Source of the DNA: a virus
Direction: 5' to 3' (one strand)
Virus record (IMG/VR): IMGVR_UViG_3300028490_000395
Length of the DNA: 64,000 nt
The notes under the pieces are model-generated. The model saw nothing but the letters and a program-made list of their open reading frames with translations. It did no database searches and was not told the DNA's origin. This document shows, one piece after another, positions 1 through 64,000 of this stretch. The position numbers and the translations under genes are program-made. The first letter of the stretch is position 1. Each line of letters begins with the position of its first letter.

Positions 1-1686
1 CTATTTACCTTTCTTTACGATGCTCTTAATTTCTGAAAACAACTCTTTTGGTTTAACAGTTAAGTCTGTAACATCTACAACAACAGGATCTTTATTCTCC
101 ACACGCAACCCATTCTTTACGTCCTCAACATTCAAGTCCTTCTTTGACTCATTTAGCTCGTTTTGAAAATCAAGAATATTAGAGTTCTTTACTGAATTAG
201 CTAGATCAATAATATAAGTGTCACCTTTCCCAGAAGACATAGGTCTCCCAATTTGCTGAAAGAAGATAATTTTAGACGCTGTATCTCTTAAAAGAATAGC
301 TAGGTTTAGTTCAGGTAAATGTAACCCCTCATTAAACTTATCAACGGTATGAAGGATATTCGCACCGTGAGAGTTATCCTTGATATAAGAATCTAACTTT
401 ACAGATTGTTTCTTGCCTGAGATCTTAGAGTGAATAGAGTACGACCGAATATCATCGATATCATAAACATCTGAATCAATAAATGATTTATGAACATATT
501 TTCTAAGTCTATCAAGTTCTGAAATGTTGCTATAAAAAGCGATTGTTTTCTTAACAGTATTCGGGATATATGTCTTAATGATAGAGCCTAGACTTCCAAC
601 AGTATTTTCCCAAGAAGCAAGATCATCTAAATCTTTCATAAGCTTGTTTTTCTGTGTAGAAGACAATGACGACGAATCAACAAGATCTCTATGCTTGTCC
701 ATATCTTCAGAGATAGAATAAAGACCTTGGATAAACTTTGGTGCGATTAAATACCCTCTGTTAATAGCGTCAAACAAAGACATATCTCTTGCCATATTGT
801 TATCAAAAAACTCTCGGACATTAACACCGTCTTCTCTCTTTGGTGTAGCACTAAATCCTACAACTTTTGAGTTAGGATGCAATTCTAATACTCTGATAAC
901 ATTTTCTTTCCAACAGTCCGCTTCAATTCTATGAAACTCGTCAAAAAGAATCAGGTCATACTGCTCTTTATCTTCAGTAGAGTCCAAGCCGATATATGTA
1001 GAATAGTCAATATTGTCTGAGACTTCAACTTTAGAATGTCTAGACATTTGATCATTAAGCTCTGTACGAGGAGATACAACAAGAACACGCTTATTGTTAC
1101 GAACATACTCTAAAGAGAGAGCGATCATTAAACGCATCTTTCCTGTACCTGTTGGTTGAACAACACAAGCTTTGTCTTTTTTGTTAAGGATAGAGAGGAT
1201 GTTAAAGTATGTGTCTAAGTTAAATTTATAGAGATCAAACATTGTCTCAGGTAATACTTTTGACATTGGTAAAAGTAAGATTTGCTCAAGGTATTCAATA
1301 GATAAAAGAGAAATGGTACTTTCTGTTAAATCAAAGACTGCTTCAGTATCAAACCCTTTGAATGAAAATACTTTAAGTTGGTCAGGTCCAAACACTAGAT
1401 CCTTAGTGTCATCGAGAATAGAAGATAGATCATCTCCTGAAAGCTCTTGAAATTTAACTACAACAGATGTATCACCTAAAGTAAACCCAATATGAGAATC
1501 ATCTCTATTGTGCAAAGTTTTAAAGCCTCTCAACTTATGCATAGTTGATAAATAAAAGCCTAACGCCTCATCTCGATCTTTTTCAGACCCGAAATATTCT
1601 AGATCATTCTCAAAATAAGAGACAACTATTTTTAGATCTGTTTCTTCAACTAATCTTGATAATTCTGACATAACTTTCATTTTCAT
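1..1686 (-). CDS. SF2 (DEAD/DEAH-type) DNA/RNA helicase with ~170-aa N-terminal extension
   Basis: Motif I QPTGTGKM, motif II DEFH, motif III SAT and motif VI QQIGRPMS are all present. Stop codon sits at 1-3 and the ATG at 1684-1686, with AAAGGA upstream. Confidence 0.8.
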   Translation of the reverse strand: MKMKVMSELSRLVEETDLKIVVSYFENDLEYFGSEKDRDEALGFYLSTMHKLRGFKTLHNRDDSHIGFTLGDTSVVVKFQELSGDDLSSILDDTKDLVFGPDQLKVFSFKGFDTEAVFDLTESTISLLSIEYLEQILLLPMSKVLPETMFDLYKFNLDTYFNILSILNKKDKACVVQPTGTGKMRLMIALSLEYVRNNKRVLVVSPRTELNDQMSRHSKVEVSDNIDYSTYIGLDSTEDKEQYDLILFDEFHRIEADCWKENVIRVLELHPNSKVVGFSATPKREDGVNVREFFDNNMARDMSLFDAINRGYLIAPKFIQGLYSISEDMDKHRDLVDSSSLSSTQKNKLMKDLDDLASWENTVGSLGSIIKTYIPNTVKKTIAFYSNISELDRLRKYVHKSFIDSDVYDIDDIRSYSIHSKISGKKQSVKLDSYIKDNSHGANILHTVDKFNEGLHLPELNLAILLRDTASKIIFFQQIGRPMSSGKGDTYIIDLANSVKNSNILDFQNELNESKKDLNVEDVKNGLRVENKDPVVVDVTDLTVKPKELFSEIKSIVKKGK

Positions 1687-1875
1687 AATCTATCCTTTAA
1701 GTATATAGATTATACCGAAGACAAGCTAAAAGTTTATTGAATAATTATAGGTGAAATTATCTTTAATATATGACCGCTTAAGATATAATTTATCTTATCT
1801 ATGCTAGAATACTCTTAATCAAAAAATAAAAGAATACTTCTATTGAAGTGTAGATTTATTTACAGGAGAAAAATT

Positions 1876-2433
1876 ATGAATAAACAACCTCGAGTAGCTT
1901 TTTCAGCTGAACGAAATCAACCATTTACAAATGGACACTTTTATCTAAACTCAGAGATGCTAAGAGACAATGACGTGATCATTGTAGGCATCGGTTCAAC
2001 ACAGATTCAAGGAACTTCAAGAAACCCATTCTCACCAGAACAACGAAAAGAAATGTACTTTAAAGTTTTTGGTAAAACTAAAAAGATAAAATTTGTTTAT
2101 CTTCGAGATATTGGAGCTGTATATCCTGGAGAATGGCAAGACTATTGTCTTAAAAGAATCAAAGATTCAAGTTATCCTACTCCAACACATTACTACTGTG
2201 GATCAAAAACAGATGGATATTGGTTTGAAGGTGCAGAAAACCTAAATGGTGATCCTATTGAACTTGTTACTTTGAAAAGATACGACACACCTTTCATGCC
2301 AGGTACAAATATCAGAGCGTCAATTACAAATGATTCGGATGAGTGGGAAGAACATGTTCCTAAATGTCTGATTGAATACATTAAAGATAATTATCCAAAA
2401 GATCTTATGATTCAAGCTCACAGAGATCATTGA
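1876..2433 (+). CDS. nadM: NadM-type nicotinamide-nucleotide adenylyltransferase (HxGH nucleotidyltransferase)
   Basis: N-terminus ERNQPFTNGH...IGSTQ...RNPFSPEQR matches archaeal/bacterial NadM (GRMQPFHRGH...IGSAQ...RDPFT..ER). The track start at 1843 is TTG; ATG at 1876 follows AGGAG. Confidence 0.8.
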   Translation: MNKQPRVAFSAERNQPFTNGHFYLNSEMLRDNDVIIVGIGSTQIQGTSRNPFSPEQRKEMYFKVFGKTKKIKFVYLRDIGAVYPGEWQDYCLKRIKDSSYPTPTHYYCGSKTDGYWFEGAENLNGDPIELVTLKRYDTPFMPGTNIRASITNDSDEWEEHVPKCLIEYIKDNYPKDLMIQAHRDH

Positions 2434-2435
2434 TC

Positions 2436-2654
2436 ATGTGGGAATTTTATAGACGCGTTCTAAAATTACTCTATCCTGACATAGTTCTAATAGGGGATCG
2501 TGTTACAGTCAACAGTGGCAAAAAGGATGGGAAAGATTTTCTAGTAGTAGACATCTCAGTTATAAAGGGTGTCAAGAGTGCTAGGATAGAATTTTCAAAA
2601 GGGTATATGGAGTGGGTAAACTATAATTTAGTAAGCCTAGTAAAAGAAAAGTAA
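2436..2654 (+). CDS. hypothetical small protein, coupled to nadM stop
   Basis: ORF overlaps the nadM stop. Start could be TTG at 2430 or ATG at 2436. No recognizable motif. Confidence 0.4.
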   Translation: MWEFYRRVLKLLYPDIVLIGDRVTVNSGKKDGKDFLVVDISVIKGVKSARIEFSKGYMEWVNYNLVSLVKEK

Positions 2655-2754
2655 AAAGTGACCAAAACGTGATTTGTCCTAAAAAGCTGCGAAATTCAAG
2701 TAGTACAATAGATCTGTTCAATTGAATAGAATAATATGTACAAGGAGAACTAAT

Positions 2755-3348
2755 ATGTATAAGAATATACTTGTAGTCGTAGACTACCAAAGAGACTTCG
2801 TAAGTCCAGAAGGTGCACTTTATGTACCTGAAGCAGAAACAGTTGCCGCAAGGATTCAACAAGAGATAGACAATCCTAAGTACGATGCGATTGTATATAC
2901 AATGGATACACATATCAAAGAAGACTATGCTAGTTCAAAAGAAGTCAAGATCTTTCCTCTTCACTGTGAGTTCAACACAAAAGGGTGGGAATTCTTTATA
3001 ATCAGACCAAGAAGCAGAGAGGTTAGAATAACTGTAGAAGAAGGTGTTCTTGAAACGCCAAGAGATTTTTCTGTGGAGAATGAATTTGTCTTTATGAAAG
3101 ATGAGTTTAGTGTTTGGGAAGGAAATTCTCAATACGAAACATGGATCAGAGATAATGTTGAAAAAGAGGCTTCTGTAACGGTTGTCGGTGTTGCCACAAA
3201 TTATTGTGTGTTTCAGAATGCAATGGGATATGAAAAGCTTGGAATCTCAAGCGTTTCTGTCATTGGCGATGCAGTAAGAGGTATTCCAGATGATACCTAC
3301 GAAGCAAAAGTTATTGAGATGAAAGATCAAAATGTTCGCTTCCGCTAA
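2755..3348 (+). CDS. pncA: nicotinamidase (isochorismatase family)
   Basis: LVVVDYQRDF catalytic Asp region. Metal-binding D-x-H...PLHC aligns with the PncA D49/H51/H71 region. The catalytic Cys sits in VGVATNYCV. ATG at 2755 follows AAGGAGA. Confidence 0.85.
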   Translation: MYKNILVVVDYQRDFVSPEGALYVPEAETVAARIQQEIDNPKYDAIVYTMDTHIKEDYASSKEVKIFPLHCEFNTKGWEFFIIRPRSREVRITVEEGVLETPRDFSVENEFVFMKDEFSVWEGNSQYETWIRDNVEKEASVTVVGVATNYCVFQNAMGYEKLGISSVSVIGDAVRGIPDDTYEAKVIEMKDQNVRFR

Positions 3349-3967
3349 TTATTCAATCATAACGGACTTTGGTTGTCCGTTTATGTGTGCGTTCTGTATC
3401 ACAAACTCTCAAAACTCAAAAAAGAAGTTTACTTTTAATGAAGAAGTATTCTCTGATATATCAGAGAGTCTCTCTAAGGGGTCTTACAGGCGCATCTCAG
3501 TGTCAGGAGGAGGTGAGCCTCTCTTTGTACACAACAATGAGATTCAGGCATTCTATGACAGGCTATTTAAGTTTGGAAAAGAAAAAAACATACCGATACA
3601 TGTTCATACAAATATCGTTGCTCCAAACGCTTTAGCTAGGAAGTTTGATAAGGTGACTATTTCAATCAACGAAGAGAACTTTCTTAAAAAGTATTTTCTA
3701 TGGGAGGATGTCAAAGATAAAAGATTTGTGCATGTTTCAGATGGGTCAGATGTTACGCTGATCAAAGAGATGATCTTTAATCTAGATAAAGATTCTCAGC
3801 TAACTATAAAGCAAATGGATGGGGTTGACGCTTCATGCTTTGTAGATGTAATAAAAGAGTGCACTCTGGATCAAAGGGTTATGTTCCTCGCTGAAGGTGA
3901 TTATAACCTGTACTATGTACTAAATGAAAGAAAAGAATTTCATAAATTCAAGGATATAAGCTTTTAA
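3332..3967 (+). CDS. small radical-SAM enzyme, activase-like (PflA/NrdG/QueE-like fold)
   Basis: CPFMCAFC (CxxxCxxC) at residues 15-22 and a GGGEPLF motif. About 211 aa. Overlaps the pncA end by 17 nt. Confidence 0.65.
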   Translation: MFASANYSIITDFGCPFMCAFCITNSQNSKKKFTFNEEVFSDISESLSKGSYRRISVSGGGEPLFVHNNEIQAFYDRLFKFGKEKNIPIHVHTNIVAPNALARKFDKVTISINEENFLKKYFLWEDVKDKRFVHVSDGSDVTLIKEMIFNLDKDSQLTIKQMDGVDASCFVDVIKECTLDQRVMFLAEGDYNLYYVLNERKEFHKFKDISF

Positions 3968-4074
3968 TGTTCTTCTAAGTTTTATTAGCATATAATTGAT
4001 TATCAATAGTTGGGAAACTAGATAAAAATCCCAACTGGGATTTGATAGTGTCTCTCCTAAAAAAAGGATATACC

Positions 4075-4668
4075 GTGAAGAAAAAGTTAATAAACATCGA
4101 TTTCGATGGCCCTCTCTATGACTTACAGTCAGTTCAAAATGAATTTTTACTACAAGAAACAGGTGTTCTAGTTAAACCAGAAGATGTCCAAACATGGGAT
4201 TATTATATAGATAATCATCCAAGGATATTTGAAGTATGGTCTAATTTTGAACATTACTCAAAAGGGTCTCTAATCCAAGGTGCAAGAAAGTTTTTTGACG
4301 ATCTTATGAAGATACCTGGAATTACAATTGACGATGTTTGTATTCTAACTCATACCAGAGGGGATATGGATGATAAAAAGGATGAGCTAATTAGAAGATT
4401 ACTACCAGATCATAAAGTTGACATCTATCATGTTCATGCAAAAGACAAGCAAGATATAGTGGGGACTAATTTTATCGTGGATGACTACGATGACACTATT
4501 AAAAGATGCTCTGAAAATGGGGCAACGTGCTCATTGTTCGACGGTAATATATATCACTATTCAGAGAAGGGTATTGAAAACAGCTTAAACAATGTTACAA
4601 GAGCAATGTCTCATGACGATGTTATTCACTCTATTGAAGGGTTTTTAAAAGCTAAAGGTATTAAGTAA
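4075..4668 (+). CDS. HAD-superfamily 5'(3')-deoxyribonucleotidase-like phosphatase
   Basis: NIDFDGPLYDL matches the dNT motif VDMDGVLADF. FIVDDYDD matches LLIDDRPD. GTG at 4075 follows AAGGA; the track gives TTG at 4042. Confidence 0.7.
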   Translation: MKKKLINIDFDGPLYDLQSVQNEFLLQETGVLVKPEDVQTWDYYIDNHPRIFEVWSNFEHYSKGSLIQGARKFFDDLMKIPGITIDDVCILTHTRGDMDDKKDELIRRLLPDHKVDIYHVHAKDKQDIVGTNFIVDDYDDTIKRCSENGATCSLFDGNIYHYSEKGIENSLNNVTRAMSHDDVIHSIEGFLKAKGIK

Positions 4669-4713
4669 CTCCATTATAAAAAACAAAATTTAGCTATACT
4701 CTGTAAAAATATT

Positions 4714-6531
4714 ATGAGGGTATCTGCTATGTTTAGCTTTAAAAAATCAAATCCAACTCCAAGCTTGAAAGAACTGTTAAATTTTAAAGAAGTTGACAAG
4801 ATTTCATCCGTTAAATTTTCAAGTATGCCTCTTCTATCTGATAATAAACGACATTCTTTTATTATTCTTCAAATAAAAGAACGGGCAAATATAGACGATC
4901 AAATGGATGAGCAGCGTATTTTTTACAGAAAGTTAAAAAAAGAGATTGAAGGTAAAAAACATTTATCTACTTCCGTATCCCTCCAAACATTAAGAAAAGT
5001 AATCTATCCAAGATTTGAGAACTTTGAATCCGATCGTATAGAGATTCCTATCCATGAAGCATTATCAAAAGAGTTTCAAAAATCAATAAGTGATTGTCGA
5101 ACTAATTTTTTCACATATAAATCATTTATAGTTATTAGATTCTCAAAGTTAACAAAAAAAGCAACATATGAGTTTGCCGAGATAATTAAGCTTTTATCAG
5201 ACAGTAATTTACTTCAAGTTGATCAGAATGAAATAAGCAAGTTCTTTGACAATGACTATATTGAGATGGATCCTTTTCACAATATTATTGCAAGTGAAGG
5301 AGAGTCACACTATCAAATTCTTATAGATTCTATGTACAACGTTTTTACGGATTCCAAGGCAGAAAAGTTCAAAGATGATTTGATTGCAGCTTTTGGAAAT
5401 AATTTCATTACATATAACGGCGTTGTTCCAACAGTATCAGAGAACGGGGTGTGTTCTTTTCTCGATATAGATGACTCTTTTTCTATTATTGGGATAGCAG
5501 GAAGTGGAAAGACAACGCAAATGTCAAGTATTGTAAAAAGTTATCTAGATAAAGGCACTAGAACTTACATTATAGACAATTCTGAATCGTATGAACATTT
5601 TTCTAAATTCTTCAATTCAAAAAGATTTGATTTAAATAAAGACTTATCTATAAATATTCTTTCGCTAGTTTCAGAAGACAATGACAACAACGAGATTATA
5701 GATGCTTATATCGATGTTATTAATGCTTTAGTTGGAGGGATGCAACGGGCTGAAAGAAATCAAGTTAAAGAGGTCGTTAAACATGTTGTGTTTTCAAAGA
5801 AGAACAAAGGCACATTAAAAGATGTCGTTAAAGAGATGGGTAAAAACAATAAGCTTTACTCGTTAATGGGGAAGTTAAAGCCTTATATAGAGGAGTCTTC
5901 AGAATATTATAATGTTCTTAATTCACCATGTGAAATAAGCTTTGGAATGGAAGATCTTTTTGTATTAGATTGTTCTGAGTTATATAAAGATACAAAACTG
6001 AGAGAGGCTATCCTCATATCTACAATATTGATAATAAAAGAGATCGAAAAGAAAAAGAGTGGATCATTCTTACTAATTTTGGAAGGCGTGGATGAATATT
6101 TAAGAACCGACACGACTTCATTTATAAAAGATGTAAACAACAACTTTAAAAGTTTACACGGTAAATTAGGGGTTTCATTGGACTATTCTTTTCATAAAGA
6201 AAATTTAGATGCACTTCCATTATCTTCAATTATCATCTATCAAAGAGCCGGGAACTTTTTATCTCAGGGAATTTTAAACAATTCCATTCATCTAAACCTA
6301 GAGGTGAAAGAGTTTTTGCTTGCGCATGAAACAGAAAATTTTAATTCCTACAAAATGATCATGACAAAAGACAACAAAGTATTATTTAAGGGTCGGCCTA
6401 TTTTTGGATATGATCCGGGACTATTAACTGGTTCATATAGAGTAAAAAAAGAGATTGATTTGAAAATCAGATCAGGGTTATCAGAGGAAGAATCTTTAAA
6501 GAAAGTTATTAAAGAAAATTCTTTAGGTTAG
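4714..6531 (+). CDS. P-loop NTPase (Walker A IIGIAGSGKTT mid-protein), possibly HerA/VirB4-like
   Basis: Walker A at about residue 265 and a candidate Walker B LLILEGVDE. The family is not resolved. An alternative ATG at 4732 follows GAGGG. Confidence 0.55.
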   Translation: MRVSAMFSFKKSNPTPSLKELLNFKEVDKISSVKFSSMPLLSDNKRHSFIILQIKERANIDDQMDEQRIFYRKLKKEIEGKKHLSTSVSLQTLRKVIYPRFENFESDRIEIPIHEALSKEFQKSISDCRTNFFTYKSFIVIRFSKLTKKATYEFAEIIKLLSDSNLLQVDQNEISKFFDNDYIEMDPFHNIIASEGESHYQILIDSMYNVFTDSKAEKFKDDLIAAFGNNFITYNGVVPTVSENGVCSFLDIDDSFSIIGIAGSGKTTQMSSIVKSYLDKGTRTYIIDNSESYEHFSKFFNSKRFDLNKDLSINILSLVSEDNDNNEIIDAYIDVINALVGGMQRAERNQVKEVVKHVVFSKKNKGTLKDVVKEMGKNNKLYSLMGKLKPYIEESSEYYNVLNSPCEISFGMEDLFVLDCSELYKDTKLREAILISTILIIKEIEKKKSGSFLLILEGVDEYLRTDTTSFIKDVNNNFKSLHGKLGVSLDYSFHKENLDALPLSSIIIYQRAGNFLSQGILNNSIHLNLEVKEFLLAHETENFNSYKMIMTKDNKVLFKGRPIFGYDPGLLTGSYRVKKEIDLKIRSGLSEEESLKKVIKENSLG

Positions 6532-6571
6532 TGTAATATCTTCTATGTTATCCTTTTGAAAAGGTTGAACT

Positions 6572-6787
6572 ATGGAAAAGTTTTATAAAGTTAGAAATAA
6601 GCAAACAGGGCTCTTTTTCAATAAAGACTCATACAAAGAGAGTGAAAAGGGATCAACATTCAAGATCTTATCTGCAGCAGAAAGATTAAAGGGATATATA
6701 TCGGACTATCCTAATGTTAATGCGAACCATGATACTCTTGAAATCGTTGTTTTTGGACTAGTTGAGATTTCTGTGGTAGGAGACTGA
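6572..6787 (+). CDS. small protein (71 aa) coupled to the ATP-grasp gene
   Basis: Its stop lies 2 nt before the ATP-grasp ATG. Its C-terminus ...EISVVGD contains the SD site of the next gene. Confidence 0.5.
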   Translation: MEKFYKVRNKQTGLFFNKDSYKESEKGSTFKILSAAERLKGYISDYPNVNANHDTLEIVVFGLVEISVVGD

Positions 6788-6788
6788 T

Positions 6789-7997
6789 ATGGCTTCTTTT
6801 TTATACCAGTCTAGATTCCCATTAGGTTCAATACCTTTCGATGCTCCTACACCTCTTAAAACTCTCTACATAGACATTATTAGATCTATGGACATCTCAA
6901 CAACTGAAAGAAATGTGGATAAGGAAGATTGGATTGAATCTGTGATTCCATTAATTGAACTTTATAAGCAAAAAGATGTGCACACAATTTTAGTGCTAGA
7001 TATTTCTAACAATAACTTCAAACAGTTCTTGTCAAAGGAAAAAGAATATTCAAAAGAGTTTATCTCCGTTGGTCTGTATCTTAAAAAGAATTTTACTAAA
7101 GAAATAAAAGTTGACGGATTGACGATATCTGTTGTTTTCCCGAGAGAGCCTGATTATGTTGAGTATGAAGGGTATATGTATCCTATGCTTCAATCATTTA
7201 AGGAAAACTCAAATAGAGTAATTTATGGTCTTTTTTCTACATACGATGAAGAAGGAGTATCCTATGCTAAAAAGAAAATGGATGATCTAACAAAAGCAGG
7301 GTATAAGAATGAATACTCTGAGCATACTAAGATAATTTCAGAAGAAAAAGCTAAAGAGGCAAGAGCTTTCAGTGCAGCAAAGAACTATTATGAGCTTGGT
7401 TTAAAATGTAAAGAAAATTCAATAGAAGACAAGCTTTCTGAATTGTCTTATGCTCAAGATGAAGATATTAAGGACTATTTTATTAAAACTGTCAAGAAAA
7501 ATTGGGCGCTAAAGATCTCTATTAAAAAGAACTCAAGTAGATCAGACGTGTACAATGAGTTTGTAAACATTTTTGAGTACGCATGGTGTGAAACCTTAAG
7601 AAATAGTATCGACACAATCTTATTGCAAGACTATGCTGATATAACTTACGAATATAGATTTATAGTCTTAAACAGTGTTCTTGTTTGTGGGGCTGGGTGC
7701 ATAGAAGAATTTACACCCGTAGACAATATTGGTGGTAAATTTGATACACAACTGAAAGAGTATAGATACGATAAACAAATACTTGTAGATGTTGAGAAAG
7801 TAGAAGAACTAAAATCTTTTGCAGAGACTATAGTTGAAAAGATTACTCTTGAAGATGACTTTTTCCAAAACTATAGCTTAGACATTGGGATTATAAATGG
7901 AAGACCTGGGATTATTGAAATAAATCCTTACGCAAATGTGGGGATGTATGCCCTAGATTATTCAAATGTTTTAAGACATTTAACAAAGGGAGAATAA
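6789..7997 (+). CDS. ATP-grasp family ligase
   Basis: C-terminal half carries ATP-grasp signatures: a Lys-rich ISIKK, LLQDYADITYEYRFIV (E-x-R), and GIINGRPGIIEINPYAN (EIN motif). AGGAG lies 6 nt upstream of the ATG. Confidence 0.7.
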   Translation: MASFLYQSRFPLGSIPFDAPTPLKTLYIDIIRSMDISTTERNVDKEDWIESVIPLIELYKQKDVHTILVLDISNNNFKQFLSKEKEYSKEFISVGLYLKKNFTKEIKVDGLTISVVFPREPDYVEYEGYMYPMLQSFKENSNRVIYGLFSTYDEEGVSYAKKKMDDLTKAGYKNEYSEHTKIISEEKAKEARAFSAAKNYYELGLKCKENSIEDKLSELSYAQDEDIKDYFIKTVKKNWALKISIKKNSSRSDVYNEFVNIFEYAWCETLRNSIDTILLQDYADITYEYRFIVLNSVLVCGAGCIEEFTPVDNIGGKFDTQLKEYRYDKQILVDVEKVEELKSFAETIVEKITLEDDFFQNYSLDIGIINGRPGIIEINPYANVGMYALDYSNVLRHLTKGE

Positions 7998-8405
7998 ATG
8001 GGAAATTATACAAACTGTCCAAAGTGTAATGGGTTAGATATTTCACAAGAAGATTGTGGATATTCAAGTTTCAATGTTGGGACGATACGCTGCGTGTGTG
8101 GATTTGAGTTGAAGACAACGTGTAGCTGCTATCCTCAAGATGAGTTAATCTCATACTGGAATAAAACAGTTGCGGTCTTAAATGAGATTGCACAGCTTGA
8201 TCAAAAGAAGATGATAGAGCTTGCACAAGCGTTGTATTTAGAGGATGTAGTTATAGGGAACTCCACCTTAATGAATATAGTGGGACCGGCACCAAAGACT
8301 CTATGTAAGAGCTGCGCAGGGCATGGGACTATTGTAATTAAGCAAGGATTCCACAACCCACCACCAGAGACTTGTGAAAGCTGTAAAGGAACAGGGTATA
8401 TCTAA
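7998..8405 (+). CDS. Cys-rich zinc-finger protein with DnaJ-type CxxCxGxG repeats
   Basis: CPKCNG, CKSCAGHGT and CESCKGTGYI repeats. Its start codon abuts the stop of the ATP-grasp gene. Confidence 0.6.
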   Translation: MGNYTNCPKCNGLDISQEDCGYSSFNVGTIRCVCGFELKTTCSCYPQDELISYWNKTVAVLNEIAQLDQKKMIELAQALYLEDVVIGNSTLMNIVGPAPKTLCKSCAGHGTIVIKQGFHNPPPETCESCKGTGYI

Positions 8406-8425
8406 GTAGAAGACTCACCCAATTC

Positions 8426-8596
8426 TTACTCTTCAAGATCAGCTTTTCTTGAGGTAAGCACTTGATTCTCTAGAAAGTCTGTATCTCCTAAATCATTATC
8501 TGACAAATCAGTTATATCAAGGGCTTCGTTATCTGCATCTTCAATAGTGTCTGCCTCGATAATCAAGTATGTAGCAACTTCAATTAAGAATTTCAT
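8426..8596 (-). CDS. small acidic protein (56 aa), not in ORF track
   Basis: ATG preceded by AAGGATC. Sequence MKFLIEVATYLIIEADTIEDADNE.... Confidence 0.35.
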   Translation of the reverse strand: MKFLIEVATYLIIEADTIEDADNEALDITDLSDNDLGDTDFLENQVLTSRKADLEE

Positions 8597-8745
8597 GGTA
8601 GATCCTTTTCTTTTTTATGACATATTATACTTACAAAGGGCTGACTAAGTCCACGGACTATAGTCCTCAATTTTAAATAAAAGAGTTATTTTTTATCAGA
8701 AAACATACATACAACAATATCAATCCAAATTTTAAAGGAGTTATT

Positions 8746-8910
8746 ATGGCTAGTTTCAATAAACAACCATATTGGTATATAGAAGGAAGTCGTGTTTTTG
8801 AAGGCCCATGGTCAATGTCTCGCGATTTTGCTATTAAGAAGTTCGGGCGTGTTTTTGATTCATATTCTTCAGCTAACAATTATCACTTAGCAGGAATTAT
8901 GGCGGGTTAA
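8746..8910 (+). CDS. small protein (54 aa), not in ORF track
   Basis: AAGGAG lies 7 nt upstream of the ATG. It replaces the antisense track ORF 8673..8879. Confidence 0.5.
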   Translation: MASFNKQPYWYIEGSRVFEGPWSMSRDFAIKKFGRVFDSYSSANNYHLAGIMAG

Positions 8911-8948
8911 TTAACCTCAACAATATATTTTATAATAAAGGAAAAAAG

Positions 8949-9317
8949 ATGGAAATCTTAAACAAAATAAATGATCAAGGTGACAATCTTGCAATCGAAG
9001 TTAAATACAACAAAGGCGGTGTAAATTATTTCACTTATAAAACAGAAGAACGTGGTCTATACTTACATCTTTCACCAGTGAACATTAAATCATCTGGAGG
9101 AGGCATGCAAGTTCGAACGTCTCGCTTAATGGGTGGATTACAAACATCTGGTGCAAAACAGTTTCTAAAGCCTCTTGGTAGAAAATCTAAAAAGCAAGAA
9201 ACTTTTGTAGAAAATGTTGTTCTTGATTTTAACAATCGACTTTTTGAAGCTTGGAAAAACAATGATCGCGCAACACTTGTTTCTCTTGTCGATGAGATTA
9301 TTGATATCGTAAACTGA
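8949..9317 (+). CDS. hypothetical protein
   Basis: ORF follows AAAGGAAAAAAG. No motif recognised. Confidence 0.5.
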   Translation: MEILNKINDQGDNLAIEVKYNKGGVNYFTYKTEERGLYLHLSPVNIKSSGGGMQVRTSRLMGGLQTSGAKQFLKPLGRKSKKQETFVENVVLDFNNRLFEAWKNNDRATLVSLVDEIIDIVN

Positions 9318-9376
9318 ACATAAGTAAGAAGATCTTTCTTCTTACTATAAAGCTATAAAGCTTTTCTACTATCTTA

Positions 9377-9964
9377 TTAATTGAGGTCGGCCACAGTAAT
9401 ATCTTTAGACTTCATATAATCCGCTATATCTTTTCTGTTAAACTTGCTCCCAACATATTTTTTATCGATACTCTTAAACTCATCTCCATAATATCTTTTA
9501 TTTACCATAGAAAGAGCAAAATTGTTTGTGGTATTTTTACTATACATCCATTTTATAGACTTAACGAAGTCAATGTTGTCAGATCGATCTTCAGAGTCTT
9601 TCAGCGAATCCATTTCTGAATCTATATCTTGGATGAAAGAGTGATCAAATCTATCATTTAACGGTTGAATAACATAATTACCTAATCCATAAAGAATTCC
9701 ATATGTTGCTATTGCAGCAAAAAAAACACCGGGACTTATTGTGTCAGGGTTAATGCTCATATCCATTTGATTAATTTTAACTTGATCCTCGTCAGTCTCT
9801 CCCCGAGAAAAAAGTGTGGCCAGGATAATAAAAACTCCTCCCATAATCCACAACGTGTATGGAAGATAAAATCCTGTAAGGTTAAATACATAAATTGGCT
9901 CTAACGAATGACTAGATACAAAATCATTTACGAATTGTTCTATTTTTGACATGCTCAGAATCAA
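9377..9964 (-). CDS. membrane protein (2 TM) hypothetical
   Basis: Two hydrophobic helices. Abuts the upstream gene at 9965. Confidence 0.5.
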   Translation of the reverse strand: MILSMSKIEQFVNDFVSSHSLEPIYVFNLTGFYLPYTLWIMGGVFIILATLFSRGETDEDQVKINQMDMSINPDTISPGVFFAAIATYGILYGLGNYVIQPLNDRFDHSFIQDIDSEMDSLKDSEDRSDNIDFVKSIKWMYSKNTTNNFALSMVNKRYYGDEFKSIDKKYVGSKFNRKDIADYMKSKDITVADLN

Positions 9965-10342
9965 CTATGATAGATTGTAAGTAAAACTTACTTTTTTAGC
10001 AGAGACAGATAGCGCCTCTCTAAACCGAGCTTCTATCTCAGCCATATTGAATTCTCCTGAGCTATTTTGATAGGTTTTCCCATTCATTGAAACAGTTTGA
10101 ATAGGTGCAGAAAAAGAAACATCTGAAGAAATATAAAACTTAAGAATAAGGTTCTTAGAATGTGTTACAAACATTCCTGAGATTACAAACTGAGATAGAA
10201 TGTCTTCTATCTTTTCATTAAACTGTTCAATCGTTTCGATACCAGGGAGGCCAACGGTTGCAACATCTGTGCTTTCAGGGAAATAACCTCCTTTAACAGA
10301 AAATTGTAGGTCACAGTTACATTGAATTGTTTTTATAGACAT
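9965..10342 (-). CDS. hypothetical protein
   Basis: ORF forms a tandem pair with 9377..9964. Confidence 0.45.
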   Translation of the reverse strand: MSIKTIQCNCDLQFSVKGGYFPESTDVATVGLPGIETIEQFNEKIEDILSQFVISGMFVTHSKNLILKFYISSDVSFSAPIQTVSMNGKTYQNSSGEFNMAEIEARFREALSVSAKKVSFTYNLS

Positions 10343-10512
10343 AATATACCCTTTAATTTAATTGTATAAAGTATATGAGAAATCAACTGAAAGATAACTG
10401 AAAGAAGAGTAATTTAGAGGTGTTGTATAAGTAGAAACAGAGAATGAAAAATCATCCTTTGTTTATTTGATCAAAACGGAGCAGAAAAAATTCTGTCCGA
10501 AATCAACTTTGT

Positions 10513-11664
10513 CTAGAAGTTATATGTATAAGCTAGAGCTAAAGAATTTTGATCGTTTGTTGCTTCAAGATCTCCAGAAGCAAACGGAATATCTTCAGAT
10601 TGTGAACCTGTTCCATAAACGTATGCAAGATCGAGAGAGTTGTTGTCGTTAATGTTCCACGTACCACCAATTGTATAGTGCATAGTTGTAACAGCAGGGA
10701 AGTAAGCCATTGAAGTACCTAAACCATTTGCAGTGTCACCTCTACCTAAAGGAGTATCACCATAGTTAAGACCAAGTCTTCCTTCCCAAGATTTTGCTGA
10801 GTACTGATAACCTCCAGCGAACACATCTTGATTTTCCCAATCGAAATCTTCAAAACCTGTTGCTGAACCATAACCAAGGTGCTTGTAATCAAAAGCGATT
10901 GTATGAGCACTAATTGTGTAGCTGATACCAACGCCAATTTCTGACGGAGTCGCCAACTTGTTGTTGTTTCTGTTAGTACCAGAAATAAGAACGTCATCTC
11001 CAAAGTCAAGATCAACTGAAGATTTATAAACAGCAGCGAATGTTACAGATGAACCTTCATTAATAGAAAGTTCATAGTCTGCACCAAGTTCAAAACCTAA
11101 TCCAGTAGCTGTAGAAGATTGCTGAGAATCTGTACCATCTGTTCCAAAGTAACCAGGTAGACTAAGCTTTCCTGATTTAGCCAAAGGTGTAAAACCAATA
11201 CTAAATCCAGAAACCTTATACGCCATAGGAACAGCGAAAGTAGCAATTGCTAACTCAGATTTAACATCTTTAATGTTATCTTCATCGCCATAATCAACAC
11301 CCATTCCACCACTGCCGTAAATCGCTCCACCTAAGTAGAAAGAATCGTTAAATGCATAAACACCTGAAACTGAAGGGATGACTGACATAGGATACTTACT
11401 GTTGTAAGTGTTCGAATTATCAGCAACAGAAACGTCAGCGTTAAACAGCGTTGCTCCAACGTTGATAAATGCTGTATCAGTCCGCGTGATCATAGAAGGG
11501 TTAGAATAAGCATTCTCACCTTTTAGATTAGTTGCAATACCTACACCACCCATTGAACGAGCCTTTGCTCCTACACCAATTTGATTAATACCATTTGTTG
11601 CGAAAGCAGACGTTGTCCCTAGTGCTAGTGCAGCGATAACTGCTAATTTAATTGTTTTTTTCAT
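10513..11664 (-). CDS. FadL/OmpP1-family outer-membrane transport protein
   Basis: Signal peptide, then NQIGVGAKARSMGGVGIATNLKGENAYSNPSMIT, which is the FadL N-terminal signature ending ...NPA/S. C-terminal ...AYTYNF is a terminal aromatic. Confidence 0.7.
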   Translation of the reverse strand: MKKTIKLAVIAALALGTTSAFATNGINQIGVGAKARSMGGVGIATNLKGENAYSNPSMITRTDTAFINVGATLFNADVSVADNSNTYNSKYPMSVIPSVSGVYAFNDSFYLGGAIYGSGGMGVDYGDEDNIKDVKSELAIATFAVPMAYKVSGFSIGFTPLAKSGKLSLPGYFGTDGTDSQQSSTATGLGFELGADYELSINEGSSVTFAAVYKSSVDLDFGDDVLISGTNRNNNKLATPSEIGVGISYTISAHTIAFDYKHLGYGSATGFEDFDWENQDVFAGGYQYSAKSWEGRLGLNYGDTPLGRGDTANGLGTSMAYFPAVTTMHYTIGGTWNINDNNSLDLAYVYGTGSQSEDIPFASGDLEATNDQNSLALAYTYNF

Positions 11665-11820
11665 ATGTTATTCTCCTCAGAATTTTTAGTTTAAAACGAT
11701 CTTACGAACGTTTTATTGAGTCTATTGTAGCTGATTTTTTAAAAAAAAAACTTAAACTTTGAATATATAAAACTTTGGGAGAAGAATTGTAACACCTGTT
11801 TTAGGTGTTTTAAGGAGAGG

Positions 11821-12198
11821 TTACTTAGATAAAACCTTTTGAAGCTCTGTTTGAATAGTCATACTATTGTCGTTAAATTCTTTGGAAAATGATTCCTCTT
11901 TAGATTTCATTATTACATCGAGAGTATTTGTAATACTAAGTGTTTTATAGATATAGTAATACTTGTCTGGTGTAATTTGAGAAGAAAGAAGAGACAGAGC
12001 ATCGGCCTTAGAGAGATCAGCGTTAATTTTATGAAAATCTTTTGAGAAAGAGTCTTTCATTTCATCGCTAAAAGGAATTACTTTTGAGACTGAGGATTCT
12101 TTAGGTGTTATGCTTTTTGAAGATTCCTTCCCGGAGTCACTGCAGCCTCCAAACATAAGGATACTTGTCAAAATGCTAGCTGTTAATATTTTATTCAT
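11821..12198 (-). CDS. lipoprotein (start moved to internal ATG)
   Basis: MNKILTASILTSILMFGGCSDSGK carries a lipobox-like FGGC. GAGG lies upstream of the ATG at 12198. Confidence 0.55.
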   Translation of the reverse strand: MNKILTASILTSILMFGGCSDSGKESSKSITPKESSVSKVIPFSDEMKDSFSKDFHKINADLSKADALSLLSSQITPDKYYYIYKTLSITNTLDVIMKSKEESFSKEFNDNSMTIQTELQKVLSK

Positions 12199-12498
12199 GG
12201 AAAACCTCACTGATCTTTGTTTTAAAGAAGTATACCTTCTTTTACGGATAAAGTTACTTAAGTTATTTTTTAGATAAGGTAAGCTATAATTACTTACAAT
12301 TTTATGTAAACGAATAAGATAATTCCATTGAATTATGCAATTTGTAGTAGGAGAAATATATGAAGAGCTTACTTTAACCAACCACCATTTATACTAAACT
12401 TAATAGGCCATTAGATTAAATTCTAAAAGCAGGTTCTATATCTGCATGAAGAGACTATTATTCCATTGAATATATAGACACTTGAAAAGGAGAAACAC

Positions 12499-13461
12499 AT
12501 GAATACATTTTCAACAGATGAAAAAGAAACACTTTTTAGCCAATTCATAGTAAAGGCTAGTGAAGTAATGACACCCTCACAAAATACAGTAACAGATTCT
12601 CTTGATATAATTGATCGAGATCTTTACGACTATACTAAAGCTGCAGGACTTGAGAGTCTTTGCCTAGGCATCTCTGGGGGACTAGATTCAGCGGTAGTAG
12701 CGGCTATTGCCTCTAAAGTAACAAAAAGACTAGGGATTAAACTTATAGGGGTTTCTATCCCTCTTAGTTCGTCAGACAAACACAGGGAGCAAGCTGCATG
12801 GGTTGGAGAAACTTATTGTGACGCATTCTCAGAGATTAATGCTTGGGAAGAGATAATCCCTGAAGCAGAAACAACTCCACACGAGATGGTTGACTCTGTA
12901 ATCAATTCAACAGATAGAGTTCTTAAAATGGCGGGATTTGAACCGAATGACTTTGATCGAGCTATTCAACAAGCGAACATTAAAAGTAGACTTAGAATGA
13001 TTACTCTTTATGCTATTGCTAAAAATGCAAAAGGAATGGTTCTAGGGACAGGAAACTGGAGCGAAGACCATGCAATTTTCTTTTATACAATTGGTGGAGA
13101 TGGTCAAGTCGATTACTCTCCGATAAAAGGAATAGGTAAAGGCTTTGAGATGCCTGTGTTTGCAAAAGAGCTAGGGATTAGAGATGATATCATTGATCAA
13201 AAACCGAGTGACGGTCTAAAAGCTTCTGAGGCGGATACAGATGAAGCTCAGATAGGTGGGACCTATGAAGAAGTCGATGCAGTAATCAATGCTTACCTAG
13301 GAAACTTTGGAAAAGAGCTTACTTACTACTTCAGCATGATTGAAGATCTTGAAAAAGTTCAAAAGATCATTGGAAGACATAAGGCCAACAAATTCAAAGA
13401 GAATGGTGAAGTCTCAATAGAGAGGGGAGAGAACGGGCTACCAGAAGTCTTTATGGAATAA
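12499..13461 (+). CDS. nadE: NH3-dependent NAD+ synthetase
   Basis: PP-loop LGISGGLDSAVVAAIA. Length and layout are consistent with NadE. Confidence 0.8.
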   Translation: MNTFSTDEKETLFSQFIVKASEVMTPSQNTVTDSLDIIDRDLYDYTKAAGLESLCLGISGGLDSAVVAAIASKVTKRLGIKLIGVSIPLSSSDKHREQAAWVGETYCDAFSEINAWEEIIPEAETTPHEMVDSVINSTDRVLKMAGFEPNDFDRAIQQANIKSRLRMITLYAIAKNAKGMVLGTGNWSEDHAIFFYTIGGDGQVDYSPIKGIGKGFEMPVFAKELGIRDDIIDQKPSDGLKASEADTDEAQIGGTYEEVDAVINAYLGNFGKELTYYFSMIEDLEKVQKIIGRHKANKFKENGEVSIERGENGLPEVFME

Positions 13462-13579
13462 AGATGAGTTATTATCTTTAATAAAAGGTGTCATTTTACA
13501 GTCTTAACTCCCAGACTAAGGGTTTATTAACTGAAAAATGATAACCTATTATCTATAAAAACATAGGAGAAGACAACAT

Positions 13580-13951
13580 ATGACAATGCAAGAACAATTT
13601 ATTAAAAGCAAAGCAAAACTGCACAATTCCTTCCTCGAACAAGTTCTAAATGATCTTGAATATCAAAAAACAGACTCAAATAAGACAATCGTCCAAGATA
13701 TCCTCTCTGTAGCAAGAAATGATATTAATTACGTATGGACAAAGATGGATACTTTGATAAAATCTATTAAACACGTAAAAGGGTATGTAGGACTATCTAG
13801 TAATAGAAAGGCTATAAAGATAGGTTATTCTAAAAAAGATGTGTCAGAGGTTATTGCAGATGAATTTCACGACATAGTTAGATCATGGAGTAAGAAGTAT
13901 AAAATAGAACTGAACTATGCATATGAAAATGAAACTTTTTATATAGATTAA
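13580..13951 (+). CDS. hypothetical protein
   Basis: ORF preceded by GGAGAAG. Confidence 0.45.
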   Translation: MTMQEQFIKSKAKLHNSFLEQVLNDLEYQKTDSNKTIVQDILSVARNDINYVWTKMDTLIKSIKHVKGYVGLSSNRKAIKIGYSKKDVSEVIADEFHDIVRSWSKKYKIELNYAYENETFYID

Positions 13952-13986
13952 AACTTTTAGTTATAATTTTAAAAAAGGAGGTTTAT

Positions 13987-14310
13987 ATGAAAGGAGTACT
14001 ATTAAGTCTAGTGTTGACAACTTTAGCATTTGGACAAATATTTTCGGGGACAACCCCAGATGGATCTTTTGTTGCAGAAAAAACTCAAATTGTAGTAAAA
14101 GTGAATGTTTTAAATTCTGGATATATGCAAATAACAAAGGCACCAACTAACTGTGGAACAGTATTCGTTCTAGATGATTCGGGGAAGCTTGTAGGAGATT
14201 TGAACATGAATCAGTTTACAAAAAACATAAAAATATCGAAAGGATCTATAAAAATTCAAGTGGTACCGACAAAAGGCGCTTGCACAATAAGTTATTTAGT
14301 TCCTGAGTAA
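13987..14310 (+). CDS. secreted small protein (signal peptide)
   Basis: Signal peptide MKGVLLSLVLTTLAFGQIFSG. AAGGAGG upstream. Confidence 0.55.
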   Translation: MKGVLLSLVLTTLAFGQIFSGTTPDGSFVAEKTQIVVKVNVLNSGYMQITKAPTNCGTVFVLDDSGKLVGDLNMNQFTKNIKISKGSIKIQVVPTKGACTISYLVPE

Positions 14311-14324
14311 CTAAAAAGCTCGAA

Positions 14325-14346
14325 AGCTAGAAAAACCTACCCGGAA
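14325..14346. terminator. bidirectional hairpin between convergent genes
   Basis: tacccGGAAgggta stem-loop between 13987..14310 (+) and 14368..15000 (-). Confidence 0.4.
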
Positions 14347-14367
14347 GGGTAAGTAGTTAAAAAAATG

Positions 14368-15000
14368 TTAAAAGACTAATGTACCGTCTAAGTTAACACT
14401 TTTGATAGAGGCAGTACCAAGATAACTCTCATTTTTGTAAGAGATATGATCTTGATAAACGTCACCAACAAGAAGATAATCAGAAATTCGATCATTAATA
14501 CCAAACTCGCCTTGAATCTCCATAAATCCATGATCAATAGATCCGTGAATTGAAACAACATACTCTGTACTTTCGTCAAAGTTAAATTGTTTAATGTCAA
14601 GATCTACAATAGTAGAATCTTCTGAAAAAGAAAGAGTTTGATAACCTTCTATGCTGTTTCCTTGATCAATACAATTAGTATAGCTAACATGTAAGTTCAT
14701 TACATGGTTTTGATATACTTCATCGATTGTATAAGAACCTTCGTCTGAACAAAGATACGTACTAGAATTTCTAGTAGTGTCATTTGAATCAAGGAAGCCA
14801 TGATAAGGATCATTGACAAGAGCCAAGATATTATCGGATATTACGACTTCATTAAATGTTGTTAAGTAGTCGTTTTTGAAAGCAATAGCCTCAGCTGCAT
14901 TATCAAGAGTTGAATATCGAGAACCAGATGTAGTAGAACCACAACCAGAAAAAACCATAGCAACAAGGATGAAAAGTACCGCTTTAATAAATGTGTTCAT
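14368..15000 (-). CDS. lipoprotein (start moved to internal ATG)
   Basis: MNTFIKAVLFILVAMVFSGCGS carries a lipobox FSGC. Confidence 0.55.
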   Translation of the reverse strand: MNTFIKAVLFILVAMVFSGCGSTTSGSRYSTLDNAAEAIAFKNDYLTTFNEVVISDNILALVNDPYHGFLDSNDTTRNSSTYLCSDEGSYTIDEVYQNHVMNLHVSYTNCIDQGNSIEGYQTLSFSEDSTIVDLDIKQFNFDESTEYVVSIHGSIDHGFMEIQGEFGINDRISDYLLVGDVYQDHISYKNESYLGTASIKSVNLDGTLVF

Positions 15001-15129
15001 GAGAAACCTTTGGACGGAGAATGATCTCAATTGAGTCGTATCAAACGTCATAAAACATGAATACAGTTATATAAACTTAATTATAAAAAAAACAACTAAA
15101 AGTGTAAAAGAGCCGAAGCTCTTAAGTCT

Positions 15130-15474
15130 TTATTCAAGAATCTTATGAAATTGTTCAGAAACATCTTTCTGAGCAGCTTCTAAGACTTCGTTGAGCTCAT
15201 TATAAGCTTTTGATACGATTTGACTCATAAGAATAATGCTGACTCCTTTAACCCAAGTTTCTTGCTCAAAGATACGTTCTAAAACAGGTGTACCAGATTG
15301 AGTAACTGAAAACCGAGGGATAGGACCTGATTGAGACATAGCCATACTTAAAGAAAATTTAAAATTTTCAGTATTAATTGACGCGCCAAGATTTTCGTGT
15401 TCCGCGATATCTAGCTCTATAAGCTGCTTAAAGATTTGTTCGATTTCATAACCGACAGTGTTAGTTGAGGACAT
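15130..15474 (-). CDS. hypothetical protein
   Basis: ORF only. Confidence 0.45.
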   Translation of the reverse strand: MSSTNTVGYEIEQIFKQLIELDIAEHENLGASINTENFKFSLSMAMSQSGPIPRFSVTQSGTPVLERIFEQETWVKGVSIILMSQIVSKAYNELNEVLEAAQKDVSEQFHKILE

Positions 15475-15586
15475 AAAGTCTCCTTTGTGAATTGAATTGA
15501 TCTAGTTATATAAGCAATTCACTTAAAAATACCTTGTTTAGCAGATATAGTTAAGTTATAATCAACAAAATACAAAAGGAATCACT

Positions 15587-16012
15587 ATGAAGAATAGAAG
15601 AATTGCAAAGTTTATAAAAGAGTTTTTATGGATATTGAAATCAGCCTTTATGAGTTTTTTTATCTTACCACCGGCATTCATCCTGTTAACTCTCCTTTAC
15701 ACAACAAGCTTTAACTTAAGTGAGATAGGGCAAATATTTCTAGAGTCAAACCAAGATGCCTTGAAGTCAAACTGGATCATGCTTGGGGCAGCATTCTATT
15801 TTATTCTAGTTATGTTTAGAATAGCTTCTTCTGCCTTCAGACCTCTTGACAACATAGAGTATTTTCAAGAGTCAATAGCACAACAAAAGGGAAGTGAAAG
15901 AAAAGATTACATTTCTCATGGGGTGACGATAGAGGGAAACAAAAACTATTTTAAGGGATTGATCTCTAGAGAAGAGGCCAACACCTTTATGGATGTTTTA
16001 AGACGTGACTAA
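15587..16012 (+). CDS. membrane protein (3 TM)
   Basis: Hydrophobic segments. AAAGGAAT upstream. Confidence 0.5.
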   Translation: MKNRRIAKFIKEFLWILKSAFMSFFILPPAFILLTLLYTTSFNLSEIGQIFLESNQDALKSNWIMLGAAFYFILVMFRIASSAFRPLDNIEYFQESIAQQKGSERKDYISHGVTIEGNKNYFKGLISREEANTFMDVLRRD

Positions 16013-16501
16013 AACGTAATTAGGATAACTATTTTGAAAAGTGTTAAAGCTTTTCTTTCTCAGATTGTTGTTTGAGAATCTTTTGTCAAATGTTACATCT
16101 TCAGTAATCCAAGCCGGTAAAACAAATTCTTCATTTTCTGACTGAAGCTCAATCTCAGCTAAAACTAATCCAAAGTTTTCACCCTTAAAGAAATCAACTT
16201 CCCAAAGATGCCCTTCATGTTCAATTTCAAAGCGTTCTTTTTTTACAAGAGGTCCGTCGCAAAGACCTGAAAGCATTTCAATTGCGTCACTTTTTGGGAC
16301 TTCATATTCATATTCATCTCTAGTAAAGTTGTTTGTGGGACCTTTAAGAGTTAAAAATCCTTTGTCATTACAAAGACGAACTCTGACAGTGGAAGCGTTT
16401 CGAGTTGAAACATACCCCTGAATAATTTCAAGAGGTTTTGGTAATACATTGGGAAGCTTGCTGTGATCAACAAGATATTTACGTTCTATTTCTTTAGGCA
16501 T
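15998..16501 (-). CDS. CYTH-domain protein (CyaB / thiamine-triphosphatase-like triphosphate tunnel enzyme)
   Basis: N-terminal EIERKYL (ExExK) hallmark. About 167 aa. Start moved to the ATG preceded by AGGAGG. Confidence 0.7.
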   Translation of the reverse strand: MPKEIERKYLVDHSKLPNVLPKPLEIIQGYVSTRNASTVRVRLCNDKGFLTLKGPTNNFTRDEYEYEVPKSDAIEMLSGLCDGPLVKKERFEIEHEGHLWEVDFFKGENFGLVLAEIELQSENEEFVLPAWITEDVTFDKRFSNNNLRKKSFNTFQNSYPNYVLVTS

Positions 16502-16597
16502 TATAGGCCTCCTGTTTTTAATGTGTAACATAATAACCTAAATCTTTTAAAGAATGCTTAAGGTGAGAACAGATATTATTGCGTTAAAGGATCATTA

Positions 16598-17725
16598 ATG
16601 ATAAAAATAAGCATACCTCTAGGTGTTATTTCTGGGACAGTCACAACAATGTTCTTAAACTTTGGATGGATATCTCTTTTTCTGGGCTCTATTCTAATAG
16701 TAGCTTCTCTCGTTGCTATTTTTAAAATGTTAGAAGCAGAAGAGTCTGGCCCAACCTCGAAGATAAAAGAAGGGTTAGCTAAATTTGACAACTTGGTGGC
16801 AAATTATGAAAAAGATGGATGGGGGAGGATTAAGTATTTCCTAAAAAAAGGGATAGGTAAGTTCTTAAAGAAAGATTCTGTTAATTTTGATTTTCTAGAA
16901 GCACACATAAACAATAAAGAATCAATATCAAGTATGAAAATTTTTCGAAAATTTTTAGCAATTCTAATGAATAGTGAAAACTGGAAAGACTCTTCACAAA
17001 AAGAAAAAGAGGATTTTGTAGAAGATTTTATTAGAGAATTAAAATATGCTCAGGAAGAAGACATCCCCTCATACAAGATTCAATTAGAAAAAGATGCAGA
17101 AGATATATTGAAAGGGTACTCTGTTGGGAAAAGTTGTTCACTATCAATATTCTTCGCAATTATTACATTCTCAACAATGTTGTTCTTTACTATACATTTT
17201 TTCACGATGGGGCTAGATGAGGTTAGAGGAAAGGAGACGGCAGTCTTTAATAAAGTCGTAAACATGTACATATCAGAGAAGTCTGATAAAATCATATCAT
17301 TCGAATCAAGCTCAATAACCGCTGCCGCAGGATTCTGTAAAATGAAAAACTTGTTGAGATTAGAACAAGAGACAGGATATATGCCTGTTTGTCATTATGA
17401 AGAGAATCCAGACTTTGTATTTAACGAAATATTTTATATACATGGGGAAAAAGCAGACTTAGATTATACATATGAAATTTCAAAAAATGATAGGGTTTTT
17501 ATTGGTTTAACAAGTCGAAATCCTGGTAGACCAGGGTATATGTACGAAGCTGGAGTCTTTATGAAAAAAGGTCTTGATCAAAAGATAATAAATAAGGGAA
17601 TTGAGATCTTAAAATTATACAACCAGAGTAAACTAACTATTCACGAAATAGAAACAAATCGCGCAGAAATGAATCAGTATATACTTCCTGCATACGATAG
17701 TTCTGAAGCTAAGTCTCTTTTGTAA
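16598..17725 (+). CDS. membrane-anchored hypothetical protein (2 N-terminal TM, internal TM)
   Basis: ORF with transmembrane segments. No motif recognised. Confidence 0.5.
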   Translation: MIKISIPLGVISGTVTTMFLNFGWISLFLGSILIVASLVAIFKMLEAEESGPTSKIKEGLAKFDNLVANYEKDGWGRIKYFLKKGIGKFLKKDSVNFDFLEAHINNKESISSMKIFRKFLAILMNSENWKDSSQKEKEDFVEDFIRELKYAQEEDIPSYKIQLEKDAEDILKGYSVGKSCSLSIFFAIITFSTMLFFTIHFFTMGLDEVRGKETAVFNKVVNMYISEKSDKIISFESSSITAAAGFCKMKNLLRLEQETGYMPVCHYEENPDFVFNEIFYIHGEKADLDYTYEISKNDRVFIGLTSRNPGRPGYMYEAGVFMKKGLDQKIINKGIEILKLYNQSKLTIHEIETNRAEMNQYILPAYDSSEAKSLL

Positions 17726-17781
17726 GTACTTTATAAGGAAACCTTTTGTAAAATACACATATTACAAAAAAAGGACTATCT

Positions 17782-19086
17782 ATGCACCACGCTGAATTAC
17801 CTATCGCACTCATTTTAATAGCGTCAATTATTTTGATCGCTAAGTTCGCTCAAGAAAAAGGGAAAATCCCTTTACCTTACACCTTCATTATCCTAGCATA
17901 TTCCATGGAAAAATTAGTCCCCGACCTTATCCCTGACACGTTTAGAACGCATTTCGATGCAAATGTTCTATTCTTAATTCCATTGATCTTTATGGGAGAC
18001 TTATTACACCTACAATGGAAAGATATTTATCAGCACAAATTTTCAATTTTATATCTGTCAGTAGTCTCAGTCGCCCTTTCTATTATTGCTGGAGCAAGTC
18101 TGTATTACTTAGATCTTCTTCCTCAACTAACAATAGGTATGTATGTCGCGCTCTTTTCTATAGTAATGGCTACAGACGCGATAAGTGTCCAAGGTGTCCT
18201 TTCTCAATTCAAGGGGATACCTCACAAGGTAAAGATCCTTTTTGAAGGTGAGAGCATAGGTAATGACGCTACAGCAATGATTGCCTTCTACTTTGTGGGG
18301 GTGCCTTGGATAATGTATAATACATTTGATTTTTCGACACTCCCTTTAATCTTTTTTAAGGTCTTTGTAGGCTCTATTATTCTAGGTCTACTGTCTGGGT
18401 ACTTAGGTTATTTGATAATGAAGATTTTTAAAGATACAAGATCTGAAACACTTGTAATAATTGTCACTTCGTATATTTCATTTTTAAGTGCAGAGTATTT
18501 CCATCTTGCAGGTATTGCATCGATTATTGCTGCAATTATTCTTCTAAAAGCCTTATCTGATAGAGATATTGAAAGAGATTTAACATTGGCTGCACAAAAA
18601 TCAAGAGATGATCATAATCCGAAGTCTTTAACAAAGTTCCTAACAACTTCTTCAACAACAAAAGAAAGAATGGAGTCTGTTCAACATACAGTATCTGACT
18701 ATGGCTACTTTGCTTCGGTGTTCATCTTTATTGCTCTAGCAGAGATGATTAAAATAGATGATCTTGTAAAATACTGGGATGCGATATTAATTGTTTTTGC
18801 AGCCACAACTATTATCAGAGCTTTATCAATGGCTAAATTTGTTTGGATTGGTCGCAATACTGAACACATTGCACACTTAGATTTTCAAGGATGGTTTGTA
18901 CTTACTATGGCCGGGATGAAAGGTGCTCTATCTATCATAATGGTTCATGCTTTACCAGCTGATTTCGCGCTTAAAGAGATGTTTGAAGCTATAGTTGTTG
19001 GAGTCATCTTAATGAGTATTTTCTTTAATGGTCTTGCATTGATAATTTACTTTAATGTAACGAAAGAAGCTTCAGATGTTCACTAG
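17782..19086 (+). CDS. cation/proton antiporter-like membrane protein (CPA/NhaP-like)
   Basis: About 12 TM segments and 434 aa, with an N-terminal helix typical of Na+/H+ exchangers. Family assignment is by architecture only. Confidence 0.5.
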   Translation: MHHAELPIALILIASIILIAKFAQEKGKIPLPYTFIILAYSMEKLVPDLIPDTFRTHFDANVLFLIPLIFMGDLLHLQWKDIYQHKFSILYLSVVSVALSIIAGASLYYLDLLPQLTIGMYVALFSIVMATDAISVQGVLSQFKGIPHKVKILFEGESIGNDATAMIAFYFVGVPWIMYNTFDFSTLPLIFFKVFVGSIILGLLSGYLGYLIMKIFKDTRSETLVIIVTSYISFLSAEYFHLAGIASIIAAIILLKALSDRDIERDLTLAAQKSRDDHNPKSLTKFLTTSSTTKERMESVQHTVSDYGYFASVFIFIALAEMIKIDDLVKYWDAILIVFAATTIIRALSMAKFVWIGRNTEHIAHLDFQGWFVLTMAGMKGALSIIMVHALPADFALKEMFEAIVVGVILMSIFFNGLALIIYFNVTKEASDVH

Positions 19087-20215
19087 TTTTTTTACACAAC
19101 ACCCATTGCTTGGAACGGTCTACTATAATATTGTAAATCAATGGGGTATAGTATTTATTATTGCACTATGGTTAGTCCCGTTTTTACTTAAAAAGTTTTT
19201 GGAAAACAAAACCGAGAAATCTAAGAACATAGTGCTGATCGTTAGAATGACAATGTTTTGGTTGTTTATGTTCTTTGTTGTAAAAGACATATTGTTTTCT
19301 GACATTGTTTCTCACCAAGATTCAAGTTACTTGATCATCTTAAAACTTATAGAGTCTGCATTTGTGATTGTTCTGGCAGTTGTGTCATACAACATTGTTT
19401 CACATGTTATTGACATAAAAATTGAAAGTAAAAAAAGAAGTGGAGGAAGTCGAGCAGGGATGAAGCTGTTAGCTGCTGCAACAATAGTTATCGTTACCTT
19501 TATATCTTTGGTCAATGTATCAGGATTAAATGAAATATTTGAGACAGGGTCTATTATTGGAATGACAGGTCTACTATTAGGTTTAACAAGTCCAATTTGG
19601 TTTCCTGATTTATTTTCAGGTCTAGTAATCATTTTTTCCAACCTTTTTCAAGAAGAGCAAATTGTTGAAATTGAAGAGTTTGGTATATATGGAATTGTTG
19701 ACAAGATTGGAGTATTTAACACTACGTTCAGGAACTATGTTAATCAACATAAAATAAGTAAATCAAACAGTGAAGTAAGAAAGGCCACAATTAACAACCT
19801 CAGCAAGCTAGCGTCGATCAAAGGGATTAGAGAGGAACTTGTGTTTAACATAGGATATAAACAAGCCGATGGATCGCCGATGACATTCTGTAAAGTTGAA
19901 GCAATGTGCCAAGATGCTTTTGATAAAGCTAAAATACACAAGCTTCCAATTACTATCGAGTTTGAACAAGGTTTTGAATTATATTTGGTAAATCCAGGGG
20001 ATCATGCATTGGAGTTCCACCTTTATTATATTTCCAAAGATATAAAGAAGCGATTGCAAAATAGATACAACCTGTATAGAGTTTTTTATTCTAGATCAAT
20101 AAAACATAACATAGGGCTAAACACACCTGTTACACATGAGGTGCTTAGTGCAAGCATTAACAGTCAAGCAATTGTTGAGGATGAATTAGATTTACAGGAA
20201 AAGAGATCGGTATAG
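19076..20215 (+). CDS. MscS-family mechanosensitive channel
   Basis: Three TM segments followed by EQIVEIEEFGIYGIVDKIGVFNTTFRNY...TINNLS, which matches the MscS beta-domain motif GxxGxVxxIxxRxTxhR...N. Confidence 0.65.
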   Translation: MFTSFFTQHPLLGTVYYNIVNQWGIVFIIALWLVPFLLKKFLENKTEKSKNIVLIVRMTMFWLFMFFVVKDILFSDIVSHQDSSYLIILKLIESAFVIVLAVVSYNIVSHVIDIKIESKKRSGGSRAGMKLLAAATIVIVTFISLVNVSGLNEIFETGSIIGMTGLLLGLTSPIWFPDLFSGLVIIFSNLFQEEQIVEIEEFGIYGIVDKIGVFNTTFRNYVNQHKISKSNSEVRKATINNLSKLASIKGIREELVFNIGYKQADGSPMTFCKVEAMCQDAFDKAKIHKLPITIEFEQGFELYLVNPGDHALEFHLYYISKDIKKRLQNRYNLYRVFYSRSIKHNIGLNTPVTHEVLSASINSQAIVEDELDLQEKRSV

Positions 20216-20255
20216 AATTGTTTTTTTGGTATACTGTTTTAAAAAGGAGTTAATA

Positions 20256-20468
20256 ATGAAGCTAATCTGTGAAGAAGTTGCCTGTGAGAAAAAAGCTTGT
20301 GATCCAATGAAAATTTTTCTAAAAGCTGTCACTGAGGTGAATGATCTTTCAAAAGCATTCACCGTCTGTGGGGATTGTCAAAAGTCTAAAGAGGTTGATT
20401 CAGAAGAAAATGAAACATATGCGCTTCTTTTAGAAAAGTATATAGAGCTATATGACAAAAGTTGTTAA
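20256..20468 (+). CDS. small Cys-containing protein
   Basis: AAGGAG lies upstream of the ATG at 20256. The track start at 20226 is probably an extension. Confidence 0.45.
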   Translation: MKLICEEVACEKKACDPMKIFLKAVTEVNDLSKAFTVCGDCQKSKEVDSEENETYALLLEKYIELYDKSC

Positions 20469-20495
20469 GAGGTATTTAAGTTTGTCTGAGATAAA

Positions 20496-21104
20496 ATGTC
20501 TCAAAGGATTTTAATGAAAAAAGATAGACTAAGGTTAATTTCTCTGACAAGAGAGATTGCCAAAGATTATAAAGCCATTATAACCTTATGGGGTGACATA
20601 ACTAAACGTCATATAACAACAGATAGCGATGTCCTTGATTACAATAAGATTTTATTATCTGTTTCCAACCATGAAAAATCGTCAGCAATTGATTTGTTTT
20701 TGTCTAACTTCAATAAAGAAGATGCTTCAATTGAAACATTAGAACGGAACTTGACAAAGCTTAAGCATATAAAGAACACCCTTCAAGAACTTAAAATCAA
20801 AGATAGAAAAACTTATTTGGAGATAAAAGATAAGATAAAATCGATACATACTAAAATTGAAAAGATGCATAAAATAAATGAGAAAGCTGTACATTTTAAT
20901 GATCAAGAAAATGTAGATGTAATCTTTATAAAAGAAGAAGTGTTATTTTCAAACTCAATTTGGGTAGACGTCAGTTCAATCGAATCAGGATTTGAGAATA
21001 ATCTAAATGTTTCAAATGAGTTAAGATCAAAAACAAATAAAGCGATCTCATTATTAATGAGTGCTATAGATGTCAAAAAAACAATACTAAAAAAAGGAGT
21101 CTAA
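20496..21104 (+). CDS. hypothetical coiled-coil protein
   Basis: ORF only. First gene of a plus-strand block that ends at the flotillin gene. Confidence 0.45.
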   Translation: MSQRILMKKDRLRLISLTREIAKDYKAIITLWGDITKRHITTDSDVLDYNKILLSVSNHEKSSAIDLFLSNFNKEDASIETLERNLTKLKHIKNTLQELKIKDRKTYLEIKDKIKSIHTKIEKMHKINEKAVHFNDQENVDVIFIKEEVLFSNSIWVDVSSIESGFENNLNVSNELRSKTNKAISLLMSAIDVKKTILKKGV

Positions 21105-21105
21105 T

Positions 21106-21750
21106 ATGACTTATTTATCACACTGCGCAGACATTATCCCGTTTGTTTATTTTCTTTCACTAATGGTTGTTTTCTTAATGGGAGCAATAGAAGGGGTTCT
21201 AATGATCCTCGGATTTGGAATGTCGTCAATTATAGATGAGTTTTTCCCAGATGTAGATGTAGAGATGGATGTTCCAGATACAGGTTCTGCTATTTCAGAA
21301 GGGTTAACTTGGTTGAACAAAGGCCGAGTTCCAGTGGTTATTTTGTTCATAATCTATCTTTCAACATTTGGGACAATAGGTGCACAAATTCATTGTTTAT
21401 ATCCGTCTACGTATTTAATGGTGTCTCTTCCAGTTGTGTTCATCCTTTCAATTTTAATAACTAGAGTTCTGTCTGGATGGCTAGGTAAAATTATGCCTAA
21501 AGATGAGACTGTAGCTGTAAAAACTGAGACCTTTATAGGGAACATAGCAACTATCACATTAGGTACAGCAACAATTAAAGATTTTGTAGAAGCCAAAACC
21601 GAAGACATATATGGGAAGACTCATTATATTATGATCAGGGCAGAAGAAGAAAATGATAGATTTAAACAATCTGAAGAAGTTGTCATATTTAAAAAGTTAG
21701 AAAATGACTTTTTTACAGCCATCTCAAAAGAAGAGTCTAAAGAAGATTAA
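21106..21750 (+). CDS. NfeD-like membrane protein (short form, C-terminal OB barrel)
   Basis: N-terminal TM helices plus a C-terminal soluble beta-rich domain. Located directly upstream of the SPFH gene. AAGGAG upstream. Confidence 0.5.
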   Translation: MTYLSHCADIIPFVYFLSLMVVFLMGAIEGVLMILGFGMSSIIDEFFPDVDVEMDVPDTGSAISEGLTWLNKGRVPVVILFIIYLSTFGTIGAQIHCLYPSTYLMVSLPVVFILSILITRVLSGWLGKIMPKDETVAVKTETFIGNIATITLGTATIKDFVEAKTEDIYGKTHYIMIRAEEENDRFKQSEEVVIFKKLENDFFTAISKEESKED

Positions 21751-21804
21751 GATCTTCTTAAAATTTATACTATAATACACCTATCTAAAAAAAGGTGTAT
21801 TAAC

Positions 21805-22095
21805 ATGAAAAAAACAATCTTACTCTCAATACTAGCAACTCTATCTTTATCGGCAGCTGACATACATATGGAAAAAGATAAAACCATATCTATAAAAGAT
21901 CCAGGTGAGCTGCTCACAATTTATACAAATTCTGAAAAAACATCTTTTAAAATGGCCCCGTCTATAAAATGTGACTATGGTAAAAATGGAACGCATTGTG
22001 CTTTAGACAATCCAGAACAGCAGCTCCCTGTTGCAGCCGGAACAGTGTGGCTTGTTCAAGACAGTGAAGGCAAAACGACAAAAATCTTTTTCTAA
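21805..22095 (+). CDS. secreted small protein
   Basis: Signal peptide MKKTILLSILATLSLSAA. Confidence 0.5.
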   Translation: MKKTILLSILATLSLSAADIHMEKDKTISIKDPGELLTIYTNSEKTSFKMAPSIKCDYGKNGTHCALDNPEQQLPVAAGTVWLVQDSEGKTTKIFF

Positions 22096-22150
22096 GGGTA
22101 AATTAAGCTCTTTTGTGTGATAATCCATTTATCAAACACAAAGGAATATA

Positions 22151-23881
22151 ATGGAAACATTAATTACAACAGGTATTACAGGCGGAATCTTAGTATTCGT
22201 AATGGTCTTAATTGGACTAATCTTCACAAAACTCTACAAAAAAGCAACAAAAGAAACAGCGTTTATTAGAACAGGTCTCGGTGGTGAGAAAGTTATTCTA
22301 GATGGTGGTGCAATCGTTCTCCCAGTCGTTCATGATCAGATCTTGGTAAATATGCAAACTCTTCGTCTCCAGGTAATCAGAATTGAAAAAGACTCCCTTA
22401 TTACTTCGGACAGAATGCGTATTGATATTACAGCAGACTTCTATGTTCGTGTAGCTCCTAATGCAGAAGCGGTAGGAAGAGCAGCACAAACTTTAGGTAG
22501 AAAAACACTACGTCCAGACGACCTTAAAGTTCTTATTGAAGGAAAGTTTGTCGATGTTCTTCGTGCAGTAGCTGCGGAAATGAAGATGGAAGAGTTACAT
22601 GAATCAAGATCAAGCTTTGTTGAAAAAGTAAAGGCAACAGTTGCTGAAGATCTTCTTAAAAATGGATTGGAGCTTGAAACAGTTGCACTTACAAACTTAG
22701 ACCAGACGAAAGAGATGTTTTTCGATGAAAACAGTGTCTTTGATACAGAGGGTCTTACTGTTCTAAAGCGTAAAACAGAAGATCGTCGTAGAGAGCGTAA
22801 TGACATTGAAAAAGACGCTCAGATTGCAATCGAAGAAAAAAACCTTGAAACACGCAAACAGTCTCTAGAATATCAGCTTGAGCAAGAAAATGCTGAAGCG
22901 AAGCAAAGTTCGCAGGTAGTAAGAGAGCGCGAAGAGCGTAGAAAAGAAGAAGAGTCTGCTACTATTGTCGCAGAAAAAGAGATTGAAGAGGCTCGTATCC
23001 AAAAAGAGCTATTCATTAAAGAGCGTCAAATCGAAAAAGATAAATCTCTTGAAATTTCTGAACAAAACAAGCAAATTGCGATTTATGAAAAGTCTCAAGA
23101 AAAATCTCGATCAGCTAGTGAGGCCAATGCTGCGAAAGCCGACGAGGTTCGTTCTCAAGAAGCAATTGTTACAGCAAAAGAGATTGAGACAGCTGAGCGT
23201 GAAAAAAGACTCTTGATCATTGACGCTGAGAAAGATGCTGAAAGTGCTGCTATTAGTATTAAAGTAAATGCAGCTACAGAAAAAGCAGCTTCACAAGATA
23301 AAGCAGATGCTATTAAAATTGAAGCGCAAGGTACAGCTGACGCGATCATTATTAAGGCAGAAGCAGAAGAGAAGCGTTATGAAGTAGATGCAAAAGGTCA
23401 AGCAGACTTGAATAATGCTGAGAATGTTCTATCTGACGAAATCATTCAGATGAGAATTCAAGAAGCTCTTATCAAAACACTTCCTAGTATTATTGCAGAG
23501 AGCGTTAAGCCTATGGAGAAAATCGATTCTATCCGTATTGCTGAAATGAGTGGTCTTAACGGATCTGGTGGTGGCGCTATGAATGCAGACGGTGTGGTTG
23601 TAAATGGTGGAGGTTCTGGAAGTCTTTCAAATGAAATTGTAGATGCAGCACTAAAATACAAGACTCATGCACCGGTTCTAGCTTCTCTTACGGATAGTTT
23701 AGGTCTTGATCTAAACTCTCTTGAGGGCATGACAGCTCCATTAGAAAAAATGGTTCCGGCAAGAACTCCTAAAGTCCAGCCAGCTAAAGCTGCTAAAGTG
23801 GCTAAAAAAGCTCAAGAAAAAAGCTTATCTGATAAACAAAAAGCTTATCTGAAAAAAGATCCTGAAAACTCAGCGTCTTAA
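22151..23881 (+). CDS. SPFH/band-7 flotillin-like protein (YqiK-like) with long coiled-coil
   Basis: N-terminal TM, an SPFH core, and a long E/K/A-rich coiled coil. Confidence 0.7.
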   Translation: METLITTGITGGILVFVMVLIGLIFTKLYKKATKETAFIRTGLGGEKVILDGGAIVLPVVHDQILVNMQTLRLQVIRIEKDSLITSDRMRIDITADFYVRVAPNAEAVGRAAQTLGRKTLRPDDLKVLIEGKFVDVLRAVAAEMKMEELHESRSSFVEKVKATVAEDLLKNGLELETVALTNLDQTKEMFFDENSVFDTEGLTVLKRKTEDRRRERNDIEKDAQIAIEEKNLETRKQSLEYQLEQENAEAKQSSQVVREREERRKEEESATIVAEKEIEEARIQKELFIKERQIEKDKSLEISEQNKQIAIYEKSQEKSRSASEANAAKADEVRSQEAIVTAKEIETAEREKRLLIIDAEKDAESAAISIKVNAATEKAASQDKADAIKIEAQGTADAIIIKAEAEEKRYEVDAKGQADLNNAENVLSDEIIQMRIQEALIKTLPSIIAESVKPMEKIDSIRIAEMSGLNGSGGGAMNADGVVVNGGGSGSLSNEIVDAALKYKTHAPVLASLTDSLGLDLNSLEGMTAPLEKMVPARTPKVQPAKAAKVAKKAQEKSLSDKQKAYLKKDPENSAS

Positions 23882-23888
23882 TTCTTAA

Positions 23889-23910
23889 ACAAAGGGGTTC
23901 TTCCCTTTGT
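23889..23910 (+). terminator. hairpin terminator, ACAAAGGG-GTTCTT-CCCTTTGT
   Basis: 8-bp stem downstream of the flotillin stop. Same family as the hairpin at 52099. Confidence 0.5.
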
Positions 23911-23993
23911 TCTGCTACCCTAACACAAACTCTTCAAGTCCAATTAAGTAAAATCATCTTATACTTCTTTTATCAATATATCAAAGGATATTT

Positions 23994-24554
23994 ATGAACC
24001 ATTATATTTTCAACTCAACTCCGATAAACGGTGAATTTTTAAAAACATGTTTGGCAATTAAGTCAGATAAATTAGGAAATTTAGAAGATTACAAGTTTCT
24101 AACAAAGAAGACAGACGAGGAAGATGGCTTTTCATGTTGGTCTTGGGCCTTTTCAGCTCCAGGAGAGCACGTTAACCTAAATGACATAGCTGAGTCTAAC
24201 TCAGAGATAGTTTTAGCTCAGAAGCCTCTTATGAGACGTTTATGTGATCAAGCTGAAGCCTCTGAAATAAAGTTGTTGTCTTTTCAAAGTGTAGCTAGTA
24301 CAACAGTCAATGATATCAAACTTAAGCTTGTTCAATTGAAACAAGGGGAAGAGCCTTCAACTTTAGAGTTCCAGATTGCTTTGAGTTTAACGCTTATCAA
24401 CATCGTAAACCACTTTGAAGAGAAACCTGAAGAGTTATTTGACTTCCCTATTTTCATATCATACAAAAATAAACACAATCTTGGTGCAGACTACCTTGTA
24501 GAAGACTTCCTCGAAACAGTTAAACTCTCTCTCATAGCAGGATCGGCTTTTTAG
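23994..24554 (+). CDS. hypothetical protein
   Basis: ORF only. Confidence 0.45.
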   Translation: MNHYIFNSTPINGEFLKTCLAIKSDKLGNLEDYKFLTKKTDEEDGFSCWSWAFSAPGEHVNLNDIAESNSEIVLAQKPLMRRLCDQAEASEIKLLSFQSVASTTVNDIKLKLVQLKQGEEPSTLEFQIALSLTLINIVNHFEEKPEELFDFPIFISYKNKHNLGADYLVEDFLETVKLSLIAGSAF

Positions 24555-24725
24555 CCTGATCTATTATATAAAATCCCTTTTTCTTACTATAACCAAGAGT
24601 TACTTCTTTTGAAGAACTTATAATGGTGTATTTATGTTTTAGTTTTAAGGTACTTCTTAGTACTTTTTCAATATAATTAAGTATGTTAAAGACATATTTA
24701 ATTCAACGCTTTTAAGGAGCAAACA

Positions 24726-26771
24726 ATGGCAACGACAATCACAAACAATAAAGAGTACACAGTATCTGTAATGAACTTAAACAAATGGGCTAATGAGTAT
24801 TACACTCGTGATAATCCTTCAGTTTCAGATTCAGTTTACGATGAGCTGTACTTTTCTGTAAAAGCATTTGAAGATGCTAATCCTACTTTGTTATCAAAAA
24901 ATTCACCGACTCAAAGAGTTGGAGATAAATTACTAACAGGGTTTACAAAAGACTCTCATCTACAAAAGATGTATTCTCTAGATGACGTCTTTTTTGCTGA
25001 CGGTTCAGATCATGAAGAATTTCGTGAATGGGCTGATAAAATTAAAGAAGCTTACCCAAATGTAACCTTTTACGCAGAGCCTAAATATGACGGCTTGTCT
25101 CTCAACTTTCTTTATAAAGATGGAGAGCTTGTTAAAGCTATTACACGTGGAGATGGTGAAACTGGAGAAGATGTTACTGAAAATGCTCGTCATATTCATG
25201 GTGTCCCTCTTTCTATCCCATACACAGGTCTTGTTGAGATTCGTGGTGAAGTTACAATCTTTAAAAAAGATTTCCGTTCGGTAAACGATTATCGTCTTTC
25301 TATTAACAAAGATGAGTTTACAAATGAACGTGGTGCTGCTGCTGGATCTTTACGCTCATTTAACTCAGAAGCTGTTAAAGCTGCTCAGTTAAAATTTTCT
25401 CCTTATGCACTTGGCGAAAATGAGTTAGATCTAAACATGCAGTCTGAAGAGTATGACTGGATTATCTCACAAGGTTTTACCTCTTGGGGTACTCGAGAAC
25501 ACTCTGTTACACACGATACAGTCTCTGGAGTAATTCAGGACTACGATCGTATCATGACAACAAGAGATGAACATCCAATGTTACTAGATGGTGTTGTAAT
25601 CAAGATCGATGAAAAAGAAATCCAGCATGAGCTAGGTTTCACAAATAAGTTTCCTCGCTGGGCAATTGCTTATAAATTTCCGGCAGAAGAAGCTTTAACA
25701 ACGATTTTGAATATCATCTATCAAGTTGGTAAAACTGGTGCAATTACTCCTGTAGCTGTACTAGCTCCAACTGAGTTTGACGGTGTTACTGTTGAACGTG
25801 CAACACTTCACAACTTTCTTGAAATTGAACGCAAAGACATTCGCATTGGCGATATTGCTACAATCATTAGAAGTGGAGATGTTATCCCTAAAATTTTAGG
25901 TGTTAATCCTCTTGTTCGTGTAGGTACTGAAATTCCAGTAACTGAACCAACTAACTGCCCCTCTTGTAATGCTCCTACGGAACATAGAATTGGTGTAGAT
26001 GGCAACGAGTCAACTGTTACGTATTGCTCTAATCCACACTGTTCAGCTCGTGTTAAACAAAACATTGGCTATGCAATTGGTAAAAAAGCTTTAGATATGG
26101 TTGGTCTTGGTGATTCAGCTGCTGAAGAACTTGTTGAGAAAGAAATGGTCTTAGAAATTCCTGATTTATTCATGCTTTCAAAAGATGATCTTCTTAAACT
26201 TGACGGGTTTAAAGAACGTAAAGCTCAAAAAGCTTACGACGCTATTCAATCTGCTATTGGTACTGATCTTTATCGAGTTATCAATGCTTTAGATATTGAG
26301 CTTATTGGTGAACGTGCCTCTAAAAAACTTGCTATCAACAAATTCTTCGTAAGCCTAATTTTAGGTGAAGTTGAAGTTGAAGATAATCAATCATATGTTA
26401 TCTCTAAGCTAGAAGCGATAGAAGATATTGGTTCAGCTATGGCTAACAATATTTACGCATTCGTTTCTTCTGAAAGAGGTTTTATTAATCGTATGATTAG
26501 TTCAATCAATCCTAAGATGCCTGACTTTGACAAAGCTAAAGCAACTGGTGCTTTCACAGGTAAAACTGTTGTAATAACTGGAACCTTATCTGAGTCTCGA
26601 GGTGTCTTTGGTAAAATGGTTGAAGAAAATGGTGGTAAAGAAGGAAAGTCTGTTTCTAAAAAGACTGATTTTTTACTTGCTGGTGAAAAAGCTGGTTCAA
26701 AGCTTACTAAAGCAGAATCACTTGGAGTTACTGTTCTTAGTGAAGAAGAGTTTCTCGCTATGATCTCTTAA
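24726..26771 (+). CDS. ligA: NAD+-dependent DNA ligase
   Basis: KxDG adenylation motif EPKYDGLSL, Zn-finger CPSCNAPTE...CSNPHC, HhH region, and C-terminal BRCT GKTVVITGTL. Confidence 0.9.
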   Translation: MATTITNNKEYTVSVMNLNKWANEYYTRDNPSVSDSVYDELYFSVKAFEDANPTLLSKNSPTQRVGDKLLTGFTKDSHLQKMYSLDDVFFADGSDHEEFREWADKIKEAYPNVTFYAEPKYDGLSLNFLYKDGELVKAITRGDGETGEDVTENARHIHGVPLSIPYTGLVEIRGEVTIFKKDFRSVNDYRLSINKDEFTNERGAAAGSLRSFNSEAVKAAQLKFSPYALGENELDLNMQSEEYDWIISQGFTSWGTREHSVTHDTVSGVIQDYDRIMTTRDEHPMLLDGVVIKIDEKEIQHELGFTNKFPRWAIAYKFPAEEALTTILNIIYQVGKTGAITPVAVLAPTEFDGVTVERATLHNFLEIERKDIRIGDIATIIRSGDVIPKILGVNPLVRVGTEIPVTEPTNCPSCNAPTEHRIGVDGNESTVTYCSNPHCSARVKQNIGYAIGKKALDMVGLGDSAAEELVEKEMVLEIPDLFMLSKDDLLKLDGFKERKAQKAYDAIQSAIGTDLYRVINALDIELIGERASKKLAINKFFVSLILGEVEVEDNQSYVISKLEAIEDIGSAMANNIYAFVSSERGFINRMISSINPKMPDFDKAKATGAFTGKTVVITGTLSESRGVFGKMVEENGGKEGKSVSKKTDFLLAGEKAGSKLTKAESLGVTVLSEEEFLAMIS

Positions 26772-26777
26772 CTCAAG

Positions 26778-26799
26778 AGAAGCCTTTTGGCTTTTCTTT
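26778..26799. terminator. bidirectional terminator, GAAGCC-TTTT-GGCTTTTCTTT
   Basis: Between convergent ligA and 26814..27362. The identical 20-mer recurs in inverted orientation at 43427-43446. Confidence 0.6.
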
Positions 26800-26813
26800 C
26801 GACTTATATAAGT

Positions 26814-27362
26814 CTACAAATCTTCCAGAATATCTTCTTCTGCGATCAACACCTGCTCATTCTTCAGAATATTACCACTCTTGTCAATTTTAAATAAAAC
26901 AGAAGGTACATATTTACGACCATCGTTTCCTAAAGTTTTAACAGTTAACAACTCTTTAGTTGTTGCAATTATAGAAATAACTTCTCTTTGATCATAAGAG
27001 AAACTGCAAAAATTATAATGGTAAACGAATTTACTCAACCCTCCAAATTGCTCTCCAAATAAATGAGTGTCAAATTGTTTGTCTTCGTCACTATCAAAGA
27101 ATAATCCTTCACAATTTTCTTCGCTTAGTCTATACAGATTTTCTTTAATTATAGGTCGCATTTGTTTTGCGTACCAAGCCGGACGATCTCCGATACTTTT
27201 TAATTCAAATTTAACATTTACATCGGTCTTAGGAACCTCGGCTTTTATCAAAGAGCTCCCATTATTATTATCCATACCAGCAGAACTTTCTAGAACAAAG
27301 TACATTCCGAAAGCTCCTGCAAATATTAATAAAATCAATCCCAACTGTTTTATTTTTTCCAT
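26814..27362 (-). CDS. signal-anchored hypothetical protein
   Basis: N-terminal hydrophobic helix. ORF only. Confidence 0.45.
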   Translation of the reverse strand: MEKIKQLGLILLIFAGAFGMYFVLESSAGMDNNNGSSLIKAEVPKTDVNVKFELKSIGDRPAWYAKQMRPIIKENLYRLSEENCEGLFFDSDEDKQFDTHLFGEQFGGLSKFVYHYNFCSFSYDQREVISIIATTKELLTVKTLGNDGRKYVPSVLFKIDKSGNILKNEQVLIAEEDILEDL

Positions 27363-27495
27363 AAATAACTCCTATTTTCAAATATGAAAGAATTATACCC
27401 TATTTTATAGATACATCTTAAAGCCCTAAAATACGGCTTGTTAAAAGTTTTTTAAGATTGATTAAGCTATAATAGATACACATATATAAAAGGAG

Positions 27496-29739
27496 TTGCC
27501 CTTGTCTTCTACAGAGAATCAATACAGCGCAAAAAACATTAAGATACTTGAAGGTATTCATGCTGTTCGAAAACGTCCAGGAATGTATATTGGTGATACA
27601 ACTAGTTCAGGTCTGCACCACATCTTATACGAAATAGTTGACAATTCTATGGATGAAGTGTTAGCAGGATTTGGATCAGTAATTATGATCAAAAAGTCTA
27701 TTGAAAATATCATTTCTATTCAAGATGCGGGAAGAGGTATTCCAACAGAGATCCACCCACAGACAGGAGTATCGACCTTAGAGACTGTTCTCACTGTTCT
27801 CCATGCTGGAGGTAAATTCGACAAAGACTCTTACGCAGTTAGTGGTGGTCTTCACGGAGTGGGTAGTGTTGCTACAAATGCGCTATCGGAATGGATGACA
27901 GCGGATGTTTGTACAAATGGGTTCCATTATCACATTAAGTTTATTAGAGGGGTAGCAGAAGCGCCTATGCAAAAACTAAAGCCTTGTTCAAAGACAGGGA
28001 CAATGATTTCTTTCAAGCCAGATGAAAAAATATTTAAAGACGGAATTAAATTCTCAGATGAGATTTTAAGAAATAGATTTATTGATCTTGCTTACTTAAA
28101 TACAGGTTTAAAAATTATTTACAAATATGAAGTATTAAACGAAGATGGAGGCATCGAAGAAATTGAAGAAGTTTATCAGTCTGAAACTGGGCTAGAAGAT
28201 TTTATAGAGCATGAGCTTAACGGGAAGCCTGCTTTAATAAAGACAAAAGTATTTAGTAAAAAACAAGAAGATATCCCAGACAATGAGAAATCAAGAAGTT
28301 TTGAGATCGCTATAAATTACTCAGCTAAAAGTTTTGAAAAGAAGATAAAGTGCTATACAAACAATATCTATAATGAGTTTGGTGGAGATCATGAGCAAGG
28401 GTTCACAAGAGCACTGCATGTGGCTATTACTCAAAAGATGAACGAGAGAAAAGACAATAGTGCTAAAGACATTACTATAGATGACACGAGAGAAGGTCTT
28501 TTTGCTATTATCTCATATAAAGAATATGAGCCTCAATTTAAAGGACAAACAAAGGGTACACTAAATAGTCCAGAGGGAAAATCTCTTGTCTATGCCGAGA
28601 TGAAGAACCAACTTTTAATTTGGCTTGAGGAAAACCCAAAAGACTTTGACAAAATAGTAAAAAAGGCAGAATCAGCTAGAAAAGGTCGTGAAGCAGCTAA
28701 AAAAAGCCGTGAGGCGGCAAGAAAAAATGATATAAACTCTATGGTAGGTATTCTTCCAACAAAGTTAGCTGACTGTCAAAGTAAAGATCCAGAAGAGTCC
28801 GAAATCTACTTGGTTGAAGGTGATTCAGCAGGTGGTTCTGGTAAGCAAGCGAGAAATCGTATTACTCAAGCTATTATGCCTCTAAAAGGTAAGATTTTAA
28901 ATGTAATGAAGCACCCAAAAGAAAAAGCTCAAAATCATGAAGAAATAGGTTCAATGATTACAGCTTTTGGATGTGGTTTTGATAAAACTGTTGATCTAAC
29001 AAAAATTAGATATCACAAAATAATTATCATGACAGATGCCGATATAGATGGTGGACACATTGAGACACTTCTTTTCTTAGCATTCTTTAAATATTGGAGA
29101 CCAATTATAGAGGCAGGATATTTGTATATTGCGATACCACCTTTGTACAGAATGTCTAAAGGTTCAGAGTATCACTATTTTAAAGATGATATTGAGCTTG
29201 ACAAGTGGATAGCAAAAAAAGTATCTTCAAAATACAAGCGCTCTGATATTGATAGAATTTTAGACCAGGCTGTTGAAGATTATGCGGATATAAAAGGCGT
29301 TCCAGTGGACGGTCTTTTAGATTATGCCATTAATGAGCATATCGAACAACTTGGATTAACTTCAGTAATTAATATTCTTCCTCAGGTATTAGAGCAAATA
29401 AAAGAAACTGTTCTCGATGAAATAGACGATGTTAGAGAAGAGGCTATGAAAGAGATTCAGGATAAAGTTCTAAAAGGCTGGATGAAGTCTAGATTTAAAG
29501 GACTAGGAGAGATGAATCCATCTCAACTAAAAGAAACAGCTATGAATCCTGAGACGAGAGTAATTAAGCAGGTAACTCTTTCCGATGAAGGCCGCATGAT
29601 AGGTGATATGTTTCTACAACTAAGCGAAGATGAGGTTTCAGATGTCCTTACTCTTTTAGGTGCAGATGATTCAGCCTTTAGACGATGGTTTTTATTAAAC
29701 TTCACAAAAGACATTGGTCTTGATAAATTAGATATTTAA
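27496..29739 (+). CDS. gyrB: type IIA topoisomerase ATPase/TOPRIM subunit (GyrB-like)
   Basis: GHKL ATPase LEGIHAVRKRPGMYIGDT, plus HAGGKFD, EGDSAGG and PLKGKILNV. The start is TTG; a second TTG at 27502 has better SD spacing to AAGGAG. Confidence 0.85.
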   Translation: MPLSSTENQYSAKNIKILEGIHAVRKRPGMYIGDTTSSGLHHILYEIVDNSMDEVLAGFGSVIMIKKSIENIISIQDAGRGIPTEIHPQTGVSTLETVLTVLHAGGKFDKDSYAVSGGLHGVGSVATNALSEWMTADVCTNGFHYHIKFIRGVAEAPMQKLKPCSKTGTMISFKPDEKIFKDGIKFSDEILRNRFIDLAYLNTGLKIIYKYEVLNEDGGIEEIEEVYQSETGLEDFIEHELNGKPALIKTKVFSKKQEDIPDNEKSRSFEIAINYSAKSFEKKIKCYTNNIYNEFGGDHEQGFTRALHVAITQKMNERKDNSAKDITIDDTREGLFAIISYKEYEPQFKGQTKGTLNSPEGKSLVYAEMKNQLLIWLEENPKDFDKIVKKAESARKGREAAKKSREAARKNDINSMVGILPTKLADCQSKDPEESEIYLVEGDSAGGSGKQARNRITQAIMPLKGKILNVMKHPKEKAQNHEEIGSMITAFGCGFDKTVDLTKIRYHKIIIMTDADIDGGHIETLLFLAFFKYWRPIIEAGYLYIAIPPLYRMSKGSEYHYFKDDIELDKWIAKKVSSKYKRSDIDRILDQAVEDYADIKGVPVDGLLDYAINEHIEQLGLTSVINILPQVLEQIKETVLDEIDDVREEAMKEIQDKVLKGWMKSRFKGLGEMNPSQLKETAMNPETRVIKQVTLSDEGRMIGDMFLQLSEDEVSDVLTLLGADDSAFRRWFLLNFTKDIGLDKLDI

Positions 29740-29748
29740 GGATAAGAA

Positions 29749-32283
29749 ATGAGTAAAAAGCCAAAAATAGACTTTGAGAAATACAAAGAGATATTCCAAC
29801 AAATAATTCACGACGTAGGCGCAGAAGGGGGAACTATAAATTTAGCTGAAGCAGCGATTAATAGTATGATCCTTTATTCTGCATCTGTAGTAGTCGGGAG
29901 AGCGTTGCCTGACCTTAGAGATGGCCTTAAACCAGCTCATAGAAGGCTTCTTTATGCAATGAAGTATTTAGGGATATCTCATTCTGGTGCGTTTAAGAAG
30001 TCAGCAAGGATTACAGGTACAACGATTGGTTTGTATCACCCTCACGGAGACAAGTCGGCGTATGACACAATGGTAGGTATGTCTCAAGAGTGGAAGTTAA
30101 ACTGTCCTCTTGTAGATGGACAAGGTAATTTTGGATCTATAGATGGAGACAATCCTGCTGATCAACGTTATACAGAGTCGAGAATGACAAAATTTGGGTC
30201 TCTTCTTTTTAGAGATTTAGATAAGAATGTTGTTGATTTTAGACCAAATTATGACGGAGAAGAAACTGAGCCTTCAGTACTACCGTCACCTTATCCAAAT
30301 ATCATTATCAATGGGGTTCTCCCAGGTAGTATTGCCGTTGGTATGGCTTCAATTATTTTGCCGCATAATCCGATAGAGGTTATGGATGTTGTAGAACTAA
30401 TGCTTAAGAACAAAAGATCTAACAAGAAAACCTCAGCTGAAGATATTCTAGCGCTAATGCCAGGGCCAGACTTTCCTACCGGTGGCTTCGTGTATGGAAC
30501 TGATAAATCTATGTTGAACATTATAAAGACAGGTAAGGGTAAGGTTCGAATGAGAGCGAAACACCATATTGAAAAGCAGTCTAGAGGTAGAAGCTCAATA
30601 ATCGTTACAGAGATTCCTTGGATGCGTAAAAAAAGTGATTTGATTCAAGATATCGTAACGCTAAAGAAAAATGCTTCAAAAGATGACAGAATGGCAGGGG
30701 CAATCACTAATATTCTAGATAATTCTGACCATGAAATAAGAGTCGTTATAGATATAAAGGCTGGATATGATCCAGAAATGATTTGGAGTTACATCCTTCA
30801 TAATACAAATTTTGATTGTTCAATAACTAGTTCTGCAGTTGTTATCGATCAAGAAATGAACCTAGATGAAGACATGGCTCCGACACCAAAAGAGTATGGG
30901 TTACAAGAGATCTTAGATAAATATTTAGATCACAGGATAACAGTAGTTTTTAGAAAATATTCTGATATTTTGAGTAAGACTTTAGCAAGAAAGCATATTG
31001 TTCAAGGTCTACTAAAAGCGATTGATATCATTGACTCTATAATTAAAATTATAAGATCGGCGAAGTCAGAAGATAATGCGTTTAAAGATATTAGAGCATT
31101 AGGGTTCTCTAAGCTTCAAACAAAAGCGATTCTAAATATTAGACTAGCAAAACTTCTAAATTTAGAGAAGTTGTCTTTGGAAAAAGAGCATACTGAACTA
31201 GACGTTGTTTCTGATAATGCTAATGAGATAGTATCTGATAAGAAAAAACAAATTAGAGAGCTATTAAAAGAGTTTAAAGAGATCAAAAAAACAATTGGTC
31301 ATGAAAGACGTTCTGTAATTGACAACAGTATGTCAGAGTTTGACGTAATTGAGGCAGCAATACCTGAAGAAGACATGGTTGTGTATATTACAGATAAGAA
31401 TTATGTGAAGAGAGTTGTCTCTAGTGATCTAGGAAAGAAAAAAGGGGAATTGATTCTACAAGATGGGGACTCTATAAAAAAGATCTTCAAAGTTAAGTCA
31501 ACTCAGCACATTCTTTTTGTATCTGAAAAAGGTCAAGTTTTTGGGAAAAAGATAGTTGAACTACCAGATTCTTCAACAGGTAACTATATTGAAAATATTG
31601 TCGAGCTTAGTAGTGGTGATAGAATAATTGATTTCTTAATAATTGACAACTTCAATAAAGAAGAAGTATTGGTTCTATTGAGTAGTGACGGAATGATTAA
31701 GAAGAGTTCTTTAGATCAATATAAAGGTGCGTTACGTACTCCGGGTATCACAGGTATCGGATTAAAAGAAGATGCTGTAGTCTTGAGTTCTGGTATCATA
31801 AAAGACTGTTCAGAGAACCAACCGGATGTTGTTATAGTTACAAAGGATGCTAAAGCTATTAGATTTAATTTAGAAAGTGTTAGCTGTATAGGTAGAGCAT
31901 CGAAAGGGGTTACAGGAATCAAAGCTAAAAAGGGAGATATCGTTGTTGGGATGATCATTCCTAAAAATGAGAAATACCTTCTAGCAACAATCACTAAGTC
32001 AGGGATGACAAAGGTCTCTCCAGTATCTTCTTTAAAAGAACAAAACAGAGCAGGCGTAGGCGTCATATGCATGGGGCTTACTAAAAGATCTGGAGAAATT
32101 GTGTCTGTATTAGGTTGGGCAAAAGAAGATTCACACGATCTTGTTGCAAAGATGGAGTCTGGAGAAACGATAGTTCTTGAGTCTAACTCAATTGAAGGCT
32201 CGGCAAAAAATACACGTGGTGCACAGCTATTCGATATAGCAGAAGACAACTCAATAATATCTGTTGAGTTATTTGACAAATAA
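29749..32283 (+). CDS. gyrA: type IIA topoisomerase DNA-cleavage subunit (GyrA/ParC-like)
   Basis: VVGRALPDLRDGLKPAHRRLLYAM, YHPHGD, and the active-site Tyr in DQRYTE. I found no QRRGGKG GyrA-box. Confidence 0.85.
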   Translation: MSKKPKIDFEKYKEIFQQIIHDVGAEGGTINLAEAAINSMILYSASVVVGRALPDLRDGLKPAHRRLLYAMKYLGISHSGAFKKSARITGTTIGLYHPHGDKSAYDTMVGMSQEWKLNCPLVDGQGNFGSIDGDNPADQRYTESRMTKFGSLLFRDLDKNVVDFRPNYDGEETEPSVLPSPYPNIIINGVLPGSIAVGMASIILPHNPIEVMDVVELMLKNKRSNKKTSAEDILALMPGPDFPTGGFVYGTDKSMLNIIKTGKGKVRMRAKHHIEKQSRGRSSIIVTEIPWMRKKSDLIQDIVTLKKNASKDDRMAGAITNILDNSDHEIRVVIDIKAGYDPEMIWSYILHNTNFDCSITSSAVVIDQEMNLDEDMAPTPKEYGLQEILDKYLDHRITVVFRKYSDILSKTLARKHIVQGLLKAIDIIDSIIKIIRSAKSEDNAFKDIRALGFSKLQTKAILNIRLAKLLNLEKLSLEKEHTELDVVSDNANEIVSDKKKQIRELLKEFKEIKKTIGHERRSVIDNSMSEFDVIEAAIPEEDMVVYITDKNYVKRVVSSDLGKKKGELILQDGDSIKKIFKVKSTQHILFVSEKGQVFGKKIVELPDSSTGNYIENIVELSSGDRIIDFLIIDNFNKEEVLVLLSSDGMIKKSSLDQYKGALRTPGITGIGLKEDAVVLSSGIIKDCSENQPDVVIVTKDAKAIRFNLESVSCIGRASKGVTGIKAKKGDIVVGMIIPKNEKYLLATITKSGMTKVSPVSSLKEQNRAGVGVICMGLTKRSGEIVSVLGWAKEDSHDLVAKMESGETIVLESNSIEGSAKNTRGAQLFDIAEDNSIISVELFDK

Positions 32284-32295
32284 AAAGGATATGTT

Positions 32296-32451
32296 TTGAA
32301 AAAAACAAAACTAGACGACTTTAAAAAAGTAACGAATCCGGCTGAAAAGCTTTATAACGAAATGGCTCATGGAGATGATAACCATAAGAAATGGTTAAAA
32401 GATCATCTCGATGATTATTTTAAGAATAAGATAGTTCTAGAAAAGAAGTAA
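32296..32451 (+). CDS. possible small protein (51 aa, TTG start), not in track
   Basis: AAGGA lies 8 nt upstream of the TTG. Lys-rich. Confidence 0.25.
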   Translation: MKKTKLDDFKKVTNPAEKLYNEMAHGDDNHKKWLKDHLDDYFKNKIVLEKK

Positions 32452-32490
32452 TTCGTAGCTTCTATAGCTTGCATTCTGGGACACTAACTG

Positions 32491-33129
32491 CTAAAGGTTA
32501 CTCGTTCTACTCAATCTAGACTTAAAGGCCTTGTAGTAGATCAGAACAGTTATTAATAACATGAATATAGATATCGGCAATGTTAAAAAAGGCATGTGAA
32601 GATAATTCGCTAAAATACCCGCATCTGTTTCACCAGGAATTCTAAGAAGATACATCTTTACATCTTGAAGACTTGCAAAAACTAACAACGATCCAACGAT
32701 CCCAGCAACATATTCCAAGTGTAAACCTTTTTTAGACAAATAGAAGATAATGGCAGTAACAAAGGCAACACCTATATATTCCAAAGAGAACCAAGACTCA
32801 ATATATATTGTGATAAAAATAAATACGATCAAGCTAATTACAAAAAGAGAAACAGACTTATTCTTAGTTGATATAAGGAACCCACCAATGAGAGCAGTTC
32901 CGAGATATCCGGCAACAGAAACTAGAGGTACAAATCCATTTTCAGAAGGTTTCATTACACCTTCATATCCAGTAAGGCCTATACTACCAACTGATCCTCC
33001 GGTTATAATAGTTGCGATAGCATGCATTGATTCATGTATTGCAACAAAAAAGACTCGGATAGGAGAGAAGAATGTTGTGTCCCATAAAAACATGTAGATA
33101 AGAAAAGCTGCTAGAAGCTCAAAGGCCAT
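32491..33129 (-). CDS. polytopic membrane HExxH metalloprotease-like protein
   Basis: IHESMHAI lies within a TM helix. Five to six TM segments. ATG start at 33129; the track start is TTG. Confidence 0.5.
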   Translation of the reverse strand: MAFELLAAFLIYMFLWDTTFFSPIRVFFVAIHESMHAIATIITGGSVGSIGLTGYEGVMKPSENGFVPLVSVAGYLGTALIGGFLISTKNKSVSLFVISLIVFIFITIYIESWFSLEYIGVAFVTAIIFYLSKKGLHLEYVAGIVGSLLVFASLQDVKMYLLRIPGETDAGILANYLHMPFLTLPISIFMLLITVLIYYKAFKSRLSRTSNL

Positions 33130-33247
33130 GAGTTTTTTCAAAAAAGATCCTTTTTTTGTTAAGAGTATATCAAATACTTGCTTAATATATTTGCAGCTTT
33201 ATCTAAAACATGCTATTATTCATAAAATAAAAAGTAAAGGCATCTTA

Positions 33248-33595
33248 ATGAAAAAAATCGTAACAGGACTATTCTTATCACTCTCTCTAATGTTTCCAGC
33301 TATTGCTTCGGCCCAAGTATACCAATTGGATGAACCTGCTGTCTTTATGACAAAAAAGACAGGTGTTGTTAAGATAATCAAGCAAAGCAAAAGAGATAAA
33401 GATAATTCAATTATCACGCTGGTTTTCTTGAACGAAGATCAAATGGGGATATCCTTACCTCTAAGAATCTCAAAGAATTTAAAAGTAGGATCGATTATTC
33501 AGCTTTTTATTCAAGAGAACAGAGTGTACTCTATCAACATTTTAAACACAAACAAAACAGAAATATCTAAAGAGTTCTTAGAATCTTTAAGATAA
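33248..33595 (+). CDS. secreted small protein
   Basis: Signal peptide MKKIVTGLFLSLSLMFPAIASA. Start moved to the internal ATG. Confidence 0.5.
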   Translation: MKKIVTGLFLSLSLMFPAIASAQVYQLDEPAVFMTKKTGVVKIIKQSKRDKDNSIITLVFLNEDQMGISLPLRISKNLKVGSIIQLFIQENRVYSINILNTNKTEISKEFLESLR

Positions 33596-33902
33596 AATAA
33601 CTGCAAAGAGCCCTTGCTCTTCTCTTCTTCCTCAAATTATCATCCTTTTTTATTGAAAATCTTCATATAACAGAACATTTTAACATTCTAAAGGAGTTCT
33701 TATGAAACAAGTTTTTTCATTTGTAACACTATGTGTGTTGATTGAACTATATTTAGACTCGTCTATTGTAGATCCTGATATGCCCCAAGTAGTTGCAGAT
33801 TCTGTAGCCTCTGTTATACTGTTCAGGTTTACCTGTTTCTCATCTTGTGATAAAGATGAAACCGATTCGTAATAGAATCCAATTTAAAAAGGAGTTTTTT
33901 CA

Positions 33903-34511
33903 ATGAAAAGACTATTAAAAATCCCTATGCTTAAAGCAGAAGGAATAGAGATCTCAGCTTCTGATATCTTAGGCCGTGGAGTAACTACAATAGTTACTGA
34001 CAATAGCGATGGAACTGTAACTATGTATACAGTCGATCTAAAAAAGTTTGACTATCTAAGAGAATTAGAATCATTTTCAAATATTGATTTAAAACTTACT
34101 TGGATTAAAGACTATGACGAATTTTCAATGTTTACTATGGTTAAGTTAGTTTCTCCATACAGTTCACAGATTGATAAAAGGTTATTTAATAACACAATAT
34201 TTTCAATTCATGATCAGTTATTTGAGATAAAGTTTTCTTCATCTGAGTATTCGAATGCACCAATTGACTGGCTTATCCCTGTCTACATTGACGCAATTGA
34301 AAAAGGTGAATTTGTTTTCCCAGCAAATAAGTTTCAACTAGACTTGAAGACTTCTTTAAGGTCGACAATGTTTGCTTTGTCAAATATTGTTACAAATGAA
34401 GATGTTCTTGATATTCATCCAGAACAATTCATGCTCGATGAGTCTTCTCAAACTCTATTATGCATTGATCCGATAATAACTCAAAAGTTTTTATCATATG
34501 CAACGACATAA
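33903..34511 (+). CDS. hypothetical protein
   Basis: AAAGGAG upstream. Confidence 0.45.
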   Translation: MKRLLKIPMLKAEGIEISASDILGRGVTTIVTDNSDGTVTMYTVDLKKFDYLRELESFSNIDLKLTWIKDYDEFSMFTMVKLVSPYSSQIDKRLFNNTIFSIHDQLFEIKFSSSEYSNAPIDWLIPVYIDAIEKGEFVFPANKFQLDLKTSLRSTMFALSNIVTNEDVLDIHPEQFMLDESSQTLLCIDPIITQKFLSYATT

Positions 34512-34577
34512 AGGCTTAAGCCTCTGTGTTGTATCTTTTAGATATAATAAATTTCAAATAAAAACAGGAGTTATAAA

Positions 34578-35246
34578 ATGAGTTCAAAAATAGGTATTTT
34601 AGATTCAATATCAGAGAAAAATGATTCAACAACAAGGGCTAGAATTGCTGAGGTTTACAAATTAGTTGCGGCAAGCATTATGGCGTCAGTCGTCGGAGTG
34701 TTCGTGGGCCAAGAGTTAGTGTCGGTAATTCAACAGTATTTCATAGGATTTATAATCCTAGAATTTGCTTTGTTATTTGGGTTAATGTTTGCAAAAGAAA
34801 AAGTTCCTCTTAATTTAATTTTAATGTTTGGATTTACTTTTATGACGGGGCTAACAATGGCACCATTAATAGCAATGTATTTGTCGACAGAAGCCGGTGT
34901 CAACATTCTAAGTACAGCACTATTAGCTACAGGAGCTTCAGTGGGAGGATTAAGTCTTTATGCAATGAAAACAAAGAAAGACTTTACGGTCTATGGACAG
35001 ATATTGTTCGTTGCGCTAATAGCGCTGGTTGTTGTTGGCATAGCAAACATATTTATTCAAAGCTCATTTTTACATCTGGCTATGGCATATGTTGGGGCTA
35101 TTTTGTTTTCTATGTATTTGATAGTGGACACACAAAGACTTGTAAGAGGGATGTATAGCTCTCCTATAATAATGGCTGTAAACATATACTTAGATATTTT
35201 AAACCTCTTTCTAAGTATTTTATCTATACTTAGTAGCAGAAAATAA
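34578..35246 (+). CDS. Bax-inhibitor-1/YccA-family 7-TM protein
   Basis: Seven TM helices, about 222 aa, with an N-terminal cytoplasmic segment. Matches the YccA/BI-1 architecture. Confidence 0.55.
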   Translation: MSSKIGILDSISEKNDSTTRARIAEVYKLVAASIMASVVGVFVGQELVSVIQQYFIGFIILEFALLFGLMFAKEKVPLNLILMFGFTFMTGLTMAPLIAMYLSTEAGVNILSTALLATGASVGGLSLYAMKTKKDFTVYGQILFVALIALVVVGIANIFIQSSFLHLAMAYVGAILFSMYLIVDTQRLVRGMYSSPIIMAVNIYLDILNLFLSILSILSSRK

Positions 35247-35309
35247 GGCCTTGTTTTTAACTTTCAATTAGGGTAGAATAGCTTTAATAATTAAAACAAA
35301 GGTTATCAC

Positions 35310-35891
35310 ATGGTAGTAACAATTTTTTCTACAAAAGGTGGAGTCGGAAAGACTTCACTTTCTTACTCAATCGCAAAAGATCTCGGATGCAAATACATAA
35401 CAAATGACTTTTCTATGGCTGTAAACTCGTTCTCAAATGGAAGCCAAGCGAAGCATGTAAAAAAGAACATCCCTTTATATAAAGATGCTTTATATGATTT
35501 CGGAGGCTTTGAAGATAAAAATGTGGATCTGATCATTGGAAAGTCTGACCTACTTATTGTCCCAGTAATAGCCGACATAAACTCAATAATGAAAGCTCTT
35601 CAAAATATTTCTAAATTCAAAAAGACAAGAATACTCGTAGTTGGGAACATGGTGGAGAATGACAAAGACAAGCTTGTTATCCAAACCTCAATAGAAAAAT
35701 ATTTCCCAAATATCGAGTTGCTCTTTTTTAGAAAAAGTAGACTTCTGAGAAACTCTTTAGAGGAAAAACTCAGCGCTACAGAGATGTTCAAATTGTCTGG
35801 TAAAAACAAATATTTATATAGAAATGCATACCAAGACTATCGTGCGATAATGTCTGTTGTAAAGTCTGTTAGAGACGAAGTTGAAAGATAA
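35310..35891 (+). CDS. ParA/MinD-family deviant Walker-A ATPase
   Basis: KGGVGKTS deviant Walker A at the N-terminus. Confidence 0.65.
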   Translation: MVVTIFSTKGGVGKTSLSYSIAKDLGCKYITNDFSMAVNSFSNGSQAKHVKKNIPLYKDALYDFGGFEDKNVDLIIGKSDLLIVPVIADINSIMKALQNISKFKKTRILVVGNMVENDKDKLVIQTSIEKYFPNIELLFFRKSRLLRNSLEEKLSATEMFKLSGKNKYLYRNAYQDYRAIMSVVKSVRDEVER

Positions 35892-35966
35892 AAAGTAACT
35901 GAAAAAAAAGAAAAATTTTAAACCTTGTGATATACTTCTAAAAATAAACTTTTGGAAGGAACATTA

Positions 35967-37352
35967 ATGAAAATCTTAAAACCTCTACTCCTCACAACAA
36001 TATTAACTTTATCCTCGCAAGCAGCTTTTATAAAGGGCTCAGTAAATCAATGTAAAGCCTCTTATGTTGAGAATATAAAAAACAGATCAATTTACTCAGA
36101 AGATAAAAAGGTTTATACAAGAGGACTCCAACTAGGCAAGCTGGTGTCTTTCAAAAAAAGTGAGAAATTTACAGAGCAGGCTAGGTATCTATATTATAAG
36201 CCATATGATTCTCAAAAAGCCTTAGAATTCGTGTTGGAGTCTGAAAAGATTACATCGCTATATGGCATAGAAATCAGAAAGACCAACAAGAATGTTTACA
36301 ATCCATATTCATCTAAAGCTGAGAAGTTAAAAAGGTTTAATCTCTATACACGAGAATATAAAGTTTGGGAGGTCTTCCAAAGTACAGTTATTTTTGGGAA
36401 TAGCCAAGATTTAAACAGAGAAGTGAAATATCTTGTGGAAAGATTTAAAGATGAGAATAAAAAAATCTACAGCATGTTACTTGCTCCCACATATAAAAAT
36501 CTTCTTTTTTTAGAAAAGATAGAATATTTCAAGTCTAATAAAGGCAAAAGAATGTTTATGGAAGAGCTTGAGGAAAGTAGGATCAGTCAAGACGACCAGT
36601 CGTGGAAGCTACTTTATAAGATGTTTAAAGGTACTATTACAAAAGACGATATCACTGGCGGTCCAAAGAAAGCCTTGGCGTTCAAAAAGAAGATAGATCA
36701 AAGATTATCAAAATGCTATCAAAAAAACTTCATTATAAATGCAAAGAAAAAAGTATATTCTACTGAAAAGATAATTCAATGGTATGCAGCTTCCATTGCC
36801 TACCCAGAGAAGAAGAAAGATTTGCTTCAGCTCTATTACTCAATTACAACAAACACGAACTTGTGGCTTTACCTTGATTATGTTTATAACAAAGGGGAAG
36901 GTCATTACGCTCGGGCAGCAAGAAGTCTTGGGATAATGGTTGGACAAGAAAAAAGTCCTGAATACTTAACAAACAGCCTCGCAAAGATACTCTCAAAAGG
37001 GGCCCAAGAGAACTTGGAGAATAGAGAATATTACAAAGCTTGGACGATGTCTAAAAGATCTATTGGTGTATTGTTTAAGCTAAAAGAAGTTGGCCAAGCA
37101 GAAATCGATGAAATGGTAACGGTAAAGAGAGTCTTGAGAGATTCTGCACAGGTTTTAATAAATCATTTTGCTGAAAAAAATGACAAGGAAACAGCTGCCA
37201 ATATTTATAATGTTACAGATGACATTATCTTAACTGTCTACAAAAAAAGAGAATCAAAGAAAATAAAGAGATTGAAACAAAAGAAGCTTTCAAAAGAACC
37301 TACAAACGCAAGATACAAGAAGAGAAGTGATCACGCATATGACCTTAACTAA
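35967..37352 (+). CDS. secreted hypothetical protein
   Basis: Signal peptide MKILKPLLLTTILTLSSQAAF. Start at the ATG after GGAAGGA. Confidence 0.5.
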   Translation: MKILKPLLLTTILTLSSQAAFIKGSVNQCKASYVENIKNRSIYSEDKKVYTRGLQLGKLVSFKKSEKFTEQARYLYYKPYDSQKALEFVLESEKITSLYGIEIRKTNKNVYNPYSSKAEKLKRFNLYTREYKVWEVFQSTVIFGNSQDLNREVKYLVERFKDENKKIYSMLLAPTYKNLLFLEKIEYFKSNKGKRMFMEELEESRISQDDQSWKLLYKMFKGTITKDDITGGPKKALAFKKKIDQRLSKCYQKNFIINAKKKVYSTEKIIQWYAASIAYPEKKKDLLQLYYSITTNTNLWLYLDYVYNKGEGHYARAARSLGIMVGQEKSPEYLTNSLAKILSKGAQENLENREYYKAWTMSKRSIGVLFKLKEVGQAEIDEMVTVKRVLRDSAQVLINHFAEKNDKETAANIYNVTDDIILTVYKKRESKKIKRLKQKKLSKEPTNARYKKRSDHAYDLN

Positions 37353-38286
37353 GTTATTGAAGGGTCTAGAAAAGGGAGTTGTATATATTATCTCCTTTAA
37401 AATAGACTTTGATATTTCAAAAATAGAGTTCAGGAAAGATGATCTCGGTAAGCCTTCTGTTATAGAATATATTGGGACGCATATTTATAAGAAATCTGAA
37501 TTAACTGCAGAGACCTTTAATTCCTATAAATGTTATTTCAATAAAGATAAAAAATGTTTTAAAGAGCAAAAGAGACGTATACAAAATATGATAAATGGAT
37601 CGTATTACAATGGTGAACTTTTAGTTACAAAAGAAAGAGTTTTATGGCTAAAATCATTACTAAAGAAAAAGAACTGGATTGAGATTAAGAAAACGGTAAA
37701 CAGAAAAAATTTCAATTCAAACCTTGAAAGAAAGCTAAAGCTTCAGTTACTAAATTTCCTTGGTCAAACAAATGGGTCCATGGTATCAGAGTTTACGCAT
37801 AATAATCTAAAAACCAGGGCGGACATGGTTGTTTTTGGAGAAGGAGAGGTTCATGTATATGAGCTTAAAAGTAAGAATGACAAATTATCGAGACTCCGGA
37901 ATCAAATAAAAGACTATTCTAGGTATGCGGACTTCATAACAATTGTTATAAACAAAAAGCACTGGGAACAGGCGAAGAAAATGATTTCTATGGACATTGG
38001 TGTTATCCTTGAAAAAAATGGGGTATTGGAGCGCAAGAGACCGGCTAAAAAGATAGAAAGTATAAATAGATCTTTTCTATTGTGGAAAGATGAGGTTGTT
38101 CAATTTAGGAAATCTGATAACTTTCAAAAGTTGACTCTAGAAGATCAGAATAAACTAGTAGCTATAATTCTGGAAAGCAGATTTAAAGACTGCAGTCAAG
38201 AAGTAGATAAAAACCCTCTTGCAATATTCAAAAACAGAATCTTAAAACCTGGATCAAAGACATCTTTAAAATACACTACTCAATAG
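37339..38286 (+). CDS. hypothetical protein with candidate PD-(D/E)xK nuclease motif
   Basis: ADMVVFGEGEVHVYELKSK gives a D...ExK arrangement. Overlaps the previous gene by 14 nt. Confidence 0.4.
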   Translation: MTLTKLLKGLEKGVVYIISFKIDFDISKIEFRKDDLGKPSVIEYIGTHIYKKSELTAETFNSYKCYFNKDKKCFKEQKRRIQNMINGSYYNGELLVTKERVLWLKSLLKKKNWIEIKKTVNRKNFNSNLERKLKLQLLNFLGQTNGSMVSEFTHNNLKTRADMVVFGEGEVHVYELKSKNDKLSRLRNQIKDYSRYADFITIVINKKHWEQAKKMISMDIGVILEKNGVLERKRPAKKIESINRSFLLWKDEVVQFRKSDNFQKLTLEDQNKLVAIILESRFKDCSQEVDKNPLAIFKNRILKPGSKTSLKYTTQ

Positions 38287-38497
38287 CTGCTTCTAAAGCT
38301 TAATAAGATATAACAATTTCCACACTAATGATCACATTTTGTGACCTTTCTTTTTGCTTTCTAAAGGCATTACCTGAATGAAGTATATAAATCTACCGCA
38401 TTTCTGCTTTTTTATGATATTATTACACTAATTATTAGAGAAAACTTAAACTTTTTAATTAGTTTAAAATCTTTGTTTTCGTTAAAGGAACTTAAAT

Positions 38498-39523
38498 ATG
38501 TATAATACCTTAAGAGAAAGTTTGGCTATAAAAATAGCAGGGAAAGATGAAAGTCTTAGTTCAGAAGAACAAAATTTATTGAAGGGAGAACTCAAGTTAG
38601 CTTACTTAAAATTGTTAAGCTCAAAAATAATGATTTTTATAATGATATTTTTAGAGCTCGTATTCTTCTTATATATTGGGTATAGAGTGACAGTCGGTAT
38701 GAGTAATGCTGGTCTGTTAGATTCTGCACCGAGTAAGCCACATGTTGCAGTATTGGCTCTAGATAAGCCGATAACAGACAATTACGCAGACAAGTTTATT
38801 TCAAAACTAATAGAGATAAACAATGACAAAAATGTAAAAGCTATTGTGATAAAGTTAAGGTCTCCAGGCGGGACTCCGGCAGCGTCATGGAATATAGCTG
38901 ACACCTTTAAATCTTTACAAGAAAAGAATGGTGACAAAAAGCCTATTTTCTTATATGTTGACTCTATGGCAGCAAGTGGGTCATATATGATCGCGTCACA
39001 ATCAAATTACATTTATGCAAATAGATTTGCCGTAGTTGGTTCAATTGGTGTGATCATGCAACATATGGTATTTGAAGGCTTTGCTAAGAAAGTTGGGATT
39101 GGAGAGGAAACGCTAACAGCTGGAGAATATAAGAAAGTATTCTCAACGTTCTCTTATATGAATGAGAAACAGAAGGATCGAGTTCAAAAGGAAATTTTAG
39201 ATGTTATGTATGAAGGGTTCCTTGAAGTTGTTGAGAGAGGTAGAAATCTTGATCGAAAGAAATTAAACGAGTATGCAGAAGGTCGAATATTTATAGCTAA
39301 TGATAAAAAGGTTGAGGGTGTTTTAGTCGACCAAGTTATAGATTGGACTAAATTCAAAGTTCTTGTAACAAAGAAGCTTGAAAAGAAAGATGACTTCTTA
39401 TTTAGCCGATACAACCTACAAGAGAAAAAATCTTTTGGATCTGCGCTATTAGGTTCTTCTTTAGATCTTAATGTAGATATCAAAAATCTAAAAACAAATT
39501 CAACAATGGAGTTATTAAAATGA
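38498..39523 (+). CDS. sppA: S49-family serine peptidase (SppA / ClpP-like)
   Basis: N-terminal TM followed by IVIKLRSPGGTPAAS...DSMAASGSYMIAS...VVGSIGV. Confidence 0.7.
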   Translation: MYNTLRESLAIKIAGKDESLSSEEQNLLKGELKLAYLKLLSSKIMIFIMIFLELVFFLYIGYRVTVGMSNAGLLDSAPSKPHVAVLALDKPITDNYADKFISKLIEINNDKNVKAIVIKLRSPGGTPAASWNIADTFKSLQEKNGDKKPIFLYVDSMAASGSYMIASQSNYIYANRFAVVGSIGVIMQHMVFEGFAKKVGIGEETLTAGEYKKVFSTFSYMNEKQKDRVQKEILDVMYEGFLEVVERGRNLDRKKLNEYAEGRIFIANDKKVEGVLVDQVIDWTKFKVLVTKKLEKKDDFLFSRYNLQEKKSFGSALLGSSLDLNVDIKNLKTNSTMELLK

Positions 39524-40269
39524 GAGTAGCATTAATCAACTATGAAGACAAAGAGATCGCGAGTAAGTTGGCCATTAAAGAAGAGTATAAGAATTGTATT
39601 TTTTTCGATGAACTAGAAGGTTTAGATAACTCGAGTTACTATATTGATATTAGAATGTATGATCTTGTTTTTATAAACATTTCAAATGAGGACAAGATTG
39701 ATAAGAAAATATTCAATATATTTAAGACCTTGGCCGATGACTATGAAAATTATCAAATTGTGCTTACTCATAACAAAGACATTAGTAAGAACAAACTTGA
39801 GACTTTAACAACTGCGATAAATACGATCTACAAAAAAATCAAACCAAACTTATCTTTCCTAGAACTCCCAGATCGTGAAATAATAGGAAGCTTTTCTAAA
39901 AGTATAGGAAGCTATTTTACATCGATCCCGCTAAAAGAAGTGTCTTCTATAAACTACAAAGAAAGAGAGTTAACGATTACCACTCATATGGAAAAAGAAG
40001 TTGTGATCAAAATCACAAAAGATATTGACTTCCAGGTGATTCTGTATTTTATTAGACATTATAATCAGATAATCAATATCGATACAATTCTTTCAGGGAT
40101 CTCTCAAGAACCTGAGCTAATGAACAACTCACCTATCGAAACCTCCTTCTCCTCTATTCGTAAAACCTTTTCAAAACTAAACATAAACCCAATCAAAGCA
40201 TTTAAGCGTGTAGGGTTCCAAATAACGTTCTCAGAGCCTGTTCTAGCTAAGAAACGTACAAAGGCTTAA
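39520..40269 (+). CDS. hypothetical protein, possible winged-helix regulator
   Basis: The C-terminal region loosely resembles an OmpR-type effector domain. This is a weak call. Confidence 0.3.
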   Translation: MRVALINYEDKEIASKLAIKEEYKNCIFFDELEGLDNSSYYIDIRMYDLVFINISNEDKIDKKIFNIFKTLADDYENYQIVLTHNKDISKNKLETLTTAINTIYKKIKPNLSFLELPDREIIGSFSKSIGSYFTSIPLKEVSSINYKERELTITTHMEKEVVIKITKDIDFQVILYFIRHYNQIINIDTILSGISQEPELMNNSPIETSFSSIRKTFSKLNINPIKAFKRVGFQITFSEPVLAKKRTKA

Positions 40270-40355
40270 ATCAAGACTATTTTGCCTTGTAGTCGCTCTC
40301 TCATAAATTGATCTCTTAAAAAAAGTAAGTCCGGGCATAAGCCGCGGGCTAAGAT

Positions 40356-40559
40356 TTAAATACAGGGGTGAATATTTCTCGAAAGAGGAATGTTACCTTT
40401 ATGTATTACACCATTATCTCCAAAAAGAGCAATGCCTTCATTAGAAGATGCATGAGTTTTCATGTATGTTCTAAATCCTTCATCTTTATTTTTGAAAAAT
40501 TCTTCTTTCATAACCTTTACACGTTTACCAAGTTTTTGATAAATAAGTACAGCGGTCAT
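40356..40559 (-). CDS. small hypothetical protein (last gene of minus-strand operon)
   Basis: 4-nt overlap with the upstream gene. Confidence 0.4.
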   Translation of the reverse strand: MTAVLIYQKLGKRVKVMKEEFFKNKDEGFRTYMKTHASSNEGIALFGDNGVIHKGNIPLSRNIHPCI

Positions 40560-40957
40560 AATAGCTCCTTTCTAACTTCTTCATTAATGCGTTCCATAAT
40601 GAGCTCAATAGCATTGAGAACATGGTGTGCACGAGTCTTAGATACAGTTTTTCGATAACGCTTAAAACCTAGAATAGTCTTAGCTGCAGTTTTCGTTAAA
40701 ACAATATATCCGGCCACAGATGGGCTTAGATACTCATAATGTTTACGTCCGTCAAATTTAGACAATAAAGTCATATCTTTGAGAACATAAAAAGGGACTG
40801 TAATAAGATGATCAGAATTTTGTTCTGCTCGATCTTTTTTGAATTCAAAATTAATTGAATTTGAAGTGCCAGTGTTTAAAGACAATCCTTTGATTGCGCT
40901 AAAAATAAGAACACCTGCTTCTTTTTCTTGTTTAAGAAAATCTTTTACTTTTACCAT
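40556..40957 (-). CDS. hypothetical protein
   Basis: Operon member. Confidence 0.45.
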   Translation of the reverse strand: MVKVKDFLKQEKEAGVLIFSAIKGLSLNTGTSNSINFEFKKDRAEQNSDHLITVPFYVLKDMTLLSKFDGRKHYEYLSPSVAGYIVLTKTAAKTILGFKRYRKTVSKTRAHHVLNAIELIMERINEEVRKELL

Positions 40958-40971
40958 TTTATTCTCCTTGT

Positions 40972-41196
40972 TTACGACGTAGATTCATAGTCCCATTCAA
41001 CACGAGTGTCATAGTTACCATCTGGTCGTTTTGTAAATATCGTTCTGCGAACACCACAAATTGTACTAAATGTCTGCTTTCCATAAATTGAATCGCTATC
41101 ATTTTCGTGTGTATCTTCAGAAACCTCAATTGTTGCTTTTTTTACAACCTTAATACCTTTACCAGAAAACTGATAATTCTTTGCGTTTTGGATCAT
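40972..41196 (-). CDS. small hypothetical protein
   Basis: Operon member. Confidence 0.4.
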   Translation of the reverse strand: MIQNAKNYQFSGKGIKVVKKATIEVSEDTHENDSDSIYGKQTFSTICGVRRTIFTKRPDGNYDTRVEWDYESTS

Positions 41197-41209
41197 TTTA
41201 AATGTCCTC

Positions 41210-41569
41210 CTATTTTAAATCTTGTACAAAAAGATCACCACCAAATTTACGTTGAAGAGAGTAAAGAAACCTTAGATTATCTAAGTTGACTTCATTGACT
41301 TTCTTCAAGCCCAATATTTTTAGTTCACCCTGAATTAAGCGATAAACTTCTGCTTGGTTTGCTTTAAATGCTGTTACAAATTTTGCCTTTTTATTTTCAT
41401 CTGATTTTAAATCGTCAGATAAATCTATATAAAGAATGTCGTTAACAATTACAATAGGCTTAATATTAGCCAGTATGCGCTTGATCAACTTATCCTTAAC
41501 CTTGTCTTGAATAGAATCGTACAGAATCTTATCTGGTATTTTTATCCAAGTTTGTTTTAATTTATCCAT
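41210..41569 (-). CDS. hypothetical protein
   Basis: Operon member. Confidence 0.45.
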   Translation of the reverse strand: MDKLKQTWIKIPDKILYDSIQDKVKDKLIKRILANIKPIVIVNDILYIDLSDDLKSDENKKAKFVTAFKANQAEVYRLIQGELKILGLKKVNEVNLDNLRFLYSLQRKFGGDLFVQDLK

Positions 41570-41578
41570 AATAATACC

Positions 41579-42154
41579 TTAAGAAAGGATCTCGGAAACT
41601 TGCTTAAGAATTGATTCCTCATCTTCTTCTGCGTTAACAAAATAGACTGGAACAGATCCCAAGTTTAAACCGATTACATTAAAATCGTATTCGCCTTCAT
41701 CGTCTTCGATCATAAATCGACGAGCAATATTTTCTTGCGAATCACCTCTTAATATCATTCGATGTTTACGAATATCCCGTGAAGCTAAAAATACAATTAG
41801 CTTAGTTGTTAGTCCTTGTGAATTAGCTGCTTTCAATAAGTCAGAAACATATCCAGCTGAAATAACAGACAAGATATTATGAGAACTTTTAAAGCTATTT
41901 TCTGCACTTGTTTTACCAGCAGAACTTCGACCAAGAAATCCAACAATCGGAATATCTTTATTTAGTTGTTTTAATTCATAAACGGGTACACCATATCTAC
42001 CAATAACACTTCCTGCAATAGAAGGTGTAGTAGCGAAAGATGCAGCCATTTCGGTTGAATCAAAAGTAGCATCGTCAACAAAGTAATAGTGAACACCATT
42101 AACTTCGCCAGGACGAGGAGGACGGGTAGTCATTGAAACTAGTTCATTACTCAT
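41579..42154 (-). CDS. guanylate-kinase homolog lacking the N-terminal P-loop
   Basis: MSNELVSMTTRPPRPGEVNGVHYYFV is the GMP-binding motif, located 6 residues from the start. Colinear with Gmk through LRGDSQENIARRF. No GxxGxGKS at the N-terminus. ATG at 42154 follows AAGGAG. Confidence 0.7.
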   Translation of the reverse strand: MSNELVSMTTRPPRPGEVNGVHYYFVDDATFDSTEMAASFATTPSIAGSVIGRYGVPVYELKQLNKDIPIVGFLGRSSAGKTSAENSFKSSHNILSVISAGYVSDLLKAANSQGLTTKLIVFLASRDIRKHRMILRGDSQENIARRFMIEDDEGEYDFNVIGLNLGSVPVYFVNAEEDEESILKQVSEILS

Positions 42155-43283
42155 CTTCAGCTCCTTCTTCAACTTCTTGAATAGAGATCGTAGTTCGAAT
42201 AACCTCTTTAAAAGGAATTTCGAAATCAGACTCTAGTTTTGCAGCAACTTCTTCATTGAATTTTAATTCCATGAAAGGAGCGTATTCTGCAAAAGCACCG
42301 ACTTCAAGGATTTTGTCCATGATTTCAGCTTTCTTAACTTTACGAGTCTTTAATTGGAAAGAAGAAGAAGTTTTAGCAACTGCACCATACTTACCATCTA
42401 AAAATGGAAGAAGAGCAGTAACTTCACCGACACCAGGCTTGCCATCTTTTTCAAGGACAAGTTGAGCAGCAGCTTTAACTTCTTTTTCATAATGTTTAGC
42501 TAACTCTTTAGCCCAAATAGAAGCTTTAAGTTTATGACGAAGACTTCCAATGTATTTACGACCGTCACATTGTGCGATGTATTTACAGTGTTGACAATGT
42601 GAACCGGGATTAAATTCTGGTGAGAACTCATCTTCCATATCACGCTTGTAACGCTTAAGTAGCTTTACAACGTCAGGTTGAATATCTTCGAGTGAATCGA
42701 TAGAGAAAACTTTTGGAAAACGTTTACCATTTCTTAGACCGAGTCTAATAAAGATAACCGGTAGACCATATTTCTTGTAAGCAGCAAGTGCATAAAGAAT
42801 AGCTTCAGCATCGACTTCCATTTTAATGTTGTAACCAGTTTTCCATTCATAAATTACTGTGTATGGAATACCTTTGATTTCTCGATATGTAGTTAAGTCG
42901 TTTTTAACGATTAAGTTAAAATCTTCTGAGACTTCAGGGAAGGAGACTGTATACTTTTCTTCAATACCAATCAAACTTTGATCAGCAAGAAGCTCTTTAA
43001 AGTTAACGTGATCACGAATTTCTTCATTAACCTCGTAAACAACTTCAAGAGGGAAGTTTTCAGTTGTTGGCTCATAAGAACCTTGTAAAATATCAGATGC
43101 AGCGGATGCAGCGATATCATGACCTAAAATACCAATGTCAAGTAAACGACTGTGGTCGCTAGTTTTGTCAGTATCTCGTAAGTGTTTGTAAGTTCTAAGT
43201 GGACAGTCTTCATACTGTGTGATTAAAGTCTTACTTGCCGTGTTAATTTGCTTGCGTTGTGCAGCGACGTCTAAAAAATCCAT
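42147..43283 (-). CDS. RecB/Cas4-like PD-(D/E)xK nuclease with 4-Cys (Fe-S) module
   Basis: VIYEWKTG (ExKT), AILYALAAY (QhxxY-like), an N-terminal Cys (YEDCPL), and C-terminal CQHCKYIAQC. ATG at 43283 follows AAGGGGA. Confidence 0.65.
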   Translation of the reverse strand: MDFLDVAAQRKQINTASKTLITQYEDCPLRTYKHLRDTDKTSDHSRLLDIGILGHDIAASAASDILQGSYEPTTENFPLEVVYEVNEEIRDHVNFKELLADQSLIGIEEKYTVSFPEVSEDFNLIVKNDLTTYREIKGIPYTVIYEWKTGYNIKMEVDAEAILYALAAYKKYGLPVIFIRLGLRNGKRFPKVFSIDSLEDIQPDVVKLLKRYKRDMEDEFSPEFNPGSHCQHCKYIAQCDGRKYIGSLRHKLKASIWAKELAKHYEKEVKAAAQLVLEKDGKPGVGEVTALLPFLDGKYGAVAKTSSSFQLKTRKVKKAEIMDKILEVGAFAEYAPFMELKFNEEVAAKLESDFEIPFKEVIRTTISIQEVEEGAEDE

Positions 43284-43424
43284 AGGATCCCCTTTTAAAT
43301 TTAAAATATAGTCATTTTCATAGAAAATGCTTACTAAGTAATATGTACAAGTCCTCGTTAAATACAACATTAATATTATATCTCACAAAAACTTAAACAC
43401 AGATAATTATTGTTAACTAAATAG

Positions 43425-43446
43425 CTAAAGAAAAGCCAAAAGGCTT
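43425..43446 (-). terminator. terminator hairpin AAGCC-TTTT-GGCTT + TTCTTT (minus strand)
   Basis: Same 20-mer as the ligA terminator. Lies downstream of 43454..43702 (-). Confidence 0.55.
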
Positions 43447-43453
43447 ATCTAAA

Positions 43454-43702
43454 TTAAACGAAAATCCACTCTGTGTTAAATTTACGTTTGGTATCTCTAA
43501 AAAACTTGTTTAAAGTTTTTCTAACATTTTGATTAATTGGATCTTGGTATGAAAAAATCAAAGTAACTTTGCCAGGGACAAGGTCACGATTGATTTCATA
43601 TGACATGTTAATCTCTAAGAGATGTGTTGAAGAACACAGTTTAGTGTTCAGGAAGGGAATGATTTCTGAAGTAAGTTCTTCAAATTGAAGTGCTTTGGAC
43701 AT
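43454..43702 (-). CDS. small hypothetical protein
   Basis: ORF with AAGGAG-like upstream sequence. Confidence 0.45.
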   Translation of the reverse strand: MSKALQFEELTSEIIPFLNTKLCSSTHLLEINMSYEINRDLVPGKVTLIFSYQDPINQNVRKTLNKFFRDTKRKFNTEWIFV

Positions 43703-43828
43703 AGAAACTCCTTAGTTAAATTGGTTTGAGTTCGTTATAGTAGCTTATTATAGAAAAAGAGAGGGTTAAAGCTAATTTTTATCTTTTATAACATATAATT
43801 CGTTTATGAATAAATCAAAGGAGATTTT

Positions 43829-44326
43829 TTGAACTCAACATATTTAACAATCGACGGGAAAGATTGCCAAGTCGATCAATTGTCAAAAGTAGAAGAAAGA
43901 TTAGAGAAAGGATATTCTTTAAGCTTGTCTTTAAATGACTCTTTTTTCAGATCAGGGGTACCTAATACATTTCAAGAGATGTACCCGAAGGTTTGGCTTG
44001 AGATAAGTAAGGCCTTATTCATGAGCGGGGTAAAGAGGGTCAACCTCCCTTTTTCTGTAATAGTTGCGGAAAGAGCATCGCACAAGTTCAAGAAAGTTCC
44101 AGTGAGAACAGCTAAGGTTCTTATAAATGAAAAACATGCTGATCCAGATTCTGTTTCTGAAAAAACACTAGGTGGCATAAAAACAAAAACAGCTATCTTC
44201 AACATATCTGAAGGTGACTTCATTCAAATTCAAACAAAAATCAATAGCATATTAAAGGAAGAAGCTTATAATGTGATATCAATACCTGGCATAGGGTTAT
44301 GTTTTAAAAGATATTCTTTTCTTTAA
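43829..44326 (+). CDS. hypothetical protein (TTG start)
   Basis: AAGGAG lies 7 nt upstream of the TTG. Confidence 0.45.
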   Translation: MNSTYLTIDGKDCQVDQLSKVEERLEKGYSLSLSLNDSFFRSGVPNTFQEMYPKVWLEISKALFMSGVKRVNLPFSVIVAERASHKFKKVPVRTAKVLINEKHADPDSVSEKTLGGIKTKTAIFNISEGDFIQIQTKINSILKEEAYNVISIPGIGLCFKRYSFL

Positions 44327-44388
44327 GCTCTATTTAATAATTCATATGATAGTATTTCAGCATAAACAAAAAAACAAGGAGGCCAAAG

Positions 44389-44481
44389 ATGTCTAATAAC
44401 GTTATGAACAACATGATCGGGATGAATATGTCTATGGGCTGGTGTGGGAACACTAGCTCCGAATGGCCTCCAGCTATTTAA
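44389..44481 (+). CDS. 30-aa Met/Asn/Gly/Trp-rich peptide (leader-like)
   Basis: AAGGAGG lies 7 nt upstream. Peptide MSNNVMNNMIGMNMSMGWCGNTSSEWPPAI is followed by a hairpin and a T7 tract. Confidence 0.5.
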   Translation: MSNNVMNNMIGMNMSMGWCGNTSSEWPPAI

Positions 44482-44505
44482 AAACTCTCTGTAGTTTTTA
44501 TGGTC

Positions 44506-44540
44506 AGGCCGAGGAGACTTGGTTTGGCCTTTTTTTATTT
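44506..44540 (+). terminator. hairpin (AGGCC...GGCCT) + TTTTTTTATTT
   Basis: Lies directly after the 30-aa peptide gene and upstream of the tRNA cluster. Confidence 0.5.
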
Positions 44541-44727
44541 AAGGTCCCTCCAAACTCTTCCTTTAACAATATTGGTATATGATTAACCGGTACCCTCTCT
44601 GAGGAAATCCATAGGACATATATAAAGTCGTAAGTTTCACGAAAGTGATTAATGTGTTTCAGGGCACGCAATTTATTTTGCGGGAGTCTGGAGTAATTAT
44701 TCCCAAGCGCTACCAATTACAAAAAAT

Positions 44728-44804
44728 GCGGGTATAGCTCAGTTGGCTAGAGCGTCAGCCTTCCAAGCTGAATGTCGAGGGTTCGAGTCCCTTTGCCCGC
44801 TCCA
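44728..44804 (+). tRNA. tRNA-Gly (anticodon UCC)
   Basis: Cloverleaf folds. Anticodon arm tcagc-CTTCCAA-gctga. Acceptor gcgggta/tgcccgc, discriminator U, and CCA encoded. Confidence 0.85.
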
Positions 44805-44810
44805 AGAAAT

Positions 44811-44885
44811 GCGGAAGTAGCTCAGTGGTAGAGCATAACCTTGCCAAGGTTGAGGTCGCGAGTTCGAGTCTCGTTTTCCGCTCCA
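44811..44885 (+). tRNA. tRNA-Gly (anticodon GCC)
   Basis: Anticodon arm taacc-TTGCCAA-ggttg. CCA encoded. Confidence 0.85.
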
Positions 44886-44902
44886 TGTAAAAAAAAGAAA
44901 AT

Positions 44903-44975
44903 GCGGGTATAGCTCAGTTGGTTAGAGCACTGGACATTTGTCCGCCGGTCAAGGGTTCGAGTCCTTTTGCCCGCT
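44903..44975 (+). tRNA. tRNA-like paralog with aberrant anticodon arm (pseudo-tRNA?)
   Basis: Acceptor, D arm and T arm are near-identical to tRNA-Gly(UCC) at 44728. The anticodon region ctggacatttgtccgcc folds only as a 5-bp stem with a 4-nt loop (AUUU). No CCA. Confidence 0.5.
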
Positions 44976-45000
44976 CAAATATTAGATAAAGGAGATTACA

Positions 45001-45315
45001 GTGAAAAATCTTGATCAGAAGTTCTTAGTTAACACAGAAGACACAGGGAGATTCATTGTGATCTCAAAGCGCACAGGCAGGAAATATTTTGTCGAAGCAA
45101 TAGGCGACCCTCATATTCAATGGGGATCAGTAGATGCCGCAAGTGGTAAGCTAAACACGAAGAAAGGATGGAAGAGATTTAGAGGATCAATTGATAAAGA
45201 GGATAGCCTCATTACAAAAGATTCTTTTGATAAAATCCATTCTTTAACTCCAGGGGAAAGCCCTCTTGTTTATATTGATAAACTTGACGCTAAGTATCCA
45301 ACCTTAGCTAGATAA
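45001..45315 (+). CDS. hypothetical protein embedded in tRNA cluster
   Basis: AAGGAG lies 6 nt upstream of the GTG start. 104 aa. Confidence 0.5.
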   Translation: MKNLDQKFLVNTEDTGRFIVISKRTGRKYFVEAIGDPHIQWGSVDAASGKLNTKKGWKRFRGSIDKEDSLITKDSFDKIHSLTPGESPLVYIDKLDAKYPTLAR

Positions 45316-45362
45316 ATCTAGGCTTCGGCCTAGGTGGTTTAAATCCCACTAAAAAAGCACAT

Positions 45363-45439
45363 GTCTGCGTAGCTCAGTTGGTAAGAGCGATCGGCTCATA
45401 TCCGATAGGTCACAGGTTCAATCCCTGTCGTAGATACCA
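45363..45439 (+). tRNA. tRNA-Met or tRNA-Ile2 (anticodon CAU)
   Basis: Anticodon arm atcgg-CTCATAT-ccgat. Acceptor has two G.U pairs. CCA encoded. Confidence 0.8.
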
Positions 45440-45448
45440 AGTAAAAAT

Positions 45449-45526
45449 GCGGGTGTAACTCAGTTGGTTTAGAGTGTCATCCTTCCAAGTTGAAAGTCGC
45501 GAGTTCGAGTCTCGTCACCCGCTCCA
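45449..45526 (+). tRNA. second tRNA-Gly(UCC)-like paralog with U.U mismatch in anticodon stem
   Basis: Anticodon arm tcatc-CTTCCAA-gttga. Acceptor gcgggtg/cacccgc. CCA encoded. Confidence 0.65.
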
Positions 45527-45542
45527 GAATGCAATGTCACAT

Positions 45543-45620
45543 AGGTCTATAGCTCCAACTGGCTAGAGCAGGGGATTCCAAATCCTCAGGTTAAGAGTTC
45601 GAATCTCTTTAGGCCTGCCA
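45543..45620 (+). tRNA. tRNA-Trp (anticodon CCA)
   Basis: Anticodon arm gggga-TTCCAAA-tcctc. Acceptor aggtcta/taggcct. CCA encoded. Confidence 0.8.
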
Positions 45621-45730
45621 TCTTTAAGCAAAATCAAAGTAAAAACATATTATCATTATCTCATGTAAAGAAATTTGCAAATAAGCAGCAATGTTTATTA
45701 CATCCTGATCACGCGATCTATCACCGCGTG

Positions 45731-47053
45731 TTATCTCCGAAACCCTCTAAAATTCTTATATTCATTCTTGTGCATGTAATAGCTTATTCCAACATTTGAT
45801 AGAATGATAGTTAAGAACAAAAATAATCCCCAACCAAAGCCAAAACTAATATCATTAACAGTATAAGCATACTCTTCATTAGGGACTCTCTCAAAGCCAG
45901 AGGCTGCATTAGTAGGTAGATACAGCTGCTTTGATATACTATCTAATAAAGACTGCTCAGAAAGGCCTCCTTTAATAATATTCGAGGCTAGCTCTATGTT
46001 AAATAAAGATCTTCTTGAAAAAGAAGAGACCTTGGAATTTGTGATTGTATTTGAACTCTTATCTACCCAAACAATAATAACAATATCATTCTTTTTAAAT
46101 CCTCCCCAATGCTTCTCTAGATAGTTAGGAAATTTTTCTCCGGCGTTAGATGGAACAATATATAGGATAGGGTTACCTTGTATTCTATGGCCAACTCTAG
46201 ATGCCAACAAGTCAAGCTTATCTTCAAGAGATCCATAGCCAAGGCCTACCTTGTCAATAAACCTTGTGTATTCAACAGCTCCGAACCCTGAAGAATGAAC
46301 TAAAGGGTATTCAACTAGATATTTTTGAACAGACTTAGGTGGAGTTAAAGCCTTATCAAAAATATCTCGCTTGCTTGCTCTTAGGAAATTGGTCACCTTA
46401 TGTGAGACTGCCGTGGGATATTCCTTTGTAGCGTCAATAATCCAAATATCTCCTTCTCCAGCGATCTTGCTAGAAGCTGTCATTGAATAACGGTTTCCGT
46501 CAGTTTCTCTAATATTCCCGAATAACGTTCTGTAGTTTTTGAAATCAAACTCATTGATAGAGACCTGATCACCTTCACTTGTATTAAGAAAATATTTTTC
46601 TGGATGTCTTGTGTAGTCTGTTTGAGTATGACAATTTTTCCCTTCTGAATCACAAACTTCAGACTCTGAATATGTTGTGTAAGGTTCTTCATAGAACACG
46701 GTTTCAGTCGTTCCATTAATAATAGATTTATCGGATATATCTGTGCCGAAAGTATAGAATATCAAGAAGAATATCCCACTTAATATAGAGGCCACCCCAG
46801 CATGTATAAAGACTTCCTTATAGAGAACAGCCGCATTATCTATCTGTCTATTTAAAAAGGCGATGACAATACTTACAAAGACAGAGAGAATAAAATATGG
46901 GTTTGAGCTTATTATCTTCAACATAGATAAGATATAGTTAAAGTCGTAAAAGTGAGATTCACCGAAGTCCATTGAAAATACAGAGTTTGCTGTACCGAGG
47001 AAAATGATCGCAATGATCATGTATATTTTAAGAGATATTTGTTTAAGTAACAT
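45731..47053 (-). CDS. membrane protein (N- and C-terminal TM), hypothetical
   Basis: ORF with hydrophobic termini. Confidence 0.5.
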   Translation of the reverse strand: MLLKQISLKIYMIIAIIFLGTANSVFSMDFGESHFYDFNYILSMLKIISSNPYFILSVFVSIVIAFLNRQIDNAAVLYKEVFIHAGVASILSGIFFLIFYTFGTDISDKSIINGTTETVFYEEPYTTYSESEVCDSEGKNCHTQTDYTRHPEKYFLNTSEGDQVSINEFDFKNYRTLFGNIRETDGNRYSMTASSKIAGEGDIWIIDATKEYPTAVSHKVTNFLRASKRDIFDKALTPPKSVQKYLVEYPLVHSSGFGAVEYTRFIDKVGLGYGSLEDKLDLLASRVGHRIQGNPILYIVPSNAGEKFPNYLEKHWGGFKKNDIVIIVWVDKSSNTITNSKVSSFSRRSLFNIELASNIIKGGLSEQSLLDSISKQLYLPTNAASGFERVPNEEYAYTVNDISFGFGWGLFLFLTIILSNVGISYYMHKNEYKNFRGFRR

Positions 47054-47190
47054 TTCTTAGCTCCTTGTTTTAGATAATGAGAGTGTAACTTATTTAACCT
47101 TAGAGAAAAGTGAACTTTTCAAACTAAGATGAAGAATATTGGATATAGTAAATTACAAGAGAAAACAATCTGGGACAGAAGGAAACGATC

Positions 47191-47448
47191 ATGAGTATAG
47201 AAGAACTTTTAAAGATAGAAGTTATGAAAGCTACAGATATAGGCTATAAGCTATTTTATAATAGCACTGGGTCAACAACAGCATATAAGCTATGTATAAG
47301 GCACATTTCTGCTGCACCAGCATTCGGATATGGTAAAGAGAAGTTTGGCATCTTAAAGCCCTCTAAAGACATCTATATAATAGATATTGATACAGGGCAA
47401 GTGTTTAAAACTAAAAACAGTATAAAAGTTATAAACCTAGATGATTAA
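47191..47448 (+). CDS. small hypothetical protein
   Basis: ORF only. Confidence 0.4.
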   Translation: MSIEELLKIEVMKATDIGYKLFYNSTGSTTAYKLCIRHISAAPAFGYGKEKFGILKPSKDIYIIDIDTGQVFKTKNSIKVINLDD

Positions 47449-47505
47449 AGTTTAAATTAAAGAAGATAACACTATACTTTTATTATCTAAAAAAAAGGCT
47501 CAACA

Positions 47506-48054
47506 ATGCAAAAAATTGTAATAACACTATTGATTACGGTAGCTATCGTATTCACCGGAGGATTCTTCTATCAAATGAGTATCCAAAACACATGTAATGG
47601 ATACGAACAAAGTATCAAGGCTTCTCACAAAGATTCAAAAAATGTACTTTCAAGAGTAATGAATTCAATCAAGACTAATGGGCTAGTTGCTAACAAGTAT
47701 TTCGACACAGTTGTAAAAGCTTTAGAAGCAGGTGTTAAAGCCGCAGAAGCTGGAGGAATTGGATCACAAGTTGCAATCATGAATCTTCAGAATAATAGCC
47801 AAAACATTCCCACAGACGTGTTAACAAAGCTTATGAATATTGTTACATCTAGCTATACAGATTTTGAGGTTTCTCAATCTAAAAACATTGACTTAATTAG
47901 ATCATACGAAACATTTTTAGGTTCAAGTCCTGAAAAATTCTTTACTGGCGATTATCCTACAATTGATTTAGAAAAGTACGGGCAATTGGTATTAAACAAA
48001 GATGCTAAAAAGTCTTTTGAGACCGGAGAGATGGAAGCAATCAATCCTTTTTAG
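47506..48054 (+). CDS. signal-anchored hypothetical protein
   Basis: N-terminal TM helix. Confidence 0.45.
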   Translation: MQKIVITLLITVAIVFTGGFFYQMSIQNTCNGYEQSIKASHKDSKNVLSRVMNSIKTNGLVANKYFDTVVKALEAGVKAAEAGGIGSQVAIMNLQNNSQNIPTDVLTKLMNIVTSSYTDFEVSQSKNIDLIRSYETFLGSSPEKFFTGDYPTIDLEKYGQLVLNKDAKKSFETGEMEAINPF

Positions 48055-48613
48055 AGAGTTCATACTCTCTGTGTTTTTCTTTGATCCTCAATCTTTTTGA
48101 TTTCATTGAAAAACATCTAAGTTCAGAATAGTTTAAACTTTTATCTCCTTTAAAATACCTCGTAATAAAAACCTTCATTGTATCTTTATGCTTTTGATCA
48201 GTTAAAGGAAACAACACGTAGTCGTTTAAGTAATTATTGTTCTGCTGATATTTTTCTTCATAATCATCTGCTATATAGGCTTTTAAAATAACATAGTCCT
48301 GTTTTGATATTTCAGAGAATCCAAACGTAAACGCTATAGAAACAAGAACTAAAACGGAAACTACCACAGCTTGAATAAAAATTCTGATAAGGATTAAAGG
48401 TATGTTTTGATTATATTTTTTATGCGCACCCATTTTGGTGGCAATAGTCATAGACGTGTCAGCCACGTTAATATGCAAAATTGAAAAAAAGATGATTATA
48501 AATATGCCAAGTATTAAGGGTGATAAAATATAGTCAGCGGCATTACATACGAAAGGCTCAATGTCCAGCCAGCCTTGATAGAAAAAGTTAGTTATACTGC
48601 CAAAAAAACCCAT
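48041..48613 (-). CDS. membrane protein hypothetical
   Basis: Several TM segments. Confidence 0.45.
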   Translation of the reverse strand: MGFFGSITNFFYQGWLDIEPFVCNAADYILSPLILGIFIIIFFSILHINVADTSMTIATKMGAHKKYNQNIPLILIRIFIQAVVVSVLVLVSIAFTFGFSEISKQDYVILKAYIADDYEEKYQQNNNYLNDYVLFPLTDQKHKDTMKVFITRYFKGDKSLNYSELRCFSMKSKRLRIKEKHREYELSKKD

Positions 48614-48768
48614 AAAAACCTCATAATTTTAATATAGAGTCATTTTAACATATAAAAAGAAAACTTCATATTTCTTTTAGGATTGCTTTGATATACTTTC
48701 TTTATTAATCAAGAAGATACCTATAACAATAAACGCATTTTATGCTTATTTACACGAAGGAGTTACTT

Positions 48769-51700
48769 ATGATTTTCATATCAGACCTAAGTATTTCAGA
48801 AAGCGCACTAACAGTTACACAAGCTGTTGAACTTGCTGAAAGCTTAAATATTAAACAAATGGTAATTGCAGACTCAAACTTGAGTGGAGCTTTGCCATTT
48901 TATTACGCTGCAAAAAAAGCTGGTATTAAACCAATTTTTGGCGTTCGTCATTGGTTCGATAGTGTTGAATATTTATTCATTGCTAAAGATTCAATTAGTT
49001 ATAAAAAGTTGCTCTTTTGGGAGTCAAAAGGTTATACAGAAGATGCATTCTTAACAGAAGGCATTCTAACTATAGCAATTAACACTAAAACAGCTAATCC
49101 TGTTTTCAAGTCAAAACTATCTATTCTTAAGAAAGAGATTTCTGAGATTGATAAAATGATCAATGAAGACTTGTCAACGCTAGACGTTATTGACACGAAT
49201 ATAATGAATGCCAAAGAAGAAGGCGACTTCTTTAAAATTGGACTTATTAAAGCTATAAAAGAGACCTCATCTTTAAAAAAAGAAGTTGCCTCTAATAACA
49301 TCTCAGCTACTTATGAATATAAAGAATCAACTAAACTTGATTCAATTATGAGTAGCTGTAAAAATGATTACAAATTTGGTAATCCTAATCCTCCAACTTT
49401 TAAATTTAGAGTTGAAGTTGGTGAAGAGTATGGTTTAACTAATGCAACTGACAAATCTTTATTTGAAACGTTGTGTAAGCTAGGTTTAGAAAAAAGACTT
49501 GAAAAAGTTGATAAAAAACTACACCACCTGTATTATGCTCGCCTAAACAAAGAGATGAATGTTATTGATAACATGGGCTTCCCAGGTTATTTTCTTATTG
49601 TTTGGGATTTTGTAAACTATGCAATTAAAATGGAAATTCCAGTCGGTCCAGGTCGTGGTTCTGCTGCAGGTTCTATTGTTGCATGGGTTTTAGGTATTAC
49701 AAACTTAGATCCAATCAAGTATCATTTACTTTTTGAGAGATTTCTAAATCCTGAACGTGTCAGTCTTCCTGATATCGATCAAGATTTTTGTCAAACTCGT
49801 CGTCAAGAAGTTATTGACTATGTTATTGAACGATATGGTGTTGAAAATGTTGCTCAAGTAATTACATTTGGTAAATTTGGAGCAAAAGGTTCAACCGTAG
49901 ATGTCACTAGAGTATTAGAGTTACCACAATACATTGGTGAAAACATATCTAAACGAATTCCTGATCTTACAAACTTCAAGAAAGCTTACGCCGGTGCCAA
50001 AGACTCGTGGGATGAATATCTTTCAAAAGATTTTTATTCTTCTCTTGTTTGGGATCATAGTCGGACAATTGAAGGTTATACTCGAGGAACTGGTATTCAT
50101 GCAGCTGGATTAGTTATTAAAGATGACGAAATCTATAATCATGCGCCAGTTTATCGATCTGAAAAAGATGGAGAAGGAGCTTATTTGATCGGATACGATG
50201 GAAAATATCTTGAAGATGTTGACCTAGTTAAATTCGATTTCCTTGGACTAAAAACGTTATCTGTTATCGATGCTGCAGCTAGAGCTGTTTTTAAGAATCA
50301 TGCTATCAAACTTGATATTATGAACTTAGATCCAATAGATGCTAAAGTGTATGAGTACATTGAGTCTGGAAATACAATTGGAATGTTCCAAATTGAATCT
50401 CCAGGCATGCAAGACTTATCTAAGAAATTAAAGCCTGAAGACTTTGAAGACTTAATTGCACAGCTTGCGTTATATAGACCAGGACCAATGCAGGCAGGAA
50501 TGCTTGACAGTTTTGTTGCTAGAAAAAATGGTAAAGAAAAAATTGACTATTTCTTTAAAGAGATGGAAGAAAAGCTTAAGCCAATTCTAGCTCCAACTTA
50601 TGGAATGATTGTCTATCAAGAACAAGTTATGCAAATCGTTCAAGAAATTGGAGGATTTTCACTTGGTCGTGCCGATTTAGTTCGTAGAGCTATGGGTAAG
50701 AAAGATCCAGATGAAATGAAAAGGTTAGCCTTGGAATTTGCAGATGGAGCTTCTGCTATCGGCTTTAAGAAAGACAATGCAATCGACCTATTCGGGCTTA
50801 TTGAAAAATTTGCTGGATATGGATTTAATAAATCACACTCTGCTGCTTATGCTGCGGTAACTTATATTACAGCTTGGCTGAAATTATATTACCCTAATGA
50901 GTTTATGGCAGCCTTAATTAATTCTGAGGCTAAGGATAGAGAAAAGCAAACGAAATATATTCGTGAAGCTAAAGACATGAAGTTACAAATGGATACTCCA
51001 AATGTATTTATTGCGACACCTACATTTGAGGCGACTAAATCTGGAATAACTTTCAGTGCAAGTTCAATTAAAGGTCTTGGTGAAACAGCTGTAACTTATT
51101 TTCTTTCTCAATTCAAAAAGATAGATAAAGACGATGATTTCAAATCAGTCATAAAACTATTAAATAAGATTCAGATCTCTCCTAAACTTAGATTTGAAAA
51201 TTATGAAAAGTTTATAAACAAAGCAACTCGTACGTCAAATTCACTTTCTAAAAAGATTGAGGAAAAAGACGAGCAAATTCACAAACTAAATGTGAAAGCT
51301 AGAGAGAAAGGTTTAACTGATAAAGAAGGAGAACGTCTACAACGTTATTATGTTGTATTAGCTGAGTTAAATTCAGATAAAGAAAAAACAGATCTAGACC
51401 TCGTCAAAGACAATCTTGACAAATTGGTTCGTCTTCAATCTGATTTCGAGTCATGGAAAGAGTCTAAAGACAGTTTTATAAAGATCCAGAATGCGATGTT
51501 CGAGTCTTTCGCAAAAATTGGAGGCTTAAGTAGTTTTGGGATTCCTAGAAAAGTATTAGTTGAAAATACATCTAAGATTTTATCTGGCTCATGCCCTGAA
51601 GACATAGATTTAACAGGAGATGAGTATTCTAAAGCTGAGATAATTTCACTTGAACAAGATCTTTGCGGAGATTCATTTTCAAGTCCTTTTACAGATCAGC

Positions 51701-52092
51701 AATTAGCAGCCATTAAGCAAGTAAACATTGCTGAAATGAATGTTGGTATGCTTCTTTCTAAAGTTGAGAAAACTAAGAAAGATGGTGGTAAATATTTAAT
51801 CGTGTCTTTTTTAGATGCTGATAATAATATAACTTCCGGATCTGACTTTAACAATAAGGCAAATGTCATAAATGAAGGAGAAATAGTTAAATTCAAGATT
51901 TCTAAGAAAGGTCAGTATTCTAACCTAACTTATATTGATCGAATTGATTTAGATGCCTTTATTCGTGCACAGAAGCCTGCTGACGTTGCAGTAACAGTTG
52001 ATCAAGACATTTCGTCTATGGTTATACCAGATGGTGCAGATATCGTTGTAAAAGATTCAAAAGGAAATATTGTTGCGAGAATAGCTCGTTAA
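48769..52092 (+). CDS. dnaE: DNA polymerase III alpha subunit (DnaE-type C-family polymerase) with degenerate PHP domain
   Basis: NMGFPGYFLIVWDF...VGPGRGSAAGS...LLFERFLNPERVSLPDIDQDF...GYGFNKSHSAAYA. The N-terminus is FISDLSISES where HxHxxDYS is expected. ATG at 48769 follows GAAGGAG. Confidence 0.9.
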   Translation: MIFISDLSISESALTVTQAVELAESLNIKQMVIADSNLSGALPFYYAAKKAGIKPIFGVRHWFDSVEYLFIAKDSISYKKLLFWESKGYTEDAFLTEGILTIAINTKTANPVFKSKLSILKKEISEIDKMINEDLSTLDVIDTNIMNAKEEGDFFKIGLIKAIKETSSLKKEVASNNISATYEYKESTKLDSIMSSCKNDYKFGNPNPPTFKFRVEVGEEYGLTNATDKSLFETLCKLGLEKRLEKVDKKLHHLYYARLNKEMNVIDNMGFPGYFLIVWDFVNYAIKMEIPVGPGRGSAAGSIVAWVLGITNLDPIKYHLLFERFLNPERVSLPDIDQDFCQTRRQEVIDYVIERYGVENVAQVITFGKFGAKGSTVDVTRVLELPQYIGENISKRIPDLTNFKKAYAGAKDSWDEYLSKDFYSSLVWDHSRTIEGYTRGTGIHAAGLVIKDDEIYNHAPVYRSEKDGEGAYLIGYDGKYLEDVDLVKFDFLGLKTLSVIDAAARAVFKNHAIKLDIMNLDPIDAKVYEYIESGNTIGMFQIESPGMQDLSKKLKPEDFEDLIAQLALYRPGPMQAGMLDSFVARKNGKEKIDYFFKEMEEKLKPILAPTYGMIVYQEQVMQIVQEIGGFSLGRADLVRRAMGKKDPDEMKRLALEFADGASAIGFKKDNAIDLFGLIEKFAGYGFNKSHSAAYAAVTYITAWLKLYYPNEFMAALINSEAKDREKQTKYIREAKDMKLQMDTPNVFIATPTFEATKSGITFSASSIKGLGETAVTYFLSQFKKIDKDDDFKSVIKLLNKIQISPKLRFENYEKFINKATRTSNSLSKKIEEKDEQIHKLNVKAREKGLTDKEGERLQRYYVVLAELNSDKEKTDLDLVKDNLDKLVRLQSDFESWKESKDSFIKIQNAMFESFAKIGGLSSFGIPRKVLVENTSKILSGSCPEDIDLTGDEYSKAEIISLEQDLCGDSFSSPFTDQQLAAIKQVNIAEMNVGMLLSKVEKTKKDGGKYLIVSFLDADNNITSGSDFNNKANVINEGEIVKFKISKKGQYSNLTYIDRIDLDAFIRAQKPADVAVTVDQDISSMVIPDGADIVVKDSKGNIVARIAR

Positions 52093-52098
52093 TTATAC

Positions 52099-52120
52099 AA
52101 CAAGGGGTTTACCCTTTGTT
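52099..52120. terminator. bidirectional hairpin ACAAGGGG-TTTA-CCCTTTGT
   Basis: 9-bp stem between convergent dnaE and 52135..52872. Same family as the hairpin at 23889. Confidence 0.55.
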
Positions 52121-52134
52121 TCAAGCTTATAGTT

Positions 52135-52872
52135 TTATTTTTCAGAAGACAACATATCTATCATGATTTTATCAAAAGCCTCTAAAATATTTACATTTGA
52201 TTTACTGTAAACTAATTTCAAGTTTTTTCTTTCAGAAAGCAGAGGGAACATATGATTTGAAACGTATCTTAATCCTCTATCACTAATAAGCTTACCTTTG
52301 TTGCTAACTTCATAAAATAGTTTTAGTCTAAGACTATCATCTAAGCTAATTTTAAAAGTAACAGTAGAGTCAACACTTTTACCCTTGCAAATTCTATATT
52401 CACGCTTATAAAGAATTTTATCTTTTTCAATTTTATCTTTAATTAGGTTCAGAATGTGATCTTCAGAAACATAGCTAAATTTAATGTCTCCCAAAAAGTT
52501 GTCTAGAGGATTTACATCTCCAAATATCAAATAACTATAGTTTGGTTCAAATGTGCTTACAGAAATTCTTTTAGAAGATCCTTCATATTGAACAATAGTT
52601 TCAACATCCTTAACATTGTATTCAAAACTATAGCACGATCGATTTCCAATAATAGATAGAACTCTTGAGTTAAGCAAGTGTGAATCTATACTTTCATTCA
52701 AATAAAATCTAGATGTTGAAAATGCTTTACGAATAATATAAGAATAACGATATATCCTATTTTGTTCTTCTTTAGTAAAATCAAGTTTTTTATACATATC
52801 GTTGCCGATACTTTCTATACCTGTAAGAAGTTGTTTCCGCTCGTTTGAAGTTAACATTTTTATACCTTTCAT
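52135..52872 (-). CDS. hypothetical protein
   Basis: ORF only. Confidence 0.45.
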   Translation of the reverse strand: MKGIKMLTSNERKQLLTGIESIGNDMYKKLDFTKEEQNRIYRYSYIIRKAFSTSRFYLNESIDSHLLNSRVLSIIGNRSCYSFEYNVKDVETIVQYEGSSKRISVSTFEPNYSYLIFGDVNPLDNFLGDIKFSYVSEDHILNLIKDKIEKDKILYKREYRICKGKSVDSTVTFKISLDDSLRLKLFYEVSNKGKLISDRGLRYVSNHMFPLLSERKNLKLVYSKSNVNILEAFDKIMIDMLSSEK

Positions 52873-53078
52873 CTAGTTTTATATCTAATCAAAACATAAG
52901 CAAACAATGGGTAAAATTACCTCATATAAAATGTTCATTTATACTGAATAGTTTCTGTATATTGAATTTTAGCTTAATAAAATTAAAAAAGCCACTAATG
53001 TTGTTTTTTTTTAAGATTTAAGCGTATTACTAAACAATATCTTTTATTAGATAATCAAACTTTAAAGAAGGAGAACTT

Positions 53079-54833
53079 ATGAAAAAAGTTCTATACGTTG
53101 AGACTTCAGTCAAGACAAATAAAGATACTAGTGATAGTATCCCCTTAGTTGGCGGTATTTTTGAAGAAATACTACCTGATACTACATCTACTCCAGATTC
53201 TTCGGAACCGAAAGTAGACGTTAAGAAAATTGAAGCTAAAGCTCTTGCAGTTTGGCTAGGTGAACATAAGATCACGAAGAAGTCTATTTCGACAATTCTA
53301 GATGGTAAAGGTTCTCCAAAAATCAGAGAGTCATTTTATGGTTCTCCAAAAACGATATTTGAGAAATCAAGTTTCAAAAGTCTCACGAGAATGAGCAAAG
53401 CTTCATCTGAAAATTTAGATGTTGATATTGTCTCTTTTGTAGATGTTTTTGCTATGGGAGATGTCATTTTGATTCCGAAGAATTTATCTGAAGAAGATAC
53501 GAAAGATTTTCTTATCGCAGAAGTCGCCGATCTAATCGATCAAAAATATCCAATATACGTTGCTAAGTCTTGGGAGTCTGAATTTATTCGACAATTACTC
53601 AAGACTTCATTAACTAAGCTAGCTGTACTCGGAAATACTCCGTATCGTGAAGCTTATAAATTTTTAGTTGACGTTTCTTCAGTTGAAGATATGTTAGTTA
53701 AATCTTATGGTAAACAACGTTTCATCGAAGAATATAAACGTGCTCCTCAAATTGAGACTCTATGGAAGATTATAGATATCAAAGCCTTCAATATGAAGTC
53801 TTGGGGTCCGCTAGTTAATTTCTTTGGTGGTAAAGATAAATTTGAACAACTGTCAATTCCTATGCAAGAAGCAGTTATTCATATGTACGAAATAGTTGGA
53901 ACCGGAACACAAGATGTTTATAAGCACCTTGTTGAAGTTGACAATTTTAAACAGCTATACTCAATCCCTTTTAAGGAATTGGCTGTATCTAGAGTAAAAA
54001 ACAAATTTTCTGTAAACAGCGTTTCTTTGATCAAAGCTTTAAAAACTTTATCAAAAGCTGCTCCACAGAATCTATCTAAATTGGTCATTTATTCTGCTTT
54101 ATTTTCAAGCTTGAGTAAAAAAGATTTCAATCTAGATGCGTCATGTGAGGATCAAGTTAAGCTACTAGGAGCAATTCAAGGTGGTCAATACAAGGTTCAA
54201 ACTGAAACTGAAGCTTTAGCTAATAAAGCAGCTAGTATGTGGTTATCTCCTACTTCATTTGCAAAATACTCGGAAGAGTTTTTGAGTAACATGAAAGGAC
54301 TATACACTAAACCTAAACACTATCCTACGGTTAGTGGTAAAATCGAAGGTACTGATTACGCATGGGAATCAATGGATCTTACTAACCCTCACGCTTGGTT
54401 CGTAGGTCTTGAGACTAACTGTTGTCAGCACCTTGGTTCTGTTGGTGGAGCTTGTGTACGTTATGCAGCTAAGAACCCTGATATTTCAGGAATCTTTCGT
54501 GTAACTAAAAAAGGTAAAACTATCGCTCAATCTTGGTTTTGGTTTGACATTTTCAAAGGTAACTTTGTTTTTGACAATATCGAAGCTTTAGGAAGAGATG
54601 TACGAGATGTTATCTTACAATGCTATACAGAGTTCACAGAAAACGAACTTAAACCAAGAGCTAAGCTCTTCGGTATTAAAGAAGTTTGTGTTGGATTAGC
54701 TTATGGCTCTTCTGATATTACAGGCTTAAAAAAGTTTTCTTCTCCAACAAATAAAAGTGTTATAACTTCTGCCGGCAGAGGGTCTTGTTATTCAGACGCT
54801 GGAAGTCAAGTTTGTATCGCTAAATTTAAATAA
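53079..54833 (+). CDS. hypothetical large protein
   Basis: GGAGAA SD. No motif recognised. Confidence 0.5.
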   Translation: MKKVLYVETSVKTNKDTSDSIPLVGGIFEEILPDTTSTPDSSEPKVDVKKIEAKALAVWLGEHKITKKSISTILDGKGSPKIRESFYGSPKTIFEKSSFKSLTRMSKASSENLDVDIVSFVDVFAMGDVILIPKNLSEEDTKDFLIAEVADLIDQKYPIYVAKSWESEFIRQLLKTSLTKLAVLGNTPYREAYKFLVDVSSVEDMLVKSYGKQRFIEEYKRAPQIETLWKIIDIKAFNMKSWGPLVNFFGGKDKFEQLSIPMQEAVIHMYEIVGTGTQDVYKHLVEVDNFKQLYSIPFKELAVSRVKNKFSVNSVSLIKALKTLSKAAPQNLSKLVIYSALFSSLSKKDFNLDASCEDQVKLLGAIQGGQYKVQTETEALANKAASMWLSPTSFAKYSEEFLSNMKGLYTKPKHYPTVSGKIEGTDYAWESMDLTNPHAWFVGLETNCCQHLGSVGGACVRYAAKNPDISGIFRVTKKGKTIAQSWFWFDIFKGNFVFDNIEALGRDVRDVILQCYTEFTENELKPRAKLFGIKEVCVGLAYGSSDITGLKKFSSPTNKSVITSAGRGSCYSDAGSQVCIAKFK

Positions 54834-54842
54834 GGAACAAAT

Positions 54843-56012
54843 ATGAAAGCAGAAAATGCCGTATTATTACACCACACAAATGTCGGGTCACGTGTTGCTA
54901 AGTTATTAAGAAAACAAAATGTTATTTTGTCTTCAAGCTACGCAATCGGACCTCAACAGCTTCGACCTCTTCAAGAAAGAGAAGTCGAGTTTGAAACTGT
55001 CATAAATATTAAAGAGCTTAATTCTGATCGGAATGACGCTGTAACAATGTTTATGTCTACAAGTAGATGGATTCCGAAAGAAGTTCGTCTCCTAACAACA
55101 GCAGGTAAAGATGTGTATCTCATTATTGAAGACACGTCGGTATCTGATAACTATGAAGGTGTTTTTAACGAAACTGTCGATCTTATGAAGATTTTTAAGA
55201 AATCTTACAAGAACTATAAGGCGAATAGAGATGAACTTACTGAAACAGAAGATAATCTCTCTACCTTACGACAAGAACGTAAAGAACTTAGAGATATTGA
55301 AGATCGAACAGATTTAATCAAAGCTCAAATTGCTGATCTTACGAAAGAGATTGAAGACTTAGTTTCTTTAACTGTTTCAATAAGAGAAGTTGGTTCTGAG
55401 CTTAGACGAAAATCTAAAGTTGGATTACTTCTTACTCAAGCAGATCCTTTTGCAAATTTATTTAAAATTGGAAGACCTGTTTATTTTAATAAACATTTTG
55501 GGTTACTTGTTCTTAAATGTAGCAAAGCATCTAAAAAAGGTTCTTACAATGTCGATGATTTGAATGAAATGATCGCTGTTATGGATAAAACTGAAGATAA
55601 AAAAGATTGGTCAGCAGTAAAAGAAAAACTTGAACCGTTTATCAATCCTACTACCTTAACTATGAAGTCTGGATTATCTCATGGACCGAGTAGTTTTGCC
55701 GCACTTCTTTCTGAAGAAATAGAACCTTTGAAAATTCAAAGATCAATTTCACTGTCTGACACTGTTCCGGCAGCAGAAGTAACAGCAGCAACAATGGCTC
55801 AGATGTTTGCATCTGGTGCTATGGGTAATTTAGACATGTCGATACAAGAAGATGGTGAAACTGTTTTCATAAAGTCGGCTATGGTCTCAACAGTTACAGT
55901 TGACGAGACAATTATCAATGGAGAGAAGATTACATCTACTATCCGTGGTCATGCCCCGAAAATTGGAGCTTTTGCTATGACGTCTATGACGTTTACGCTC
56001 TACGAGATCTAA
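54843..56012 (+). CDS. hypothetical protein with central coiled-coil
   Basis: Closely follows 53079..54833. Confidence 0.5.
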   Translation: MKAENAVLLHHTNVGSRVAKLLRKQNVILSSSYAIGPQQLRPLQEREVEFETVINIKELNSDRNDAVTMFMSTSRWIPKEVRLLTTAGKDVYLIIEDTSVSDNYEGVFNETVDLMKIFKKSYKNYKANRDELTETEDNLSTLRQERKELRDIEDRTDLIKAQIADLTKEIEDLVSLTVSIREVGSELRRKSKVGLLLTQADPFANLFKIGRPVYFNKHFGLLVLKCSKASKKGSYNVDDLNEMIAVMDKTEDKKDWSAVKEKLEPFINPTTLTMKSGLSHGPSSFAALLSEEIEPLKIQRSISLSDTVPAAEVTAATMAQMFASGAMGNLDMSIQEDGETVFIKSAMVSTVTVDETIINGEKITSTIRGHAPKIGAFAMTSMTFTLYEI

Positions 56013-56038
56013 CTAAAAAAACGAGTCGTTTAACGACT
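56011..56038 (+). terminator. hairpin AACGAGTCG-TTTAA-CGACTTGTT + TCTTTC
   Basis: 9-bp stem starting at the stop codon of 54843..56012. Confidence 0.5.
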
Positions 56039-56185
56039 TGTTTCTTTCAGGAACTATATTTTTTAGTCTTTTAACCTTAAATTACTAATTTAACCATATG
56101 TTTTATTTTTTTCTAAGGAAAATTAGTATAACATACTCAAATAAAGACATGCGCTTTATTAATTTTAAAACACACTGGAGATCAT

Positions 56186-56770
56186 ATGTACAACAAAATC
56201 ACATTACTCGGGAATTTAACCCGCGACATCGAGTTAACATACAGCCAAGCTGGAACTGCAATTGCTAAAACTGCAATTGCTACAAGTCGCAAGTTCACCT
56301 CAAATGGTGAGAAAAAAGAAGAAGTCATGTTTATTGACCTTACTTTCTTCGGCCGCACAGGTGAAGTTGCTAACCAGTATCTTCGTAAAGGATCTAAAAT
56401 CCTAGTCGAAGGTCGTGTTCAATTTGATCAATGGGTTGACCAAAATGGTGGGAAACGTTCTAAGCACTCTGTTATTGTTGAATCAATGCAAATGCTTGAC
56501 ACTAAACAAGATGGTGCTCAAAATGGTCAACAGCAAGCTCAGCAGCCTCAACAGCAGCAGCAGCAGCAAGCTCAACAGCCACAGCAACAGCAAGCTCAAC
56601 AGCCGCAGCAGCAACAGCAAGCTTATCAAGCTCCGCAACAGCAGCAGCAGCAAGCTTATCAAGCTCCGCAACAGCAACAGCAGCAATCTTATCAAGCTCC
56701 GCAACAGCAGCAAGCTCAACAACAGCAAGCTCCTGTCGTTAATGTTGACGAAGACGAAATTCCGTTTTAG
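56186..56770 (+). CDS. ssb: single-stranded DNA-binding protein with Gln/Pro-rich repeat linker
   Basis: OB-fold region LLGNLTRDIEL...FGRTGEVANQYLRKGSKILVEGR. Acidic C-terminal tip DEDEIPF. Confidence 0.9.
   Translation: MYNKITLLGNLTRDIELTYSQAGTAIAKTAIATSRKFTSNGEKKEEVMFIDLTFFGRTGEVANQYLRKGSKILVEGRVQFDQWVDQNGGKRSKHSVIVESMQMLDTKQDGAQNGQQQAQQPQQQQQQQAQQPQQQQAQQPQQQQQAYQAPQQQQQQAYQAPQQQQQQSYQAPQQQQAQQQQAPVVNVDEDEIPF
56521..56738 (+). repeat. in-frame CAG/CAA-rich tandem repeats (about 36-nt unit, 3 copies) inside ssb
   Basis: The unit cagcaagcttatcaagctccgcaacagcagcagcag repeats and encodes QQAYQAPQQQQQ. Confidence 0.7.
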
Positions 56771-56777
56771 TCAAAAT

Positions 56778-56800
56778 AAAGAGAGATTTTCTCTCTTTCT
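56778..56800 (+). terminator. hairpin AAAGAGAG-ATTTT-CTCTCTTT after ssb
   Basis: 8-bp stem plus a T-rich tail. Confidence 0.5.
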
Positions 56801-56894
56801 ACCGTTCCGGTATACCTCTATCAATCCTCTTCAAAATCCCTTCAACTATTATGCTATAATCCTCTATTCTAAAATCAATACATAGGAGAACAAC

Positions 56895-57662
56895 TTGAAT
56901 TCAAAATCTAAAAAAATTATAATGATATTCTCAATGTGTGCCACTTGCTTAGGGACGTCCGTAATGGCAGAAGATACACTTCCTGATAATATCCAAGACA
57001 TTCTGGGACAACCACTTCCAGCCAAAGCAAAAACATGGGATCACTACTCTGATAATGGAGATACATTCTATGATAAAAAGACAGAAAACAAAGATGAAGT
57101 TAAAAAAGCTGCTGCAAAGATTCTGGGACAAAAAAACATTTCTATGTTCTCAGATAATAGAACTTTAATTACCGTTCAAGATGACGCAGCTTTAACGAAA
57201 AGCATTCATTCAAAACATGTGTACAAAAAACTTCCTGAAGATATAGCAAGTCAATTAGATTCAGATGTTACTTTTTCAAGATTACTAGTGTCATTTAAAA
57301 ACAAAGAGGGCGGGCAAACAGTTTTATCAATTGATAACTCGAAAGTAAAAGATCTTAAAACCCTCGACGCCTTTTTTAAAGAAGGTCTAGAAAAAGTTGA
57401 TATTGTTTTATCTGATCACGATCTAGTAACTCTAAAGCTCGTAGTTCAAACAGAAGGTGAAACGAAGTCTGGCTTAAAAAGAATTAGCTCAAAATCTATA
57501 GTTCTTTCAAAAGCAAAAGACAACTCTTTAATTGTGGTAGAAACTCTTTCTCTTAAAGCCGATGTCAAGAAAAGTGAGAAAAGAGAAAAAGAACTATCAA
57601 CAAAGAAGAATATTAGTGATATGAAAAAGTCTTCTTTCTGGAAAGATCCAACTATAAAATAG
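56895..57662 (+). CDS. secreted/lipoprotein-like hypothetical protein (TTG start)
   Basis: AGGAG lies 5 nt upstream of the TTG. Signal peptide with a Cys-containing h-region. Confidence 0.45.
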   Translation: MNSKSKKIIMIFSMCATCLGTSVMAEDTLPDNIQDILGQPLPAKAKTWDHYSDNGDTFYDKKTENKDEVKKAAAKILGQKNISMFSDNRTLITVQDDAALTKSIHSKHVYKKLPEDIASQLDSDVTFSRLLVSFKNKEGGQTVLSIDNSKVKDLKTLDAFFKEGLEKVDIVLSDHDLVTLKLVVQTEGETKSGLKRISSKSIVLSKAKDNSLIVVETLSLKADVKKSEKREKELSTKKNISDMKKSSFWKDPTIK

Positions 57663-57742
57663 ACTTAAATCGAGCAATTTAAGGTTAATTTTATATTTTA
57701 TGAGGTATACTTCTCTCATAATAAAACACACAGGAGTATTTT

Positions 57743-58279
57743 ATGTTAAAAGCAACACTATCAAAAGCAGCAGCAGGATTAATCCTCGCATCCGCACTAG
57801 CTACTTCAGCTTTCGCAAGTGGGTCACACCCGACCTTATATATAGGTTCAACAACCATTGATTCTCATGATTCAGCAACAGCCTTCGGCTTTGGTGTTGA
57901 TATGATTAAAGGCTTTGACAGTGGGGTAGAAGCCGGAATGGATATCAACATCCTATACGCAAGTATTGGTGACGGATATGACACAAGTACAAATGCAGGG
58001 CTTGATCTAATTATTGGATACAACTTTGATAAAAAACTTCAAGTTCCAATTGCTGTAAAAGCTGGTCTTGGTTATGGGTTTGGTAAGATTGGTAATTCCG
58101 TAACAATGAAAGGGCCTCAGTATTCTGCAGCCGTAGAGTGGGATATCACGTCTAAGCTTGGGATTGGTGTTAAATACCTTTACCAAGACTTTACTGCTAG
58201 TTACATTTTTGCAGATGCAGACCTTCCTATTGACAACTATCTAGGTTATGTTTACTACAAGTTCAAAGCAACGAAATAG
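57743..58279 (+). CDS. small outer-membrane beta-barrel protein (OmpX/Ail/OmpW-like size)
   Basis: Signal peptide ending AFA, alternating amphipathic strands, and about 178 aa. Confidence 0.5.
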   Translation: MLKATLSKAAAGLILASALATSAFASGSHPTLYIGSTTIDSHDSATAFGFGVDMIKGFDSGVEAGMDINILYASIGDGYDTSTNAGLDLIIGYNFDKKLQVPIAVKAGLGYGFGKIGNSVTMKGPQYSAAVEWDITSKLGIGVKYLYQDFTASYIFADADLPIDNYLGYVYYKFKATK

Positions 58280-58435
58280 CACACTTCTAGGCCAGGGTTA
58301 TCCCGGCCACATTCCTCAAAATATTCAACATACAAAAACTTTTTAAACTAAAATTAAGACTATCGGATCTATAATGTATCTATAGACTAAACTATAATTT
58401 AGTTATGTAAATCAAAAAATTGGAAGGAGCAAATT

Positions 58436-59506
58436 ATGCTTAATTTACCTAAAACTGGAAATCTAAAACTTGGAGGCACTGAAAAGGGTCTCCCTACACA
58501 ACATTTAAATCTAACCCCAACTCTCAACTATAAAGAAGGCGAACACTTTATGGCTCATCCTGATCACAAGGCAAATACGTCATTCTCTGTATTTTTACCA
58601 TTAGGATCAAAAAGTATTGAAATATCTTATATGTCTTTCATTAAAGTGAATGGAATAAGTTATATTGCCAAGGCTTCTAATGAAGATGACGAAACGGTGT
58701 ATGCTTTTCCAATACAGCCGAATTTCAACAATCCTTTGCTCGATTACCCTGTAATCAAACTTGGACCATTAAAAAATTTCAAAGACTCGTTGGAGATGAA
58801 GTTGAGATCTTATGTTCTTCTTCAAATTTTGGATAATGACAATGGTCTCAATATGGAAACATTCCATTTTAAATCTGAATCAGCTTTTACACTTGTTGAT
58901 CTAAAAACTGCATCTGATATGACTGTCGCTATTTTAGATGGATATGTAGACGAACCAACTTCTTTCCCTGTTGTAATGACTCTTGAGGTTCACAATAAGT
59001 TATACAAGATGAAAAAAGTGGATACTGTCACATACGCTAGACTTCTGCCACCTTCATTAAATGATATGAAGACTTTAGAAAAGTTGACAAATTTTAATGA
59101 TACTGATTCAGTAGAGTATAAATATTTTACAAACCTTTCAGGTAGTATCTTGAGAAGTAGAGAAGAAGCTGTAAAAAATGCTATAGCGCTTAACGATGAC
59201 AAAAACAAAGAGTATAAAAAGTGGTTTACAGAGAGTATTAAAATTCTCATAGATAATTCAGATGACTTCACTGATTTCCTCGGTGCAAAAGTCACAAACA
59301 TGTCTCCAGAAGAAACCGATCTTTCTAAAGATCAGGTGAAGGCGATAAAAGGTCTAATGAAAGAAACAGGTCTACCTGAAAAAATTTGTCAGCGTGCAGT
59401 ACTTGTTTTTGGTCAAGATGCAGCAAATGAACTAAAAGGTGGGATGTCTATACCTAAGGCTTTGTCACTAATTACAGCAGCAGAAACTGCTACAAAGGAG
59501 GCTTAA
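58436..59506 (+). CDS. hypothetical protein
   Basis: GGAAGGAG SD. Confidence 0.5.
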   Translation: MLNLPKTGNLKLGGTEKGLPTQHLNLTPTLNYKEGEHFMAHPDHKANTSFSVFLPLGSKSIEISYMSFIKVNGISYIAKASNEDDETVYAFPIQPNFNNPLLDYPVIKLGPLKNFKDSLEMKLRSYVLLQILDNDNGLNMETFHFKSESAFTLVDLKTASDMTVAILDGYVDEPTSFPVVMTLEVHNKLYKMKKVDTVTYARLLPPSLNDMKTLEKLTNFNDTDSVEYKYFTNLSGSILRSREEAVKNAIALNDDKNKEYKKWFTESIKILIDNSDDFTDFLGAKVTNMSPEETDLSKDQVKAIKGLMKETGLPEKICQRAVLVFGQDAANELKGGMSIPKALSLITAAETATKEA

Positions 59507-59507
59507 T

Positions 59508-60806
59508 ATGTTAATCCCAGCAGCAATTGTCAAAGTTTTAGACTTTCATGACGATAAAGGAAATTCTTCTTCAACAGTAAAAGAAGGATTTAATAAAATA
59601 AGAGTTATGCTTGATAATGGCCAAATCATAATGGTTCATGCAACATCTAATAATACAAAGTTTAGTTCTTCTTTGAAGAAGTTTATTGACTTTAAGGGTG
59701 CGAGTATTACAAAAGCTAATGAAATTAAGCAAGCTGCTTATGACATAATGTTTTCAGATCACAAAGCTGTTCTAAATATGCTAGAAAAGACAAAAGAAAA
59801 GATCAAGGTAAAGGAGCCAAACTTAGATGCGGGTTCTTTAGGCAGAAAAGCTGGAGAAAGTGTTGCTCAATATTTGGTATCGAGAAAAAGAACCATTGCC
59901 TCGACCTCGACTATTAGACTTGCATTTGGTACCCCATATAACAATGGACCTCAACTTTACAATTCCAGATGTATTCAGGTAGTAAAAGATGAAAAAGGCG
60001 AGGAAGGCTTTGGTAACGGAGGCATCTATTATTTTGCGCAAACAGGCAACGTTATACCTATTGAGGTTTCTCAAATTAGAAAAAGAGAGGGTGACTTTAC
60101 GGGCTACTTTAAAGTAGCAACAGGTAAGCTAATTAATGCAAATCAAATCAATTTTTTGATTGAACATTCAATTAGAACAATCCAAGAGTATATGGGTAAA
60201 AACCAGAAACCTTTCTTGTTGCAACTATTAAAACATGAAGGTGTAGCGAATGTGCCACCGGTATATTTTTCTGCTGTACAAAAGTTAAATCAGATAGAGA
60301 AAAGAAATAGAGATTCTGAGCACCCTCTCGCGCAAGAGGAGTACACGCAGTACATACTTGAACTCGAAGGTCTTATGAAAGCGATGAAGGCGGACAAGAG
60401 CTTATATGGATCATTTAGAGCATCTTTACCTCTAGTATACAAAACAGATGATATGATCACGGCAATTGATACTATTTCTGCAGAAAAAGGGTCTAGTCCT
60501 TTGCAAACTTTACCAAAAGCAATTGCAAACCTTAACTTTAGTAAAGAAGATCCTGATATTAAGAAAATTGTTGAAGACTTTGTTTACTCCAATATTAAAG
60601 GTGCTGCTACAGGGCACACAACATTTAAGGTTCTAGGGACTATGGCATTCTCAGCGACAAATATACTTGGGGTTGGTACCAGTTGGGGCTTCCCAGTAAA
60701 CAATATTGACTCTGCTAAATTCACGTTATCTTATGACGGGACCAAACATCTAATTGACGAAGCATACAAGCTTGTCGACTCTACTAAGGCACAAAAGAGA
60801 GGGTAG
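59508..60806 (+). CDS. hypothetical protein
   Basis: Start codon lies 2 nt after the previous stop. Confidence 0.5.
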   Translation: MLIPAAIVKVLDFHDDKGNSSSTVKEGFNKIRVMLDNGQIIMVHATSNNTKFSSSLKKFIDFKGASITKANEIKQAAYDIMFSDHKAVLNMLEKTKEKIKVKEPNLDAGSLGRKAGESVAQYLVSRKRTIASTSTIRLAFGTPYNNGPQLYNSRCIQVVKDEKGEEGFGNGGIYYFAQTGNVIPIEVSQIRKREGDFTGYFKVATGKLINANQINFLIEHSIRTIQEYMGKNQKPFLLQLLKHEGVANVPPVYFSAVQKLNQIEKRNRDSEHPLAQEEYTQYILELEGLMKAMKADKSLYGSFRASLPLVYKTDDMITAIDTISAEKGSSPLQTLPKAIANLNFSKEDPDIKKIVEDFVYSNIKGAATGHTTFKVLGTMAFSATNILGVGTSWGFPVNNIDSAKFTLSYDGTKHLIDEAYKLVDSTKAQKRG

Positions 60807-60982
60807 CACCCTCTTACAATCTTCTTTTTTTACTACAAACTGTAATATAACACCGTATCTCTCTTTTTAGAGTAGTTATTTTAACACGGTGTTCTGTTCA
60901 AGAATTAACAAGCTAAATTTATGTCAAGTTAAGACGTAAGAAGCTATAATCTATTTATAGATTTTAAATAAGGAGACTAATC

Positions 60983-61528
60983 ATGTCTAACAAAAGAGTA
61001 ATTATAATTACTGGACCTTCAGGTTCTGGTAAAAGTGAGTTAGAAAAGAACTTAGTTGAAAACGGTTTCGGAGAAAAAGCTGTGTCTACAACAACAAGAC
61101 CTCTTCGCACTGGAGAAGTTGAAGGCGTTCATTACCACACTGTTTCAAAAGCGAACTTTATCAACATAGTTAAATCTAAAGGTTTTGTTGAGCACGTACA
61201 ATTCAACGGAAATGATTATGGTATTGAAAAACGATACTTACCTACGTACGCTGTTTTAGTTGTTGAAGATAATGGTAAAACTCAAATTGAAGAAAACTGT
61301 GAAAACGTTATCTCAATTGGCTTATCTGCATCTCCAGCTGTTCTCAAAGATCGAATGCTTAATGCACGCGGTGATTCTGAAGAAGATGTTATCGAAAGAA
61401 TCAAGAATGACTCTATCCTAGAAGGTATGAAAAAGTTGTCTTTTGATATTAGTATCAATACAGATGGCTTTACACTTGACGAAGTTTCAGAACTTGTTAA
61501 GTATGAGCTTAATAGGATTATGTCATGA
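60983..61528 (+). CDS. gmk: guanylate kinase (canonical, with P-loop)
   Basis: GPSGSGKS P-loop and TTRPLRTGEVEGVHYH GMP-binding motif. Confidence 0.85.
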   Translation: MSNKRVIIITGPSGSGKSELEKNLVENGFGEKAVSTTTRPLRTGEVEGVHYHTVSKANFINIVKSKGFVEHVQFNGNDYGIEKRYLPTYAVLVVEDNGKTQIEENCENVISIGLSASPAVLKDRMLNARGDSEEDVIERIKNDSILEGMKKLSFDISINTDGFTLDEVSELVKYELNRIMS

Positions 61529-62250
61529 CAGATTCTCCAGCACTCTTCAATAAAAAGTATACTCATAGCAAAGAAGCTTTGTTTAAAGGTCTTGAAGAAA
61601 AACTTTCGGGTTATAACCTTGAGATTTTTGAAGCTTCAGAAGATGGGTATTTGGTGTCTAAAGATGACGAAACAATGTCTGGATGGGTTAACAATGTTTA
61701 TACTGTACATGAAGATGATCGTGTTGAAAACATTATGCTTTTTGATACTGAAACATCTCACTTAGGTGGATATGTTATTTCATTTGCAGGTATTTTGTAT
61801 AGCCTTTCTCAAAAGAAGATTCTAAAGAAGTTTTATGCTGAAATTAACCCTGGTGTTAAAATCGATCCTGAAGCTACTGCAAAATCTCATGGAATGACTG
61901 ATCAAGATGTCGCTGACTGTCCAAGTTTTGATTCAATTGCTGATAAAGTTGTTGACGCATTAAATTGGGCTGACGTACTTGTTGCTCATAATCCTCTTTA
62001 TGATATTGAAATCCTAATGCTTGAATTTTCAAGACTTAAACGCGAGATTAAAATCCCGCCTTATCTTGACACAATGAGACGCTTAAAGCATCTTGTTAAA
62101 GCAAAAAACTCTGCTGGTCATTTAAAAGATCCTAAGCTAGAAGAGGCTGCTGATTTTTTCAACATTCCTCAAGATAAATCTAAACTTCATAATGCTTTGT
62201 ATGATACAGAGATATTAACCGAGGTTTTTATTAAATCTTTAGACTTGTAA
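61525..62250 (+). CDS. DnaQ-like DEDDh 3'-5' exonuclease with N-terminal extension
   Basis: Exo I MLFDTETS, Exo II HNPLYD and Exo III HNALYDTE. ATGA overlap with gmk. Confidence 0.7.
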   Translation: MTDSPALFNKKYTHSKEALFKGLEEKLSGYNLEIFEASEDGYLVSKDDETMSGWVNNVYTVHEDDRVENIMLFDTETSHLGGYVISFAGILYSLSQKKILKKFYAEINPGVKIDPEATAKSHGMTDQDVADCPSFDSIADKVVDALNWADVLVAHNPLYDIEILMLEFSRLKREIKIPPYLDTMRRLKHLVKAKNSAGHLKDPKLEEAADFFNIPQDKSKLHNALYDTEILTEVFIKSLDL

Positions 62251-62260
62251 AGGACTTATA

Positions 62261-62842
62261 ATGGCTAATGAGTATGGAAAAGATATAGACTACGCAGATT
62301 CAAAATCTATTGTTACTAATACTAATCGACATATTCGAAGACATTTTGCCTCTAAGCAACTGTTTATTACTGATATTAATGGTATCCCTAAAACGAACAA
62401 AAGTGTTCAATTTAAAGGTATTGATAAGATCGTAATGACTGCAGGTGGTAAGATTTTTAAAATTGAAGAAAAAGTCAGACGAAGAGACTATGGGGATATC
62501 CTTGTAGAACTTTACGCTGACAACAACTTCTATCTAAAAGCTCACCGTGGAACAGGTTGGATCATGAAAGATTATTCATGTGACATTATCATGTTTTACT
62601 ATGAGAATACAGACAGAAGCATAATTTTTAGTTGGAAAATGTTTCAATACATCTTCAAAATAAAAATGTCAGAATGGTATGATTATGCAAAAAATAGACA
62701 GTTTGGGTTTAGTTTAAAAAAAGCTGAAAACACATATAGAAATGGTGGAAAATATCATAGTTTAAATATGGTAGTTCCCGAGAAGTTTTTTATGGAAACA
62801 TATTCTACTTATAAATCAATGTACGAAAGTTTAAAGCAATAG
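62261..62842 (+). CDS. hypothetical protein
   Basis: ORF only. Confidence 0.45.
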   Translation: MANEYGKDIDYADSKSIVTNTNRHIRRHFASKQLFITDINGIPKTNKSVQFKGIDKIVMTAGGKIFKIEEKVRRRDYGDILVELYADNNFYLKAHRGTGWIMKDYSCDIIMFYYENTDRSIIFSWKMFQYIFKIKMSEWYDYAKNRQFGFSLKKAENTYRNGGKYHSLNMVVPEKFFMETYSTYKSMYESLKQ

Positions 62843-62872
62843 TTTTTTACTTTCATACTGGATCTCTTTAGA

Positions 62873-63208
62873 TTAAAAATTCTGCATTCCTTGTCCAACT
62901 AACTTAGCACTCTTCCCTAAAGATTTAGAATACCCACCAAAAGATTTTGTACCGTTCTTTACTCTATGAACGGTATCTTTCTCTATATCCTTGACAAGGC
63001 TAGAAGATCCAATACTTTTAACTACTCTCTTCATATAATGATCCATAGACCTCTTAGAATGAGGTGAAGCTATCCCATAGTAATAAGCAACCGAGATACC
63101 TAGTACCAGAATGATCAAGCCCCTAGTGAACTTAACCAAGAATGTTAAAGCTATCATAAATAATGCGATACCCATTGCATACAGTGGGAATAATCCTATA
63201 GTGTCCAT
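62873..63208 (-). CDS. small membrane protein (2 TM)
   Basis: ORF with hydrophobic segments. Confidence 0.45.
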   Translation of the reverse strand: MDTIGLFPLYAMGIALFMIALTFLVKFTRGLIILVLGISVAYYYGIASPHSKRSMDHYMKRVVKSIGSSSLVKDIEKDTVHRVKNGTKSFGGYSKSLGKSAKLVGQGMQNF

Positions 63209-63343
63209 GTCAACTCCTTAAAATATTTCTTAAAGGTATCTTACCTTATTTTTGTTGATTAAAAAGAGAACTGTCTTTTTATGACGTTAAAGCTACTATA
63301 ACAATATACGTTTCTTTAGAAACAATTTAATGGAGGAGTTAAT

Positions 63344-64000
63344 ATGGCAAAAGATTACAATGGTTACATTAAACCATCTAAACCTTGGAAAAAGTTGTTT
63401 TCAAATGCGGAGATCTCTACGATCTTTTTGGCTTTTGAAAATTTGTATGTAAAAATGTATAATGATTTGAGATTTGAATCAGATATGCAAGAAAAACGTG
63501 CTACAAAAGAAAAAACGGATTCTGTAAATCGTAATACTTATCTTAGTATTGCAAGAGTTCGCAATATACCCTATCCGGAAACCGATATCAAAGACGATTC
63601 TGTAGGTATTCAACCTTATCAAATTAAAGCAATTTTAAAAGTTGTAGATATTGATAACCTTGAAAACTTCTTAGAAATGTTAATGGTATATAAGAAATCT
63701 TTAACAAACATAAGTTTTTATGAAGATGGCTTTGAAAGATGGGACAAAATAATTAAGTACATTTTTGGTTCTAAAAATAAGATCAAAAAGTTGAAAGCAA
63801 AAGACATTTCAAAAATAATGAAAAAGTCTTTACTTCCTACACTAGATCTATATACAGACGATCAGAAATTCAAATTTACAACAAAAGATCAAGATGTATT
63901 ACTTTCAACTAAAATGGAAGATAATACTTTTGAGATTAAGTTTAATATGGAAGCTCTTGTTAATTCAAAGACATGTACTTATGATCAAAAGAGTATTTTA
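63344..64000 (+). CDS. hypothetical protein, 3'-truncated by window edge
   Basis: GGAGG lies upstream of the ATG at 63344. The open frame runs to the end of the window. Confidence 0.5.
   Translation, partial: MAKDYNGYIKPSKPWKKLFSNAEISTIFLAFENLYVKMYNDLRFESDMQEKRATKEKTDSVNRNTYLSIARVRNIPYPETDIKDDSVGIQPYQIKAILKVVDIDNLENFLEMLMVYKKSLTNISFYEDGFERWDKIIKYIFGSKNKIKKLKAKDISKIMKKSLLPTLDLYTDDQKFKFTTKDQDVLLSTKMEDNTFEIKFNMEALVNSKTCTYDQKSIL

What the first reader, a model, noticed from the sequence alone, without database searches (positions are those of the whole stretch)
1876..3348. NAD salvage/reconstitution genes clustered (nadM-pncA) with nadE and NAD-dependent ligA nearby
- Adjacent genes encode a NadM-type NMN/NaMN adenylyltransferase and a bona fide nicotinamidase (PncA, with its metal site and catalytic Cys visible).
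- NadE lies 9 kb downstream, and the DNA ligase is NAD-dependent.
- Together these convert nicotinamide, the product of NAD-cleaving enzymes, back toward NAD.
- Only a phosphoribosyltransferase (PncB or NadV-like) is missing from the window.
- If this replicon is a phage, this would be a PncA-based variant of the NAD-reconstitution counter-defence strategy. If it is a reduced bacterium, it is simply its salvage route.
Basis: partly seen in the sequence, partly recalled or inferred. Interest (0 to 1): 0.55.

Follow-up and report, generated by a model that had tools for sequence, protein, structure and literature searches.

The report
Four-gene NAD salvage set on giant phage-like element
The two flagged genes are a nicotinamide deamidase and an NAD-building adenylyltransferase; with a neighbour just outside the window and a fourth gene 9 kb away they form a complete nicotinamide-to-NAD recycling route on a roughly 233 kb, probably jumbo-phage, element, a kind of cassette already described in jumbo phages.

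Summary
Window 1876-2433 encodes a NadM/archaeal-type NMN/NaMN adenylyltransferase. Window 2755-3348 encodes a nicotinamidase (PncA) with catalytic triad and metal ligands intact. NadE is at 12499-13461 and an NAD-dependent LigA at 24726-26771.

The "missing" phosphoribosyltransferase exists. A PncB-type nicotinate phosphoribosyltransferase ends 373 bp before the window starts, on the same 233,044 bp metagenome contig. The element therefore carries the whole deamidating (Preiss-Handler) route: nicotinamide, nicotinate, NaMN, NaAD, NAD.

The four genes recur together, often as a contiguous pncB-nadM-pncA-nadE block, in about 20 related metagenome loci that share little else with this contig. 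A NadE-PncB-Nudix-NadM-PncA version occurs in the cultured jumbo phages Atu_ph07 (no NadE within reach) and Phosso, and in IMG/VR contigs of over 400 kb.

The replicon is not a reduced bacterium. It is an ORFan-rich element with its own replisome and tRNAs and a Campylobacterota-type RecA. It is most likely a jumbo phage, but no capsid or terminase gene was seen in the 83 kb I could read.

Complete Preiss-Handler sets in jumbo phages were already reported (Li et al. 2024). A counter-defence role is plausible but untested. Verdict: new member of a known kind, modest interest.

The parts
1..1 (+). Marker for the window's left edge. The pncB gene (nicotinate phosphoribosyltransferase, 446 aa) lies just outside, at window coordinates -1713..-373 (locus L001:5533-6873; contig positions 26253-27593).
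   Evidence: NCBIfam PRK09243.1-3 1.3e-51 (below its equivalog cut-off). PF17767 NAPRTase_N 34.3 bits against a cut-off of 32.6. Best solved structures are E. faecalis NAPRTase 2f7f (1.9e-20) and human NAPRT 4yub; no NAMPT hit.
1876..2433 (+). nadM: single-domain NadM/archaeal-type NMN/NaMN adenylyltransferase, 185 aa, with motifs T18-N-G-H21 and G143-T-N-I-R147. No Nudix domain.
   Evidence: The family profile hits NMNAT 1f9a at 1.1e-32 and PPAT at 1.8e-7. All 72 family members hit NCBIfam PRK01153.
2436..2654 (+). Small ORF (72 aa as called) between nadM and pncA, function unknown. It is absent from the relatives in which nadM and pncA are about 100 bp apart.
   Evidence: no Pfam or NCBIfam hit. 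In L005 the nadM-pncA gap is 99 bp with no ORF.
2755..3348 (+). pncA: nicotinamidase, 197 aa. Catalytic D10, K115 and C151; metal ligands D51, H53 and H70; GVATNYC motif.
3332..3967 (+). Radical-SAM protein (211 aa, CxxxCxxC at residues 15-22). It overlaps the pncA stop by 17 nt, so it is probably co-transcribed. Its role is unknown and it is not a conserved partner of the cassette.
   Evidence: PF04055 1.6e-6; phrog_17662 1e-17. Only a 42%-identical fragment occurs in the closest relative L052 and none elsewhere. Only weakly similar to the radical-SAM protein next to pncB in L005.
12499..13461 (+). nadE: NH3-dependent NAD synthetase, 320 aa, single domain with no glutaminase domain.
   Evidence: PF02540 7.9e-33; TIGR00552 111.8 bits against a cut-off of 63.65; phrog_11189 1.4e-33; the solved-structure hits are almost all NH3-dependent NAD synthetases.
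24726..26771 (+). ligA: NAD-dependent DNA ligase, 681 aa. It is an NAD consumer encoded by the element, and its by-product NMN is a direct NadM substrate.
   Evidence: PF01653 5.2e-71, PF03120 1.7e-27, BRCT 1.7e-10; phrog_3869 5.5e-172.

Best explanation
The element carries a self-sufficient four-enzyme deamidating (Preiss-Handler) NAD+ salvage cassette.

Proposed steps:
1. PncA hydrolyses nicotinamide to nicotinate plus NH3.
2. PncB couples nicotinate to PRPP to give NaMN.
3. The single-domain NadM adenylylates NaMN to NaAD. It can probably also turn NMN, the by-product of the element's own NAD-dependent ligase, directly into NAD+.
4. The NH3-dependent NadE amidates NaAD to NAD+.

The carrier is a giant mobile element of about 233-255 kb associated with Campylobacterota, most likely a jumbo phage. 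The cassette would keep the NAD+ pool up while the element replicates. That could serve its own NAD-dependent enzymes, or refill a pool emptied by host NADase defences, whose product is nicotinamide.

Shown here: gene identities, catalytic residues, completeness of the set, and conserved co-location across divergent elements.
Inferred: substrate preference of NadM, the order of steps 3 and 4, expression during infection, and any counter-defence benefit.
For: - Identities.
- Completeness: PncB ends 373 bp outside the window on the same contig.
- Conserved linkage within the lineage: in a 56%-identical relative (169,662 bp contig, L005), NadM, PncA and NadE are contiguous with PncB 6.4 kb upstream. 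These four are the only genes L005 shares with the 83 kb read here.
- Of the 20 JGI metagenome loci, 12 have pncA directly downstream of nadM. With L005 and this contig added, 8 of 10 loci with at least 5 kb of flanks carry all four genes. L054 and L059 show a contiguous pncB-nadM-pncA-nadE block.
- Independent lineage: jumbo phage Phosso carries NadE-PncB-Nudix-NadM-PncA within 6 kb. Atu_ph07 carries PncB, Nudix, NadM and PncA. At least 7 IMG/VR contigs (up to 465 kb) carry all five genes.
- Phage affinity of the replicon: it has its own DnaE, GyrA/B, LigA, SSB, PhoH, two Gmk genes and 6 tRNAs, and most ORFs have no family hit.
- Adjacent genes 45731-47053 and 47506-48054 belong to phrog_2087 and phrog_1383. 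These families are found in 36 and 277 phage records but in 0 and 4 of 72,556 plasmids.
- Literature: 174 of 668 gut jumbo phages encode a complete salvage or Preiss-Handler route (PMC11662467). Jumbo phage PA5oct up-regulates the host pncA-pncB1-nadE operon during infection (PMC7318152).
Against: - No capsid, portal, terminase or tail gene was recognised in contig positions 17,967-100,805 or in 7 x 20 kb of relatives' flanks.
- The NadM lineage is absent from IMG/VR, although its contigs come from JGI metagenomes.
- Plasmid-like genes occur: a TraC/VirB4-like ATPase and ParA here, and Rep3 in L005.
- NadM, PncA and PncB all score below the curated NCBIfam equivalog cut-offs, so they are divergent members.
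- NadM specificity for NaMN is unproven.
- In this window the block is broken up: a helicase on the opposite strand separates pncB from nadM, and 9 kb separates pncA from nadE, so co-regulation is not evident.
- No ADP-ribose-recycling gene (Nudix, Adps) was found in the 83 kb.
- No experiment links any PncA-based phage route to defence evasion.
Confidence: 0.72

Rival explanations
1. A dedicated counter-defence, that is, a fourth NAD-reconstitution pathway. On this view the cassette was selected specifically because host TIR, SIR2, DSR or SEFIR-type NADases release nicotinamide, and its main benefit is escape from abortive infection rather than general supply.
For: Nicotinamide, the entry substrate defined by PncA, is the product of NADase effectors. 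NARP1, NARP2 and NARP3 show that phages do rebuild NAD+ to beat such systems (bioRxiv 10.1101/2024.02.11.579819; PMC13464706). The cassette moves as a unit between otherwise unrelated genomic contexts, as anti-defence loci often do.
Against: There is no experimental support. Four ATP- and PRPP-consuming steps are slower and costlier than the two-step NARP2. No ADPR-salvage partner is present here. The element also encodes an NAD consumer (LigA), which by itself explains a supply function. Host defence content is unknown.
Confidence: 0.35
2. The enzymes are the same but steps 3 and 4 run in the Francisella-type order (Route II). NadE acts as an NMN synthetase (NaMN to NMN) and NadM as a strict NMN adenylyltransferase (NMN to NAD).
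For: NadM-family enzymes are typically NMN-preferring (established knowledge; Sorci et al. 2009, cited in PMC7824862). The F. tularensis NadE structure 3fiu is among the solved-structure hits, at an E-value (3.1e-15) similar to classical NadE enzymes.
Against: Archaea use NadM for NaMN in the classical order (established knowledge). Nothing in the sequence singles out the Francisella type; the best solved-structure hits are ordinary NH3-dependent NaAD synthetases.
Confidence: 0.2
3. The carrier is a megaplasmid or other non-viral extrachromosomal element of Campylobacterota, and the cassette is ordinary cargo that supplements host NAD metabolism.
For: No virion gene was seen in 83 kb. The window carries a TraC/VirB4-like ATPase and ParA, and L005 carries a Rep3 initiator. 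There are many envelope and transport proteins. The lineage is missing from IMG/VR. RecA is 70-73% identical to host-type RecA.
Against: The phrog_2087 and phrog_1383 families are nearly exclusive to large virulent phages. The element has PhoH, a tRNA cluster and its own replisome. Relatives carry ThyX, dCMP deaminase, RNA ligase and PNK-type RNA repair. The ORFan fraction is very high. The closest cultured carriers of the nadM-pncA pair are jumbo phages.
Confidence: 0.22
4. A fragment of a reduced bacterial genome, in which these genes are simply the cell's own salvage route.
For: Cellular-type RecA, FtsZ, GyrA/B, DnaE, LigA, outer-membrane proteins and low G+C.
Against: No ribosomal protein, rRNA, RNA polymerase or translation factor was found in 83 kb, or among the families listed for 140 kb of relatives' flanks (that list shows 25 of 42 families). 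Most ORFs have no family hit. Many divergent relatives co-occur in single samples as top-ranked contigs of 100-431 kb.
Confidence: 0.03

Closest known systems
'NAD-jumbo phages' with a Preiss-Handler gene cluster (pncB-nadD-nadE, e.g. Kuafu_71; Li et al. 2024, Microbiome, PMC11662467)
   Same: A replicon over 200 kb that encodes every step from nicotinate to NAD+, with the genes physically clustered. NAD-consuming enzymes such as LigA are on the same genome.
   Different: The adenylyltransferase here is NadM/archaeal-type rather than NadD. A nicotinamidase is part of the conserved block, so the entry substrate is nicotinamide. The host lineage is Campylobacterota rather than gut Bacteroidota. 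The viral nature of this contig is not proven.
NadE-PncB-Nudix-NadM-PncA cluster of Sinorhizobium phage Phosso (PV764938) and Agrobacterium phage Atu_ph07 (NC_042013, gp242 and gp238-gp236)
   Same: The same nadM-then-pncA order and orientation, the same PncA catalytic and metal residues, and PncB a few kb away (plus NadE in Phosso).
   Different: Only 26-34% identity. Those phages carry a separate Nudix (ADP-ribose pyrophosphatase) gene directly upstream of nadM, which is absent from the 83 kb read here. In Atu_ph07 the PncA homologue is annotated 'hypothetical' and NadM 'cytidyltransferase', and no NadE lies within reach.
NARP2 (Nampt + Nmnat; KVP40 NadV/NatV) and NARP1/NARP3 phage NAD+ reconstitution pathways
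   Same: An element-encoded route that rebuilds NAD+ starting from nicotinamide. It uses a NadM-family adenylyltransferase, as NatV does.
   Different: No Nampt, Adps/Namat, PnuC or NadR is present. The route is deamidating (through nicotinate, NaMN and NaAD) and needs four enzymes. No anti-defence activity has been demonstrated.
Bacterial pncA-pncB1-nadE salvage operon (P. aeruginosa PA4918-4920)
   Same: The same chemistry and the same habit of clustering pncA, pncB and nadE. That host operon is the most strongly induced during jumbo phage PA5oct infection (PMC7318152).
   Different: It is chromosomal, relies on the housekeeping NadD and is regulated by an ADPR-responsive repressor. Here the adenylyltransferase is included, so the cassette is host-independent.

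Membership tests
Nicotinamidase PncA (isochorismatase-like cysteine hydrolase) | Isochorismatase-like domain above the Pfam gathering score | tested here: met
   PF00857, 51.3 bits against a cut-off of 27, covering residues 5-192.
Nicotinamidase PncA (isochorismatase-like cysteine hydrolase) | Catalytic triad Asp-Lys-Cys | tested here: met
   D10, K115 and C151 align with D10, K94 and C133 of P. horikoshii PncA and are invariant in four homologues.
Nicotinamidase PncA (isochorismatase-like cysteine hydrolase) | Metal site (Asp-x-His plus a downstream His), which separates nicotinamidases from other isochorismatase-like hydrolases | tested here: met
   D51, H53 and H70 align with D52, H54 and H71 and are invariant. 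The profile hits nicotinamidases at 6e-23 to 5e-13, and chains not named as nicotinamidases (3irv, 3hb7, 3eef) at 2e-6 or weaker.
Nicotinamidase PncA (isochorismatase-like cysteine hydrolase) | Reaches the NCBIfam equivalog score (PRK11609, bifunctional nicotinamidase/pyrazinamidase) | tested here: not met
   37.9 bits against a cut-off of 174. It is a divergent member and not the E. coli-type equivalog.
Nicotinamidase PncA (isochorismatase-like cysteine hydrolase) | Hydrolyses nicotinamide to nicotinate | not testable with these tools
   Needs an enzyme assay.
NadM / archaeal-type NMN(NaMN) adenylyltransferase | (H/T)xGH nucleotidyltransferase motif | tested here: met
   T18-N-G-H21. Relatives have TNGH, HIGH or HKGH.
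NadM / archaeal-type NMN(NaMN) adenylyltransferase | C-terminal SxTxxR motif | tested here: inconclusive
   G143-T-N-I-R147. The Thr and Arg are kept and align with SGTEIR of 1f9a, but the first Ser is replaced by Gly. Relatives have SGTLVR or SATEIR.
NadM / archaeal-type NMN(NaMN) adenylyltransferase | Closer to NMNAT than to other HIGH-motif transferases (PPAT, GCT, NadD, citrate-lyase ligase) | tested here: met
   Family profile: NMNAT 1f9a 1.1e-32, NadM-Nudix 2qjo 3.3e-23, PPAT 1.8e-7, GCT 2e-3, NadD 3e-3. 72 of 72 members hit PRK01153.
NadM / archaeal-type NMN(NaMN) adenylyltransferase | Reaches the curated NCBIfam score (NF002243 / TIGR01527) | tested here: not met
   51.7 bits against 127, and 48.9 against 181.2. 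The strong part of the single-sequence match is the N-terminal 60-70 residues.
NadM / archaeal-type NMN(NaMN) adenylyltransferase | Accepts NaMN and/or NMN | not testable with these tools
   Inferred only from the conserved operon context with PncB and NadE.
PncB nicotinate phosphoribosyltransferase | NAPRTase N-terminal domain and catalytic region, and not NAMPT | tested here: met
   PF17767, 34.3 bits against a cut-off of 32.6. Ten NCBIfam NAPRTase models hit, the best at 1.3e-51. Solved-structure hits are 2f7f and 4yub (NAPRTases); no NAMPT.
PncB nicotinate phosphoribosyltransferase | Reaches an NCBIfam equivalog score | tested here: not met
   175.7 bits against a cut-off of 503 for PRK09243.1-3.
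NadE, NH3-dependent NAD synthetase | NAD_synthase domain above curated cut-offs, with no glutaminase domain | tested here: met
   PF02540, 114 bits against 21. TIGR00552, 111.8 against 63.65. 320 aa with a single domain.
NAD-jumbo phage (Li et al. 2024) | All genes of at least one NAD+ synthesis route are present | tested here: met
   PncA, PncB, NadM and NadE lie within 15.2 kb on one contig.
NAD-jumbo phage (Li et al. 2024) | Genome over 200 kb | tested here: met
   The contig is 233,044 bp. A twin contig of 254,785 bp exists in JGI.
NAD-jumbo phage (Li et al. 2024) | The replicon is a phage (virion and packaging genes present) | tested here: inconclusive
   Phage-restricted families phrog_2087 and phrog_1383 are present. 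No capsid, portal or terminase gene was found in the 83 kb accessible, and the lineage is not in IMG/VR.
NARP1, NARP2 and NARP3 | Adps + Namat, Nampt + Nmnat, or PnuC + NadR | tested here: not met
   No such families appear among the precomputed Pfam hits for all genes called in contig positions 17,967-100,805. The only phosphoribosyltransferase is of NAPRTase type.

The most novel reading that the evidence does not exclude
The contiguous pncB-nadM-pncA-nadE block is a mobile, host-independent 'deamidating NAD+ reconstitution pathway'. It would be a fourth NARP type, exchanged among giant phages, including a so-far uncatalogued lineage of 100-430 kb Campylobacterota elements that viral-detection pipelines have missed. 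It would protect them from nicotinamide-releasing NADase immunity.
Probability: 0.3. Interest if true: 0.55.

Novelty: new member of a known kind. Interest (0 to 1): 0.3.

Why it matters
NAD+ depletion is a widespread bacterial anti-phage strategy. Three phage NAD-rebuilding routes (NARP1, NARP2 and NARP3) have been demonstrated, and none is deamidating.

This locus and its roughly 20 relatives give clean, compact four-gene versions of a Preiss-Handler cassette that could be tested directly as a fourth route.

The work also yields practical annotation gains:
- PHROG family 19305, currently 'unknown function', is a nicotinamidase family.
- Atu_ph07 gp236 ('hypothetical') is a nicotinamidase, and gp237 ('cytidyltransferase') is a NadM-type adenylyltransferase.

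It also flags a lineage of very large Campylobacterota-associated elements that is absent from IMG/VR.

The concept itself, jumbo phages carrying complete NAD salvage, is already published, so the gain is incremental.

Tried and rejected
- Single-sequence AlphaFold2 of NadM gave mean pLDDT 35 and was unusable, so no fold search was run. The second structure job was not used, because only two homologues were allowed into an alignment.
- Walking the contig: a concatenated PhoH + DUF4139 query, meant to recover their own protein ids, returned only 44-47%-identical PhoH homologues and no self hits. The contig beyond positions 17,967-100,805 therefore stayed unread.
- DNA-level search of window 1-12,000 against phage records gave no match.
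- Close-relative scans of IMG/VR with NadM and PncA, and a family-alignment scan with NadM, found nothing.
- Tested whether the radical-SAM and HAD-like genes next to pncA are conserved partners of the cassette. They are not, apart from a fragment in L052.
- Looked for a Nudix partner, as in Atu_ph07 and Phosso, by motif and by tblastn. None was found in 83 kb.
- Tried to tell classical NadE from the Francisella NMN-synthetase type by solved-structure hits. They were not discriminating.
- Screened large ORFans by tblastn and PHROGs for virion genes. The only hits were phrog_2087, phrog_1383 and an S49 peptidase matching 'head maturation protease'. That peptidase carries an N-terminal membrane helix like cellular SppA.
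- Considered PPAT, GCT and citrate-lyase ligase for the 1876 gene. All were rejected on profile scores; JGI had named the homologue 'citrate lyase synthetase'.
Full report
**What is at the coordinates.** One is 1876-2433 (185 aa; AGGAG 8 nt upstream of the ATG). The other is 2755-3348 (197 aa). A 72-aa ORF lies between them, and a radical-SAM gene overlaps the second stop codon.

**The 1876 gene.**
- It hits only NMN-adenylyltransferase models at meaningful E-values (NCBIfam PRK01153 7.6e-14, TIGR01527 5e-13, several NadM-Nudix models). All are below their curated cut-offs, and the strong part of the match is the N-terminal 60-70 residues.
- As a single sequence it matches M. jannaschii NMNAT (1f9a) over nearly its full length at 1.1e-7.
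- An exhaustive HMMER search found 434 cluster representatives of this family.
- A profile of 72 of them hits 1f9a at 1.1e-32 and the bifunctional NadM-Nudix enzymes at 3.3e-23 and 1.4e-20. PPAT reaches only 1.8e-7, glycerol-3-phosphate cytidylyltransferase 2e-3 and NadD 3e-3.
- All 72 members match the NMNAT model PRK01153.
- The T18-N-G-H21 motif and a G-T-N-I-R147 version of the SxTxxR motif are present.
- It is therefore a divergent, single-domain NadM-type adenylyltransferase, not a PPAT or GCT.

**The 2755 gene.**
- It passes the Pfam Isochorismatase threshold (51.3 bits against 27).
- Its best solved relatives are nicotinamidases: P. horikoshii PncA 8.9e-15, yeast Pnc1, Leishmania 3r2j and M. 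tuberculosis PncA.
- With a four-sequence profile the gap widens. Nicotinamidases score 6e-23 to 5e-13, and chains not named as nicotinamidases (3irv, 3hb7, 3eef) 2e-6 or weaker.
- D10, K115 and C151 (catalytic triad) and D51, H53 and H70 (metal ligands) align with the P. horikoshii residues. They are invariant in the homologues from a related contig and from two cultured phages.
- It falls short of the E. coli-type NCBIfam equivalog score, so it is a divergent nicotinamidase.
- PHROGs lists its family (phrog_19305, 1.8e-27) as 'unknown function'.

**The rest of the pathway.**
- NadE at 12499-13461 is a single-domain, NH3-dependent NAD synthetase above curated cut-offs.
- The ligase at 24726-26771 is NAD-dependent (PF01653 5.2e-71).
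- The window comes from ENA metagenome contig ERZ27262695 k141_827129 (233,044 bp). Window position 1 corresponds to about contig position 27,967.
- Reading 10 kb upstream shows a 446-aa gene that ends 373 bp before the window. It hits ten NCBIfam nicotinate phosphoribosyltransferase models (best 1.3e-51). It passes PF17767 and matches the NAPRTase structures 2f7f and 4yub, but no NAMPT.
- So the 'missing' phosphoribosyltransferase is present and is PncB-type. The element has a complete deamidating route from nicotinamide to NAD+ within 15.2 kb.
- The gene order is pncB (+), two small ORFs, a helicase (-), nadM (+), orf72 (+), pncA (+), the radical-SAM gene (+), about 8.5 kb of other genes, then nadE (+).

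**Is the grouping meaningful?** Yes.
- The only close homologue in the word-indexed database (56% identity) lies on a 169,662 bp JGI contig. There NadM, PncA and NadE are contiguous and PncB is 6.4 kb upstream.
- Between that 20 kb locus and the 83 kb I could read here, these four genes are the only ones shared.
- A JGI metagenome scan found 20 further loci, on contigs up to 431 kb and all from one sample series (Ga0256824-43). pncA follows nadM directly in 12 of them.
- With L005 and this contig added, all four genes are present in 8 of 10 loci with at least 5 kb on both sides.
- L054 and L059 show an uninterrupted pncB-nadM-pncA-nadE block.
- These loci share only a handful of other genes with this contig.
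- The arrangement in the window looks like a broken-up version of that block. The closest relative (L052, 68% NadM identity) has nadM, pncA, a radical-SAM fragment, one ORF and nadE within 4.2 kb.

**The same module in bona fide phages.**
- tblastn against deposited phages places the best matches for both NadM and PncA side by side, in the same order, in Agrobacterium phage Atu_ph07 (490 kb) and Sinorhizobium phage Phosso (469 kb).
- Phosso has NadE, PncB, Nudix, NadM and PncA within 6 kb. Atu_ph07 has PncB (gp242), Nudix (gp238), NadM (gp237, annotated 'cytidyltransferase') and PncA (gp236, annotated 'hypothetical').
- The Atu_ph07 paper mentions PncB, NadR and PnuC but not this pair (PMC6102473).
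- In IMG/VR, 43 viral contigs encode a PncA relative. Ten carry the NadM-type neighbour with PncB and Nudix, seven of those also carry NadE, and about twenty others pair PncA with NadE.

**What is the replicon?** It is not a reduced bacterium.
- In contig positions 17,967-100,805 there is no ribosomal, RNA-polymerase or translation-factor gene, and most ORFs have no family hit.
- It encodes its own DnaE, GyrB/GyrA, LigA, SSB, DnaQ-like exonuclease, helicases, PhoH, two guanylate kinases, RecA, FtsZ, UvrD and six tRNAs. It also has many envelope proteins.
- RecA is 70-73% identical to Arcobacter, Sulfurimonas, Sulfurovum and Campylobacter RecA. The only GTDB hit for the NadM lineage is a Campylobacterota MAG. 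The host is therefore very probably a member of the Campylobacterota.
- For a phage: two adjacent genes (45731-47053 and 47506-48054) are full-length members of phrog_2087 and phrog_1383 ('virion structural protein'). These families occur in 36 and 277 phage records (RaK2-like and other jumbo phages, Ackermannviridae, ICP1), but in 0 and 4 of 72,556 plasmids.
- Also for a phage: relatives' flanks carry ThyX, dCMP deaminase, RNA ligase and PNK-type RNA-repair genes.
- Against a phage: no capsid, portal, terminase or tail gene was recognised in any sequence I could reach. A TraC/VirB4-like ATPase, ParA and (in L005) Rep3 are present. The lineage is also absent from IMG/VR.
- My estimates are about 0.75 for a jumbo phage, about 0.22 for another giant extrachromosomal element, and about 0.03 for a cell.

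**How it most likely works.**
1. PncA deamidates nicotinamide to nicotinate.
2. PncB makes NaMN from nicotinate and PRPP.
3. NadM adenylylates NaMN to NaAD.
4. NadE amidates NaAD to NAD+ using NH3.

- Because NadM enzymes also take NMN, the NMN released by the element's own LigA could be re-adenylylated in one step (inference).
- Steps 3 and 4 could run in the Francisella order (NaMN to NMN by NadE, then NMN to NAD by NadM). Solved-structure hits do not discriminate between the two orders.
- The identities, the residues and the conserved linkage are shown. Substrate preferences, expression and physiological benefit are inferred.
- The benefit could be supply for replication, as proposed for 'NAD-jumbo phages'. 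It could instead be refilling a pool emptied by NADase defences.
- Host pncA-pncB1-nadE induction by jumbo phage PA5oct shows that this route matters during jumbo-phage infection (PMC7318152).

**Comparison with what is known.**
- Li et al. 2024 (PMC11662467) reported that 174 of 668 gut jumbo phages encode a complete salvage or Preiss-Handler route. These include clustered pncB-nadD-nadE, and the paper mentions phage pncA.
- Iyer et al. 2021 described Nampt/NadM-type systems in jumbo phages.
- The experimentally shown counter-defence routes are NARP1 (Adps + Namat), NARP2 (Nampt + Nmnat) and NARP3 (PnuC + NadR). The NARP1/NARP2 preprint mentions neither PncA nor the Preiss-Handler route; the NARP3 paper never mentions PncA and names Preiss-Handler only in a cited title. 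No 'NARP4' of this kind exists in the searchable literature.
- This locus is therefore a new member of a known kind. Its particular features are a NadM rather than NadD adenylyltransferase, a nicotinamidase as a fixed part of the block, a Campylobacterota-associated lineage of giant elements, and no Nudix partner.

**Verdict.** The missing gene was found just outside the window. The 'reduced bacterium' reading is rejected. Novelty is limited and the counter-defence role is untested. Interest 0.3.

Noticed in passing
window 45731-47053 (-) and 47506-48054 (+): Adjacent divergent genes belong to phrog_2087 (a membrane protein of RaK2-like and other jumbo phages, 8.3e-30) and phrog_1383 ('virion structural protein', 1.2e-26). 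Both families are almost absent from 72,556 plasmids. They are the best evidence in the window that the replicon is a phage.
   Followed up: partly
window 3332-8405: Five recognisable genes lie between pncA and nadE: a radical-SAM protein (phrog_17662) overlapping the pncA stop by 17 nt, a HAD/NT5C-like protein, a TraC/VirB4/HerA-like P-loop ATPase (605 aa), an ATP-grasp of the R2K clade and a Zn-ribbon protein. Apart from a radical-SAM fragment they are missing from the closest relative L052. Function and any link to NAD are unknown.
   Followed up: partly
window 53079-54833 and L004:11084-12925: Two large paralogous ORFans share a C-terminal Cys-rich domain (…CCQ.L.S.G..CV.YAA…). Its only deposited-phage homologues are hypothetical proteins of Microcystis phages MaMV-DC and MaMV-DH01.
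   Followed up: no
L004:13042-15393 (contig positions 93,265-95,616, downstream of the window): A cellular-type RecA, 70-73% identical to Arcobacter, Sulfurimonas and Campylobacter RecA, lies next to a full FtsZ (Tubulin + FtsZ_C domains), followed by a UvrD-type helicase. This is an unusual load of host-like genes for a mobile element.
   Followed up: partly
window 10513-11664 (-), 17782-23881, 34578-35246, 38498-39523, 57743-58279: The element encodes many envelope proteins: a FadL-like and an OmpW-like outer-membrane protein, a Na+/H+ antiporter, an MscS channel, a YqiJ/NfeD plus flotillin pair, a BI-1-like protein and a membrane-anchored S49 peptidase. The peptidase also matches the PHROG family 'head maturation protease' (5.3e-34).
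   Followed up: no
window 44728-45620: A cluster of six tRNA genes: Gly-TCC twice, Gly-GCC, Met, Trp, and one with an aberrant two-base anticodon call.
   Followed up: no
window 41579-42172 (-) and 60983-61528 (+): Two guanylate-kinase paralogues. The first matches only the N-terminal part of the Guanylate_kin profile.
   Followed up: no
L052-L071 (JGI Ga0256824-Ga0256843 contigs, up to 431,381 bp) and L005: These loci form a diverse lineage of large contigs, often among the largest in their assemblies. They share the NAD cassette but few other genes with this contig, and none is in IMG/VR. Their flanks carry RNA ligase and PNK-type RNA repair, ThyX, dCMP deaminase, Hsp70, flagellin and YadA-head proteins.
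   Followed up: partly
L007:12620-13228 (Atu_ph07 gp236), L007:11989-12615 (gp237), L008:12599-13246 (Phosso): Deposited annotations ('hypothetical protein', 'cytidyltransferase', 'hydrolase') can be upgraded to nicotinamidase and NadM-type NMN/NaMN adenylyltransferase. PHROG family 19305 likewise.
   Followed up: yes
window 56186-56770: The SSB has a long glutamine-rich, near-repetitive C-terminal tail (QQQQQQAQQPQQQQ…). An overlapping 156-aa ORF in another frame is probably spurious.
   Followed up: no

What the first reader, a model, noticed from the sequence alone, without database searches (positions are those of the whole stretch)
6572..8405. Translationally coupled small protein - ATP-grasp ligase - CxxCxGxG zinc-finger trio
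- A 71-aa ORF ends 2 nt before the ATG of a 402-aa protein.
- The C-terminal half of that protein carries the ATP-grasp signatures: a Lys strand, E-x-R, and ...GIIEINPYAN.
- Its stop codon abuts the start of a 135-aa Cys-rich protein with two DnaJ-type CxxCxGxG repeats.
- Small-protein plus ATP-grasp pairs are the genetic signature of substrate and ligase systems, such as RimK-S6 C-terminal glutamylation or graspetide-type RiPP maturation.
- The 71-aa protein ends in ...VVGD, an acidic C-terminus.
- The N-terminal ~200 aa of the ligase and the zinc-finger partner are not explained by known systems I can recall.
Basis: partly seen in the sequence, partly recalled or inferred. Interest (0 to 1): 0.6.

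Follow-up and report, generated by a model that had tools for sequence, protein, structure and literature searches.

The report
Phage R2K ATP-grasp enzyme, unlinked neighbours
The middle gene is a real but fairly ordinary phage ATP-grasp enzyme of the CDC123-related "R2K" clade whose target is unknown, and the two small genes packed against it are separate phage genes rather than parts of a conserved substrate–ligase–zinc-finger system.

The parts
6789..7997 (+). R2K-clade ATP-grasp enzyme (402 aa). It comprises an α/β N-terminal region read as the pre-ATP-grasp domain (~1-150), a subfamily-specific helical insert (~154-222), and the catalytic RAGNYA plus kinase-like module (~225-402). Invariant residues are K233, K237, E288-x-R290, G303-C304-x-E306, D365 and E377-x-N379.
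   Evidence: AGGAG Shine-Dalgarno 6 nt upstream of the ATG.
6572..6787 (+). Small phage protein (71 aa) of an unnamed family, motif YK[VI]R[ND]KxTG[LM]F…G.T[FWY]K…LEIV.F.LVE. Its function is unknown. It lies beside the ligase only here and in L022, so it is a possible lineage-specific partner but not a demonstrated part of the enzyme system.
   Evidence: Codon test; homologs P0032-P0037; contexts; AF2 model pLDDT 73.8 with no significant fold match.
7998..8405 (+). Cys-rich two-module protein (135 aa). The N-terminal zinc-ribbon-like domain (C7, C10, C20, C32, C34, C42, C44; weak Lar-family similarity) is followed by a helical linker and a C-terminal DnaJ-type CxxCxGxG hairpin (103-110, 126-133). 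It is an independent gene and is not linked to the ligase in relatives.

Best explanation
The window is part of a ~255-kb, probably jumbo-phage, genome.

**The enzyme.** Gene 6789-7997 encodes a catalytically intact ATP-grasp enzyme of the R2K (CDC123-related) clade. By analogy with the peptide-bond-forming ATP-grasp assemblage marked by the ExR motif, it most likely binds Mg-ATP, activates a carboxylate as an acyl-phosphate, and ligates an amine to it (an amino acid or peptide). The likely target is a protein, host or phage, that is not identifiable from this locus. This chemistry and target are inferred, not shown.

**The neighbours.** The 71-aa and 135-aa genes are separate small phage accessory genes that are simply packed tightly against the enzyme gene, as is usual in this genome. 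The 71-aa gene's adjacency to the ligase is inherited within one sub-clade (window plus L022) and is not a general feature of either family.
For: **Fold**
- AF2 model pLDDT 87.5, pTM 0.86.
- All 50 top Foldseek PDB hits are ATP-grasp enzymes.

**Catalytic residues**
- K233, K237, E288-Y-R290, D365 and E377-x-N379 are invariant in 27 homologs. These correspond to the ATP-grasp template and the two-lysine R2K signature described in PMC4431377.

**Family**
- The window protein hits Pfam R2K_2 at E 1.8e-4 and phrog_7313 at 2.8e-8.
- 18 of 27 family members hit R2K_2 and 16 of 27 hit R2K_3; no other Pfam family appears.
- The family profile also detects canonical short R2K proteins in L010 and L011.
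- R2K enzymes are already reported in caudate and jumbo phages and predicted to modify host proteins.

**Independence of the neighbours**
- The small-family HMM finds nothing in ligase loci L001-L021.
- The ligase and Zn HMMs find nothing in small-family loci L023-L031.
- Zn-protein homolog loci L006-L009 lack a ligase.
- An IMG/VR scan with the ligase motif found no ligase relative in the collection, which holds the 113-436-kb contigs carrying the small domain.
- 25 % of same-strand junctions in the window are 5 nt or less.

**Phage context**
- Head-maturation-protease match at E 5e-34, a tRNA cluster, and many PHROG hits.
Against: - No substrate, product or activity is shown for any non-eukaryotic R2K enzyme in the literature I found.
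- CDC123, the only studied member, behaves as an ATPase and assembly chaperone, not a demonstrated ligase.
- The small-gene/ligase adjacency does recur in L022 although the upstream neighbour differs. A sub-clade-specific functional pairing is therefore not excluded.
- The window protein's own Pfam score (21.8 bits) is below the R2K_2 gathering threshold (26.2).
- Most relatives are on short contigs, so a gene absent from a locus may still be present elsewhere in the same genome.
Confidence: 0.62

Rival explanations
1. Lineage-specific substrate or partner pair. In the window-plus-L022 sub-clade, the 71-aa protein is the ligase's dedicated substrate, carrier or specificity factor, in the manner of RimK-S6 or LysX-LysW. 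The Zn protein may or may not be involved.
For: - The small gene lies 1 nt upstream of the ligase here and 10 nt upstream in L022. The proteins are only 46 % and 43 % identical, GC differs (23 % vs 33 %), and the upstream neighbour differs.
Against: - The window and L022 ligases are mutual best hits (121 bits against 94 or less for others). The adjacency can therefore be explained by inherited gene order.
- About 17 other ligase loci lack the small gene.
- About 7 other small-family loci lack the ligase, and four of them carry the domain fused to other sequence.
- The C-terminal residue is not conserved.
- The small-protein model has no LysW-like or ubiquitin-like match, with best E 0.7.
Confidence: 0.15
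2. Non-ligase ATPase or assembly chaperone. Like eukaryotic CDC123, the protein would use ATP binding and hydrolysis to assemble or remodel a protein complex, host or phage, without forming a covalent bond.
For: - It belongs to the same clade as CDC123.
- CDC123 is described as an ATP-grasp assembly factor and ATPase for eIF2, and the word 'ligase' does not occur in the main text of PMC12860950.
Against: - The full ligase-type constellation is invariant, including the ExR arginine typical of amide-forming ATP-grasp enzymes.
- The strictly conserved extra motifs GAGCIExFTP and DxEDWxE look more like a small-substrate pocket. This is inference only.
Confidence: 0.13
3. Three-gene functional module: the small protein is the substrate, the ATP-grasp is the ligase, and the CxxCxGxG protein is a chaperone or adaptor.
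For: - The three genes have contiguous, co-directional junctions of 0-1 nt with Shine-Dalgarno motifs inside the preceding genes.
Against: - The Zn protein's homologs (P0029, P0030) are never next to a ligase or a small-family gene.
- L022 runs off the contig before its ligase gene ends, so it cannot be tested for a Zn gene.
- No trio was found in about 19 ligase loci.
- Tight junctions are common in this genome.
Confidence: 0.04

Closest known systems
R2K-clade ATP-grasp enzymes (R2K.2/R2K.3 families; Pfam PF18299 R2K_2, PF14243 R2K_3; Burroughs, Zhang & Aravind 2015, PMC4431377)
   Same: - ATP-grasp fold.
[quoted passage not shown]
- Sporadic distribution in bacteria and phages, including jumbo phages (PMC7824862).
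- Occasional linkage to a second R2K paralog (L010, L011).
- No identified target.
   Different: - This family is longer (335-414 aa, against ~270-290 aa for the canonical R2K genes seen in L010 and L011).
- It has a conserved N-terminal domain with a DxEDWxE motif and an invariant GAGCIExFTP motif with a Cys.
- The AT-rich phage subfamily adds a ~70-aa helical insert.
- The window protein scores below the Pfam gathering cut-off.
- It has ExN, not the ExGD described for R2K.3.
CDC123 (R2K.1), eukaryotic eIF2 assembly factor
   Different: - No detectable pairwise sequence match to PDB Cdc123 with the family profile.
- Different N-terminal region.
- CDC123 is a chaperone and ATPase for a eukaryotic complex that does not exist in bacteria.
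RimK / LysX-ArgX (ATP-grasp ligases acting on the C-terminus of a small protein: S6, LysW)
   Same: - ExR-type amide-forming ATP-grasp.
- A small gene lies immediately upstream here.
   Different: - No sequence-level membership; there is no RimK or LysX Pfam or NCBIfam hit.
- The two-lysine arrangement replaces the canonical linker Lys and glycine-rich loop.
- The small neighbour lacks a conserved acidic C-terminus and lacks LysW's zinc-ribbon fold.
- The pairing is not conserved.
Graspetide / microviridin ATP-grasp macrocyclases (MdnB/C, PsnB, CdnC)
   Different: - There is no precursor peptide with a leader and a Thr/Ser/Lys-Asp/Glu core motif.
- The 71-aa protein is a folded α/β domain family that also occurs fused to other domains.
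- There is no RiPP context.
Lar restriction-alleviation family (PF14354) and DnaJ-type CxxCxGxG zinc fingers (PF00684; Anti-TRAP-like small proteins), compared with the 135-aa protein
   Same: - The N-terminal CPxC…CxCG…WN[KR] pattern gives weak hits spanning almost the whole Lar profile in all three homologs.
- The C-terminus has two CxxCxGxG repeats, as in one DnaJ zinc centre.
   Different: - All hits are below the curated thresholds (E 0.017-0.19 for Lar; 2e-4 for DnaJ).
- There is no J-domain.
- The CxxCxGxG module is missing from P0030, so the two modules are separable.

Membership tests
ATP-grasp superfamily | ATP-grasp fold (RAGNYA plus kinase/PIPK-like catalytic module, usually preceded by a pre-ATP-grasp domain) | tested here: met
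   [not shown]
ATP-grasp superfamily | Catalytic constellation: Lys at the end of RAGNYA strand 2, an acidic residue in kinase-like strand 4, and ExN at the end of strand 5 | tested here: met
   K233 (strand 227-234), D365 (strand 362-369) and E377-x-N379 (strand 372-380) are invariant in 27 sequences. The template is as described in PMC4431377.
Amide/peptide-bond-forming ATP-grasp assemblage | [quoted passage not shown] | tested here: met
   E288-Y289-R290 are invariant and lie in strand 285-294.
R2K clade | A second conserved Lys/Arg in the loop just downstream of the strand-2 lysine, and a strand 2-3 loop of variable length lacking ssxGbGl | tested here: met
   K237 is invariant, 4 residues after K233. 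The loop at 235-239 is 5 residues long with no GxG motif.
R2K clade | Absence of the conserved Lys in the linker between the pre-ATP-grasp and RAGNYA domains | tested here: inconclusive
   No invariant Lys lies between residues 150 and 232. However, an invariant Arg (R143) lies at the end of the N-terminal domain, and its spatial position relative to the ATP site could not be inspected with these tools.
R2K clade (Pfam R2K_2 / R2K_3) | Profile match above the curated threshold | tested here: inconclusive
   The window protein scores 21.8 bits against a cut-off of 26.2. At family level, 18 of 27 members hit R2K_2 and 16 of 27 hit R2K_3 at E ≤ 1e-3 (best 2e-8 and 7e-9), and no other family is hit.
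R2K.3 family | ExGD instead of ExN in the last strand | tested here: not met
   The family has an invariant ExN (E377, N379).
RimK-S6 or LysX-LysW type substrate-ligase pair | A dedicated small protein substrate with a conserved acidic C-terminal residue, co-conserved with the ligase | tested here: not met
   The C-terminus varies: D, E, G, S, G, N. The adjacency occurs in 2 of about 19 ligase loci and 2 of about 9 small-family loci.
RimK-S6 or LysX-LysW type substrate-ligase pair | Covalent modification of the small protein | not testable with these tools
   This needs co-expression and mass spectrometry.
Graspetide RiPP system | A precursor peptide with a leader and a repeated core motif next to the ligase | tested here: not met
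   The 71-aa protein is a conserved folded domain (β-β-α-β model). It also occurs as the N-terminal domain of 150-213-aa proteins. No repeated core motif is visible.
DnaJ central zinc-finger domain (135-aa protein) | CxxCxGxG repeats | tested here: met
   There are two repeats, at 103-110 and 126-133, where DnaJ has four. Pfam PF00684 gives E 2e-4, below the cut-off. It therefore has a DnaJ-type zinc hairpin but is not a DnaJ protein, as there is no J-domain.
Lar restriction-alleviation family (135-aa protein, N-terminus) | Profile match to PF14354 | tested here: inconclusive
   E is 0.19, 0.032 and 0.017 for the three homologs. Each hit covers about positions 3-56 of the 58-position profile, but all are far below the 28.6-bit cut-off.

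The most novel reading that the evidence does not exclude
In one jumbo-phage sub-clade (window plus L022), the R2K ATP-grasp enzyme has acquired a dedicated small-protein partner. The 71-aa protein would be its substrate, amino-group carrier or targeting subunit. That would make this the first R2K enzyme outside eukaryotes with an identifiable protein partner, and hence a tractable entry point to the unknown chemistry of the whole clade. Separately, the 335-414-aa family with its invariant DxEDWxE and GAGCIExFTP (Cys) motifs may be a distinct, undescribed R2K family.
Probability: 0.15. Interest if true: 0.65.

Novelty: new member of a known kind. Interest (0 to 1): 0.3.

Why it matters
R2K ATP-grasp enzymes are a clade with no demonstrated substrate in bacteria or phages. 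Their only studied member, CDC123, is an essential eukaryotic translation-factor assembly protein. A phage version with a fully intact active site and a recurrent small neighbour is a cheap experimental handle: co-express the genes and look for a mass shift or a complex. As it stands, though, the locus mainly confirms what comparative genomics already reported, that jumbo phages sporadically carry R2K ligases. It also shows that the attractive "small protein + ligase + zinc finger" reading comes from tight phage gene packing and not from a conserved system.

Tried and rejected
- **blastn against the GenBank phage collection.** The 3-kb region gave no match.
- **Single-sequence tblastn in ligase loci L001-L005.** The 71-aa and 135-aa proteins gave no hits. 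This alone would have missed remote relatives, so I repeated it with an HMM after the exhaustive search; it was still negative.
- **Word-indexed homolog search for the 71-aa protein.** It returned only the protein itself. The apparent orphan status was overturned by the exhaustive phmmer search, so I dropped the idea that the ORF is spurious or an orphan.
- **Neighbour clustering across 17 ligase loci.** No recurrent partner emerged apart from a second R2K paralog in L010 and L011, and local synteny among Microbacteriaceae. High-GC loci produced many spurious antisense ORFs.
- **Family profiles against PDB sequences.** Nothing significant for the ligase or the Zn protein.
- **PADLOC and NCBIfam.** No hits for the ligase or the 71-aa protein. 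The Zn protein gave only weak NCBIfam DnaJ hits.
- **Promoter and terminator scan.** Not different from shuffled sequence, so uninformative about operon boundaries.
- **IMG/VR scan for the ligase.** Pattern hits were found, but none was confirmed.
- **Fold search of the 71-aa model.** No significant match, which rejects a ubiquitin-like, β-grasp or LysW-like reading at the confidence the model allows (pLDDT 73.8).
- **PHROGs on small-family members.** No hits.

Full report
**Observation**

The three ORFs exist as described: 6572-6787 (71 aa), 6789-7997 (402 aa) and 7998-8405 (135 aa), all on the + strand.
- One nucleotide separates the small ORF's TGA from the ligase ATG. An AGGAG lies 6 nt upstream of that ATG, inside the small gene.
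- The ligase TAA is followed directly by the ATG of the third gene, with GGGAG in the last ligase codons.
- The trio closes a co-directional block that also holds an isochorismatase/nicotinamidase-like gene, a small radical-SAM gene, an NT5C-like gene and a TraC/VirB4-like P-loop ATPase.
- Tight junctions are ordinary in this genome. Of 48 same-strand neighbour pairs, 12 have gaps of 5 nt or less. The geometry by itself says little about function.

**What the replicon is**

The window comes from a 254,785-bp metagenomic contig.
- It carries GyrB/GyrA, Pol III alpha, NAD-dependent DNA ligase, a six-gene tRNA cluster, a head-maturation-protease match (phrog_53, E 5e-34) and many PHROG-only families.
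- It has no nucleotide match in GenBank phages.
- I treat it as a probable jumbo phage. This is inference; no capsid or terminase gene was examined.

**The 402-aa protein is an ATP-grasp enzyme of the R2K clade**

*Sequence evidence*
- The window protein gives weak hits to Pfam R2K_2 (E 1.8e-4, below the cut-off) and phrog_7313 (2.8e-8).
- Only 27 relatives were found in 5.8 billion clusters. The closest are 36-37 % identical over the full length.
- Their alignment has invariant K233, K237, E288-Y-R290, D365 and E377-x-N379. It also has an N-terminal D44-x-E46-D47…E50 motif, R143, and a striking G303-C304-x-E306…T309-P310 (GAGCIExFTP) motif.
- Of the 27 members, 18 hit R2K_2 and 16 hit R2K_3 individually, and no other Pfam family appears.
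- The family profile also detects canonical ~270-290-aa R2K proteins encoded near the long ones in L010 and L011.

*Structure evidence*
- The AlphaFold model is confident (pLDDT 87.5, pTM 0.86).
- The top 50 Foldseek PDB hits are all ATP-grasp enzymes.

*Fit to the R2K definition*
- The invariant residues fall on the expected strands of the model. They match the ATP-grasp template and the two-lysine R2K signature, with a short strand 2-3 loop lacking the glycine-rich motif, as defined by Burroughs, Zhang and Aravind (PMC4431377).
- The family has ExN, not the ExGD of R2K.3.
- One R2K criterion, absence of a basic residue in the linker between the pre-ATP-grasp and RAGNYA domains, is unresolved because of the invariant R143.

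**The "unexplained" N-terminal half**

- Residues 1-150 are conserved throughout the family and model as an α/β region. Because 232 residues align to ArgX, more than the ~178-residue catalytic module, I read this region as the pre-ATP-grasp domain (inference).
- Residues ~154-222 form three helices. In the alignment they are an insertion present only in the AT-rich phage subfamily P0001-P0006.

**The 71-aa gene is real and belongs to a family of its own**

- Its codon usage is typical of genes in this window (0.313 bits per codon against an in-frame mean of 0.319; only 1.1 % of off-frame chunks reach that value). An AAGG lies 7 nt upstream of its ATG.
- The word-indexed search found only the protein itself. 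The exhaustive phmmer search found six small relatives (36-61 % identity, 51-79 aa).
- A scan of viral contigs found six more loci.
- The family consensus is YK[VI]R[ND]KxTG[LM]F…G.T[FWY]K…LEIV.F.LVE.
- The domain occurs alone (L023, L027/L028), as tandem paralogs (L024/L025), or as the N-terminal domain of 150-213-aa proteins on contigs of 55 to 436 kb (L026, L029-L031).
- Its model (pLDDT 73.8) has two β-strands and a long α-helix (with a short helix and an isolated β-bridge between the first strand and the long helix) and no significant match in the PDB (best E 0.7).

**Is the trio, or the pair, conserved?**

*Trio: no*
- The Zn protein has two homologs, P0029 and P0030. Their loci L006-L009 contain no ligase and no small-family gene.

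*Pair: once*
- In L022, an 829-nt contig with 23 % GC, the small-gene homolog (46 % identity) is followed 10 nt later by the N-terminus of a ligase homolog (43 % identity over 159 aa, E 7e-36). The preceding gene is unrelated to the window's.
- The window and L022 ligases are each other's closest relatives (121 bits against 94 or less for any other). Inherited local gene order is therefore a sufficient explanation.

*Elsewhere: independent*
- A small-family HMM finds nothing in ligase loci L001-L021. These include nine bacterial genomes: Paucibacter, Arthrobacter, a Paracoccus plasmid, several Microbacteriaceae and Brevibacterium.
- The ligase HMM finds nothing within about 4 kb of the small gene in L023-L031.
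- An IMG/VR scan with the ligase motif found no ligase relative at all, although that collection holds the large contigs carrying the small domain.
- Clustering all neighbours across 17 ligase loci found no recurrent partner, apart from a second R2K paralog in L010 and L011 and local synteny among closely related Microbacteriaceae genomes.

**The 135-aa protein**

- The N-terminal ~56 residues carry seven invariant Cys (C7, C10, C20, C32, C34, C42, C44) and a WNK motif.
- All three homologs give weak hits to the Lar restriction-alleviation zinc ribbon that span almost the whole profile (E 0.19, 0.032, 0.017), well below the threshold. This is a lead, not a membership.
- The C-terminal two CxxCxGxG repeats are present in P0028 and P0029 and are replaced by other sequence in P0030. 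They hit the DnaJ central domain weakly (E 2e-4).
- The protein therefore looks like a modular zinc-binding phage protein, unrelated in distribution to the ligase.

**Mechanism**

*Shown*
- An ATP-grasp fold, an intact and invariant ATP/Mg²⁺ and ExR constellation, and R2K-type features.

*Inferred*
- The enzyme performs ATP-dependent carboxylate activation through an acyl-phosphate intermediate, followed by amide ligation of an amino acid or peptide.
- The likely target is a protein, as proposed for phage R2K enzymes (PMC4431377, PMC7824862).

*Rival*
- The main rival is a CDC123-like ATPase or assembly chaperone without ligation. CDC123 is the only R2K member with biochemistry, and that work describes ATP binding and hydrolysis and eIF2 assembly, not ligation (PMC8844851, PMC12860950).
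- A sub-clade-specific partnership with the 71-aa protein remains possible at roughly 15 %.

**Novelty and score**

- R2K ATP-grasp genes in caudate and jumbo phages are already described. This is a new, divergent member, possibly of a separate long subfamily with its own conserved motifs. Its target is unknown.
- The system-level interpretation that made the finding attractive is not supported.
- Interest 0.3.

Noticed in passing
window 1843-2433, 2722-3348, 12499-13461; L003 506-991; L005 4333-5628: NAD-related genes surround the trio: a weak cytidylyltransferase-like gene, an isochorismatase/nicotinamidase-like gene, and NAD synthase (E 8e-33). Two other ligase loci carry ADP-ribose enzymes next to or near the ligase: NADAR in L003 and a PARP catalytic domain in L005. 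This echoes the R2K.2-ARG-R2K.3 operons reported in PMC4431377 and hints at a thematic R2K/ADP-ribosylation link.
   Followed up: partly
window 4714-6531 (+): A 605-aa P-loop ATPase lies immediately upstream of the small gene. It shows TraC/VirB4-type similarity (NCBIfam TIGR02746 E 5.5e-18, partial; Pfam TraG P-loop/DUF87), which is unusual in a phage-like replicon.
   Followed up: partly
window 3332-3967 (+): A small (211-aa) radical-SAM protein, phrog_17662 (E 1e-17), with weak prokaryotic-viperin, NrdG and QueE-like hits. It overlaps the preceding isochorismatase-like gene by 17 nt.
   Followed up: no
window 10513-11664 (-): A FadL/TodX-type outer-membrane transport protein (Pfam Toluene_X, E 6e-17) whose N-terminus reads by eye like a signal peptide, encoded on what otherwise looks like a phage genome.
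   Followed up: no
window 44728-45620: A cluster of six tRNA genes (Gly-TCC twice, Gly-GCC, Met, Trp). One ARAGORN call (44903-44976) has an undetermined, two-base anticodon.
   Followed up: no
window 17782-19086, 22151-23881, 24726-32283, 48742-52092: A cellular-type gene set on the same contig: Na+/H+ exchanger, flotillin/SPFH, NAD-dependent DNA ligase, GyrB plus GyrA, and Pol III alpha. A head-maturation-protease match lies at 38498-39523.
   Followed up: partly
L024 60-290 and 315-545 (the same genes in L025): Two tandem paralogs of the 71-aa family sit side by side with no ligase nearby. This shows that the small family expands on its own.
   Followed up: partly
L010 5001-6008 and 7770-8582; L011 3539-4399 and 5001-6119: Distant long-form family members are accompanied within 2 kb by a second, canonical short R2K ATP-grasp gene. 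No such paralog exists in the window.
   Followed up: yes
window 6789-7997, residues 44-50 and 301-310: The family has the invariant motifs DxEDWxE (N-terminal domain) and GAGCIExFTP (with an invariant Cys304). These are not mentioned in the parts of the R2K description I read. They are candidate substrate-binding determinants and a possible marker of a separate R2K subfamily.
   Followed up: partly
window 15998-16531 (-) / L006 8709-9194; window 34578-35246 (+) / L003 3176-3871: Contigs carrying the Zn-protein homolog and the ligase homolog also share other genes with the window (CYTH, 45 % identity; Bax1-I, 45 % identity), but in a different order. This indicates related phages with rearranged gene order.
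   Followed up: no

Follow-up and report, generated by a model that had tools for sequence, protein, structure and literature searches.

Characterised Cas4-type nucleases usually act in end processing or recombination and not in bulk degradation, and modules of the RecE/RecT or lambda Exo/Bet type are short operons in mobile elements that begin with an exonuclease gene and continue with genes for small proteins. In phage T7, gp3 and gp6 together with gp1.7 provide a precedent for degrading DNA and rephosphorylating the products. Among P-loop NTPases, the YlqF/YawG cpGTPases carry a true circular permutation (G4-G5-G1-G2-G3), which is ancient and widespread. Guanylate kinases (GKs) are already annotated in cultured phages, for example Staphylococcus phage SA2 and Bacillus phage Tsamsa (phrog_1815), where they are canonical in segment order and no nuclease gene adjoins them. 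Phage T4 breaks down host DNA with its own nucleases (denA/denB, gp46/47) and needs its own dNMP kinase (gp1) for the reuse of the resulting dNMPs (PMC6071114).

Here, we describe a cassette of six minus-strand genes at positions 40356-43283 of a 64,000 nt stretch of DNA from the IMG/VR virus record IMGVR_UViG_3300028490_000395, referred to below as the window. As in the exonuclease modules with a single-strand annealing protein (SSAP), genes for small proteins follow that of an exonuclease in a short operon, but the invariant partner in the window cassette is a kinase. The nuclease shares with the Cas4/RecB 4Fe-4S nucleases an N-terminal Cys, the C-x2-C-x5-C motif, D...(D/E)xK and ExxxY; it differs from them in a conserved C-terminal domain of its own, 133 aa long and ending in an acidic tail, and in being always followed by a kinase gene. 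The kinase has the GMP lobe, Walker-A loop, LID arginines and predicted fold of Gmk (PF00625) and the phage GKs (phrog_1815), but in contrast to the cultured-phage enzymes it is permuted. Like the cpGTPases it is a P-loop NTPase of non-canonical motif order, with predicted activity, but the rearrangement exchanges two neighbouring segments of an NMP kinase and is non-circular. A T4-like division of labour between nuclease and kinase is what we infer for the cassette, whereas the T4 and T7 proteins are not homologous to those of the window and their genes do not form one translationally coupled cassette.

The source replicon is uncultivated, low in GC (about 33%) and at least 233-255 kb in size, and it is most likely a huge phage. 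A capsid or terminase gene was not found in the window. The cassette lies in a replication region, with genes for an NAD-dependent ligase, GyrB, GyrA, Pol III alpha, a DnaQ-like exonuclease, SSB and helicases nearby, and related loci carry RecJ, RecG-like/DEAD helicases and an HD protein. The window also holds cell-like membrane genes, namely those for FadL, MscS, a Na+/H+ exchanger, flotillin and BI-1.

The six ORFs were called again, as the same six, by an independent gene caller on the source contig; all of them show the GC1 > GC3 coding asymmetry, and good Shine-Dalgarno motifs precede five of the six starts (the p119 start has AAGG only). They are real ORFs. With the kinase start placed at the ATG at 42154, which is preceded by an AAGGAG motif, the intergenic spacings are -8, +9, +13, +14 and -4 nt; the alternative TTG at 42172 would set the first gap at -26, the value in the initial annotation. 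Such tight packing bears out the earlier proposal of co-transcription, and the six genes are probably transcribed as one unit. For the nuclease, a start at 43283 (378 aa) is supported by the AAAGGGGA motif and by 18 homologues, all of which begin M-x-F, and a 407-aa call from 43370 was rejected because the longer N-terminus is not conserved. We describe this anatomy with high confidence.

The expression signals around the cassette are less distinct. Some 90 nt before the nuclease ATG the sequence contains a perfect TATAAT hexamer (43375..43380, minus strand), a candidate -10 element; it has no recognisable -35, and a sigma-70 scan of the region did not call it. The initial annotation had placed a terminator at 43425-43446. 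A consensus scan found a small hairpin, AAGCC-TTTT-GGCTT, with a 5-bp stem and a T-rich tail at 43433..43446 (minus strand), 8 nt past the stop of the upstream gene p82; it may be a terminator and would then possibly separate p82 from the cassette. The annotated terminator is only weakly borne out, and terminator-like sites in the region are not above shuffles (2 found vs 2.4 expected). Downstream of the last gene, where no hairpin had been noticed, the sequence and its folding give a weak hairpin followed by a run of seven T at 40318..40350 (minus strand). Its folding energy is no better than that of shuffles (z -0.25), and it is possibly a terminator shared with the convergent 249-aa gene.

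The first gene (42147..43283, minus strand) encodes the 378-aa nuclease, whose core spans residues 1-245 with C27, H55, E108, D129, E146-W-K148, D158, E160, Y164 and C230-x2-C233-x5-C239. Pfam PDDEXK_1 (PF12705) matches residues 17-240 (9e-8; 32.8 bits vs a cut-off of 22), the exonuclease family phrog_69 matches at 4e-10 and the PADLOC Cas4 models match at domain level (best 2e-6). In an alignment of 19 nuclease sequences (A2), C27, C230, C233 and C239, the predicted 4Fe-4S ligands, are invariant, as are D158 and, in the ExxxY motif, E160 and Y164; D129 is nearly invariant, and residue 146, either E or D, precedes W/F and then the invariant K148. These matches support the assignment to the Cas4/RecB-type four-cysteine PD-(D/E)xK nucleases with a C-terminal extension, as first predicted from one N-terminal and three C-terminal cysteines (CQHCKYIAQC) and an extension of ~120 aa, which A2 places at about 130 aa. 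This C-terminal domain (133 aa; 42150..42548, minus strand) consists, according to A2 and the translation, of a basic helix, KLKASIWAKELAKHYEKEVK, a beta-rich part and the acidic tail EVEEGAEDE. It is highly conserved, with K251, K253, W257, K259, K263, P293, F294 and G300 among the residues invariant in A2, and has no match in Pfam or PHROGs and no PDB sequence match at E<=10. Relatives of the nuclease were absent from IMG/VR, GTDB representative genomes and cultured phages. CRISPR Cas4 proper (TIGR00372) was rejected at 18.2 bits vs a cut-off of 65; no CRISPR array-like repeats occur in the window, and no cas genes are among those called in the 10 kb that flank the nuclease gene on each side.

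The second gene (41579..42154, minus strand) overlaps the nuclease stop by 8 nt and encodes a 191-aa guanylate-kinase-family (d)NMP kinase that had been taken for a degenerate, P-loop-less GK. That description does not hold: a full Walker-A motif (G-x4-G-K-[ST]) is present as GRSSAGKT at residues 75-82, and the GMP-site residues and LID arginines are all conserved. In canonical GKs the P-loop module comes first, whereas here the order is GMP lobe, P-loop module and core/LID. The GMP-binding lobe forms the N-terminus (residues 5-62; 41969..42142, minus strand), with S7, T9, R11, R14, E17, Y23, Y54 and G55 as invariant alignment columns. It is followed by the relocated beta1-P-loop-alpha1 module (residues 68-92; 41879..41953, minus strand), which reads IPIVGFLGRSSAGKTSAENSFKSSH in translation and separates the lobe from the core strand ILSVIS. 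In canonical orthologues the alignment shows a gap at this position, and LGRSASGKT stands at residues 9-12 instead; the P-loop lies at residues 9-12 in eight canonical loci vs 75-78 in the window and in locus L001. Comparison of the translated proteins therefore shows that the module has moved from the N-terminus to behind the GMP lobe, giving B-A-C for A-B-C, a non-circular permutation, and it is for this departure from the canonical order that we class the protein as a permuted variant and not as a standard GK.

The four permuted sequences (48-53% identity to the window protein) all keep FLGRS..GKT, with F73, L74, G75, R76, S77, G80, K81 and T82 invariant, and only 2 of 1.84e9 cluster representatives are collinear with the window kinase over its full length. 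The swap is recent and confined to one small clade. R132, R136 and R146 of the LID and the GMP-site residues are invariant across canonical and permuted orthologues, a profile of both kinds matches solved GKs at 1e-20, and the predicted three-dimensional structure has the ordinary guanylate kinase fold; the kinase clade is 25-35% identical to cellular GKs. Because the P-loop module is out of canonical order, Pfam PF00625 sees the GMP lobe only (residues 6-52; 32.1 bits vs a cut-off of 25.2), and the low model scores, including 43 bits for NCBIfam TIGR03263 against an equivalog cut-off of 160, stem from segment order and not from decay.

None of the small proteins has a match in Pfam, PHROGs or NCBIfam. 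The initial annotation could place no motif in any of the four; this stands for p74 and p67, but p119 and p133 are members of conserved families that go with the cassette. p119 (41210..41569, minus strand) is a small alpha/beta protein and the conserved third gene of a trio with nuclease and kinase. Its family is ~110 aa long in relatives, its structural matches are weak and its fold is not SSAP-like. p133 (40556..40957, minus strand) is a shortened member of a ~200-aa family, as seen with hhalign (probability 90%, E 1.6e-6 against A9), tblastn (5e-4) and hmmsearch, where it was the family's sole match among the ORFs of the window (E 4e-7); both share the motif GY-VLTK...F-(F/Y)-R. In four other lineages the ~200-aa family lies directly upstream of the nuclease, while p133 lies downstream in the window. 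The remaining two ORFs are lineage-specific. p74 (40972..41196, minus strand) has the Shine-Dalgarno motif TAGGAGG and a coding GC pattern and is probably a real gene, with no tblastn match in the related loci and no family match in PADLOC either. p67 (40356..40559, minus strand) overlaps the p133 stop by 4 nt, has an AAAGGAG Shine-Dalgarno motif and coding GC, and showed no homologue in the related loci and no family match.

Co-occurrence in other genomes, on which the initial annotation had made its proposal depend, was found: the nuclease-kinase pair is present in 10/10 lineages examined, and so is the whole trio of nuclease, kinase and p119, in the same order and down to 39% nuclease identity. 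The trio-bearing clade comprises contigs of 215-589 kb. The gaps between nuclease and kinase range from -14 to +2 across the ten lineages; stop and start overlap in eight of them over 39-65% sequence divergence and are spaced by +1 and +2 in the other two. Through these overlapping codons the kinase is, as far as gene layout can tell, translationally coupled to the nuclease. In lineage L008 a second kinase paralogue overlaps an RNase_T/DnaQ-type exonuclease gene, which is an independent exonuclease-kinase pairing. The six-gene unit proposed at first must accordingly be narrowed: judged by gene neighbourhoods, the conserved functional unit is the trio; p133 is a fourth member with a looser attachment, and p74 and p67 are without homologues in related loci.

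We tentatively favour, at somewhat below an even chance, a cassette for nucleotide salvage or DNA processing in which the nuclease degrades DNA and the kinase rephosphorylates the products. The nuclease would degrade or resect host DNA, or the ends of replication and recombination intermediates, to 5'-mononucleotides. The kinase, made in step with it, would phosphorylate (d)GMP, and perhaps other dNMPs too, to the diphosphate level, and cellular NDP kinase would then bring the products back into the dNTP pool used by the element's own Pol III-type replisome; p119 and p133 might, purely speculatively, be adaptors or regulators. The putative functional link between nuclease and kinase rests on genomic association. 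The usual role of Cas4-type nucleases counts against salvage, as does the arithmetic of a GMP-specific kinase, which would recycle just one nucleotide out of the four, and this in a genome of only about 33% GC. Furthermore, cultured-phage GKs have no adjoining nuclease, and a GK can therefore serve a phage without one.

It is possible, if doubtful, that the cassette is instead a module for recombination, replication restart or end processing, in which the nuclease resects ends, p119, p133 and the C-terminal domain are DNA-binding or loader/adaptor partners and the kinase is merely co-expressed. Cas4/RecB, to which the PDDEXK_1 and Cas4 matches point, is an end-processing family, the related loci adjoin RecJ, RecG/DEAD helicases and an HD protein, the replication module around the cassette includes an SSB of its own, and the conserved acidic tail of the nuclease is of a kind found on many ssDNA-handling proteins. 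The partners argue otherwise: Pfam, PHROGs and NCBIfam recognise no SSAP, RecA-like or Gam-like protein among them, the structural matches of p119 are weak, the overlap of nuclease and kinase in 8/10 lineages exceeds the expectation for a passenger gene, and L008 has its second exonuclease-kinase pair. A RecET/Red/Erf/Sak-type module was rejected, as the same databases found no SSAP family (RecT, Erf, Rad52-like, Sak4) in p119, p74, p133, p67, p82 or the ~200-aa family. A PADLOC-DB v2 screen returned Cas4-domain matches for the nuclease only and, for the other five proteins, no match at E < 0.01, so that the four databases agree with the first impression that no recombination or defence module can be named. 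In some bacteria (p)ppGpp targets the host guanylate kinase, and there are defences that act by nucleotide depletion. The kinase could sustain (d)GDP/(d)GTP when the host stops Gmk or depletes nucleotides, while the nuclease and small proteins hit host components. Small, fast-evolving, lineage-specific genes such as p74 and p67 in the same operon are common for anti-defence loci, and GKs are common in cultured phages that have no obvious need of them; with no match to an anti-defence or defence family except the Cas4 domain, and with a location in a replication module and not in a variable early region, we consider this counter-defence role improbable.

The kinase itself allows two further readings. 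It might, in a sharper version of the initial degenerate-GK call, be a catalytically dead scaffold like the GK domains of MAGUK proteins, serving the nuclease as a phospho-ligand- or protein-binding subunit: the Pfam and NCBIfam models match the GMP lobe only and the equivalog cut-off is missed (43 vs 160 bits), MAGUK GK domains are among the PDB matches of the orthologue profile, and GK-like proteins without any P-loop occur among the representatives (e.g. P0174). A full Walker-A motif, invariant in 4/4 permuted sequences, together with invariant LID arginines and GMP-site residues makes this quite improbable, all the more as the low scores follow from segment order and the canonical orthologues that occupy this slot elsewhere are ordinary GKs. 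Modified-base phages such as T4 pair specific nucleases with specific dNMP kinases, and a kinase clade so divergent from cellular GKs and so tightly linked to a nuclease could phosphorylate a non-canonical dGMP analogue while the nuclease discriminates against or destroys unmodified DNA. This is highly improbable, given canonical GMP-contacting residues and no base-modification enzymes (deazaguanine synthesis, PurZ-like, transferases) in the window or related loci. Since no function is assigned to the nuclease C-terminal domain, p119 or p133, the cassette may also do something that its known parts do not predict. Nuclease, permuted kinase, p119 and the p133 family could form one undescribed machine, in which the Fe-S exonuclease would pass 5'-(d)GMP straight to the kinase, or which would be a counter-defence device, the P-loop move reshaping the kinase surface for docking on the nuclease C-terminal domain. 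We think this unlikely; if true, the window protein would be the first NMP kinase shown to stay active after a natural non-circular permutation.

The individual domains of the cassette are well known, and the proposed salvage function would be unsurprising. The kinase is of interest as a natural, recent segment swap in a textbook fold, with canonical orthologues in the same genomic slot, which offers a clean system for a rewired P-loop topology and could show how permutations arise, by duplication and deletion or by insertion. Profile HMMs that see the GMP lobe only invite the wrong call of a degenerate, P-loop-less kinase, and automated pipelines will repeat it. The invariant nuclease-kinase-p119 trio marks a clade of giant elements and points to a dedicated nucleotide-recycling or DNA-processing function.

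The cassette comprises six minus-strand ORFs, encoding a nuclease (42147-43283), a kinase (41579-42154) and four small proteins named here by their lengths in amino acids, p119 (41210-41569), p74 (40972-41196), p133 (40556-40957) and p67 (40356-40559), and the same six ORFs, already listed in the initial annotation, were predicted on the source contig by an independent gene caller. The intergenic distances are -8, +9, +13, +14 and -4 nt, so that the tight packing described earlier was upheld; the value of -26 nt given at that time had used an upstream TTG as the kinase start and is replaced by -8 with the ATG at 42154, which is preceded by AAGGAG at the correct distance and agrees with the starts of orthologues. 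A good Shine-Dalgarno motif precedes five of the six starts, p119 having AAGG only, and a coding pattern with GC1 exceeding GC3 was found in all six ORFs. The nuclease start at 43283 is backed by 18 homologues beginning with M-x-F and by its Shine-Dalgarno motif; the 407-aa public gene call (P0001), extended over 43284-43370, begins 29 codons too early, and this extension is not conserved. The terminator formerly placed at 43425-43446 corresponds to a 5-bp hairpin at 43433-43446, directly past the stop codon of the upstream gene p82, and a weak hairpin followed by a run of seven T was present past the last cassette gene (about 40318-40350), where none had been noticed; the latter is statistically indistinguishable from chance. 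A promoter and terminator scan of the region yielded nothing above chance, terminator-like sites being no commoner than in shuffled sequence. Our confidence in this anatomy is high.

The nuclease matches Pfam PDDEXK_1 above threshold and, at the domain level, phrog_69 ('exonuclease') and the PADLOC Cas4 models. In an alignment of 19 sequences (39-65% identity), residues C27, H55, E108, D129, (E/D)146-x-K148, D158, E160, Y164 and C230-x2-C233-x5-C239 are invariant or nearly so. This is the cysteine and motif layout of the Cas4/AddB type, as proposed earlier for this protein together with its C-terminal extension; the predicted Fe-S ligands are invariant. The assignment as a CRISPR Cas4 was rejected because the equivalog score of the protein, 18 bits, falls far short of the cut-off of 65; none of the genes called in the surroundings of the cassette is a cas gene, and CRISPR association was dismissed because array-like repeats are absent from the window. 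A further domain, strongly conserved, occupies residues 246-378 and consists of a basic helix, a beta-rich portion and a tail of acidic residues; neither Pfam and PHROGs (E<=1, nothing credible) nor PDB sequences provided a match for it, and the nuclease profile found no match at E<=10 among the sequences of solved structures. A search of 5.8 billion clustered proteins detected 20 relatives, each of metagenomic origin. No relatives were found in IMG/VR, the GTDB representative genomes or INPHARED: an alignment-based scan of the first two returned pattern matches only, none of which was confirmed, and blastn with positions 40000-44000 and tblastn with the nuclease gave no match in 50,697 phage records.

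The kinase had been described as a guanylate kinase (GK) without a P-loop, which is not the case: it looked P-loop-less because the Pfam match covers residues 6-52 only (profile positions 34-80), that is, the GMP-binding lobe, and the P-loop lies behind this lobe, within residues 70-88 (translation IVGFLGRSSAGKTSAENSF). We aligned the protein with its counterparts at this gene position in related contigs. In eight canonical lineages (L004, L005, L008, L009, L012, L018, L019 and L020) the P-loop (LGRSASGKT) is at positions 9-12 and the S-x-TTR GMP motif at 35-38, whereas in the window protein, in the related lineage L001 and in the library proteins P0022 and P0068 the P-loop is at 75-78 and the GMP motif at 9-11. 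The latter proteins lack the N-terminal beta1-P-loop-alpha1 module (A) and have a homologous 25-residue module between the GMP-binding lobe (B) and the core strand ILSVIS of the core/LID segment (C); the order is therefore B-A-C instead of the canonical A-B-C. As judged from the alignment, two neighbouring segments have changed places, which is not a circular permutation. The unusual GRSASGKT signature is common to permuted and canonical orthologues, pointing to a relocated module from the same gene lineage. Among 1.84 billion cluster representatives searched exhaustively with HMMER, only the window protein and P0068 gave full-length collinear matches; all other relatives among the 150 best matches listed were matched in two to three separate stretches or partially. 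Four further GK-like proteins (P0174, P0141, P0212 and P0196) begin directly at the GMP lobe and possess neither a relocated P-loop nor any Walker-A motif; these do not represent the permuted form and may be truncated gene calls or truly P-loop-less GK-like proteins.

Several observations suggest that the permuted protein would still work as a kinase. The four permuted proteins keep F73, L74, G75, R76, S77, G80, K81 and T82, as well as the GMP-site residues and LID arginines, though their identity to the window protein is only 48-53%, and conservation of the P-loop and GMP site at this level of identity argues for continued selection on catalysis. The AlphaFold2 model, predicted from a 16-sequence alignment, is confident (pLDDT 88.9, pTM 0.84), with a strand at 70-75, a helix at 81-88 and a strand at 93-97, and the orthologue profile matches solved GKs at 1e-20. 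From the known GK fold, the rewired topology appears plausible: the helix following the GMP lobe terminates next to the beginning of beta1, and a standard beta-alpha-beta crossover can lead from alpha1 back to the next strand.

We inspected ten distinct nuclease lineages, whose contigs reach 589 kb (GCA_043956585.1, contig JBINOH010000921.1) and 215 kb, the element of the window itself, contig k141_827129 of ERZ27262695, having 233/255 kb. In all ten, nuclease, kinase and a protein of ~110 aa are encoded on one strand in the same order with gaps of -17 to +9 nt, the nuclease stop usually overlapping the kinase start, so that the association does recur in other genomes. p133 is homologous to, but shorter than, a protein of ~200 aa (hhalign probability 90%, E 1.6e-6), and an hmmsearch with this family has p133 as its sole match in the window (E 4e-7); in L004, L005, L009 and L012 the ~200-aa protein is encoded directly upstream of the nuclease. 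No homologue of p74 or p67 was found in any related locus, including that of L001, the nearest of the relatives examined. What is conserved is hence the trio, with a fourth family loosely attached, and what had been called a six-gene operon, though tightly packed, is by this comparison a conserved core with two lineage-specific ORFs. The small proteins had been left without a placeable motif, but p119, the third member of the trio, and p133 belong to conserved families of this cassette; the ~200-aa family and the third proteins gave nothing credible against Pfam and PHROGs at E<=1, and the p119 profile only chance-level matches to solved-structure sequences. The initial annotation was thus partly confirmed in its observations and partly supported in its interpretation, the operon and the nuclease standing and the P-loop-less GK and the six-gene unit not.

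Between the cassette and the tRNA cluster lie p82 (43454-43702, minus) and p165 (43829-44326, plus), both without family assignment, which together with a convergent 249-aa gene are common to the window and L001 only (41% and 36% identity for p82 and p165). p82 was considered as a split-off N-terminus of the ~200-aa family on the basis of a 22-residue blastp match (1e-3), but this was rejected at an hhalign probability of 0.06%. The 249-aa protein (39520-40269, plus; 46% identity to its L001 homologue) shows weak C-terminal similarity to OmpR/PhoB-type winged helices (Trans_reg_C 0.008; an NCBIfam response-regulator model at 1e-4, far below cut-off), and its gene start overlaps the stop of an S49 peptidase gene by 4 nt. 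Just upstream of the latter, a 319-aa protein (37327-38286) matches phrog_984 at 2e-19 (function unassigned), and a 315-aa call of the same gene carries the precomputed Pfam annotation PF26915 Phage_P4_cII, among the few phage-flavoured matches in the window. The six tRNA genes (44728-45620) comprise Gly-TCC, Gly-GCC, Met, Gly-TCC, Trp and one (44903-44976) whose anticodon ARAGORN could not assign, though it scores 48 bits as a tRNA in Rfam; the first two Gly tRNAs are an 81-nt tandem duplication, and a 104-aa ORF (45001-45315) lies inside the cluster.

The cassette sits within a replication and DNA-metabolism region with genes for a helicase (1-1686), NAD-dependent ligase (24726-26771), GyrB and GyrA (27496-32283), Pol III alpha (48742-52092), SSB (56186-56770) and a DnaQ-like exonuclease (61525-62250). 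The SSB is of the bacterial type: its N-terminus is an OB fold, imperfect tandem repeats (56504-56733) encode its long Q/P-rich linker, and its C-terminal tip reads DEDEIPF, from which the acidic tail of the nuclease differs. An SSB interaction hub is thus encoded by the element itself. Related loci also carry RecJ, RecG-like helicases, Phg_2220_C, T5orf172 and an M15 peptidase. Many window ORFs have no family, and unusual phage cargo is found in cell-like membrane and metabolic genes, namely those for a FadL/TodX-like outer-membrane protein, NAD synthase, Na+/H+ exchanger, MscS-like channel, flotillin/SPFH, BI-1/YccA-like protein and the S49 peptidase, membrane-anchored by an N-terminal transmembrane helix (10513-11664, 12499-13461, 17782-20215, 22151-23881, 34578-35246 and 38498-39523). 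No capsid, portal or terminase genes were found among 30 further window ORFs scanned. The replicon is a phage or other giant element, with a huge phage as the most economical reading.

What the sequences show for this locus is the identity of the domains, catalytic motifs preserved in the two enzymes, a strict gene linkage in which stop and start codons overlap, and a setting within a replication module. We tentatively propose nucleotide salvage, somewhat short of an even chance, in which the nuclease would release 5'-mononucleotides, either from host DNA or from DNA ends, and the kinase translated along with it would convert (d)GMP to (d)GDP for reuse. Salvage is favoured because the nuclease-kinase pairing is invariant, and also by L008, a lineage that carries, besides the Cas4-like trio, a second GK paralogue (2397-3729, minus; 186 aa, canonical order) that has a 14-nt overlap with the start of a gene for an RNase_T/DnaQ-type exonuclease, and hence an independent exonuclease-kinase pairing. 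A further precedent is T4, which combines its own nucleases with its own dNMP kinase (PMC6071114).

Salvage is weakened because a GMP-specific kinase serves one base only, in a genome of ~33% GC, and because the GKs of cultured phages stand alone, adjoining thymidylate synthase or MazG genes and not nucleases. Cas4-type enzymes are, moreover, usually end-processing nucleases, which counts against salvage too. The strongest competing reading is a module for recombination or restart in which the kinase would be carried along as a co-regulated passenger; no SSAP was found among the partners in Pfam, PHROGs or NCBIfam. A named defence system was rejected because the PADLOC matches are limited to the Cas4 domain, and the earlier statement that no standard recombination or defence module could be named is borne out. 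Less likely than salvage or the recombination module are a counter-defence role of the cassette, a modified-guanine pathway and a dead-kinase scaffold, the last to be set beside the selection on catalysis suggested by the retained P-loop and GMP site.

The two enzymes are members of well-known superfamilies, and annotated GKs already exist in phages. We found no report in the literature of a permuted guanylate kinase or of a Cas4-GK pair; what appears to be new, as far as sequence comparison indicates, is an NMP kinase whose P-loop module has been permuted in a non-circular manner, for which the cpGTPases are the nearest analogy, a subfamily of Cas4-like nucleases with a C-terminal domain unique to it, and the invariant grouping of nuclease, kinase and p119 across a clade of giant uncultivated elements. 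The permuted kinase is a neat case of protein evolution, and the cassette, built from familiar parts, is a pointer to a candidate function.
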